DNA of 32,000 nucleotides from Verrucomicrobiota bacterium (GTDB lineage: Bacteria > Verrucomicrobiota > Verrucomicrobiia > Chthoniobacterales > UBA6821), in contig WBXG01000014.1 in NCBI GenBank assembly GCA_008932965.1, positions 188-32,187 of the forward strand, in the 5' to 3' direction. Below are positions 1-32,000 of this stretch, piece by piece. The translations under genes were made by a program, and so were the position numbers. Under the pieces are notes generated by a model. It ran no database searches. It worked only from the letters and a program-made list of their open reading frames with translations, and was not told the origin of the DNA. Positions within the stretch are counted from its first letter, which is position 1. The number at the start of each line of letters is the position of its first letter.

Positions 1-1
1 G

Positions 2-1453
2 TCTAAAACTCCAATCACAGTTGCCTACGGTGACGGTATCGGTCCTGAAATTATGGAGGCAACACTTCATATCATTGAGTCTGCTGGAGCCCAGCTCGAG
101 ATTGAACGAATCGACATTGGTGAAAAAATGTACCTAGCAGGTCATCCCACCGGCATAGATCCTTCTGCTTGGGAATCACTACGCCGTACCAAAGTTTTTT
201 TGAAATCACCCATTACAACTCCTCAGGGAGGAGGCTTTAAGAGTCTTAATGTAACTGCAAGAAAAGCGTTAGGCCTTTATGCCAATGTACGTCCTTGTGT
301 TAGCTACCATCCTTTTGTTGCTACAAAACATCCTTTTATGGATGTCGTTATTATTCGAGAAAATGAAGAGGATCTTTATGCCGGTATTGAGCATCGTCAG
401 TCCCAAGATGTGATTAGTTGTACTAAACTAATATCTCGTCCTGGATGCGAAAAAATTGTGCGTTATGCCTTTGAGTATGCACTCCTCAACAATCGTAAAA
501 AAGTCACCTGCTTCACTAAAGACAACATCATGAAGATGACCGATGGGCTCTTTCACAAAGTATTTGATGAAATTGCAATGGAGTATCCTGGTATCGAAAA
601 GGAGCATTGGATTGTCGATATAGGTGCTGCTAAACTTGCTGACACCCCACAGGTCTTTGATGTCATGGTCCTCCCTAATCTTTATGGGGATATTCTCTCT
701 GATATAGCAGCTCAGATTGCAGGCTCTGTAGGCCTGGCTGGCTCCTCGAATATTGGAAATAATGCGGCTATGTTTGAAGCTATCCACGGCTCTGCTCCCC
801 GTCGAGCAGGTCAAAACCTAGCCAATCCCTCTGGTCTTTTTTTAGGAAGCATCCTCATGCTCCTACATATTGGTCAGGCAGAGGTTGCGGAGCGTGCCCA
901 TAACGCCTGGCTTTGTACCTTAGAGGAAGGAATCCACACTTATGATATTTTTGATGAAGCTGTAAGCCGACAAAAAGTCGGAACGAAGGAATTTGCGCTT
1001 GCCGTTGTTGCGCGCCTAGGCCAGAAACCTCAGCGCCTTAAACCAGTTTCCTACAAAAAAGAATCCCCTGCTCTTCATCGGATGGTTCCTTATTGTCGCC
1101 CCCAAGAAAAAAAAGAACTCATCGGCGCTGATGTTTTTATTGAACATCAAGGACAACTAGACGATCTCATTCCTCTTTTAGTACGATGCGGCATGGCTAA
1201 AGATAAAATGATGTTAGAAATGGTTGATAATCGAGGAATGATCGTCTGGCCTCAGAGACAGCCAGACCTTTTCTATTCTGATTCATTCCGGGCTCGTTAT
1301 AAACTTCCAGACGGGACTCCAGGAGTGATCTCTCACAATAAGATAATTGAATTGCTCCAACGAATCACTTTGGAGAACTTAGAGTTTTTGAAAGTAGAAC
1401 TTCTTTATAATTTCGATGGCCAGCCCGGATTTACAAGAGGACAGGGACAATAG
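2..1453 (+). CDS. icd: Isocitrate dehydrogenase (isocitrate/isopropylmalate dehydrogenase family), 5'-partial, long form with a ~130-aa C-terminal extension
   Basis: The frame is open from base 2: SKTPITVAYGDGIGPEIM precedes the tracked Met at 53, so the gene starts left of the window. Family motifs present: ITVAYGDGIGPEI, LNVTARKALGLYANVRPC, IIRENEEDLYAGIEH, NLYGDILSD, FEAIHGSAPRRAG. Stop at 1451-1453. Confidence 0.9.
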   Translation, partial: SKTPITVAYGDGIGPEIMEATLHIIESAGAQLEIERIDIGEKMYLAGHPTGIDPSAWESLRRTKVFLKSPITTPQGGGFKSLNVTARKALGLYANVRPCVSYHPFVATKHPFMDVVIIRENEEDLYAGIEHRQSQDVISCTKLISRPGCEKIVRYAFEYALLNNRKKVTCFTKDNIMKMTDGLFHKVFDEIAMEYPGIEKEHWIVDIGAAKLADTPQVFDVMVLPNLYGDILSDIAAQIAGSVGLAGSSNIGNNAAMFEAIHGSAPRRAGQNLANPSGLFLGSILMLLHIGQAEVAERAHNAWLCTLEEGIHTYDIFDEAVSRQKVGTKEFALAVVARLGQKPQRLKPVSYKKESPALHRMVPYCRPQEKKELIGADVFIEHQGQLDDLIPLLVRCGMAKDKMMLEMVDNRGMIVWPQRQPDLFYSDSFRARYKLPDGTPGVISHNKIIELLQRITLENLEFLKVELLYNFDGQPGFTRGQGQ

Positions 1454-1599
1454 AAATGGAAGAATCATCGTTAAGAAATTGCTTAGATAGTTTTGTTTGT
1501 TTACAGTTCTTAACAACGGTGAGTTCTCGTAATTTTCTAACATCACTGAAATAGAAAAGCTCTCCTCTATCCTATATCTTCTATTTTTGAAGTTTTTCC

Positions 1600-4500
1600 A
1601 TGCCTAAAGATCTTACGTTAAAAAAAATTCTCCTAATTGGAGCTGGTCCGATTGTTATTGGACAAGGATGTGAGTTTGATTATTCAGGAGTTCAAGCCTG
1701 TAAAGCTTTGAAGGAAGAGGGATACCAAGTTGTTCTTGTTAACTCCAATCCTGCAACCATCATGACTGATCCGGAGTTTGCGGATCGAACCTATATTGAG
1801 CCGATCACCCCGGAGGTTGTCGAAAAGATCATAATACGCGAACAACCAGATTCGCTTCTTCCTACTCTTGGGGGACAAACTGCTCTTAATGTCTCCATGG
1901 AGTTAGTACGACGAGGGATTTTAAAAAAACATGGAGTACGCCTCATTGGTGCCAATGCAGAGGCTATTGAGCGTGGTGAAGATCGAACTGTTTTTAAAAA
2001 CCTGATGCTTGAAATCGGTCTTGAGGTGGCCAATTCAGGTGCTGCCCACTCGATGGAAGAGGTCATTACGATTGCAGAAAAAATAGGTTCTTATCCTTTA
2101 ATCATCCGTCCAGCTTTTACATTAGGTGGTGCTGGAGGGGGCATTGCCAGGAATCGTGAAGAACTAGAACTCATTGCGCAACATGGACTGGATCTCTCTC
2201 CTACCAGCGAAGTCCTCATTGAAGAATCACTCCTTGGCTGGAAAGAATTCGAAATGGAAGTCATTCGTGACTGTGCTGATAATTGCATTGTCATTTGTTC
2301 CATTGAAAATATTGACCCGATGGGTATCCATACCGGAGATTCCATGACAGTAGCTCCGATTCAAACCTTAACTGACAAAGAATATCAGCGCATGCGCAAT
2401 GCCTCCTTTGCTGTTATTCGTGCAGTTGGGGTAGAAACAGGTGGATCTAATATTCAATTTGCCCTGCATCCTCAAACAGGACGGATGCTGGTTATTGAAA
2501 TGAACCCCCGTGTTTCACGCTCTTCTGCTCTTGCTTCTAAGGCCACGGGATACCCCATTGCTAAAATCGCAGCCAAGCTCGCCGTAGGTTATAGATTAGA
2601 TGAATTAACCAACGATATTACAAAAACAACGACTGCCTGTTTTGAGCCTACTATCGATTATTGCGTTGTTAAAATTCCACGTTTTACATTTGAGAAATTC
2701 CCGCTAGCAGATGCAACGCTTACAACACAAATGAAGAGTGTTGGTGAAGTGATGGCCCTCGGAAGAACTTTTAAACAAGCGCTTCAAAAAGCACTTCGAT
2801 CACTTGAGACTGGACGCTTTGGCCTTGGTGCTGATGGAAAAGATACCGAACCTCGTCTTTCAGATGGCACCTGGGATTTCGCAACAATTGAGAAAAATTT
2901 ACGAGTTCCCTGCGCAGAACGGATTTTTATGATTCGCTATGCCTTTCTAGCAGGCCTCTCGGTTGATGATATTCATCAACTCAGCTTTATTGACCCCTGG
3001 TTTTTGCACAATATTTTGGAAATTGTGCAAGAGGAAGAAGAGTACCGTGCAAAACCAGATCAAATTCCATTACTACGTGCAAAAAAAATGGGCTTTTCAG
3101 ACCATCAGATTGCCTATCTGAGTAATCGCTCAGAAGATGAGGTGCGTGCCCAGCGCAAAGCAGAAGGCATTTATCCCACCTACCGGCTCGTAGATACATG
3201 TGCTGCAGAATTTGAAGCCTCCACCCCCTATTTTTATTCGACCTATGGAGAGGAAGATGAAGTTAAAAGTAGCAGTAAGAAAAAAATCATGATCCTAGGA
3301 GGGGGACCGAACCGTATTGGTCAAGGAATTGAATTTGATTATTGTTGTGTGCATGCCTGCTTCGCTCTGCAAGAAGAAGGTTATGAAACGATCATGGTGA
3401 ATTCAAATCCTGAAACGGTCTCCACAGACTATGACACAAGTGACCAACTTTTTTTTGAACCACTCACGCTCGAGGATGTCCTCAATATTTATGAGCGAGA
3501 ACAATGCCACGGTGTTGTTGTGCAATTTGGAGGTCAGACCCCACTAAACCTTGCAGCAGCCCTACAACAACGCGGAGTAACAATTATTGGCACACAACCA
3601 AAAAGCATTGAGATGGCCGAAAATCGAAAGCATTTCTCTCGCATGCTAGAGAAACTTGGGCTTAAGCAAACCGTGGGAGCAACTGCAATCAATGAATCGG
3701 AAGCGGTCAAAATTGCCAGTGAGATTGGATACCCTGTTTTAGTCCGCCCCTCTTTTGTTCTAGGTGGTCGTGCAATGGAAATTATCCACACAGAAACCGA
3801 TCTTCGACGTTACATTCAAACTGCTAGTGCTATTAGTCCCGACAGCCCCATTCTCATTGATCGTTTCTTAGAGGATGCTACAGAAGTCGATGTAGATTGC
3901 CTCGCCGATGGGCATCAATGCGTTATTGGCGGTATTATGGAACATATTGAGGAAGCAGGAATTCACAGTGGTGATAGTGCTTGCGTCATTCCAACTTTTT
4001 CATTATCACCAACGGTCCTCACAAAAATTCGCAACGCCACTTCCCTAATGGCACTCGAACTTCATGTTCGTGGACTGATGAATGTTCAGTTTGCTGTAAA
4101 GGAAGAGGAGGTCTACATCCTGGAGGTCAATCCACGTGCATCACGCACGACCCCTTTTGTAAGCAAGGCTATAGGAGTACCTCTTGCAAAGTTAGCAGCT
4201 AAAATTATGACTGGACGTACGCTTTCCAGCCTTGGCTTTACCCAAGAAATTATCCCCCAGCATTTTTGTATAAAAGAAGCCGTAATGCCTTTTATCAAAT
4301 TTCCAGGAACAGATATTATCCTTGGACCTGAAATGCGCTCTACTGGCGAAGTGATGGGACTCGATGTTGATCTCGGCCGTGCCTATGCCAAAGCACAAAT
4401 GGCCGCGCATCCTCCTCTTCCTTTAGGTGGTAATTTATTTGTGAGTGTCAAGGATGCTGATAAAAAGGCCATTGTACCCTTAGTACGTGAATTTATTGAC

Positions 4501-4827
4501 CTTGGATTTTCGGTTTATGCGACTCGCGGAACAGCACGCACCTTGCAAGAGTCAGGCATTGAAGTTCTTCAACTCAACAGACTCAGTGAGGGACATCCGA
4601 ATGTTTTGGACATGATTCAAAAAAACAATGTTCATTTGATTATCAACACACCCTCGGGAAAATTACCGTGGAGAGATGAAGTTGTTATTCGAAGTGCGGC
4701 CGTTGCTCATAGAATTGTCACAATCACAGTATTAAGAACAGCTATTGCAAGCGCTGCAGCAATTCGAAGCATGCTTGCAGGTGATCTTGAGGTACGTAGC
4801 ATTCAAGAATATCATCAATCTCTCTAA
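1600..4827 (+). CDS. carB: Carbamoyl-phosphate synthase large subunit
   Basis: 1075 aa. Two homologous ATP-grasp halves ([17 protein letters not shown] and [17 protein letters not shown]; [24 protein letters not shown] and [24 protein letters not shown]) plus a C-terminal MGS-like domain. Length matches canonical CarB. No carA is adjacent. Confidence 0.97.
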
Positions 4828-4943
4828 CAGCTAAGAATAATCGCTTGAAATTTAAGTTCAAATGTAGGAGGATTGTGGACTTGTGAACCTTTAGACCCCT
4901 CCACTCTTATCAACCCCCTATAAAAAGTTAAATATACCCCACT

Positions 4944-6659
4944 ATGAAGCCCTCCATTTATTTGTTAATCTCGCTTATCTCGGTAAATCTTGTTATTGCA
5001 GCATCTCCTACAAAAAATCCTAAAACTGTTGCCGATTTAGGTATTGAGATGATAAATGTGGGAGATCCAAAAAATCCCGAAGATCCTTCAAATCACTATG
5101 GTGCTGTAGCTGAAACATTTCAAATTAGTAAATACGACACCACTGCAGCACAATACTGTGTCTTTCTTAACAAAGTCGCTAAGCACTCAGATCCCTATCA
5201 GCTATACGATGAAAGAATGAATAGTGATGAGAACGTCGCTAGCATTGTACGTACAGGAGATGCAACAACCGGCTATACTTACAGCGTTAAATCACCTGAA
5301 ACTGCGCAGCTTCCTATTGTCTATCTCACGTGGTTCTCTTCAGCTCGCTATTGCAACTGGATAAACAATAGTGTGATTGCAGGACACCTACTCGAAGGAT
5401 CAGAAGATGCCTCTACAACAGAAAAAGGAGCCTACGATTTTACCGTTCCTGTAAAAGTTGTGACAAGCAAGTATACTGATTTTCTCAATAACATGGCATC
5501 AACTGAAAGTTCTATAAATCCTAGTGATAGCCTCCATAAAAAATTATTTGAGGATGAGAAAAGCCTCCACGATATTATTAATTGTACTAAAGGAGATAAC
5601 GGAAAATATGTATATTCGATCAAACAAAGTAATACCTCAGCAGACATACCAGACCATGTCGAACTTAGCTGGACTTCTGCAGCACGTTTTAGCAATTGGA
5701 AGTACAATGTAGAGACTACCAAAAATTCTCATCATTACTCAAAAGAAGAACTCACGGAGAGAGGGCTTTTTACTATTGCTGACGGTATTAAGGATAATAC
5801 TGGTGATGCAGATGTAGTCCCGACTGACTATGCTAAGGTTACTCCTGGAGCAAAATATTTTCTTCCTACTGAAAACCAATGGTACAAGGCAGCCTACTTT
5901 GCTAGAAAACATTATGGGCCTGGTTTTAGTTCAGATTATTATAAATATCCAACAAGCATGGATCTTGCTCCAGTTAATCAACTAGAGGGCACACAGATGG
6001 TAGCCAAAACATCTGCATTTTCATGGTTGACCGATGATCCTAATGACGCATTAACTACTGAAAAAGTTGATAAAGGCAATAGCGCTAACTACTACATTGA
6101 TGATATGGTCGTAGATAAAAAATTCACTACAGGAGATAAAAAACCACACCTTACACCAGTAGGATATTTTTCTAAAACAACTTCTCCATATGGAGTATTT
6201 GATATGGCTGGCAATGTGTCACAATGGATCAGTGGTACAGCAGGGCACTATGTAACTTTCAGCTATGACGAGGATGGTAAAATCACGAAAAGTGATTTAG
6301 CTAAAATAGATAATAATGGTCAGCCTCTTCTGGTTGATGGCGTTACAGCTGACAAAACAATAATAGATGCTGGGGGGCACACCATGAAAAAAGATGCCCA
6401 GGATCATATCCTTTTACAATGGCAGTATGCAGGGGTCACACGTCCCATTCGAGGTGGTGGTTGGGGGAATGAGGGACAGTGCCCAACAGGTAATGATCAA
6501 TTTGCAAAAGTTACAATAATGGTCATCGATGGATCTGTGAAACGTGACTATATTGGATTCCGAATTGCTGCCCCTGCTCTTGCTACAATTAAAGATGAAC
6601 AAATGGGCTCTTCACAAAAAGCTCTTGAATCTACCACGGGTCCAAAACAATGGTGGTAA
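4944..6659 (+). CDS. Secreted SUMF1/FGE-sulfatase-domain protein (formylglycine-generating-enzyme-like fold), function unknown
   Basis: N-terminal signal peptide MKPSIYLLISLISVNLVIAA. FGE-domain landmarks: MINVGDPKN, ISKYDTTAAQYCVFLN, PIVYLTWFSSARYCNW, LPTENQWYKAAY, GVFDMAGNVSQW, RGGGWGN, IGFRIA. The N-terminal half-domain is duplicated (second copy VELSWTSAARFSNWKYN). Confidence 0.75.
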   Translation: MKPSIYLLISLISVNLVIAASPTKNPKTVADLGIEMINVGDPKNPEDPSNHYGAVAETFQISKYDTTAAQYCVFLNKVAKHSDPYQLYDERMNSDENVASIVRTGDATTGYTYSVKSPETAQLPIVYLTWFSSARYCNWINNSVIAGHLLEGSEDASTTEKGAYDFTVPVKVVTSKYTDFLNNMASTESSINPSDSLHKKLFEDEKSLHDIINCTKGDNGKYVYSIKQSNTSADIPDHVELSWTSAARFSNWKYNVETTKNSHHYSKEELTERGLFTIADGIKDNTGDADVVPTDYAKVTPGAKYFLPTENQWYKAAYFARKHYGPGFSSDYYKYPTSMDLAPVNQLEGTQMVAKTSAFSWLTDDPNDALTTEKVDKGNSANYYIDDMVVDKKFTTGDKKPHLTPVGYFSKTTSPYGVFDMAGNVSQWISGTAGHYVTFSYDEDGKITKSDLAKIDNNGQPLLVDGVTADKTIIDAGGHTMKKDAQDHILLQWQYAGVTRPIRGGGWGNEGQCPTGNDQFAKVTIMVIDGSVKRDYIGFRIAAPALATIKDEQMGSSQKALESTTGPKQWW

Positions 6660-6810
6660 TTTTTATCTCTATAGTGTCTCTTGATTTATGATAGTGGCAG
6701 CTACTTCTAATTGATAAATAAGCTGCTACTAACAATTACTGGAACTAACTATTGTTGTTCTTTTATTGTCAGTAGCAGCAAATATGAAAAAAAACCATAG
6801 TGAACTCAGC

Positions 6811-6984
6811 TTCCCTATTTCACTCTAATCGTGACTAGGAGGCTGATGAAGCTGTAGGGTATGGCAAGTAATGAAAGTTTAACAACTGATGTGCGGATAC
6901 ACGCTGCACGAGGAAAACTTCGAGCTCAACAAATCTTCTATCAAGCTTCCTGGTATCCTTAGGTGATCGGCATGAAATAACTCC
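6811..6984 (+). mobile_element. Degenerate near-full-length copy of the TA-flanked palindromic MITE family
   Basis: Colinear by eye with copies 17693-17835 and 20430-20606. Left end TTCCCTATTTCACTCTAATCGTGACTAGGAGG, core GATACACGCTGCACGAGGAAAACTTCGAGC, right end GATCGGCATGAAATAACTCC followed by TA (6985-6986). The left TIR carries a small deletion. Confidence 0.6.
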
Positions 6985-7190
6985 TAGGAGCTTATTTGAT
7001 TCAGAGGGAATATTTGATTCTTTACTAAAGGATGTCGTTTCAAAATAGGTTTTGTGCTAGTAACAATTTTTTATAATAGGGTAATGTCCCCAATTAGCTA
7101 CAGAGATTCTACTTCACAACTTTTTTACTAATATCAACAAATCAAATGGGTTGCTATACCAGTTTCAAAAACTTTTGAGATTCCTTCTAA

Positions 7191-7215
7191 TTCCCTATTT
7201 CCTATTTTGATTCAT
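7191..7215 (+). repeat. Possible solo left-end fragment of the MITE family
   Basis: TTCCCTATTTCCTATTTTGATTCAT resembles the degenerate left end at 6811-6835 (TTCCCTATTTCACTCTAATCGTGAC). Short and diverged. Confidence 0.3.
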
Positions 7216-7238
7216 GTTTCTCAGTTTAAAATACTAGA

Positions 7239-7526
7239 ATGGTAACAATGATACCCACTACCTTTATTGCTTTTGGACTTCCAGCAGTTCCAGAGTGCTC
7301 TTTTATTATCGTTTTAGCACTGCTTCTTTTTGGTCCAAAAAAGCTACCACTTCTAGCACGTCAATTTGCTAAGCTCCTTGCTGAATTTCAAGAGGCAAAA
7401 GAAGAATTTCACAAAGAGATTCTTCTAATTCCCCCTACTCCGAAAATTCAAGAGCCTCTAGAAAAAAAAGTCTATCAGAATACATCCAAACCATCACCTC
7501 CATCTGAAATAATAGTAAAAGAGTGA
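7239..7526 (+). CDS. tatA: Twin-arginine translocase subunit, TatA/TatE family
   Basis: A single N-terminal TM helix is followed by the TatA hinge and amphipathic helix: FIIVLALLLFGPKKLPLLARQFAKLLAEFQEAKEEF (FG-KKLP signature). The start could be ATG 7239 or ATG 7248. No tatC is nearby. Confidence 0.7.
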   Translation: MVTMIPTTFIAFGLPAVPECSFIIVLALLLFGPKKLPLLARQFAKLLAEFQEAKEEFHKEILLIPPTPKIQEPLEKKVYQNTSKPSPPSEIIVKE

Positions 7527-7560
7527 GTTGAATTTTCTTAGAGCATTTTAAAAGAGTTAT

Positions 7561-7588
7561 CCCGAATAATTCATCTCGATCTACTGCT
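7561..7588 (-). repeat. Truncated MITE end fragment, disrupted by insertion of the 271-bp copy
   Basis: CCCGAATAATTCATCTCGATCTACTGC matches the reverse complement of the right end (GCCCGCATATTTCATACTGATCTACTAC). It abuts the TA at 7589-7590 where the next copy begins. Confidence 0.45.
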
Positions 7589-7590
7589 TA

Positions 7591-7861
7591 ACCCGGATAT
7601 TTCAAACTGGTTCGTCGCGAGGCGCTGCGAATCCTGATGCAGACACCACCGGCGGTCGGGAGACCGCGATGGAGACTGCCCTGGCTTTAAGGGGGCAGCC
7701 CTGAAAGGGCGAGACGAGCGGGAGCGAGCGAGTCAACGCAGATGAGTATTTTGACGCAAGGCTGTTTGATTACATACTACCCAAGAAAGACTCCGAGCTT
7801 GGGCGAAGTATCCATCATGGCTTCCCAGTCTCCGAATGTAATCGGCATGAAATATACGGGC
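7591..7861 (+). mobile_element. Long (271-bp) MITE copy with an extra GC-rich core
   Basis: Left end ACCCGGATATTTCAAACTGG, right end CGGCATGAAATATACGGGC. TA on both flanks (7589-7590, 7862-7863). About 100 extra bp (7641-7740) are absent from the other copies. The right half is colinear with 17693-17835 (GAAAGACTCCGAGCTTGGGCG). Confidence 0.85.
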
Positions 7862-9336
7862 TAGGCAGACTCTTCGGGACGGTAATCCCTCGTCTCAAAG
7901 CGAGTATATTCCTTAAGAAATGTTAACGGGACCTCACCGGTCGGTCCATTACGCTGCTTGGCAATGATGAGTTCAGCTTCACCCTCTTTTTCACTACGAA
8001 GAGCATCATCTTTTTCAAAATAAGCAGAACGATAAAGCAGACCCACGAGATCAGCATCTTGCTCAATTGAGCCAGACTCACGTAGATCAGATATACGTGG
8101 TTTCCCATCACTCCTTTTTTCTGATTCACGATTCAGCTGTGCTAAAACAATCACAGGAATTGATAGCTCTTTTGCCAATGCTTTGATTCCAGCTGAAATT
8201 TCAGCTATTTCAATTTGACGATTATCTTGAGCTCTCTTGGAGTTGGATCTTAGCAACTGAAGGTAATCAATAATAATAAGGCTAAGATCGTGACGATCCT
8301 TCAATCTGCGTGCTTTTGCCCTTAGCTCCAAAATACTGAGTCCAGCAGTATCATCGATATAAATTTTACTTTTGGATAAAGCATCAGCGGCTCGAGAAAG
8401 ATTTTTCATATCTTTACTTCCCATGAACCCATCACGCACTTTTTTTAAATCTACTTTGGCACGTGAACACAGAACTCGTTGAACAAGTTGTTGTGAGCTC
8501 ATTTCCAGGCTAAAAATCCCTACTGATTTTTGAAGATCGATTGCTACATGCTCTGCAATATTCATTGCTAGGGCCGTTTTACCCATTGATGGACGAGCAG
8601 CAATCACAATCATTTCACTAGCATGCATTCCATCTGTAAGCTGATCTAGGAAAGAAAATCCAGTAGAGAGGCCAGTAAGGGCACCTTTATTTTTGTGCAT
8701 GCCTTCGATGGCATCAATCGCCAAAAGCACCTGTTCTTTAATTTCAGGAAGAGCATTACTCACTCGAGATTCACTGATCTTAAAAATATTACTTTCAATA
8801 GTATCAACTAGCGTTTTGACATCACCTTGTTCTTCGTAACATTGAGCTGCTGCACTCGTGCATACAGCAATCATACTCCGTAGAAGAAATTTCTCCTGAA
8901 CAATCTCTAGGTAATATTCAATATTGGCTGCAGTCGGAATAAATTGAATTAAATGAGCCAATGCTGCAGGACCACCTACACCATCAAGAAGTTTTTGATC
9001 GGCTAGTGCCTGGGTCACCGTAATGAGATCAATCGGTTTTAATTCCTTCCATAGACCAACTAAGACGCTGTAGATGGTGGAGTGAGCAGGTTGATGAAAA
9101 TAATTTTCATCAATTTTTTCAATACAGAGAACTAACACCTCTCGAGGTGATAGAAGAATAGAACAAAGCACCCCCATTTCCGCATCAGGACTTGATGGTA
9201 GAGCACGATAGGACTCAGGGAGGATTTTCTTAGCAACAAACTTGTTATCTCCTGCTTCTACCTTTTTTAGAACAGAGGGAGATTTTTTTCTTCCGCTAAA
9301 TGCTCCCGCATCTGTATTAGAAGAAACGGACTCCAT
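7861..9336 (-). CDS. dnaB: Replicative DNA helicase DnaB
   Basis: 491 aa. N-terminal DnaB domain (PSSPDAEMGVLCSILLSP), Walker A ARPSMGKTALAMN, Walker B LIIIDYLQLL, C-terminal motifs GSIEQDADLV and IIAKQRNGPTG. It follows rplI, the conserved rplI-dnaB arrangement. Confidence 0.95.
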   Translation of the reverse strand: MESVSSNTDAGAFSGRKKSPSVLKKVEAGDNKFVAKKILPESYRALPSSPDAEMGVLCSILLSPREVLVLCIEKIDENYFHQPAHSTIYSVLVGLWKELKPIDLITVTQALADQKLLDGVGGPAALAHLIQFIPTAANIEYYLEIVQEKFLLRSMIAVCTSAAAQCYEEQGDVKTLVDTIESNIFKISESRVSNALPEIKEQVLLAIDAIEGMHKNKGALTGLSTGFSFLDQLTDGMHASEMIVIAARPSMGKTALAMNIAEHVAIDLQKSVGIFSLEMSSQQLVQRVLCSRAKVDLKKVRDGFMGSKDMKNLSRAADALSKSKIYIDDTAGLSILELRAKARRLKDRHDLSLIIIDYLQLLRSNSKRAQDNRQIEIAEISAGIKALAKELSIPVIVLAQLNRESEKRSDGKPRISDLRESGSIEQDADLVGLLYRSAYFEKDDALRSEKEGEAELIIAKQRNGPTGEVPLTFLKEYTRFETRDYRPEESA

Positions 9337-9355
9337 AAGAGTATTTAGCTAAAAA

Positions 9356-9901
9356 TTACTCTGCTGCTGACTCTTTGCGAGTACGTGGTTTTTTTAAACC
9401 TTCTGATTCATGAGCTTCTTTTAATTCCGCTTCTGATGATGCTCTAATGGTAATATGAAGTGTTGCCGTTACTTCAGGATGTAGACGAACAGGAATGGTC
9501 TTTTCTCCTGTTTCTTTAATAGGACGTTCAAGAGAAATTGAATGACGTGAAAGTTGTTTTTCACTCAGTTCACCCAATTCTTTTTTGATAAGCTCAATAA
9601 GATCATGAGCTGTAATCGATCCAAATGCTTTGCCAGCGAAGCCAGTTTCCAATGTTAGACTTAAACGAAGTTTGTTAATTTTGGATGCAAGCGCTTCTGC
9701 TTCGACAAGTTCACGTGCTTCACGCTCAGCACGCTTTGCTTTAAGATGATTAATCTTACGAAGGGTAGCAGGAGTTACCTCGAGTGCTTTGCCATGAGGA
9801 ACTAGAAAGTTGCGAGCATAGCCTGAACGAACTTTGACAATGTCAGCTTCAGCACCAAGGGTTGAAATTGCTTCGGTAAGGATAACTTGAGAGGTGGCCA
9901 T
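9356..9901 (-). CDS. rplI: 50S ribosomal protein L9
   Basis: The N-terminus [35 protein letters not shown] matches the L9 signature (E. coli, recalled: [36 protein letters not shown]). 181 aa with a charged C-terminal tail. Confidence 0.9.
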   Translation of the reverse strand: [181 protein letters not shown]

Positions 9902-9913
9902 AAATTAAAATGC

Positions 9914-9955
9914 AGAAAAAAATAATACTCGAAACAAACGCAATGCATTTTCGAG
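9914..9955 (-). terminator. Hairpin plus U-tract: candidate intrinsic terminator of the his operon, or a 5' leader structure of rplI
   Basis: The minus strand reads ACTCGAAA-ATGCATTGCGTTTG-TTTCGAGT (8-bp stem) followed by ATTATTTTTTT. It lies only ~13 nt upstream of the rplI ATG, so its role is ambiguous. Confidence 0.35.
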
Positions 9956-10035
9956 TGAGGATTCAAACTTAGCGAAGGGAAAAGCTAATCGATGAGGGGG
10001 TCGTCTGTCAATATTGCATTATGAAATAGGCGGGC
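9940..10035 (+). repeat. Left-truncated MITE remnant
   Basis: The right end ATTGCATTATGAAATAGGCGGGC is followed by TA (10036-10037). Internal GCATTTTCGAGTGAGG resembles GCATTTTGATGCAGGG of copy 16351-16528. The left boundary is approximate. Confidence 0.5.
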
Positions 10036-10041
10036 TAGTAC

Positions 10042-10824
10042 TTATTGAATTTTCTTGAGGTGTCGTTTCTTCAAACATTCTATGACATCAAAAAAATCAC
10101 TATTGCACGCTTGCAAAAGCACAAGCATGTGAAAGAGCAGATCTGCTGTTTCATTAATGAGCTCGTGAGGTTTTTTACCTACGGCCGCAATAACGGTTTC
10201 TACTGCTTCTTCTCCCACTTTTTGAGCACAACGCTCTCTCCCCTCATTCAACAATTGAGTTGTATACCGAATCGGATCCGCCCCAGCCGTAGCACGCTCG
10301 GCAATGGTGGTGATTAAGGTTTTTATAAATCCAAGATCCGTAGAGACCGGAGGCTGAAAGCAACTGGAATATCCCAAATGACAGGCGGGTCCTTTTGGCA
10401 AGACGAGCACAAGCAAAACATCATGATCACAATCCGTTCGAATAGATTGCACCTCCATACTATTGCCTGAGGTATCACCTTTGCGCCAAAGGGATTGTTT
10501 GCTACGACTCAAGAAGGTGACTTTTCGTGTGCTTACAGTTTGAACATACGCTTCTTGATTCATGTATCCTAACATTAAGACATCTCCTGTTTGTGCATGC
10601 TGAACAATTGCTGGAAGCAATCCTTTCATTTTTTCCCAATCTAATAGACTACTTTCACATTCTAGTGCAGCTGTGGTGAACTCAGAGGAACCAGCATGTC
10701 TCTCTTCGAGCACCTCTTGTTCACTATGGGAATAAGCTTCTAAATTTCCCTCTTTTATATCAGCGGTAGCAACGTTGAAACTAGGTTCTCGTTGATCGAC
10801 TATTGGCTTAGATATAATTTTCAT
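10042..10824 (-). CDS. hisI: Bifunctional phosphoribosyl-AMP cyclohydrolase / phosphoribosyl-ATP pyrophosphatase (HisIE) with a ~55-aa N-terminal extension
   Basis: LDWEKMKGLLPAIVQHAQTGDVLMLGYMNQEAY ... KVTFLSRSKQSLWRKGDTSGN ... DCDHDVLLVL ... GPACH ... CAQKVGEEAVETVIAA ... ETADLLFHMLVLL is colinear with E. coli HisI as I recall it. Last gene of the operon. Confidence 0.93.
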   Translation of the reverse strand: MKIISKPIVDQREPSFNVATADIKEGNLEAYSHSEQEVLEERHAGSSEFTTAALECESSLLDWEKMKGLLPAIVQHAQTGDVLMLGYMNQEAYVQTVSTRKVTFLSRSKQSLWRKGDTSGNSMEVQSIRTDCDHDVLLVLVLPKGPACHLGYSSCFQPPVSTDLGFIKTLITTIAERATAGADPIRYTTQLLNEGRERCAQKVGEEAVETVIAAVGKKPHELINETADLLFHMLVLLQACNSDFFDVIECLKKRHLKKIQ

Positions 10825-10830
10825 ATTTTT

Positions 10831-11601
10831 TTAGGAAGTTCTTACCTCAATATTATTTTCAACAAGAGTTTGTTTTACGTTACTGATACTGAGAATACGA
10901 TCATGAAAAATAGTAGCTGCCAAAGCTCCATCAGCTCCTGTTTTTTGAAAGACATCGACAAAATCACTGCATTTCCCTGCCCCACCAGAAGCAATAAGAG
11001 GAACTGTTGTGATGGCTCGCATATATTTTAATTGCTCTAGATCATAACCATGAAGCACCCCATCTGACTGCATACAATTGAGCACAATTTCTCCTGCTCC
11101 ACGCTCTTGCACCTCAACCACCCAATCTTTTGTCTTACGCCTTGAGTTTTGAGAGGTGGCCTCATTTCCTGTGTATTGAAAAACGTAGAAATCATCCTCT
11201 ATCCATCGACTGTCGATGCCCACCACCACACACTGAGCACCAAAAGCTGCACTAAGTTGATTAATGAGACTAGGGTTTTCTAATGCTGGGCTATTGAGCG
11301 ATATTTTATCAGCACCCGCATTTAAAAGGGCTCGTGCCTTTTCAAGAGAGCGAATACCACCTGCTACGGTAAATGGAATGTTGATAGCAGCAGCTACCTG
11401 ATTCATCCAAGTAACGCTTACAGAACGCTGATCACTGCTTGCAGTAATATCATAAAAAACTAATTCATCTGCTCCTTCGTTAGCATAAAACTCAGCAAGC
11501 GAGAGAATATCTCCCACAATGCGGTGATTACGAAACTGAACGCCTTTGACCACTTTTTGATCTAGGACATCAAGGCAAGGAATAATTCGTTTTGTAAGCA
11601 T
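10831..11601 (-). CDS. hisF: Imidazole glycerol phosphate synthase, cyclase subunit
   Basis: [12 protein letters not shown] ... VVKGVQF ... [13 protein letters not shown] ... [10 protein letters not shown] ... GADKISLNS ... ASGGAG: canonical HisF (beta/alpha)8 motifs, 256 aa. Confidence 0.95.
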
Positions 11602-12341
11602 TATCTTCTTGATTGCTTTTCACTCTCAATAGCAGCTTTCAAATTGAAATGAGGATCATAGAGGACACGACCCAAAATGGCAGCGGCAACACCAACACGG
11701 GATAATTTTTTGAGATCCTCACGATCCCGTACACCTGCAGATGCCTGCCACTGTATGGTTGGAAAGCGACTTAACGCCTCCTCATACAAGGCTATATTAG
11801 GGCCTGAGAGCATCCCATCCCGAGTAACATCAGTGCATAGAATAGTATCAATACCCCAATCTTGATAAAAAGAAACACGCTCCCACAAGGAATGTTTTGT
11901 TGCTGTTTGCCACCCATGAATGACTATGTTAGGGAGTGTCTCTTCTATCCTCACATCTAAAGCCAAGATGACGCGCTGGGGCTTGGCTTCTTGAATAATT
12001 GTTATTGTTTCTTTGGGGTTACTAATGGCAATACTTCCAAGAACGATCCTCTCAATACCAGCATCAAGACAAGCTAAAGCGGTTTTAAAGTCACGGATAC
12101 CTCCACCAACTTGAAGAGAGAGGCCCTCTGCTGTTAATCCTTTGATAAGCTCTAGCTGCTGCATGCTACCTTTCTTAGCTCCATCTAAATCGACAAGATG
12201 AAGATGGGTTGCACCAGCCTGTGTATAGTTCGCAGCAAGAGTCATAGGATCCTTTTCATAAATAGAAACACGGTCAAACTGACCTTGTTCTAATCGAACA
12301 CAGCGGCCATTCTGAAGATCAATTGCGGGAATAATAATCAT
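11601..12341 (-). CDS. hisA: 1-(5-phosphoribosyl)-5-[(5-phosphoribosylamino)methylideneamino]imidazole-4-carboxamide isomerase
   Basis: [20 protein letters not shown] ... LHLVDLDGA ... LQVGGGIR ... [16 protein letters not shown]. 246 aa. The stop overlaps the hisF start (TAATG). Confidence 0.93.
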
Positions 12342-12934
12342 GAGCGTGTTAACCTTAAAAAATTATTCAATAAGGTCATTCCCACCAGTGCTGATTTTTC
12401 AGGGTGAAATTGCACTCCGTAAATATGATCTTTTTGGACAACAGCAGTGAATTCTGTGCTGAAGTGACAGCGAGCAATGGTATTTTCGTGGGATAAAATT
12501 GCATAACTATGCACAAAATAGAAGTGGTCATCATCCTTCAATCCTTGACTTAAAGGAGATTCCTCAAGCCACGTCATATTATTCCATCCCATGTGAGGAA
12601 TGGAGAACCCTGGTACTGAAGGCAAGCGTTTAACCTGTCCTGAGAGCAAGCCTAGCCCTTTTTCATTCCCTTCTTCACTACTTTCAAAGAGGAGTTGCAT
12701 TCCCACACAGATGCCTAATAAAGGTTGTCTTAGTCCACCAATAAGATCGATGAGATGATGTTTTTGTAAAGCTTGCATAGCAGCACCTACGGTTCCAACA
12801 CCTGGTAAAATTACATGACTGGCTCGCTCAATAGTTTTAGGATCATGGGTTAGGCAGGATTCAAATCCCAAGCGGTCTATCGCATTGGCAATAGAAGTGA
12901 GATTGTTCCCCGTAATATCAATAACAGCGATCAT
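12338..12934 (-). CDS. hisH: Imidazole glycerol phosphate synthase, glutamine amidotransferase subunit
   Basis: Class-I GATase: [12 protein letters not shown], nucleophile elbow [24 protein letters not shown]. 198 aa, with 4-nt overlaps to both hisB and hisA. Confidence 0.93.
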
Positions 12935-13989
12935 AAAACCCCTTTCGTAGAGGGAAGTACTGTTCCCTGTACCATAGTAGCTTGACGCAGGGCACGCCCT
13001 AACGCTTTAAAACAAGCCTCAATCATATGATGATTATTTGTTCCTTTTACTTGCACATGAATGGTGGCTCCTAAACTTGTTGCCAACGAATGAAAAAAAT
13101 GGGGAATCATTTCCGTTGCGAGCCCCCCTACAAAATCACGTGTAAAATGCCCCTCAAAATGAGAGGAGCCGCGCCCTCCAATATCGATAGTCACGGTTGC
13201 CAATGCCTCATCCATGGGTAGGGTGAATCCGTAACGTTGAATACCAACTTTGTTACCTAAAGCCTTTTTTAAAGCCTCTCCCAGTGTGATAGCGGTATCC
13301 TCGATAAGATGATGTTCGTCAACCTCAACATCACCCTGTGCCTGTAGTTCCAGATAAAATCCAGCATGCTTGGCGATCTGTTCGAGCATATGAGTAAAAA
13401 ATCCAACAGGAGTCTTAATACTACTTGGTTTTTCTGAATCTAAAAAAAGCGTTATGGTGATCTCGGTTTCATTGGTTTTACGCTTGATCGAAGCAGAACG
13501 ATTGAGATGAAGAATAACTGAAGCAACTTCCTTCCAATCTTGAGTGCTTGAAATGAGCAAGAATGGAATGTTCAGATTTTGAGCTAAAAGCCGATCTGTT
13601 TCACGATCACCGATTACAAAAGAATGAGCATGATCTAATGGGTTATTTTTTAAAAATGTTTCTAGCAAGCCCACTTTTGGTTTACGGCAAGGACAATTTT
13701 CTTTTGGCAAGTGAGGACAAATAAAAATCTCCTTAAAGATAATCCCCTGCGATGCAAAAAGAGCTAAGAGAAAATCATGGCATTCTTGAAAGGCAGATTG
13801 AGGAAAACTAGAGGTCCCTAAACCATCTTGATTACTTACCATAATAAGCTCAAATCCCCCTTCTAATAAGGATCTCAGAGCTGGAATAACATAAGGAGAA
13901 AGTCGGATTTTAGAAAGAGCATCGACCTGATAGTCGCTGGGTTCTTCAATCAATGTCCCATCACGATCAATAAAAAGTATTTTTTTCAT
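12931..13989 (-). CDS. hisB: Bifunctional histidinol-phosphatase / imidazoleglycerol-phosphate dehydratase (fused HisB)
   Basis: The N-terminal HAD phosphatase has FIDRDGTLI and CxC zinc motifs ([14 protein letters not shown]). The C-terminal IGPD has two HH motifs ([23 protein letters not shown]). 352 aa, as in enterobacterial HisB. Confidence 0.93.
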
Positions 13990-14000
13990 GCAGTAGATTT

Positions 14001-15227
14001 TTAAAAATCAGGTTGAAACGAACGAAGAGCTAAAAGCAGAGCCTCATTTTGAAGGCGATCACCTACTGTGATTCTCAACTTATCGTCCAGGAGCGGATTC
14101 CCGTTATAATGACGCACTAGAATGTTGTTCTTCTCCAACCAGCTACTCACGCTGTGCGCCTGTTTTGTTTTGAGAAAAATAAAATTAGCCTCACTGGGGT
14201 AAACTTTTTCGACCCAGGAAAAAGTTCTTAAAGAAACCTGTAGTTCTTCACGAAACATCACAATATTTTCAACTGCTGTTTTAATCCAAGATGCATTTTT
14301 TAAAACGCGAAGGGCCCTTTCTATAACGAGACTAGAAAATGTAAAAGGAGGAGTAATACTCCTGAGGGCTTGTATTAAAGGAGCAGGACCTATCACACTG
14401 CCCAGTCGCAAGCCTGCTAAACCATAAGCCTTGGAGAGTGTTCTTAATACAAGCAGATTATCAAATGAGTTGATGAGTGATGTTGCACTTACCGTCTCAG
14501 TAGAGTTTGAATATCGGTTCTGAGCAAATTCCACATAAGCTTCATCCACAACAATGATAGCGCGCCTCTCATATTTTTGACACAAACTAGCAATCGTTTC
14601 TAAATCGATAAGATTACCCGTAGGATTATTGGGACTACAAAGCATGATGAGCTTACAATGCGGTTGCCAGAGCTGATCTAGGAGCTCGAGGTCTAGACTG
14701 AAATCCGTATCTTTGAGAGGACAGCAAATAACATTTGCCTGCTGCATCCGTGCATAAAAAGCGTACATCAAGAAAGCCGGAGGAAATTGCATGATACTAT
14801 CGATGCCCGGTTGCAAAAAAAGACGCATGATAAAATCGATTCCCTCATCAGCACCTCGTGTCAGCAGGAGATTTTCAGGGTTTACGTAATAGATCTCGGC
14901 AAGCGCCTGTTCTAATTGTGACTGAGGTTCTAAGTCAGGGTAGCAGTTTAAAAACCTATTCTCACAGTCTACTGACGTAGCGAAGGGCTTTGTTGCTTCA
15001 GTGCTCGCTCCATCGAGTACATTAAGCGTATTCTGTCGCTGTGCGCTCGATATTCCTTGCCCTTGATCAGCCACAGTAACCTTGAAAACAGGTTCTAGAA
15101 AAACAGAAAACTCCTCGGTGGGTATCCATGGTGATTCATTAAGGTGCAAACGAGTTTTCCCATGAGTAGGGGTAGTAATGTAGGTTGTCATGCCCACTAA
15201 CTCAGGCCGTACTAAGTCAATACTCAT
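14001..15227 (-). CDS. hisC: Histidinol-phosphate aminotransferase, carrying a ~46-aa extra N-terminal segment
   Basis: [57 protein letters not shown] (PLP lysine), LRITVG. 408 aa against about 356 for E. coli HisC (recalled). Confidence 0.88.
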
Positions 15228-16705
15228 TATATTTTCTCCATGACTTGCAAGCGTTGCGAAATTGCATTGGCGTGTGCATCGAGACCTTCGAGCATAGCAA
15301 GGGTGCAGGCTGATTTCCCTAACGTCCTTAATCCTTCCTCAGAGATAGATTGAACACACATCGATTTCATAAAATCCCCAGTTGATAAGCCGCTACGCTG
15401 ACGTGCAAATCCATATGTGGGTAGGATATGATTGCTGCCGGTAACGTAATCACCCAATGTTTCTGCAGCCCATGAGCCTAAGAAAATAGTTCCTGCAGCA
15501 GTAATGTGATCTACCCAACTTGCAGCATCCACACATTGAATCATGAGATGCTCTGGTCCATAACGATTCACAATTTCAATCATTACGGATCGATCTTGGC
15601 AAATGAGGATAGCGCTATGTTGTAACGATTTTTTGATGAATTCTTGTCTCGTGAGATGTTGATATTGGTCGACTAAGGCCTGATGAACCGCTTCTGCAAA
15701 GAGAGGGTCTTCGCACAGTAGAAAAACTTGAGAATCGGCCCCATGCTCCGCCTGAGCTAGTAGATCAGCAGCCACAAAAAGAGGATTTGCTGAGGCATCT
15801 GCTAGGATCATCACTTCGGAGGGACCTGCAGGCATGTCGATAGCTGCACCCTCAGGATCACTAGAAACCTGAACCTTTGCTTCGGTAACATAGGCATTAC
15901 CGGGACCAAAAATCTTATCTACTTTTGGGATGCTTTTTGTTCCATAAGCCATGGCAGCAATTGCTTGAGCCCCTCCAATTTTATAAACTTGTTTGATATC
16001 ACACAAACGAGCAACTACTAGGAGTACTGGATCAATTACTCCTTCTGCATTAGGTGGTGTGCACATGACACGCATAGGACACCCTGCAACCTTTGCTGGG
16101 AGTGCCTGCATGAGCAACGAAGAGACTAAAGGAGTCTTATTACCACCCGGAACATAGAAGCCTACTCGGCTAATAGGTCGATAAATCCGCTCTAGAAGGA
16201 CTCCTGGAGCAGTTGAAATATGCTTATTCTCAGGCAGTGTTTCTTGATGGAAGTGGGTGATGTTTTTCACTGCTGTCATCACGGCTTCCATGGCCTGCGG
16301 AGAAATAGTAGCTGCAGCAATCTCCTTGGGAGAGACTTGCAGGCTCGCTAGCCCGGATATTTCATACTGATCGTGACGAGGAGGCCGCGGAGGCTGATGG
16401 GGTAAGGCAGGCGAGCATTTTGATGCAGGGCTGTATGTGTCCCTACTGCTCAAATCAAAATGTGAGTCTAACGCAGCATCCATCTGACTTCCCGGCTTCC
16501 GTAGTAGATCAGTATGAAATATGCGGGCTAGGTCGATACCATCGAGCTCACGTGTCCATCGTAAGAGAGCTACGTCTCCCTCTTGTTGGACCGAGTGAAT
16601 AATCTCAGTGACACGTTTTTTAGCATCATGGTGCTGGGGAGGCCTTACTAAAAGCTCTTCTCTTCTGGAAGCAGAGAGGATCTGCCAGTTTTCAATACGC
16701 AACAT
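15227..16705 (-). CDS. hisD: Histidinol dehydrogenase, interrupted in-frame by a 60-codon MITE insertion
   Basis: FYVPGGNKTPLVSSLLM, IGGAQAIAAMAYGT, VDKIFGPGNAYVTEAK, IDMPAGPSEV, LLAQAEHG, GPEHL, GDYVTGSNHILPT. 492 aa, or 432 without the insert at 16351-16530. The stop overlaps the hisC start. Confidence 0.9.
   Translation of the reverse strand: MLRIENWQILSASRREELLVRPPQHHDAKKRVTEIIHSVQQEGDVALLRWTRELDGIDLARIFHTDLLRKPGSQMDAALDSHFDLSSRDTYSPASKCSPALPHQPPRPPRHDQYEISGLASLQVSPKEIAAATISPQAMEAVMTAVKNITHFHQETLPENKHISTAPGVLLERIYRPISRVGFYVPGGNKTPLVSSLLMQALPAKVAGCPMRVMCTPPNAEGVIDPVLLVVARLCDIKQVYKIGGAQAIAAMAYGTKSIPKVDKIFGPGNAYVTEAKVQVSSDPEGAAIDMPAGPSEVMILADASANPLFVAADLLAQAEHGADSQVFLLCEDPLFAEAVHQALVDQYQHLTRQEFIKKSLQHSAILICQDRSVMIEIVNRYGPEHLMIQCVDAASWVDHITAAGTIFLGSWAAETLGDYVTGSNHILPTYGFARQRSGLSTGDFMKSMCVQSISEEGLRTLGKSACTLAMLEGLDAHANAISQRLQVMEKI
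16351..16528 (+). mobile_element. 178-bp MITE copy inside the hisD coding sequence (best-preserved copy)
   Basis: The TIRs GCCCGGATATTTCATACTGATC and GATCAGTATGAAATATGCGGGC match 21/22 as inverted repeats. TA on both flanks (16349-16350, 16529-16530). Confidence 0.9.
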
Positions 16706-16732
16706 CTCGTGAAAGGTAAAAATTAGACTTCA

Positions 16733-17614
16733 TCACTCTAATATTTTTTCAATGGGCAAAATTAAAATAGAACTAGCCCCTAAGGATTGAATCGTTTCTA
16801 ACGTTTTCCAAAAAACTCCTTCTGTAGAGACGACGTGAACTACCACTTTATCAGGATCTCCTGGAAGTGGAAGAACGGTTGGTGATTCAACACCAGGGAG
16901 CTGTTCGCAAATTTCCTTCAAGGCGCTTTTAGGAGCGTGAAAGGCAATATATTTACGCTTTGCAGCATGCTGCACAGCACTAATACGACGTGCCAGCATG
17001 TCGAATAAATCGTGTTGTTCAGGTGTGATAGCATGCTCTCCTCGAATCAGGCTTGCTTGACTCTCCAAAACTGTTTCCACAGGAATGAGTTTATTTTCTT
17101 CTAGGGTTTGACCACTAGAAACCAAATCGCAGATAGCATCTGCCATCCCCATACGTGGAGCCACCTCCACAGAGCCTGAAAGAATCAGCGTTGGAGCAGA
17201 AACATGTTGTTTTTTTAAATACTCCGTTAAAAGCAGAGGATAACTTGTGGCAATGCGTTTTCCTTCTAAGCTGCTTGGACCCTTATAATTCATCCCTTCT
17301 GGTACAGCAATCACCAAGCGACAATGAGCATTATCTAGCGTTAAAATACTTTGATATTTTTTATCAGGAAAGCGGAGTGATGCCTCCAGCAACACGTTAG
17401 TGCCAATAATCCCCCCATCACACAAACCATCAAAAACTAACGTAGGAATGTCATCATCACGCACAAAGAGAAGATCAATTGGGAAATTATTCACATGCGT
17501 TAGCAAGGCACTTTCTTTGACATGAAACTGAAGTCCACAACGCTCTAGAAGAGCTATTGAATCTTGAGCAAGGCGTCCTTTTTTTTGAAGAGCCAAGCGA
17601 AGTCGAGAGGGCAT
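16733..17614 (-). CDS. hisG: ATP phosphoribosyltransferase, long form
   Basis: 293 aa. LRLALQKKGRL, DLLFVRDDDIPTLV, catalytic region RIATSYPLLL ... DAICDLVSSGQTLEEN, plus the C-terminal regulatory domain typical of long-form (HisZ-independent) HisG. First gene of the operon. Confidence 0.9.
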   Translation of the reverse strand: MPSRLRLALQKKGRLAQDSIALLERCGLQFHVKESALLTHVNNFPIDLLFVRDDDIPTLVFDGLCDGGIIGTNVLLEASLRFPDKKYQSILTLDNAHCRLVIAVPEGMNYKGPSSLEGKRIATSYPLLLTEYLKKQHVSAPTLILSGSVEVAPRMGMADAICDLVSSGQTLEENKLIPVETVLESQASLIRGEHAITPEQHDLFDMLARRISAVQHAAKRKYIAFHAPKSALKEICEQLPGVESPTVLPLPGDPDKVVVHVVSTEGVFWKTLETIQSLGASSILILPIEKILE

Positions 17615-17692
17615 AAAATAGAAATTAGAATTTTTACTAGCGATAGAAGAGTTGATTCTTAAAGGAGAGTGATAGCTTGAGTCAATAGACTA

Positions 17693-17835
17693 ACCATACT
17701 ATTTCATACTGATTGTGACGAGTAGGTCGCGAAGGCTGTATGAGTCCCTACTTCCCGAGGAAGACTTCGAGCTTGGGCGCAACATCCACCCTTGCTTCCC
17801 GGCTTCTGCAGGTAATTGGTATGAAATATGCGAGC
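17693..17835 (+). mobile_element. 143-bp MITE copy between the uvrA stop and the hisG start
   Basis: The left end ACCATACTATTTCATACTGATTGTGACGAG has 4 mismatches in the outer TIR. The right end is GGTATGAAATATGCGAGC. TA on both flanks (17691-17692, 17836-17837). Confidence 0.85.
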
Positions 17836-17850
17836 TAGCAGGTGTGATTA

Positions 17851-20403
17851 TCAATGAGTCATATATTTTCCTGTCACACTTCTTGAACACGCAGCCACAG
17901 CCTCAGGCGTACCAGCAATGAGCAGCTCTCCCCCTCCGTCGCCTCCCTCAGGACCAAGATCAATCACCCAGTCAGCAGATTGAATCACAGCGATATGATG
18001 CTCGATGACAATGACGGTATTTCCTCGATCGCGTAGTTGAAATAAGACTTCCAAGAGTTTTTGAATATCACTTGCGTGCAGTCCTGTGGTCGGCTCATCG
18101 AGCAAGTAGAGCGTCTTTCCTGTTTCTCTTTTGCCAAGTTCAGCAGCTAACTTAAGACGTTGTGCTTCTCCTCCAGAGAGAGTTGTCGCTGATTGTCCTA
18201 ATTTTAGATAGCCAAGGCCGACTTCGTGGAGTCGCGCTAATTTTCGATGGATCACGGGAATGGCTCTAAAAAAAGAAAGTGCTTCTTCAACATTCATCTC
18301 CAGCACATCTGCAATACTGCGCCCTTTAAAGGTAATTTCAAGAGCTTCACGTTGAAAGCGTCGTCCTTCGCAAACATCACAAGGGACAAAAACATCGGCT
18401 AAGAAATGCATTTCAATACGACGCATCCCCTCACCCCGACAATGCTCACAACGGCCACCTTTTACATTACAGGAAAAATATCCTGGTCTATATCCACGCA
18501 CTTTTGCAGCTGGTAAATTCGTGAAAAGATCGCGAATCAACCCAAAAATTTCGATGTAGGTTGCAGGATTGGAGCGTGGTGTCTTCCCAATAGGGCTTTG
18601 ATCAACAACAATGATTTTATCAATCTGTTCGCAACCCAAAAGAGTATCATGCTTACCGACTGCTATTTTAGAATGATGGAGTTGCTTCATCACAGCTGGA
18701 TAGAGAATTTTATTCACAAGCGTTGATTTTCCACTTCCGGAGACTCCTGTAACAGACGTCACGAGGCCTATTGGAAATCCAACAGTGAGATTTTTTAAAT
18801 TATTTTCACAAGCTCCCACAACCGTAATCCAGCCAGGATGAGGGGCTAGGAGAGGTGGAGCTGAACACCGTTTTGCAGGAGCCCCAATCCTTAATGCTCC
18901 GCTCAAGTAACGACCCGATAAGGAACGCGGGTTTGCGATGATTTGCTCCAGTGTTCCTGCAGCCATGATCTCTCCCCCCTCTAATCCAGCTCCAGGACCC
19001 ATATCAATAATGTAATCGGCTGCACGCATCGTCTCCTCATCATGCTCCACCACAATCACACTATTTCCTAAATTTCGCAAATCATAGAGAGTCTTGAGTA
19101 GACGTGTGTGATCACGTGGATGCAGACCAATACTCGGTTCATCTAGAACATAGAGAACACCTGAGAGAGCTGATCCCACTTGTGTTGCTAAGCGAAGACG
19201 TTGCGTCTCACCACCCGAGAGCGTCCCACTTTCACGATGGAGTGTTATATAACCAAGCCCTACCTCTTCTAGAAAATGCAACCGTTTTAGAATTTCTTGA
19301 ATCACTTCTTGAACGACCAGATATTCAGATTCCGAAAAGAAAATATGTTCACATACTTTTTTTGCCTGAGTGAGTGAGAGTTGACAGAAATCATGAATGT
19401 TCCACTCACGTCGATACTGCTCGGTTTGCTCGACAATGGTCACTGCTATTATTTCAGGACGAAAACGCTTCCCCTGACAGACAGGACAAATCAACGTTTT
19501 AGAAGGATGAGGGAGCAGCCCCCCTCCTTGGCAATGGGGACAGGCTCCTAGCAGACTATTAAAAGAAAAACTTTTGGGAATCAGCGGAGGCATTGTAAAG
19601 CCAGTTTTAGGATTACAAAAATCAGTGGAAAAATAACGTTCTTCCCAAAGGTCACTTCCTGGGCATTGTGTCAAATTTAGGATACGATTTTTTCCCCACC
19701 GTAAGGCAGTGCCAAGAGAATCGTGCAAACGTTGTCCAATACCCTCTCCGACAATGAGCCGATCTACCACCACTTCCAGCTGGTGTACTTTCTTTTTTGA
19801 AAAAGAAAAAGTATCCGCTTCCTCAGTACTCACGATAGTCCCATCAATCCGCATCCTTACGAATCCTTCACGCCGCACGCGGTCCAGCACCTCTTCATAC
19901 GACTCACCTTCAGCACGCGCAAGTGGAGAGAGGAGCATCATCCTTGTTCCTGTAGGAAATTTTAAAATCTCATCAGCAATTTGTTGGAGTGACTGTCTTT
20001 GAATAACCTCCCCACTTTTGGGATCATGTGCTACTCCTACAGATGCAAAAAGGAGCCTCAAATAATCATAGATTTCTGTTGTTGTAGCGACCGTTGAACG
20101 AGCACTAGGAGAGGCCATATGTTGACCGATAGCAATGGCAGGTGATAATCCCTCAATAAAGTCAACATCTGGCCGTTGCAAGCGATCAAGAAACTGACGT
20201 GCATAGGCAGAAAGAGTCTCTACATAACGCCTCTGCCCTTCGGCAAAAAGGGTATCAAAGGCCAGAGAGGATTTTCCCGAACCACTTGGTCCAGTGATCA
20301 CCACCAACTGATTTTTAGGAATCGAGAGATCGAGGTTTTTTAAATTATGCTGACGTGCTCCTTTAATACGAATAACGCCCGAAGAGGAAAAAATATTTTT
20401 CAT
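17851..20403 (-). CDS. uvrA: Excinuclease ABC subunit A, short form lacking the insertion domain
   Basis: Two ABC ATPase modules: GPSGSGKSSLAFDTL and GVSGSGKSTLVN Walker A, two LSGGE signatures, and YVLDEPSIGLH and YLLDEPTTGLH Walker B. 850 aa against about 940 for E. coli (recalled). Confidence 0.93.
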   Translation of the reverse strand: MKNIFSSSGVIRIKGARQHNLKNLDLSIPKNQLVVITGPSGSGKSSLAFDTLFAEGQRRYVETLSAYARQFLDRLQRPDVDFIEGLSPAIAIGQHMASPSARSTVATTTEIYDYLRLLFASVGVAHDPKSGEVIQRQSLQQIADEILKFPTGTRMMLLSPLARAEGESYEEVLDRVRREGFVRMRIDGTIVSTEEADTFSFSKKKVHQLEVVVDRLIVGEGIGQRLHDSLGTALRWGKNRILNLTQCPGSDLWEERYFSTDFCNPKTGFTMPPLIPKSFSFNSLLGACPHCQGGGLLPHPSKTLICPVCQGKRFRPEIIAVTIVEQTEQYRREWNIHDFCQLSLTQAKKVCEHIFFSESEYLVVQEVIQEILKRLHFLEEVGLGYITLHRESGTLSGGETQRLRLATQVGSALSGVLYVLDEPSIGLHPRDHTRLLKTLYDLRNLGNSVIVVEHDEETMRAADYIIDMGPGAGLEGGEIMAAGTLEQIIANPRSLSGRYLSGALRIGAPAKRCSAPPLLAPHPGWITVVGACENNLKNLTVGFPIGLVTSVTGVSGSGKSTLVNKILYPAVMKQLHHSKIAVGKHDTLLGCEQIDKIIVVDQSPIGKTPRSNPATYIEIFGLIRDLFTNLPAAKVRGYRPGYFSCNVKGGRCEHCRGEGMRRIEMHFLADVFVPCDVCEGRRFQREALEITFKGRSIADVLEMNVEEALSFFRAIPVIHRKLARLHEVGLGYLKLGQSATTLSGGEAQRLKLAAELGKRETGKTLYLLDEPTTGLHASDIQKLLEVLFQLRDRGNTVIVIEHHIAVIQSADWVIDLGPEGGDGGGELLIAGTPEAVAACSRSVTGKYMTH

Positions 20404-20429
20404 AACATCACAAATCCTTACCTAAACTA

Positions 20430-20606
20430 ACCCGGATATTTCATGCTAATGGTGACGAGGAGGCCGCGAAGGTTGATAGAGGAGGGCACGCGATCAAGTC
20501 TGACGAGATAGGCGTTTGTACACACTGCCCAAGGAAGACTTCGAATCCAACGCTCTATTCATAGAGCTTTGCACATGCCTTTATAAATTGAGTGTGAAAT
20601 ATCCGG
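20430..20606 (+). mobile_element. 177-bp intergenic MITE copy between tRNA-Ser and uvrA
   Basis: ACCCGGATATTTCATGCTAATGGTGACGAGGAGGCCGCGAAGG ... GGAAGACTTCGAATCC ... GTGTGAAATATCCGG. TA at 20428-20429 and 20607-20608. The right TIR is one base shorter than the left. Confidence 0.85.
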
Positions 20607-20642
20607 TATAGCGGAGCAGTCGCATTCATGAGTAACAAAAAC

Positions 20643-20729
20643 TGGTGAGGGAGGGATTCGAACCCTCGGTACCTTTTACAGTACGGCGCTTTAGCAAAGC
20701 GCTGCTTTCGACCACTCAGCCACCTCACC
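20643..20729 (-). tRNA. tRNA-Ser (anticodon GCU), class II with a long variable arm
   Basis: The reverse complement is GGTGAGGTGGCTGAGTGGTCGAAAGCAGCGCTTTGCTAAAGCGCCGTACTGTAAAAGGTACCGAGGGTTCGAATCCCTCCCTCACCA. It has a 7-bp acceptor stem GGTGAGG/CCTCACC, anticodon stem GCGCT/AGCGC with loop TTGCTAA, a T-arm GAGGG-TTCGAAT-CCCTC and a long extra arm. CCA is not encoded. Confidence 0.9.
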
Positions 20730-20860
20730 TAAGATTATTATTTCAAGAGCGAGGATTCTGTAAGAGAGGACTCGCAAGGTCAACTTGAAAGCTGCTTAGG
20801 AATAAAAATAGGGGTATCCCAACATGGGGTTCCTACTCTACTCTCTAACTATTCATTTTT

Positions 20861-21910
20861 ATGATGACTTCAATGCCTCCTGTTAAGACAACTGCGAAAC
20901 AACTCCTTATTACCGGATCTACCGGCTTTGTAGGACGCAATTTGCTGATTCACGCTCTGAAGGATCCGAGCTGGTCTCAAATCATTCTTCCTGTCAGAAA
21001 TCCAAAGAAACTTCTTGAACAACTCCACCAGGATCATCTCCATGGGTATTTAGATCGCTTGCACCTCTGCACCGTGAGCAACAATACATGGAACTTAGAA
21101 GGGATCGAGGATCTTGACCTAGCGATTCACTGTGCTGGACTCACCTTCTCTCGTGACCGAGATCCTTATTTTGCAACACATGTAGAGGGCTCTCTCCATC
21201 TGCTAGAATCACTCCCAAAGCACTCGCGTCTCCTTGTACTCTCCTCCCAATCAGCAGCTGGACCGAGCTCTAAGATTATCCCAATACGTAGAGAAAACCA
21301 TCTTGAAAAACCCCTCACCTGGTATGGAAAATCGAAATTAGCAATGGAAAAAAATCTCTCGCTGCTCGCCTATGAACGGCTTCTTATCCTGCGTCCTCCT
21401 ATGATTCTTGGCCCCCGTGATACGGCGACAGTTCCCCTTTTTAACATGGCTAAGGGACGAGTACGTTTTAAACCTGGTTTTAAAAAAAAGGAATATAGTT
21501 GGATTGCGGTCGATGACTTATGTGATGCAATACTTCTTGCTGCAAGGAACGATTGGAGCTCCCTTCCCCAGCGTTGTTATTTTTTAGCACATCCAAAAAC
21601 ATTGACTGATGTCGCATTGCTTAAGACAACAGCTGAAATAATTCATGCAAGTGGTATTACTCTTCCTTTACCTCATGCTCTGATCCAATGCATTTCAAGA
21701 GTAGCTGATCTGGTACCAACGCTGAGAGAAGCCCTTCCTAGCTTGGGTCGTGATCGGGTTAAAGAAATATTTGAACAGCGTTGGGTGATTGATGGAAAAC
21801 CTTTCGAACGCGATTTTCAGTGGAAAGCTCAAAAAGATCTTCGTGAGACTTTACAAGAAACAGCTGTTTGGTTAGAGAGAAACAGAAGTTCGAAGAGTAA
21901 ATCGCAATAG
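20861..21910 (+). CDS. NAD(P)-dependent epimerase/dehydratase-family (extended SDR) protein
   Basis: Rossmann motif ITGSTGFVGRNLL, catalytic YGKSK (YxxxK), 349 aa. Substrate unknown. The last ~8 codons may derive from the adjacent repeat remnant. Confidence 0.8.
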   Translation: MMTSMPPVKTTAKQLLITGSTGFVGRNLLIHALKDPSWSQIILPVRNPKKLLEQLHQDHLHGYLDRLHLCTVSNNTWNLEGIEDLDLAIHCAGLTFSRDRDPYFATHVEGSLHLLESLPKHSRLLVLSSQSAAGPSSKIIPIRRENHLEKPLTWYGKSKLAMEKNLSLLAYERLLILRPPMILGPRDTATVPLFNMAKGRVRFKPGFKKKEYSWIAVDDLCDAILLAARNDWSSLPQRCYFLAHPKTLTDVALLKTTAEIIHASGITLPLPHALIQCISRVADLVPTLREALPSLGRDRVKEIFEQRWVIDGKPFERDFQWKAQKDLRETLQETAVWLERNRSSKSKSQ

Positions 21911-21975
21911 GATTCTAACACAGCATCCATCTGAATTCCCGGCTTCCGTAGGTGATCGTGATGAAATATGCGGGT
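21911..21975 (+). repeat. Right-half MITE remnant between two convergent genes
   Basis: GATTCTAACACAGCATCCATCTGAATTCCCGGCTTCCGTAGGTGATCGTGATGAAATATGCGGGT is nearly identical to the right half of copy 16351-16528. Followed by TA (21976-21977). Weaker similarity may extend left to about 21884. Confidence 0.8.
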
Positions 21976-24206
21976 TAAGGAAACGCTGGAACCGTGTAGG
22001 GAATATCACCTGCATAGGGATAAAGATTGATGACATAAAGTCCACTTGAAGAGCCGGTAGGGTCGCCCCCTTTTTCTTTTGCGTTAAGCACTCGTTGATA
22101 AGCTTCGCAAGCAATTCTTGTGACTCTTGCTTGCATTTCTGGATGATCTTCATAGTGACGCATGACGCAATAGATAGCTTTTAATTCAGCCAGTCGTTCT
22201 TGGACGTAAGGTTCTATGGGATCACTAGAAGGACTTGAATTTTTGAGTTTTTGATAATGATTTTTTATATCACTGAGTACATTTTGATAACTCAGCTCTT
22301 GGGTGGTTACTCTGGGGCCAGGCTTATAGAGCAATTGACCATCTGATTGTGATTGGCTTTCCAATTTATTTGCATAGGTGATTTCGGCACGGCTTTTAGA
22401 GTTTAAGTAGCGAGCACTTAAATAAACAGTAAATTGTCTAGGCATCGAAGCAGAAGTAACGACTCGATTTACTATTTTAAAAGTACGACTTTCAAAACCG
22501 ACCCCTGAAGTGATTTCCTCGTTGAGTTGGTCTTCATTCTCTACGCTATCTTGGGCTTGATGCGCTATTTCAGGAAGATTGTCGGCGCTTGTCATTCCCA
22601 ATAAATGTCGGGTGTCATCGACTAAATGAACCACATCATGAGTTAAATCATTACCTGTTCCATGTAACGCAGCCTCTGAAGCATAATAACCAGATAAAAG
22701 AAATAATTCATGGCTGAGTGCTTCTGAATAGGGAATCCCAGTCGCAGCAACGGCATGATCGATCACACCACCCACAAGAGTATTCTGAATACTTTCACCT
22801 AGCATGGCACCAACAGTTGTATGATATGCAATATTAGCACCAGCATTGGCACCCGTGAGAGCATTCACATCACTCTGGGGGCTCAAGGCCTCATCAACCT
22901 TAGCATCCCAATAAGTTGTTACATAACCAACACCCCAACCAGCAGCCACCCCTGCAATGATACCAATCCCGAGAGCTCCAACCGGAAGTAATGCCGTGCC
23001 AAGGGCTCCTGTTGCCAGTGGTGCTCCCAAGTGTGCTACAGCAGTAGTAACTGCAGGGCCAACTGAGTAGCCTTTTAAAAGCATTCCTATTTTGATGAGA
23101 TCTCCAGGGGTTTTTAGTAACTCTTTTCCAGTTTCAGTCAGTTTCTTTAAACAGCGTTGTTCCTCAAGTGATAGTTTTTCAAATTTTTCCTCTGCCTCAC
23201 ATCTTACACGATTTTCTCTGTGTTCGCTCAGTATACCCGATTGCAAAGGAATGAGTTCAGCCACGCGATCCAAACCTGCGTAACAGTCATCGATCATCGC
23301 TTTTGCTTGACGATAGCCTAGAGGAGAGTTCGGCTCGTGTTGAAGAAAGGGTTGAGGGAGTTGATCTCCAAATTGAGCTTGAATGGCTTGAGAAAATCTT
23401 TTCCAGATCGCTCGTGACTGATCTTCCGTTGGTGGTTCTTGTTGAAAAAGTATTTTATTCTCTTCATCTGTTAGCAAAAAACCATCCTCCTCTTGGCATA
23501 AAATATCAGTAAAAGGCTTCAGTAAATGGTGAGCATTCTCTCTAGCGCTCTGAGCAAGAACATAAGTCCCCTCCAGCATCTCCTCTCTGGCTTGGGGATC
23601 TAGATTTTTAATATCTTCAAACGCATCACTCAGTGAATGAGCTACCTCATTAAAAGCTGGAGGTTCCTGATTTGAGGAGTGGCTAGAAATCTGCCCAACT
23701 TGCTCTGCCTCTCTTGTTTTGATTTCTTGAAAAGCTTGGTAAGCCTCTAAGGCAACTCTAGAAATCTCATTTTTGACTTTTTCTAAGTTCTCCGCTGAAG
23801 AGTTGTTAGGAATCCCTACCTTGATTCTAATAGCTTCCTCGTGAAATTTTTTAAGATTGTTGTTAGGTGAACGATCACTTCTGGAATTTTTTTGAAGCTC
23901 CTTATCCATGATTTGTATTGCTTTGATTTTGGTTATAGCAAGGCTCCTAATTGCCTCACGATCATCATTCTCTTGTTCACCATTGTGATGATTGTAATAG
24001 GAGCGATTGGTATATCCAAACCAACTACCCAAAAAGGAGAGACGACTCCTTTCCGTTTCTTTCACTTTTCCTGAGGAATTATTGGGCGATACTTGCTTCA
24101 ATGATCCAGAAGAACTGACAGTGGCATTATCATTAGATTTAGAGGTAAAGGGATAAAAACTAGGTAAACTAGAAATAATCCGCGAAAATAAATTTTGTGC
24201 GCTCAT
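21975..24206 (-). CDS. Hypothetical 743-aa protein with a central glycine-zipper / bilobed hydrophobic segment
   Basis: A long uninterrupted ORF with no signal peptide and a hydrophilic Ser/Asn-rich N-terminus. Residues ~372-433 read GMLLKGYSVGPAVTTAVAHLGAPLATGALGTALLPVGALGIGIIAGVAAGWGVGYVTTYW. I recognise no family motif. Confidence 0.6.
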   Translation of the reverse strand: MSAQNLFSRIISSLPSFYPFTSKSNDNATVSSSGSLKQVSPNNSSGKVKETERSRLSFLGSWFGYTNRSYYNHHNGEQENDDREAIRSLAITKIKAIQIMDKELQKNSRSDRSPNNNLKKFHEEAIRIKVGIPNNSSAENLEKVKNEISRVALEAYQAFQEIKTREAEQVGQISSHSSNQEPPAFNEVAHSLSDAFEDIKNLDPQAREEMLEGTYVLAQSARENAHHLLKPFTDILCQEEDGFLLTDEENKILFQQEPPTEDQSRAIWKRFSQAIQAQFGDQLPQPFLQHEPNSPLGYRQAKAMIDDCYAGLDRVAELIPLQSGILSEHRENRVRCEAEEKFEKLSLEEQRCLKKLTETGKELLKTPGDLIKIGMLLKGYSVGPAVTTAVAHLGAPLATGALGTALLPVGALGIGIIAGVAAGWGVGYVTTYWDAKVDEALSPQSDVNALTGANAGANIAYHTTVGAMLGESIQNTLVGGVIDHAVAATGIPYSEALSHELFLLSGYYASEAALHGTGNDLTHDVVHLVDDTRHLLGMTSADNLPEIAHQAQDSVENEDQLNEEITSGVGFESRTFKIVNRVVTSASMPRQFTVYLSARYLNSKSRAEITYANKLESQSQSDGQLLYKPGPRVTTQELSYQNVLSDIKNHYQKLKNSSPSSDPIEPYVQERLAELKAIYCVMRHYEDHPEMQARVTRIACEAYQRVLNAKEKGGDPTGSSSGLYVINLYPYAGDIPYTVPAFP

Positions 24207-24465
24207 GATAAATCAGTAGAAAAGAAATTACTCGGTAGTATTACTATGGACCCAATATCCGATAGATTCTTAAGATAGTAAGAGGAAATAAAAGAAGGTA
24301 GGATGCCCTCATTTCTAGAATGCGTTACAGCTATCTTGGTAATACAGATCAAGGACCTTGTTAAAATTGGTCAAAACTGATTTTTTATTCAAATATTTTT
24401 TACCCTCACTTTCCGTAACGAAATCTAGCACGCTCTTCTTGAGCAGTTGTGTTGATACAATCACC

Positions 24466-26838
24466 ATGCATTACCTTATTATTATTTTTCTTTTTCACTT
24501 AGGAGTTTTAGTAGCTCAAGAAACAACAATTTCTACTTCTTCCAAAGCAGTTGAACCTCTCAACCAAACTTCAACACGAGCCGAACTCTCCTCAAAGCTT
24601 CTATTAGAGCAAAAGCAATCCTCCCTTTCTGCCAAGTCTACCACTACAGGACCAGGAACTGACCTTGCTAACCAAGCTTCGTTAGAGAAATTACCCCACG
24701 TCTCGGCAGCAATTTTACGAACAAAACTCCAGCAGGAGAAGGATCCCTCACAACGCCATCAAATAGCGTTACGTCTTGCAGAGATTCTACTCCAGGAACA
24801 ACGTCCCGCTGAGGCTCTCTCAATCCTAGAGTCGAAGGATATTGACTCACCTCAAGAGGGAGAGCAGGACACGATGGTTCTATTCTGGAAAGCTCAAGCC
24901 CTACTTGCATTGCAGCGGCCTGCAGAGGCTATTGCATTACTTGAAAAACTAGTTTTGATATTTCATTCCAATCTCACTCCAGAACTTTCCACTCAACAAA
25001 CTCAAGATTATCTCGAAGCCTCTCAAATGAGCTTAGTTCGTGCCTACCGTGCACAAAGTGACTTTGCAAAAGCCATATCAGTGCTCGATACTATTACTCC
25101 CAATGGCCCCATGGCGGCTCTAGTCTTGCAAGAACGAATAGCAACTTTACTAGCCCTTCAAAAAAACAGTGATGTTGAACAACTCTTTAAAACCATCTCA
25201 CCACAGACACTTTCAAAGCAACCACGCCTGGCCTATCTTTTTGCGCTATGTGCAGCACAACAAGGGGACAATACTGAAGCTCTGAAGCGATTTTCAAAAG
25301 TGGAGGCTGTTGATCCTTGGACCTCCTCCGCTGCTATTTCAGGAATCGTTCATTGTGATATTTCCCTTAATAAACCTGCGGAAGCACAATTAATTTTAGA
25401 AAAATATTTGCAAGAGAATCCAGAATCTCCACGGGTAGCAGAATTGATGACTCAGTTAGAGCAGCTCTATATTCTTCAAAATAACAATGACATAACCCTT
25501 TTTCAAAAGTGGTCCCAAGATACAACACAACCCTGGCGTGCCTCCTATGCGCTACTTCCCTACGCACGAACCATGGAACGTCTTGGACATCGAGATAAAG
25601 CCGATGAATTGTGCACCATTTTTTTAACCACCTATCCTCATCATGCCCTTAACAATGAGGCTTTATTAGAACTGGCTCAGAGCAAACTCTTGCAAGGAGA
25701 TCCTCAAGGAGCCCTCTCCTATATTGGTGATAGACCTGATATGGCTTCTTCAATGCGGGCCCGCTACGCTTTTCAAAGGGGTTTAGCAGAATCAGCATTG
25801 AAACATCCTGAACAAGCCAAAAAAGCGTTTATTGAAGCGGCTTCTTTTGATCCCCATCTCTCAGAGGATGCCTTGTACAATCAATCGCTTCTTCAAATTA
25901 CCCCTGACATTGAGAATTCCATGACACCACTCAAAAATGCACACGACCAAAATGCTCATGAAAATGAGGAGTATCTAGCTGTTCTTTCCACAGATCAAGG
26001 AACTCGTCAAAGTGCAATTTCAGTGATTAAAGCATCTCGTCATTTTCTAGAAACCTACCCTCAATCCCCCTTCTCCAATGAAGTGAGGATGAAACTGGGG
26101 GAAGCCTTGCTGGCCTTTGGCAATGTTAGGGAAGCACGCTTAGAACTAGAAACAGTAGGAAAATTAGAGCCTTCTTCTGAACTAGGAAGGCAAGCACTTT
26201 TCCTAGCTGCCCAAGCAGCGTCACGCAGCATGGATCCTAAGTCCATTGATGATGCTTTGATGCTTTTAGAACAAATCGCTCAAAGCCCTCATGCAGGAGC
26301 TGATGTTTGGCAAGCAAGATTAGATCAAGCTGCGTTAAAAAATGCTCAAGCATTGCCACTAGAAGCAATTGCTATTTACGATCAGATTTTGGCTTCACAG
26401 GAACCCTCTCCTCAATTACGTAATACCGCACACATGGCAAAAGGAGACACGCTCTATGGACTGGGCACCAAAGATCGTGCTAATTATCAAGCGGCCATCA
26501 ACGTCTGGCGCCAGCTAGCCGATGAACCCAACATCGCTCCCTACTGGCGCAATCAAGCGCTCTGTAAAATAGGATTAACTGATGAAAAATTAGGCGATGT
26601 CGACTCTGCTCTTACAGCTTATTATGAAGCACTGAAGACTCCATTAAACCAAGAAACAGAGCTGCTCTGGCATGATAAATCAGCTTTTGAAGCAGCACGC
26701 TTGTTAGAGTCAAGAAAGCAATGGAGTGAAGCAATTCGACTTTATCAACAAATTGTTTCTGAAGGGGGCCCTCGTGCTTATGAGGCGCAGGAAAAAGTGA
26801 GCAAGCTTCGTTTAGAGAATTTTCTCTGGGAAAAATAG
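24466..26838 (+). CDS. Secreted TPR-repeat protein
   Basis: ATG 24466 gives the signal-like N-terminus MHYLIIIFLFHLGVLVAQETT. The tracked start at 24358 is a TTG with no signal peptide. The body has many helical repeats with TPR-like A/L/Y spacing (AEALSILE, AEAIALLEKL, FAKAISVLD, GDNTEALKRFSKV, WSEAIRLYQQIV). Confidence 0.75.
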   Translation: MHYLIIIFLFHLGVLVAQETTISTSSKAVEPLNQTSTRAELSSKLLLEQKQSSLSAKSTTTGPGTDLANQASLEKLPHVSAAILRTKLQQEKDPSQRHQIALRLAEILLQEQRPAEALSILESKDIDSPQEGEQDTMVLFWKAQALLALQRPAEAIALLEKLVLIFHSNLTPELSTQQTQDYLEASQMSLVRAYRAQSDFAKAISVLDTITPNGPMAALVLQERIATLLALQKNSDVEQLFKTISPQTLSKQPRLAYLFALCAAQQGDNTEALKRFSKVEAVDPWTSSAAISGIVHCDISLNKPAEAQLILEKYLQENPESPRVAELMTQLEQLYILQNNNDITLFQKWSQDTTQPWRASYALLPYARTMERLGHRDKADELCTIFLTTYPHHALNNEALLELAQSKLLQGDPQGALSYIGDRPDMASSMRARYAFQRGLAESALKHPEQAKKAFIEAASFDPHLSEDALYNQSLLQITPDIENSMTPLKNAHDQNAHENEEYLAVLSTDQGTRQSAISVIKASRHFLETYPQSPFSNEVRMKLGEALLAFGNVREARLELETVGKLEPSSELGRQALFLAAQAASRSMDPKSIDDALMLLEQIAQSPHAGADVWQARLDQAALKNAQALPLEAIAIYDQILASQEPSPQLRNTAHMAKGDTLYGLGTKDRANYQAAINVWRQLADEPNIAPYWRNQALCKIGLTDEKLGDVDSALTAYYEALKTPLNQETELLWHDKSAFEAARLLESRKQWSEAIRLYQQIVSEGGPRAYEAQEKVSKLRLENFLWEK

Positions 26839-26861
26839 ATTCCATAGCTCCTCATCATTAC

Positions 26862-26899
26862 GATCAGTATGAAACATCCAGGTTGACCCGGATATTTCT
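26862..26899 (+). repeat. Right-end TIR directly abutting a left-end TIR (tail-to-head MITE ends, no core)
   Basis: GATCAGTATGAAACATCCAGGT - TG - ACCCGGATATTTCT. The first part matches the right TIR and the second the left TIR. Confidence 0.65.
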
Positions 26900-26908
26900 A
26901 TTTTTTTC
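26871..26908 (+). terminator. Candidate intrinsic terminator built from the two TIR remnants
   Basis: GAAACATCCAGG-TTGA-CCCGGATATTTC forms a 12-position stem with 2 mismatches, followed by TATTTTTTTC. It lies 33 bp downstream of the TPR gene stop. Confidence 0.5.
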
Positions 26909-26926
26909 TATCCTCGAAATTTCTCT

Positions 26927-28021
26927 ATGGCTACACTTTCAGATTTTCTTATGACCTCCTCTATTCAACTTTTTATTCCTGGTCCTGTGAATGTTTCTCA
27001 AAAAACCAGAAATGCTTTTTCAAGACCGATGATAGGACATCGTGGTAATGATTTTAAAAAACTCTATGCCTCCTGCCAGCCACGCCTTCAAGCGCTTTTT
27101 CAAACCGAGCGGCCTGTCTATATTTCTACCTCCTCGGCATGGGGAGTGATGGAAGGGGCATTGCGTAATCTAGTTCAAGGAAAGGTGCTCCATTGTATGA
27201 ATGGGGCTTTTTCTGATAAATGGTTTGATGTGGCAGAACGTTGTGGGTATCACGCAGAGAAGCTACAGGTAGATTGGGGAAACCCTATCACTCCTGAACT
27301 CTTAAGAGCTCGTTTAGAACAAGGGGATATTGATCTTGTCACTTTAATCCATAATGAAACCTCCACTGGTGTCTTAAGCTCCTTAAAAGAGCTCGCTGAG
27401 GTGATGAAGCAATTCCCAAATATCTTTTTTGTTGTAGATACTGTTTCATCTTTTTCTACGATCCCTATCTCGATGGATGAACTTGGAATTGATGTGATGT
27501 TAACAGGAAGTCAAAAGGCATTAGCACTTCCTCCAGGGTTGGCACTTTTTTCGGTTTCTCAAAAAGCAATGGAACGTGCAGCAAAAATCAAGGGTAGAGG
27601 CTACTATTTCGATTTCCTCGAATTTCAAAAAAATCATGAAGGGGATATGACCCCAAGCACTCCTTCTATTGGACATATCTATGCTTTACAATCGAAGCTT
27701 GATGATATTTTTGAAGAAGGGATCCACGAACGCTATGCCCGTCATGCGCGGACTAATAAGCTCGTTCACGATTGGGTCAAGCACCATGGATTCGAATTTT
27801 TTGCCCCGGAAGGATACCGCTCTTTATCACTGACCTGTGTTAAAAATAACAAAGAGGTCGATGTGGCTGCATGGATTGCCCGTCTCAAAGAAAAATATCA
27901 TACGATTATTGATGGGGGTTATGGAAAGATCAAAGGGACCACTTTCCGTATTTCTAACATGGGAGATGAGACCGAGGAGACGGTATCTCAGCTTCTCTCT
28001 TGGCTTGATGATGTGAGGTAG
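26927..28021 (+). CDS. Class-V pyridoxal-phosphate aminotransferase (serine-pyruvate / alanine-glyoxylate / phosphoserine aminotransferase-like)
   Basis: 364 aa. FIPGPVNV N-terminus, NETSTGV, VVDTVSS, and PLP-lysine motif TGSQKALALPPGLA. Substrate cannot be assigned from sequence alone. Confidence 0.85.
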   Translation: MATLSDFLMTSSIQLFIPGPVNVSQKTRNAFSRPMIGHRGNDFKKLYASCQPRLQALFQTERPVYISTSSAWGVMEGALRNLVQGKVLHCMNGAFSDKWFDVAERCGYHAEKLQVDWGNPITPELLRARLEQGDIDLVTLIHNETSTGVLSSLKELAEVMKQFPNIFFVVDTVSSFSTIPISMDELGIDVMLTGSQKALALPPGLALFSVSQKAMERAAKIKGRGYYFDFLEFQKNHEGDMTPSTPSIGHIYALQSKLDDIFEEGIHERYARHARTNKLVHDWVKHHGFEFFAPEGYRSLSLTCVKNNKEVDVAAWIARLKEKYHTIIDGGYGKIKGTTFRISNMGDETEETVSQLLSWLDDVR

Positions 28022-28100
28022 AGGCTGCCACAGCTACCATCTTTACACCTGCTTTCCGCTTGCTCCTCTTGACTCTAGCCTATAGCCTCCAGGCTTCTTT

Positions 28101-30821
28101 ATGAGTTACCGAGATACTGTTTCTTTGCCCAAAACCGATTTTCCGATGCGTGCCGGTCTTGCTACCCGAGAACCAGAATTACTAGCCCGCTGGAGTCAAG
28201 AGAATCTCTATGAGCGTATTATTGAGTCGCGTCAGGGACGACCTCGCTACCTACTTCATGACGGTCCTCCCTTTGCTAATGGAAAAGTTCATATGGGAAC
28301 AGCGCTTAATAAAGTGCTCAAAGATTTCGTCATTAAGTCAAAAACGATGGCTGGTTTTCAGGCTCCTTTCGTTCCAGGCTGGGATTGTCATGGGCTGCCT
28401 ATTGAATTCAAAGTTGTACAATCCTCTCGGGGGCTGACCCCTCTTCAAATTCGAGAACAATCAGAAGCCTACGCGAGAAAATTTATCACTATTCAACGTG
28501 ATGATTTCAAGCGGCTCGGTGTCTTTGGAGATTGGGAAAATCCCTACCTCACCTTGGATCCTGCATATGAAGCTAGCGTGATTCATTCTTTTGGAAAGAT
28601 TGTTAAAAAAGGACTTGTTTATCGGAGTAAGAAGCCGGTGCATTGGAGCACGGGAGCTCAAACCGCTCTAGCAGAGGCTGAAATCGAGTACCAAGAAAAA
28701 ATCTCCCCTGCTATCTATGTTGCATTTCCTCTCAAGAATGAAAATCTAGAAAATGTCAGCGTCATTATTTGGACAACAACGCCTTGGACACTGCCTGCCA
28801 ATGTGGCTGTAGCCCTCAATGCTGATGCAACTTACGTGATTCTTCATACCAAGAACAAAAAAGGTTCTGAAAGAAAATATTTAGTAGCAGAAAAACTCGT
28901 CGATAAAATCTGTGAAGCATGTGCACTAGAAAAAATCTCCCTTCATGAGACCTTCTTGGGCTCTCAACTAGCAGGAATGCAAGTAGAGCATCCTTTCCTA
29001 CCACGCACAGCTACTCTCTTTTGTGGAGATTTTGTCACTTTGGATACTGGAACAGGACTTGTCCATATTGCTCCTGGGCATGGAGAAGATGACTACTCCT
29101 TAGGAATCAAAAACAATTTACCCATTTTATCCCCTGTGGACGATGATGGCTGTTTTACCGAGGAATGCGGTCTTACTGAACTCGTCGGCAAGCAGGTCTT
29201 TGCTGGAAATCAACTCATTATCGATCTACTTGAGGCTCGAGGTCTCTTACTTGGACATAAAGAATATACTCATAGTTATCCTCATTGCTGGCGCTCTAAA
29301 ACACCGATTCTCTTTCGTGCTGTGGAGCAATTTTTTATTAGCATTTCCAAACTTCGAGAAAGTGCTCTTAGTGCCATTGATGAGGTCTCGTGGCTTCCTC
29401 ATTGGGGACGCAACCGTATACGAGGAACGGTCGAAAACCGTCCCGACTGGTGTATCTCGCGCCAACGCTCCTGGGGTGTTCCGTTACCTGTTTTTTACGA
29501 TGAGAAAAATCAACCAATCCTAGATCCCCTCATCATTGCCAATGTTGCCAAGGTCATCGAAGAGCATGGTTCCAATGCCTGGTTCTCTTTGGATGACCCA
29601 ACCTGGTGTCGCCTTGCAGGAGCACCTGTTGGATCAACACGCCGTTTTGATACGCTGGATGTTTGGATTGATAGCGGGGTGAGTCATGAAGCTGTTTTGC
29701 GAGCACGACCTGAGTTGCAATTTCCAGCAGATCTTTATTTAGAAGCCACTGATCAGCATCGAGGCTGGTTTCAATCCTCACTCATGACCTCCATAGCACT
29801 TCATGGCGTTGCTCCCTACAAGAGTGTCTTGACCCATGGGTATGTCGTCGATGTCGACACACGTCAGAAGATTTCTAAATCCAATCAAGGAACACCTGGA
29901 TATCAAAAACCGACTGAAGTAGACCATTTTATCAAGACCTACGGAGCAGATATTGTTCGTCTCTGGGCAAGTAGTATTCAAATCACCGATGATGTCCCCT
30001 TTTCTGAAGAAATTTTTGCACGTGTGACCGATTCCTATCGTCGCCTGCGTAACACACTGCGAATCCTTCTAGGGAACCTTGCTGGATATGATCCTCACGC
30101 AAGTACACCCACACCAACGGGCATCGACTTATGGATTCTAGGACGTTTGCAGCAGGTGGTTAATATATGCCGTTCTGCATATGATGAATTCTCATTTCAA
30201 CGTGTCTTCCATACGATTAATCAATTTTGTACGGTCGATTTGAGCAGTCACTATATTGATGCGACCAAAGATCGCCTTTACTGCGACTCACCAAATTCAA
30301 ACCGACGTCGCTCCACCCAGGCGACCATGGCCCATATCTTTGAAACCTTAACACGCTTGCTAGCACCGATTTTGGTTTTCACTGCTGAAGAGGCCTGGGG
30401 CTACTATCGGCCAGGAAGCTCCATTCATGTAGAATACTTTCCAGAAGTCGTAGAGGTCGATGAAGAGCTACTCAAGCGCTACGAAAAACTGTTTCTCCTG
30501 CGCGGCCAGGTTGCTCAAGCTCTCGAAAAAGCACAGAATGATCATCTCATTTCCAATCCTTTGGAAGCAAAAGTAATTGTAACAACAGAAGATACTTTGA
30601 TTTTACAAAGCACTGGGACTTCTGCAGGCCTCTCAGAAGCAGAAGAGCTTTTTATCTTGAGTTATCTTGAGGTAGTGCAGGGTCCAGAAATGATTCGTAT
30701 TGAAAAAACGACCACTCAGAAATGTGAGCGCTGCTGGCGTCATCGTAATGATGTGGGGAACCATCATGAGCATCCGACGTTATGTGGACGCTGCTCAACA
30801 GTGATGAGTGAGAGAATCTGA
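28101..30821 (+). CDS. ileS: Isoleucine--tRNA ligase, bacterial type 1
   Basis: 906 aa. HIGH-type motif PFANGKVHMGTALNK, editing-domain TTTPWTLPAN, KMSKS-type motif KISKSNQG, and a C-terminal zinc knuckle CERCWRH ... CGRC. Confidence 0.96.
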   Translation: MSYRDTVSLPKTDFPMRAGLATREPELLARWSQENLYERIIESRQGRPRYLLHDGPPFANGKVHMGTALNKVLKDFVIKSKTMAGFQAPFVPGWDCHGLPIEFKVVQSSRGLTPLQIREQSEAYARKFITIQRDDFKRLGVFGDWENPYLTLDPAYEASVIHSFGKIVKKGLVYRSKKPVHWSTGAQTALAEAEIEYQEKISPAIYVAFPLKNENLENVSVIIWTTTPWTLPANVAVALNADATYVILHTKNKKGSERKYLVAEKLVDKICEACALEKISLHETFLGSQLAGMQVEHPFLPRTATLFCGDFVTLDTGTGLVHIAPGHGEDDYSLGIKNNLPILSPVDDDGCFTEECGLTELVGKQVFAGNQLIIDLLEARGLLLGHKEYTHSYPHCWRSKTPILFRAVEQFFISISKLRESALSAIDEVSWLPHWGRNRIRGTVENRPDWCISRQRSWGVPLPVFYDEKNQPILDPLIIANVAKVIEEHGSNAWFSLDDPTWCRLAGAPVGSTRRFDTLDVWIDSGVSHEAVLRARPELQFPADLYLEATDQHRGWFQSSLMTSIALHGVAPYKSVLTHGYVVDVDTRQKISKSNQGTPGYQKPTEVDHFIKTYGADIVRLWASSIQITDDVPFSEEIFARVTDSYRRLRNTLRILLGNLAGYDPHASTPTPTGIDLWILGRLQQVVNICRSAYDEFSFQRVFHTINQFCTVDLSSHYIDATKDRLYCDSPNSNRRRSTQATMAHIFETLTRLLAPILVFTAEEAWGYYRPGSSIHVEYFPEVVEVDEELLKRYEKLFLLRGQVAQALEKAQNDHLISNPLEAKVIVTTEDTLILQSTGTSAGLSEAEELFILSYLEVVQGPEMIRIEKTTTQKCERCWRHRNDVGNHHEHPTLCGRCSTVMSERI

Positions 30822-30832
30822 AGCATTTCTTC

Positions 30833-31699
30833 ATGAAGACAGAGAGCTTTTTTCTTCTCAAGCTTCAGGCTCCCGATCGCATCGGTCTACTTGCCTCCAT
30901 TACAAACCTTATCGCAAAGCATCAGGGAAACTTAGTAGAGGTGCAACAGTATACGAGCACGCTTGATAAGGTATTTTTTGGACGTCTTGCTTTTGAAATT
31001 TCAGGACTCGACAAAATTGAAGAACTCAAAAAAAATATCTCTCTTCTCGCACAAGAGATAGAAGCTCAATGGACATTACGAGATCAGAGTGTTCCATTAA
31101 AGACAATCTTGCTTGTGAGTAAAACAAACCACTGTCTTGCCGATCTTCTTTGGCGCTGGCGATCTCAAGAACTCAACATCGCCATTCAATCTGTGATTTC
31201 TAATCATGAGGATTTACGCTCCGAAGTCGAACGCGAAGGATTACCTTTTCATTATTTCCCAATCCCCCAGGAAGCCGCACTAAAAGAACAAGCCTTACAA
31301 CAGATGGCGGCCATGATTCGTCGTGAATCGGCAGAACTTCTTGTGATGTGCCGCTACATGCAAGTGCTCCCTGCATGGTTGTGTGAAGAGTATAAAAATC
31401 GAATTATCAATATTCATCATTCCCTTTTACCAGCCTTTGTGGGAGCAGATCCTTACAGACAGGCCTACAATCGAGGAGTGAAGCTCATTGGAGCAACATG
31501 CCATTATGCTACCGAGCAGCTTGATGCAGGCCCCATCATTCATCAAGAGATGCTTCGAATAGAACATTTCCATTCGTTAAATGATATACGACGCCTCGGT
31601 CGTGATTGTGAAAAACTAGCACTAGCACGAGGAATTCGTTTTCATGCCGATGACCGTGTTCTTGTTTACGATGGGCGATCTATCGTGTTTGGAGATTAA
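30833..31699 (+). CDS. purU: Formyltetrahydrofolate deformylase
   Basis: N-terminal ACT domain (LKLQAPDRIGLLASITNLIAKHQGNLVE) plus a formyltransferase domain (INIHHSLLPAFVGADPY, GATCHYATEQLDAGPII). 288 aa. It starts 11 bp after ileS. Confidence 0.9.
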   Translation: MKTESFFLLKLQAPDRIGLLASITNLIAKHQGNLVEVQQYTSTLDKVFFGRLAFEISGLDKIEELKKNISLLAQEIEAQWTLRDQSVPLKTILLVSKTNHCLADLLWRWRSQELNIAIQSVISNHEDLRSEVEREGLPFHYFPIPQEAALKEQALQQMAAMIRRESAELLVMCRYMQVLPAWLCEEYKNRIINIHHSLLPAFVGADPYRQAYNRGVKLIGATCHYATEQLDAGPIIHQEMLRIEHFHSLNDIRRLGRDCEKLALARGIRFHADDRVLVYDGRSIVFGD

Positions 31700-31752
31700 G
31701 TAAAATGGTAGACTCGATCATAATAATAGAGCCTCCTATATTCTCCTTCATT

Positions 31753-31796
31753 CTGACCGGCCCCTCACGACCAATCAGTATCAAATATCCGGGGGC
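31753..31796 (+). repeat. Solo right-end MITE remnant
   Basis: CTGACCGGCCCCTCACGACCAATCAGTATCAAATATCCGGGGGC aligns with CTTCCCGGCTTCCGTAGTAGATCAGTATGAAATATGCGGGC. Followed by TA (31797-31798). Confidence 0.6.
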
Positions 31797-31827
31797 TAAT
31801 CCCTCTCTTCTTCCTCCCGTACCCCTT

Positions 31828-32000
31828 ATGACTATTCAGTTCCCCCTTTTAGCTATTGCTCTCTTCATGATGGGTACCCTACCGATCTTACAAGCGGCCC
31901 CTCTCTATGATTCCGCTGAAGAGATGATTACATCGGATGACTATGGGGCCTTTCTCAACGCACTCGAAGCACAAAGAACATCCGAGTTTAGAGAAATCGA
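31828..32000 (+). CDS. 3'-partial ORF, putative secreted protein, possibly another SUMF1-domain paralogue
   Basis: ATG at 31828 opens MTIQFPLLAIALFMMGTLPILQAAPLYDSAEEMITSDDYGAFLNALEAQ..., running to the window edge. It has a signal-peptide-like start. ITSDDYGAFLNAL resembles the YxxFLN motif of the 4944-6659 protein. Too short to be sure. Confidence 0.4.
   Translation, partial: MTIQFPLLAIALFMMGTLPILQAAPLYDSAEEMITSDDYGAFLNALEAQRTSEFREI

Follow-up and report, generated by a model that had tools for sequence, protein, structure and literature searches.

In-frame MITE insertions in hisD and other protein genes of an uncultured Chthoniobacterales clade

The hisD gene in the stretch of DNA analysed here (32,000 nucleotides, hereafter the window) carries a MITE of a dispersed family, named family A, within its open reading frame. 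We put at about 85% the probability that a family A MITE transposed into hisD at a CTAG/YTAR site containing a Leu codon, entered in frame, was tolerated and became fixed, with the gene under purifying selection.

The insert in hisD

The gene and the parts of the insert are as follows.

15227..16705, minus strand: hisD, encoding a histidinol dehydrogenase of 492 aa with the insert; open ORF, Pfam Histidinol_dh at E = 8.8e-149, PDB 1K75 at E = 2.5e-111
16352..16527, no strand assigned: core of the family A MITE, 176 bp separating the two CTAG copies; nhmmer family matches and 12-copy alignment
16351-16528: family A element, 178 bp if the duplication is TA
16348..16372, plus strand: left terminal inverted repeat and its adjoining CTAG; on the 3' side of the insert as hisD is read, with CTA as Leu119
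16507..16531, plus strand: right terminal inverted repeat and its adjoining CTAG; on the 5' side of the insert as hisD is read, with CTA as Leu59
16349..16528, minus strand: the 60 extra hisD codons, residues 60-119, ARIFHTDLLRKPGSQMDAALDSHFDLSSRDTYSPASKCSPALPHQPPRPPRHDQYEISGL; 119 of the 121 HisD sequences show a clean gap of 60 columns here

The flanking CTAG copies are located at 16348-16351 and 16528-16531 of the plus strand, with TA at 16349-16350 and 16529-16530, and at both junctions the TA falls in a CTA Leu codon of hisD. In gene orientation, the junctions (marked by a slash) read GAC CTA/GCC CGC ATA... and ...TCC GGG CTA/GCG AGC. Each terminal inverted repeat spans 25 nt, and the two are 96% complementary. 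The element forms a long hairpin as DNA (-49 kcal/mol, z = -7.0) and as mRNA (-81.3 kcal/mol, z = -6.8). Element and target duplication together make exactly 180 bp, that is, 60 codons, and the 492-aa frame is continuous; the hisD stop and the hisC start overlap in TAATG. The initial annotation, made from the letters alone, had claimed a MITE in frame inside hisD with a flanking TA duplication, exactly 60 added codons in an ORF that stays open, and an intact hisD/hisC overlap. All of this was borne out, and its coordinates, including those of the TA dinucleotides within the Leu codons, were reproduced.

The GC content of the element is 51.7% vs 43.1% for the window. Only two frames cross it, the host gene's own and a 96-codon antisense frame, and it contains no transposase gene. 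The size limit applied for MITEs was under ~500 bp without a transposase gene; the hisD element has this size, together with terminal inverted repeats, a target-site duplication with an empty site, and dispersed copies. Pfam detected no domain besides Histidinol_dh in the 492-aa protein, and Rfam gave no match for the insert at E <= 1. According to these searches, and because the insert is a dispersed repeat with terminal inverted repeats, an intein, a self-splicing intron and a known RNA were rejected.

Among the 121 aligned HisD sequences, the insert columns are occupied only in the window protein and in a 99% identical protein (P0001). The initial annotation had reconstructed an empty site, and the reconstruction is correct at the protein level and at the nucleotide level. 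Removal of the 180 bp in silico gives ...RELDGIDLASLQVSPKE..., which is identical to the orthologue P0002. At the nucleotide level, the nearest orthologue reads GAC TTA GCG AGC, a perfect empty site against GAC CTA...CTA GCG AGC, and the orthologue L001 has a single TTAG where hisD here has CTAG on both flanks. The gapless E. coli alignment of the initial annotation also holds, and the insert is placed between residues ~60 and 61 of the E. coli structure 1K75. A metagenome scan for same-species hisD alleles with the empty site gave nothing above 60% identity.

A second strain from an independent sample (L002), 98.6% identical over 17.9 kb, has identical junctions, and at least five independent assemblies (NCBI, JGI and ENA; separate studies) encode the 492-aa HisD. 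Since at least five independent assemblies carry it, the insert is real and not an assembly artefact. Misjoining of the repeat into hisD by assembly or binning has a negligible probability. Some contigs do end here, giving 56-62-aa HisD fragments, and contig breaks at repeats are usual; the identical junctions and separate assemblies, however, stand against misjoining, and the target-site duplication and the exact 180-bp length fit true transposition.

Integrity of the host gene

Between the two insert-bearing strains, hisD shows 8 synonymous and 3 nonsynonymous changes since the insertion, and no frameshift or stop. The catalytic and Zn-binding residues Q318, H321, E385, H386, D419 and H478 are conserved. 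On account of these changes and conserved positions, hisD looks functional and not decaying, in agreement with the initial annotation. The hisGDCBHAFI operon is intact, and start codons overlap with stop codons in it. The dN/dS values on either side of the insert are 0.07-0.19 and span whole inter-species branches, not the post-insertion time alone.

In a young pseudogene, hisD would have been inactivated by the insert and still be open, and histidine would be taken from the environment or a host. The tolerance of MITEs in several his genes (hisD, hisC and perhaps hisIE) is readable as relaxed selection on the pathway. However, the whole operon, the substitution pattern, the absence of frameshifts and stops from at least five assemblies, the invariant catalytic and Zn-binding residues, and the intact predicted fold all speak against decay, and we regard a pseudogene as very unlikely.

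The AF2 model of the 492-aa HisD has a pTM of 0.82 and a core pLDDT above 90, and Foldseek aligned the model to 1k75_A with a TM of 0.82. Residues 60-117 have a pLDDT below 50 and no secondary structure; residues 1-58 are packed on the HisD core with pLDDT 76-98. According to the model, the HisD fold is predicted to be kept, and the insert, a hydrophilic and Pro-rich peptide of 60 residues, is predicted to be a disordered loop outside the fold, linking the N-terminal helical segment (to residue 58) to the rest of HisD. Such a loop had been envisaged in the initial annotation. The full 492-aa HisD is presumably translated, with its activity retained.

A different start of the protein was also considered. 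KAB2644367.1 (NCBI) and one more cluster member are annotated at 418 aa, with the start at Met75 in the insert, and GGAAG is located 5 nt upstream of this ATG. The strong mRNA hairpin (-81 kcal/mol) could stall ribosomes from upstream or impede translation. In this case hisD would be split: the element would supply the RBS and the start codon of a 418-aa HisD without the first 58 residues and with a 45-residue element-derived N-terminus, and the upstream 58 codons would be open by chance or as a small peptide. Against this, the 58 N-terminal codons are constrained, with dN/dS of 0.19 and 0.08 vs two orthologues, similar to the rest of the gene, and their sole between-strain difference is synonymous. 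The frame is unbroken through all 60 inserted codons, and the packing of residues 1-58 in the AF2 model also disfavours a split gene. Moreover, many other proteins have family A as an internal, read-through segment, and a restart there would remove essential domains. Thus, a split hisD is improbable, though somewhat less so than a pseudogene.

The element family and its other hosts

The window contains 4 occurrences of the terminus motif CCCGNATATTTCATNC where 0.00 are expected, and the terminus sequence of family A is CCCGGATATTTCATACTGATCGTGACGAGG. About nine family A copies or fragments are present within the 32 kb. Those outside hisD are listed below.

20428..20610, plus strand: intergenic full-length copy; inverted-repeat and nhmmer family matches
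6808-6983; 17691-17837; 7589-7863 (long variant): further copies
10017-10037; 21907-21976; 26850-26882; 31745-31793: fragments

The nhmmer matches of family A, both within the window and at MAG loci of Chthoniobacterales, have E values from 1e-52 to 1e-27, and the terminal inverted repeats are conserved across 12 aligned full-length copies. In the Kiruna MAG, copies are present on at least seven contigs. The genome-collection scan used a 14-base terminus pattern; among the matches listed, chance matches dominate, and the family A members are Chthoniobacterales loci only. By an exhaustive peptide search, 123 protein-cluster representatives were found to contain the translated element, and the named matches among them are all Chthoniobacterales/Verrucomicrobia. 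A word-indexed peptide search was rejected as a measure of host range, since it yielded short ORFs only and missed the known 492-aa HisD, and the exhaustive search was substituted. Judged from these sequence searches, family A is confined to Chthoniobacterales/Verrucomicrobia MAGs.

An L-xRIFH…EISG-L insert like that of HisD was found in more than 20 long public proteins. The hosts include hexose-6-phosphate mutarotase, 3-dehydroquinase (AroD), an Fe-ADH/DHQ-synthase-family protein, ResB, OprB, a DR2241/Fer4 protein, a histidine phosphatase, a GT2 and an ACAD. The mutarotase comes from MAGs that carry the HisD insert, and its alignment to PDB 2HTA is cleanly interrupted. In shikimate kinase and PPTase, family A forms a terminal extension. 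For an 852-aa host (L063), no empty-site orthologue was found, and the 88%-identical orthologue P0294 bears the element too.

A second family, named family B, is located in the adjacent hisC.

14955..15101, minus strand: family B MITE of 147 bp, or 49 codons, lying in frame in hisC; the orthologous HisC proteins of L001 and L003 lack it
14499..14525 (approximate), minus strand: family B terminus remnant, 24 nt in frame in hisC; 8 extra residues NRYSNSTE, 8-residue gap in orthologues

The family B element in hisC matches an in-frame 141-bp insert in the uvrA gene of L003 (67.5% identity over 157 nt, E = 9e-13). The terminus sequence of family B is AACCTGTATTCA, and the hisC remnant AACCGATATTCAAACTCTACTGAGAC matches the terminus in the L003 uvrA at 23/26 bases. 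Family B in hisC is a related phenomenon, and it is a separate element family from family A. With family A in frame in more than 20 other proteins and a second family in hisC, the hisD event is not isolated.

The family A consensus is stop-free in one frame per orientation, and this is the phase in which the flanking YTA is Leu. Many copies keep that frame, and two strains that differ at 1.4% of sites overall share an identical hisD copy. These features could suggest co-option, in which the 60-residue loop would give HisD or other hosts a new function (interaction or localisation), or the RNA hairpin would regulate the his operon. However, zero changes in the inserted 180 nt are not significant, as ~1.3 are expected. 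Most intergenic copies have stops in the YTA = Leu frames. The enrichment of open frames is weak (9 vs 4.1 ± 2.0) among copies that are related and non-independent, and selection for coding capacity is not claimed. The peptide is predicted to be disordered. Furthermore, family A is read in either orientation across hosts and gives unrelated peptides, which argues against a specific protein function. Co-option is about as unlikely as a pseudogene, and a selfish passenger that the host tolerates, rather than an adaptation, is the best description of the insert.

TA is present on both flanks of every family A copy checked, and YTAR is present on both sides in most. The flank pairs are CTAG/CTAG, TTAG/TTAG and TTAA/TTAA (twice), and also TTAG/CTAG and CTAA/CTAG. 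Because the target is near-palindromic, it masks the difference between the two models: of 6 informative copies, 2 mismatch under TA and 2 under the 4-bp YTAR. The target duplication may be the 4-bp YTAR instead of TA. MITEs derived from IS630/Tc1-mariner have a TA target and a 2-bp duplication, and those derived from the IS5 family have a YTAR target and a 4-bp duplication. Family A resembles them in its TA/YTAR target and duplication, terminal inverted repeats, small size and lack of a transposase. Unlike MITEs traced to IS630/Tc1-mariner or IS5, it has no parent IS with matching termini in the sequence examined: no autonomous IS with family A termini was found, and no transposase adjoins the solo terminus in L009. 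P0193, which has an rve domain, was rejected as the parent IS, because the element is placed past the domain and looks like a nested insertion. Both the mode of transposition and the enzyme responsible for it are inferred.

Proposed mechanism and implications

We propose that a non-autonomous DNA transposon (the family A MITE) transposed into hisD at CTAG/YTAR, where the first three target bases were a Leu codon. The family consensus being stop-free when YTA is read as Leu, and element plus duplication being 180 bp, 60 codons would be gained without a frameshift or a stop. The added peptide would form a disordered surface loop and leave the fold and the catalytic residues intact, so that the allele was tolerated and fixed and hisD has stayed under purifying selection. 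The data show the structure and family of the element, the empty site, the fixation in several assemblies, the constraint on hisD and the recurrence in many other proteins.

The rule of entry is explicit: the target is TA/YTAR, the element enters at a Leu codon, and in both orientations one frame is free of stops. Filled/empty orthologue pairs are present in enzymes with solved structures, namely HisD, hexose-6-phosphate mutarotase and, from a relative, UvrA. If the proposal is true, natural filled/empty allele pairs could be used for testing how enzymes tolerate disordered insertions of 50-60 residues, and whether new protein segments arise from such inserts. The elements also affect databases. 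They give rise to dozens of spurious small 'hypothetical proteins' in MAGs and to inconsistent start-codon calls, such as the 418-aa vs 492-aa HisD, and contigs are broken by them inside genes.

Comparison with known systems

The Rickettsia palindromic elements (RPEs) are short (100-150 bp) palindromic repeats, which are abundant intergenically and also interrupt many unrelated housekeeping genes in frame; one lineage can have several families, the inserted peptides were judged fold-compatible, and an RPE-7 remnant is present in pheT (Ogata et al. 2000 and 2002, summarised in PMC10969869 and PMC1779305). Like RPEs, family A is abundant between genes and in frame in many unrelated protein genes, with fold preservation given by prediction for HisD only, and several element families are present in one lineage. 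The 24-nt family B remnant persisting in hisC resembles the RPE-7 remnant in pheT. In contrast, the host phylum is Verrucomicrobiota (Chthoniobacterales) and not Alphaproteobacteria, and family A has 25-nt terminal inverted repeats, a TA/YTAR duplication verified by the empty site, a size of 176-178 bp, and reading in both directions. From RPE families 1-10 and the Rickettsiales, family A is set apart by its host clade (Chthoniobacterales/Verrucomicrobia), not by sequence comparison.

Internal in-frame repeats were also reported in other bacteria: BRE in ~9 betaproteobacterial genes, pneumococcal repeats, ERIC/RU-type repeats, Anabaena MITEs and Coxiella QMITEs (PMC3184786, PMC10969869, PMC5896051). 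Repeats fused to or internal to ORFs comprise BRE (Bordetella and other betaproteobacteria), ERIC/YPAL/RU-type repeats, pneumococcal BOX/RUP/SPRITE and Coxiella QMITE1/2, and a 2024 review describes such fusions as 'not unusual' (same three sources). The initial annotation had presented the hisD insert as a second example after RPEs; this was overstated, because earlier publications describe BRE, ERIC, QMITE and Anabaena MITEs as cases of this kind. Family A resembles BRE/ERIC/BOX/QMITE-type repeats in being non-autonomous, with open frames fused in frame to genes, either inside them or at one of their two ends (5' or 3'). The published cases of that type are mostly terminal extensions or hypothetical proteins, whereas here many insertions are internal, in HisD, HisC, UvrA, hexose-6-phosphate mutarotase and AroD. 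Unlike those repeats, family A has a simple entry rule, the Leu YTA codon.

Translated selfish DNA inside essential enzymes would not be peculiar to Rickettsia and appears to recur in an unrelated phylum. We lean slightly towards the view that at least two 'coding-competent' MITE families of this uncultured Chthoniobacterales clade, in frame in dozens of genes (family A with YTAR entry, open only if YTA is Leu, in either orientation), represent an independent case of translated selfish DNA on the scale of RPEs, outside the obligate intracellular Alphaproteobacteria.

Insertion of a MITE in hisD

The his operon (hisG-D-C-B-H-A-F-IE) lies on the minus strand of the window. Its HisD is 492 aa long, whereas the closest relatives are 433–441 aa long.

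15227–16705, minus strand: hisD, 492 aa
16348–16351 and 16528–16531, plus strand: CTAG copies flanking the element

The core between the CTAG copies is 176 bp long and ends in 25-nt inverted repeats (96% complementary). The element folds as a long hairpin as DNA (-49 kcal/mol, z = -7.0; 0 of 200 shuffles fold as well) and folds with -81.3 kcal/mol as mRNA (z = -6.8). In the gene orientation, the junctions are GAC CTA/GCC CGC ATA TTT CAT ... TCC GGG CTA/GCG AGC. Thus, both flanking TA dinucleotides are within CTA Leu codons. The reading frame is unbroken across 60 additional codons, and the hisD stop overlaps the hisC start as TAATG. The coordinates, repeats, junctions and frame were re-read, and all the sequence statements of the initial annotation, which described a MITE in frame in hisD, were correct.

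According to the multiple alignment, the insert columns are filled in only two of 121 HisD sequences, the window protein and the database protein P0001 (99% identical), and are empty in the other 119. The nearest orthologue, P0002 (88% identical outside the gap), reads RELDGID-LASLQVSPKE, and the empty-site protein reconstructed in the initial annotation is the P0002 sequence at the insertion point. The DNA of its contig, L001, is GAC TTA GCG AGC, compared with GAC CTA[178 bp]CTA GCG AGC in the window; the related contig L003 has AGC TTA ACG AGG. In E. coli HisD (1K75) numbering, the insertion point lies between residues ~60 and 61. Beyond the few closest uncultured relatives, almost all the best HisD matches are from Legionella/Tatlockia (51–66% identity), in contrast to the Chthoniobacterales/Verrucomicrobia classification of the host MAGs. 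The his operon may have been transferred horizontally, or these bacteria may draw on a common pool of genes associated with amoebae.

An AlphaFold2 model of the 492-aa HisD was built with the 121-sequence alignment (pTM 0.82; pLDDT above 90 at 332 residues). Residues 60–117, modelled at pLDDT below 50 without secondary structure, are therefore assigned to a loop between helix 44–55 and strand/helix 123–131. By Foldseek, the model matches E. coli 1k75_A (E = 3.8e-41, target-normalised TM 0.82). The prediction proposed in the initial annotation models the insert as a loop in a HisD fold.

Fixation and constraint

Contig L002, from another sample, is 98.6% identical to the window over 17.9 kb, with the same hisD junctions and an identical element. 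The 492-aa HisD is recorded in NCBI, JGI and ENA assemblies (at least five contig sets), and HisD fragments of 47–62 aa in the same protein cluster are contigs broken at the repeat. These independent assemblies effectively rule out an assembly artefact, the alternative named in the initial annotation.

The two insert-bearing strains differ in hisD by eight synonymous and three nonsynonymous changes. For the 58 codons that precede the insert, dN/dS is 0.19 against L001 and 0.08 against L003; for those that follow it, the values are 0.11 and 0.07, respectively. Gln318, His321, Glu385, His386, Asp419 and His478 are invariant or nearly so; they align with the Zn-binding and catalytic positions of the E. 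coli enzyme (1KAE). These features argue for a functional gene, as first proposed, rather than a decaying one. A pseudogene that is still open is very unlikely, as the synonymous/nonsynonymous ratio, the complete his operon and the conserved catalytic residues speak against it.

Translation could restart within the insert, at Met75, which is the start codon in one annotated record (P0277/KAB2644367.1, 418 aa) and has GGAAG 5 nt upstream; the constraint on codons 1–58, however, favours the full-length product, and we consider a restart unlikely. Co-option of the loop or the RNA hairpin is without positive evidence and is as improbable as the pseudogene. We presume, with a probability of about 0.85, that the insert is a tolerated selfish MITE insertion; the 492-aa protein would be produced and active. 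The MITE would have transposed at a YTAR site into a Leu codon in a surface-exposed linker of HisD; having no stop codon in the Leu phase, it would have left the gene open, and the allele would then have been fixed.

Copies and target of family A

The hisD element belongs to family A, whose other members in the window are all intergenic or abut gene ends.

6808–6983, 17691–17837 and 20428–20610: full-length copies
7589–7863: long variant, 275 bp, GC-rich internal segment
10017–10037, 21907–21976, 26850–26882 and 31745–31793: fragments

Copies are flanked by YTAR left and right, as CTAG/CTAG, TTAG/TTAG, TTAA/TTAA (twice) and two imperfect pairs. These flanks fit both a 178-bp element that duplicates TA and a 176-bp element that duplicates the 4-bp YTAR; either adds 180 bp. 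In a scan of the genome collection with the terminus motif, chance matches dominate among the matches listed. True members are present in at least seven loci of uncultured Spartobacteria bacterium Kiruna_bin-02438 and at least one locus of Chthoniobacterales bacterium SMAG_U8253 (nhmmer E 1e-47 to 1e-23). No parent transposase was found beside the solo terminus in contig L009, and the hisD element has no match in Rfam.

Twelve copies were translated with frames anchored on the termini. In each orientation, open reading is confined to a single frame, the one in which the YTA flank is read as Leu. Copies nearest the consensus (hisD, L063, L106_1107) keep this frame open, whereas decayed copies have stops in it. 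Judging from the sequences, the other phases would be unable to give an open insertion: in one, the host frame would read TAR as a stop, and the remaining phase would meet TGA within the terminus. The former would account for the copies ending exactly on stop codons at 7861–7863 and 21975–21977 (TAR of the YTAR target), those of ORFs 7861..9336 and 21975..24206. ORF 20861..21910 runs into a half-copy. These observations suggest frequent insertion at stop codons and an element origin of some ORF 3' ends. Nine frames are open against 4.1 ± 2.0 in shuffles; as this enrichment is weak and the copies are related to one another, selection for coding capacity is not claimed.

Family A in other proteins

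When the 62-residue peptide of the insert was searched exhaustively with HMMER (E <= 1e-3), 123 cluster representatives were found, 19 of them at least 200 aa long; the named matches are from Chthoniobacterales/Verrucomicrobia MAGs. Several hosts were named from Pfam domains.

Translated family A copies in cluster representatives (element residues)
P0184, 364 aa: hexose-6-phosphate mutarotase, 106–166
P0187, 280 aa: type I 3-dehydroquinase, 19–79
P0216, 272 aa: DR2241 + Fer4_23 protein, 111–172, between domains
P0222, 224 aa: histidine phosphatase, 13–77
P0185, 261 aa: shikimate kinase, 3–63, N-terminal
P0188, 290 aa: phosphopantetheinyl transferase, 227–287, C-terminal
P0225, 576 aa: Vut_1 + FtsX, 339–399
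Opposite orientation (peptide similarity)
P0295: Fe-ADH/DHQ-synthase-family domains, two copies
P0299: OprB porin
P0300: ResB
P0301: glycosyltransferase
P0302: acyl-CoA dehydrogenase N-terminal domain, long variant
P0296–P0298: hypothetical proteins

Residues 25–107 and 175–336 of P0184 correspond to chain residues 38–121 and 128–283 of PDB 2HTA. The mutarotase is a second clean family A insertion, found in the MAGs that also encode the 492-aa HisD. The long variant is translated in P0302 as ...GAPPAVGRPRGDCQRLPLGSPERARRAGASES..., the same variant as window 7589–7863. All the protein junctions follow L-[A/T/S]RIFH...EISG-L.

The Kiruna MAG (locus L063) encodes an 852-aa protein, with no precomputed Pfam domain on record, that also contains family A, in the forward orientation and thus read opposite to the hisD copy; its 88%-identical orthologue carries the element as well. 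The L063 ORFs 1241–3799 and 3917–7513 are very large (852 and 1198 aa). Dozens of 'hypothetical proteins' of 49–112 aa (among P0121–P0175) in Chthoniobacterales MAGs are translated intergenic copies. Family A elements distort public annotation through HisD start calls and spurious short proteins.

Family B in hisC, uvrA and hisIE

Family B is a short TIR element (141–147 bp, termini AACCTGT[A/T]TTCA) unrelated to family A.

14955–15101, minus strand: insert in hisC, 49 residues, absent from two orthologues
~14499–14525: 8-residue in-frame insert in hisC (NRYSNSTE)
10646–10824, minus strand: 45-residue N-terminal extension of hisIE
L003 4565–4705: insert in uvrA, 141 bp, 47 codons, in frame

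HisC is 408 aa long in the window and 351 aa in L003. The termini of its 49-residue insert are AACCTGTTTTCA/TGAGAATAGGTT, and this insert is 67.5% identical to the uvrA insert over 157 nt (E = 9e-13). The window uvrA has no insert, and the L003 hisC lacks the 49-residue one. The DNA of NRYSNSTE shares 23 of 26 bases with a family B terminus and is therefore assigned as a remnant; it looks like a solo terminus, or an excision/deletion footprint held in frame. HisIE is 260 aa long, compared with 217 aa in L003, and its extension matches family B weakly (E = 1e-4 in L002, 0.02 in the window). Possibly hisIE took its present 5' end and start codon from an element; alternatively, its real start could be further downstream.

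Comparison with known elements

Two features go beyond a routine MITE: the clean evidence for an empty site in an enzyme of known structure, and the two families that appear in frame in many proteins of the clade, seemingly under a simple Leu-codon rule. Within the limited literature searched, we found no description of such elements from Verrucomicrobia. The initial interpretation was essentially right except for rarity. It regarded hisD as a possible second example after the Rickettsia palindromic elements (RPEs), which is overstated because in-frame repeats, internal or terminal, are published for BRE (about nine genes), pneumococcal repeats, ERIC/RU elements, Anabaena MITEs and Coxiella QMITEs (PMC3184786, PMC5896051). 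In-frame fusions are described as 'not unusual' in a 2024 review. Family A is not assigned to the RPEs, since it has the MITE hallmarks, is from a different phylum and has no known sequence link to them. In behaviour, RPEs are nevertheless the closest: they comprise several families of palindromes, have entered many housekeeping genes in frame and are compatible with the host protein folds (PMC10969869, PMC1779305).

Follow-up and report, generated by a model that had tools for sequence, protein, structure and literature searches.

A palindromic MITE family with a 4-bp YTAR target duplication and in-frame gene insertions in Verrucomicrobiota

Introduction

The closest described systems are the Rickettsia palindromic elements RPE-1 to RPE-10 (Ogata et al., 2000, 2002; summarised in PMC10969869). 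The repeat family characterized here, from a 32,000-nt stretch of Verrucomicrobiota DNA analyzed as a whole (the window), behaves like the RPEs. Both are palindromic repeats of ~100–180 bp without a transposase, found between genes and often fused in frame into unrelated housekeeping genes; in both, the encoded peptide is conserved and is placed where it is tolerable, and both occur as several families per genome, the second one here being found in hisC. The likeness is one of behaviour, and the host is a free-living member of the Verrucomicrobiota instead of an obligate intracellular alphaproteobacterium. Unlike the RPEs, the present element has clear terminal inverted repeats (TIRs), a 4-bp YTAR target duplication, and a stop-free frame in both orientations. 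Embedded elements make up 14–19% of full copies, whereas in some RPE families about half of the copies are reported to be embedded. The element represents a new family that behaves like the RPEs and is neither a member of the RPEs nor a new kind of system.

Correia elements of Neisseria and Nezha elements of cyanobacteria are also small, high-copy hairpin MITEs with TA at the insertion site that lie near or within genes, but they duplicate TA (2 bp) and are tied to IS630-type transposases, whereas the element studied here duplicates 4 bp. For intragenic ERIC, BOX, QMITE1, and Anabaena MITEs, an ORF carried by the MITE is occasionally fused in frame to a host gene (PMC10969869). Those cases are sporadic, whereas the length of the present element, which is divisible by three once the duplication is included, and its bidirectional open frame make in-frame survival systematic. 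REP/REPIN–RAYT systems consist of palindromes of 20–40 bp with a GTAG or CGTC head, make no target duplication, and include a RAYT gene (PMC3733652); in contrast, the present unit measures 176 bp, duplicates 4 bp, and has no GTAG or CGTC head.

Results and Discussion

Copies of the Family in the Window

The 32,000-nt window contains six solid copies and two terminal fragments of a 176-bp palindromic family. A 20-nt terminal motif matched the window 11 times at ≤3 mismatches, compared with 0.06 matches expected from shuffles. The window was searched by nhmmer with the copy at 16351–16528 as a query and then with the family profile. The copy query matched 20431–20606 (E 1e-15), 17700–17834 (4e-13), 21899–21974 (2e-12), 7719–7861 (5e-12), and 6816–6979 (1e-11), and the family profile gave E values of 1e-14 to 1e-54 for the near-full copies. 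Both searches bore out the near-full copies reported in an earlier note on this DNA, and the fragment that it called at 21911–21975 corresponds to the significant match at 21899–21974. No support was obtained from the family profile, even at E ≤ 50, for its fragment at 7191–7215 or its weak candidates at ~24210–24290 and 28030–28075, and its fragments at 7561–7588 and 9940–10035 (of which only 10014–10034 matches) were marginal, with E values of 1–2. The features of the window are as follows:

6812–6984, plus strand: degenerate near-full copy (nhmmer E 6e-26), between an FGE-sulfatase-like gene and tatA
7592–7860, plus strand: long-form copy of 269 bp, flanked by TTAA and CTAG
7861–9336, minus strand: dnaB ORF
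10644–10789, minus strand: diverged copy of the second family (nhmmer E 1.5e-4), in the 5' end of the hisIE ORF
14949–15104, minus strand: copy of the second, ~150-bp family, in frame in hisC
15227–16705, minus strand: hisD, 492 aa instead of ~432, with the frame intact across the element
16352–16527, plus strand: best-preserved copy, 176-bp core (nhmmer 176.8 bits), inside hisD and flanked by CTAG at 16348–16351 and at 16528–16531
17694–17834, plus strand: internally deleted copy of 141 bp (nhmmer E 2e-26), flanked by CTAA and CTAG, between hisG and the end of uvrA
20431–20606, plus strand: near full-length copy (profile positions 1–175, nhmmer E 8e-35), between tRNA-Ser (20643–20729, minus) and the uvrA start codon (20403, minus); left flank CTAA (20427–20430), right terminus degenerate (…CCGG, then TATA)
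21899–21974, plus strand: right half of a copy (nhmmer E 2e-14), between two convergent genes
26850–26882, minus strand: reversed left-end fragment (profile positions 1–33, E 0.0015 vs 0.14 as a plus-strand right end), adjoined by a plus-strand 12-nt left-end stub (26887–26898)
31756–31793, minus strand: reversed left-end fragment (profile positions 1–38, E 8e-5 vs 0.066 on the plus strand), downstream of purU

The copy at 7592–7860 carries an extra GC-rich internal segment that is common to long copies of other genomes. A simple scan of the copy at 20431–20606 revealed no promoter-like or terminator-like site within it. The repeat family is real and is a miniature non-autonomous transposon, in agreement with the earlier claim of a small, non-coding, multi-copy element with TIRs. 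It has the features of a MITE, namely small size, no transposase coding, TIRs, a target duplication with empty sites, and dispersed copies.

Ends and Target Duplication

The core measures 176 bp (CCCGG…CCGGG), starts with 5'-CCCGGATATTTCATACTGATC, and ends with GATC(A/G)GTATGAAATAT(C/G)CGGG-3'; the terminus sequence bounding the element is CCCGGATATTTCATAC…. It is palindromic from end to end and does not code for a transposase. The hisD copy has 25-nt arms with 96% complementarity, and a terminal stem of ~18 bp is conserved in 34/34 copies. The consensus ends proposed earlier agree with the family consensus, and the true boundary lies one base further in on each side than had been drawn; the variable A/G and C/T bases then taken as terminal are part of the 4-bp target duplication.

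Among the 71 full copies analyzed, YTAR was found at the left flank of 60 and at the right flank of 61, compared with a background of 1.2%. Identical 4-mers occupied both flanks in 39/71 copies vs 19.2 ± 3.1 under permutation (P < 5e-5), and these pairs were TTAA (26 copies), CTAG (8), and the non-palindromic TTAG (5). In a replication set of 42 full copies from metagenome loci, YTAR occurred in 39/42 on the left and 39/42 on the right, with identical 4-mers in 25/42. TTAA/TTAA was the commonest pair in the two sets (26 and 16 copies). The matching 4-mers include the non-palindromic TTAG/TTAG and recur in the metagenome loci, so the duplication is 4 bp long. The target duplication of the family is thus a 4-bp YTAR, mostly TTAA. 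The TA noted previously is indeed present at the flanks, but the duplication consists of 4-bp YTAR direct repeats and not of the 2-bp TA. A duplication of this length speaks against an IS630/mariner origin and favours a transposase of the IS5 or IS1380/piggyBac kind, and the IS630/Tc1-mariner origin of Correia/Nezha type that had been suggested is not supported by these direct repeats. Read in element orientation, the non-palindromic duplications were TTAG 10 times and CTAA never. Neither this asymmetry nor the weak orientation bias described below is predicted by a symmetric cut-and-paste element.

Mobility and Candidate Mobilising Enzymes

Excision of 176 + 4 bp resulted in gap-free alignment to unoccupied orthologous sites in another genome. 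Four such empty sites were found: in hisD, in a TamB-like gene, in a low-molecular-weight (LMW) phosphatase gene, and at one intergenic site. The same excision from nested elements gave gap-free alignment to uninterrupted paralogous copies in several cases. These empty orthologous sites and nested insertions demonstrate that the element is mobile. The window and a 98.6%-identical strain showed no presence/absence difference over 18 kb, and there is therefore no sign of recent activity in this lineage.

A cut-and-paste DDE transposase acting in trans on the ~22-bp termini would have mobilised the element, which would insert at YTAR (mostly TTAA) with duplication of those 4 bp. No transposase with matching termini was detected in ~1.2 Mb of sampled loci, which are motif-selected pieces of fragmented genome bins, or in plasmid and phage collections, and the sampled loci showed no IS630-family transposase gene between the same TIRs. 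Distant terminus pairs in loci L038, L086, L166, L165, and L117 were tried as candidates and enclosed ordinary genes only (lolE, gyrA, porin, and pheT). An all-against-all blastn comparison gave no within-genome repeats of ≥350 bp, the long matches all being orthologues with 66–82% identity, and no recurring protein was found beside the 51 solo ends.

Candidates for the mobilising enzyme are transposases of the IS5 group or of the IS1380/piggyBac type. IS5 duplicates 5'-YTAR-3' (PMC5009759), and an IS5-group enzyme would fit because of the 4-bp YTAR target duplication. Unlike the IS5 group, the element has CCCGG ends, and no IS5-type transposase with such termini was found in the sampled loci. 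The ends of IS5-group elements begin with GG or GA, e.g., GGAAGGTGCG in IS5. piggyBac has CCC termini and uses TTAA, and among prokaryotes it is related to IS1380 (PMC10813416). An enzyme of this type would fit because of TTAA with 5'-CCC…GGG-3' ends, TTAA being the dominant 4-bp duplication here. IS1380-family elements end in CC and make 4–5-bp duplications. In contrast to this group, CTAG and TTAG targets are also common in the present family; piggyBac itself is eukaryotic, and no transposase of this type was found in the sampled DNA.

Hairpin and Orientation

Folding confirmed the long hairpin that had been claimed for the element. The hairpin z-score was −8.3 as DNA and −7.3 as RNA, z was below −3 in 33/34 copies, and a hairpin of −75 kcal/mol is predicted in the hisD mRNA. 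Mosaic copies with mismatched arms exist, and a few pairs are compensatory between subfamilies.

All copies had previously been described as lying in one orientation. This holds for the six substantial copies but not for the two significant terminal fragments, which score better when read in reverse (12.2 vs 5.8 bits for 26850–26882 and 16.4 vs 6.8 bits for 31756–31793). A single orientation is not a property of the family either, as both orientations occur on single contigs elsewhere. Relative to local GC skew, the orientation was biased at 55:28 per copy (p = 0.004) and 30:17 per locus (p = 0.08). Relative to co-directional genes the ratio was 18:7, and no bias was observed among embedded copies (8:10).

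Insertion in hisD

The copy at 16352–16527 is read in frame on the minus strand and encodes ARIFHTDLLRKPGSQMDAALDSHFDLSSRDTYSPASKCSPALPHQPPRPPRHDQYEISGL; the earlier placing of a copy at hisD had missed that it lies within the reading frame as a 60-codon in-frame segment. Core and duplication add up to 180 bp (176 + 4) with exactly one stop-free frame in either orientation, and the hisD copy is therefore an in-frame insertion of 60 residues. The Pfam domain Histidinol_dh covers HisD residues 111–486 (profile positions 37–411). In the PDB alignment, residues 5–56 of the window HisD align to residues 7–60 of E. coli HisD and residues 117–489 to 61–430, so that the alignment is split between E. 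coli residues 60 and 61. The nearest HisD orthologues (433–441 aa) are 84–88% identical outside the insert and show a clean 60-residue gap, the N-terminal 59 residues of the window HisD are 88% conserved with orthologues, and locus L097 has the empty hisD site at the DNA level. Judged by these alignments, the hisD copy is a clean 60-residue in-frame insertion that is absent from close orthologues.

AlphaFold2 gave pLDDT >90 on either side of the insert and 25–29 within it (residues 64–119), and the insert is thus predicted to be a disordered loop. One public annotation starts hisD at the internal Met of the insert, resulting in a 418-aa protein. The 492-aa HisD is probably made and active; translation of the insert would yield peptides such as IFHTDLLR and HDQYEISGLASLQVSPK.

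Coding Compatibility

Embedding in long read-through frames was found for 10/71 and 8/42 full copies (~14–19%); all of these share one phase, and either orientation occurs among them. The host genes include pheT, glnD, pyrF, aroD, and rnhB, and Pfam homology was detected on either side of the insert in PheT, GlnD, PyrF, and the LMW phosphatase, and also in an aldose epimerase and AroD. Length variants within ORFs (182 and 188 bp) still contribute a multiple of three. The two subfamily consensuses are 72% identical, and each has 0 stops in the open frame in both orientations and 2–7 in every other frame; compared with palindrome-preserving shuffles, the stop-free frame had P values of 0.016 and 0.023. 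This only open frame encodes a 60-aa peptide without a Pfam match, which always starts with (A/T)RIFHTD and ends with QYEI(S/C)GL, while its middle depends on orientation. In 13/71 copies, the duplication abuts a stop codon that closes a frame of ≥100 codons, compared with 3.1% of all YTAR sites.

Because the frame [YTA][RCC][CGG][ATA]… is stop-free both ways, insertion within a gene would have three outcomes. Where YTA is read as a codon, the protein would gain 60 in-frame residues, often tolerated as a disordered surface loop. Where TAR is the stop codon of the gene, the duplication would regenerate the stop and leave the gene unharmed. In the third phase, a stop would follow 7 codons later and the gene would be destroyed, which would explain why no third-phase copies were observed. 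Of the copies in the window, the one in hisD has the first outcome, and those beside dnaB and a 743-aa ORF have the second. The right-hand CTAG (7861–7864) of the copy at 7592–7860 includes the dnaB stop codon (TAG, minus strand, 7861–7863), and the right flank TTAA (21975–21978) of the copy at 21899–21974 holds the TAA stop of the ORF at 21975–24206 (minus strand). Element-derived sequence also provides the final 4 codons of the ORF at 20861–21910, together with its stop.

Coding compatibility may be a selected trait. It is a tentative and rather doubtful proposal that both families are shaped by selection for translation, with a length divisible by three after duplication, a bidirectional stop-free frame maintained across diverged subfamilies, and a target that can be read as a sense codon or a stop. 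Constraint specific to the element was considered in PheT, where the insert shows 3/176 differences vs a gene average of 6.8%, and was rejected, as the flanking 400 bp are equally conserved.

A Second Palindromic Family

The second family has the termini (T)AGAACCTGTTTTCAAAG…CTGTGAGAACAGGTT and is unrelated to the 176-bp family. Its DNA recurs in other loci, with about 35 family hits. In an alignment with the Deming hisC, the copy at 14949–15104 adds ~49 residues to HisC (408 aa vs 351 aa in the orthologue), and its hairpin reaches −50 kcal/mol. The hisIE ORF encodes 260 aa vs 217 aa by N-terminal alignment; the copy at 10644–10789 may be translated or may only lengthen the ORF ahead of its true start codon.

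Distribution of the Family

The similarity is not confined to the window. A total of 339 copies or fragments were found in sampled loci, of which 171 came from GTDB and 168 from metagenomes; these loci were chosen for carrying the terminal motif, and copy densities are biased upward accordingly. In the sampled DNA, the family was seen only in genome bins of the Chthoniobacterales ("Spartobacteria") and in metagenomes from fresh water. The GTDB matches were all in Verrucomicrobia bins (Kiruna_bin-02438, Tobar2m-G38, Deming_bin.170, SMAG_U8253, and GL74), and the carriers are uncultured freshwater and soil Verrucomicrobia. Matches of the terminal motif in other taxa proved not to be family members. 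The core length ranged from 141 to 269 bp with a mode of 176 bp. Plasmid and phage collections contained no match to the family, and an Rfam scan matched only a tRNA. A word-indexed peptide search gave 33 candidates, all short ORFs; the exhaustive search used instead identified 120 representative protein clusters that hold the element peptide, most of which are gene-caller ORFs of 50–140 aa within copies.

Alternative Explanations

As a whole explanation, a MITE moved in trans with a 4-bp YTAR duplication and in-frame gene insertions is highly probable. IS630 prefers CTAG and duplicates only TA, and the repeats could be read as a 178-bp element moved by an IS630/Tc1-mariner transposase, TA being duplicated and YTAR being a mere target preference. 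TA does lie at both flanks in 54/71 copies, and the palindromic flanks TTAA and CTAG are compatible with both models. This reading expects inner and outer flank bases to be independent, whereas in 47/54 copies the inner base on the left is the same as the outer base on the right, and whole 4-mers match in 39/71 copies vs 19 expected. It would also demand non-complementary G…T element ends at the TTAG/TTAG flanks (10 cases), a nested insertion aligns gap-free to single-TTAG paralogues only with 4 bp removed, and the sampled loci contained no recognisable gene of IS630 type; an IS630 origin is thus very unlikely. It is extremely improbable that the repeats are structured functional elements (REP/REPIN-like, terminators, or small RNAs) selected for their hairpins and possibly spread by IS200/IS605 or RAYT-type activity. 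The very stable hairpins, the few compensatory pairs between subfamilies, the enrichment of copies after stop codons, and the weak orientation bias (55:28 for GC skew, p = 0.004; 18:7 for co-directional genes) are in line with such a function. However, direct target duplications and 22-bp TIRs are not REP/RAYT or IS200/IS605 features, neither a T-run terminator signature nor an Rfam match was found, copies lie within coding sequence either way, mosaic copies have mismatched arms, and the bias is weaker with loci as the counting unit (30:17, p = 0.08).

The remaining readings concern the coding insertions. A hisD that is inactivated as a recent pseudogene, or an insert removed in an intron- or intein-like manner, would mean that no 492-aa enzyme exists; the −75 kcal/mol mRNA hairpin would impede translation and might be a target of RNase III, and one public gene call begins downstream of the insertion point. 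Against this, the reading frame is unbroken, the first 59 residues are in frame and show 88% conservation, the whole his operon is intact, the allele is common to strains 1.4% apart, comparable insertions are found in essential genes such as pheT, and the insert lacks intein or group I/II intron hallmarks and an Rfam match, leaving little probability for the loss of the enzyme. Finally, the 60-residue segment might itself be under selection as a protein module, serving as a linker or interaction peptide and spreading from gene to gene, the DNA palindrome being secondary. The frame is open in two diverged subfamilies and both orientations, embedded copies stay a multiple of three, and 120 representative protein clusters carry the peptide. 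Yet most copies are intergenic, the middles are unrelated between orientations, the hosts are functionally unrelated, and the peptide has no Pfam match and is predicted to be unstructured. Most of the peptide-bearing "proteins" are 50–140-aa gene-caller ORFs inside copies, and the low divergence of the PheT insert is common to 400 bp of flanking gene, which makes a protein module a most remote prospect. The MITE reading is therefore preferred.

Implications

The family has practical consequences for annotation, as intergenic copies are called as "hypothetical proteins" of 50–140 aa and host genes are sometimes mis-started at the internal Met of the insert. Copies also break metagenome assemblies, and masking the family would improve annotation of the lineage. 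In-frame palindromic insertions in essential genes have so far largely been treated as a Rickettsia curiosity. An independent, abundant case in free-living bacteria, with TIRs, a defined target, and many pairs of occupied and empty genes, makes mobilisation and selected coding compatibility testable, as well as how HisD, PheT, and PyrF tolerate a 60-residue loop. If selection for translation has indeed shaped these elements, a selfish element could colonise coding sequence in gene-dense free-living bacteria, and these Verrucomicrobia would offer a second RPE-like system that arose independently and is easier to study by experiment, as well as a route by which essential enzymes acquire new disordered loops.

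Copies of the repeat family in the window

The repeat family proposed in the earlier note was recovered directly by repeat detection and by nhmmer, indicating that it is real. Repeat detection in the window recovered the left end as a 70-nt family, the right end as a 52-nt family, and the terminus as a 21-nt family of seven members, and the arms of the copy in hisD measured 25 nt with 96% complementarity. An nhmmer search with 16351-16528 as the query yielded five further copies, all on the plus strand (E values, 1e-11 to 1e-15); the query also matched its own reverse strand, which demonstrates a palindrome over the whole element. In the window, the 20-nt terminal motif CCCGNATATTTCATRCYRAT matched 11 times at ≤3 mismatches, compared with 0.06 matches expected. 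The tally by the nhmmer family profile is as follows.

Main-family copies in the window (family profile)
6816-6979, plus strand, solid copy
7592-7860, plus strand, solid copy, long form
16352-16527, plus strand, solid copy in hisD
17700-17832, plus strand, solid copy
20431-20606, plus strand, solid copy, at the site singled out in the earlier note
21899-21974, plus strand, solid copy
26850-26882, significant terminal fragment, fits better as a minus-strand left end
31756-31793, significant terminal fragment, fits better as a minus-strand left end
7561-7587, marginal match
10014-10034, marginal match
24957-24982, marginal match

The suggestion that all copies share one orientation thus holds for the six larger copies only, as the terminal fragments at 26850-26882 and 31756-31793 score better as minus-strand left ends. 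The profile did not support a fragment at 7191-7215 or the weak candidates at about 24210-24290 and 28030-28075. No promoter-like or terminator-like consensus site was found within the copy at 20431-20606, and the sole Rfam match in the window was a tRNA-Ser.

Host range

JGI metagenome contig Ga0209191_1001609 (3300027969) was 100% identical to window positions 6733-17772, and an ENA/NCBI contig was 98.6% identical to the window across 18 kb. The terminal motif was scanned against one genome per GTDB species, and the loci returned were searched with a strand-resolved profile. At least 171 copies or fragments were found in the GTDB loci, every one of them, among the matches listed, in Verrucomicrobia bins.

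Copies or fragments per genome (profile search of the listed loci)
Kiruna_bin-02438, at least 75
Tobar2m-G38, at least 62
Deming_bin.170, at least 21
Window, at least 7
SMAG_U8253, at least 5
GL74, at least 1

Where the motif matched in Burkholderiales, Halomonas, Clostridia, and other taxa, the sequence had no similarity to the family and the match was attributed to chance. A further 168 copies, spread over 62 of 100 loci, came from a metagenome scan, and nothing similar was found in the plasmid and phage collections searched.

Core element and target duplication

The modal core was exactly 176 bp (CCCGG…CCGGG) in the 71 full-length copies whose flanks could be read. TA was present on both sides in 54 of the 71, as the earlier note had seen, and the signal was wider than TA: the base before the left TA was C/T in 53/54 copies, the base after the right TA was A/G in 54/54, and the A/G taken as the left terminus equaled the base following the right TA in 47/54. 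YTAR 4-mers flanked the left end in 60/71 and the right end in 61/71 copies, compared with 1.2% of background positions. The two flanking 4-mers were identical in 39/71 copies (TTAA, 26; CTAG, 8; non-palindromic TTAG, 5), compared with 19.2 ± 3.1 under permutation, and this number was reached in none of 20,000 permutations. An independent metagenome set replicated the pattern (YTAR left, 39/42; right, 39/42; identical 4-mers, 25/42). These results demonstrate a core of 176 bp and a target duplication of 4 bp (YTAR), in place of the 178 bp and TA first described.

A 4-bp YTAR duplication is a known signature of IS5 (PMC5009759), and TTAA with CCC…GGG termini is that of piggyBac, with the IS1380 family as its relatives in prokaryotes (PMC10813416). 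The duplication and termini fit either signature, neither being preferred, and both signatures are unlike that of IS630/mariner, the family proposed in the earlier note. No transposase partner was found in the sampled loci. Overall, the first observation was largely right, as was the kind of element; the target duplication and orientation given there were wrong, and the transposase family very probably so.

Although the element is nearly symmetric, its ends do not seem equivalent. Of the non-palindromic identical flanks across the sampled loci, read in the element's orientation, 10 were TTAG and none was CTAA, and copies tended weakly to be oriented against local GC skew (55:28; p = 0.004 when counted per copy and 0.08 when counted per locus). 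Orientation relative to co-directional genes was 18:7, a bias absent for embedded copies.

Structure and long form

The hisD copy folds as a single long hairpin (z = -8.3 as DNA, -7.3 as RNA), and z was below -3 in 33 of 34 copies. Pairing conserved across the family is that of the terminal stem (about 18 bp) and of a small hairpin at the apex, and a few pairs are compensatory between the A-type and B-type subfamilies; some copies are mosaics whose left arm is A-type and right arm B-type. Copies of a long-form subfamily, 200-270 bp in length, contain an additional GC-rich segment that is internally palindromic (…CCACCGGCGG…CCGCGGTGGAGACTGCC…GGCAGCCCTGAAAGGGCGAGACGAGCGGGAGCGAGCG…). This segment, conserved from genome to genome, could be what is left of a larger progenitor.

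Long-form copies
Window, 7592-7860
Sampled locus L026, 5246-5503
Sampled loci L017, L022, and L045

Mobility and age

Each copy and one duplication were deleted in silico, and other genomes were then searched for the empty site. Gap-free junction alignments to unoccupied orthologues were obtained at four sites.

Empty orthologous sites
hisD, window against Deming_bin.170
TamB-like gene, Tobar2m-G38 against Kiruna_bin-02438
LMW phosphatase gene, Kiruna_bin-02438 against Tobar2m-G38
One intergenic site

At the hisD site, the unoccupied orthologue reads …ATA AGC TTA ACG AGG… and the window …GAC CTAG[176 bp]CTAG CG AGC…. Nested elements also gave gap-free junctions, their uninterrupted paralogues bearing a single TTAG. 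The window insertions are old, since no copy differed in presence from the 98.6%-identical strain and the window copies are diverged from each other or truncated. Kiruna_bin-02438 and Tobar2m-G38 carry near-consensus copies of up to 96% pairwise identity.

In-frame insertion in hisD

The earlier note missed that the hisD ORF (15227..16705, minus strand, 492 aa) runs straight through the copy at 16352-16527. The Pfam match covers residues 111-486 (profile positions 37-411), and residues 5-56 and 117-489 align to 7-60 and 61-430 of E. coli HisD (PDB 1K75). The 492-aa form occurs in the same species only; the closest relatives, of 433-441 aa, are 84-88% identical outside the insert and show a clean gap of 60 residues, flanked by ELDGID-L and ASLQVSPKE. 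AlphaFold2 modeled the HisD fold with pLDDT of about 90-97 on either side, and insert residues 64-119 with pLDDT of 25-29 and without secondary structure, suggesting that the insert is probably an extruded, disordered loop.

One public hisD call (418 aa) begins at a Met within the element-encoded insert and omits the 59 conserved residues at the N-terminus. Beyond close relatives within Verrucomicrobia, the top matches to HisD (among about 100 listed) were almost all from Legionella or Tatlockia at 50-66% identity, a hint that the his genes (10042-17614) may have moved horizontally between these lineages and Verrucomicrobia.

Translation of the element

As 176 + 4 = 180 bp, each insertion adds 60 codons. 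The frame YTA RCC CGG ATA TTT CAT… is stop-free in either orientation and all other frames have stops; the peptide is (A/T)RIFHTD…QYEI(S/C)GL, with a middle that differs by orientation. Among 34 copies with a core of exactly 176 bp (178 bp with one flanking base on each side), 22 were open forward and 25 in reverse in that frame, and none in any other. The two subfamily consensuses (72% identical) were free of stops in that frame whichever the orientation, and had 2-7 in the other frames. A palindrome-preserving shuffle gave P = 0.016 and 0.023. This coding compatibility may be selected, although a fortunate coincidence is considered more likely. Length variants within ORFs (182 and 188 bp) likewise add a multiple of three.

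In the second phase TAR is in frame, which inside a gene would be possible only as a stop codon, regenerated by the duplication. Thirteen of 71 copies lie directly against the stop codon of a frame of ≥100 codons, compared with 3.1% of all YTAR sites; the window cases are the TAG of dnaB (7861-7863) and the TAA of a 743-aa ORF (21975-21977). The third phase would reach TGA after seven codons, and no copies in this phase were seen.

In-frame copies in other genes

Full copies lay in frames open for ≥150 nt on both sides in 10/71 cases from the GTDB loci and 8/42 from the metagenome loci, and embedded copies used one phase throughout, in both orientations. In PheT the insert follows the Pfam tRNA_bind domain and precedes B3_4. 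Pfam homology was found on both sides of the insert in GlnD (with two inserts), PyrF, aldose 1-epimerase, AroD, phosphopantetheinyl transferase, and the LMW phosphatase, whose domain is split. Further metagenome hosts, named from translations and not Pfam, were an SBP_bac_5-type binding protein, LptF/G-like permeases, RNase HII, a HAD hydrolase, and an RHS-type protein. Two strains differ little in the PheT insert, but this was rejected as a sign of constraint on the element, as divergence was equally low in the flanking 400 bp.

In an exhaustive search of 1.84 billion representative proteins, the 60-residue window peptide matched 120 clusters, about 19 of which were proteins of 200-1248 aa; the others were short gene-caller ORFs within copies. 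Among public protein records (P0121-P0144, of which P0133 is KAB2643772.1, and P0270, which is KAB2644367.1), intergenic copies are annotated as hypothetical proteins of 57-104 aa; the 418-aa hisD call described above also belongs to this set. The two in-frame copies in the Kiruna glnD (L041) are separate: the first is near the N-terminus, and the other precedes the ACT domains. In record P0223, a Vut_1 gene and an FtsX-type gene apparently form one ORF joined via a copy, which suggests that the element may also create gene fusions.

Second family and other repeats

A second, unrelated palindromic family of about 150 bp, with about 35 copies in the same Verrucomicrobia loci, has termini (T)AGAACCTGTTTTCAAAG…CTGTGAGAACAGGTT.

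Second-family copies and inverted repeat in the window
14949-15104, minus strand, within hisC (14001..15227)
10644-10789, minus strand, diverged copy (E value, 1.5e-4) within the first 60 codons of the hisIE ORF (10042..10824)
23315-23345 and 24569-24599, 31-nt inverted repeat, arms 1223 nt apart

The hisC copy (hairpin, -50 kcal/mol) is inserted in frame with about 49 extra residues (408 aa, compared with 351 aa in the Deming orthologue). The hisIE ORF is 260 aa, compared with 217 aa in its orthologue; its copy may be translated as an N-terminal insertion, or the true start may lie downstream, with the copy only extending the ORF upstream. The 31-nt inverted repeat is 94% complementary and far too long for chance. 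One arm lies in the 743-aa ORF (minus) and the other in a TPR protein gene (plus), and by our reading this shared sequence is translated in different frames (…LQHEPNSPLG… in one gene, …STRAELSSKL… in the other).

Comparison with known elements

Every structural feature of a MITE that was tested was found in the main family; a parent element was not found in the sampled loci. Correia and Nezha elements, which are IS630-derived MITEs, are defined by a TA duplication, which the main family does not have. Closest in behavior are the Rickettsia palindromic elements (reviewed in PMC10969869). However, the main family is not a member of that group: it occupies another host and has clear inverted repeats and a defined duplication, both of which the Rickettsia elements lack. 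No description of it was found in the literature searched, and we rate it as a new family of a known kind of element.
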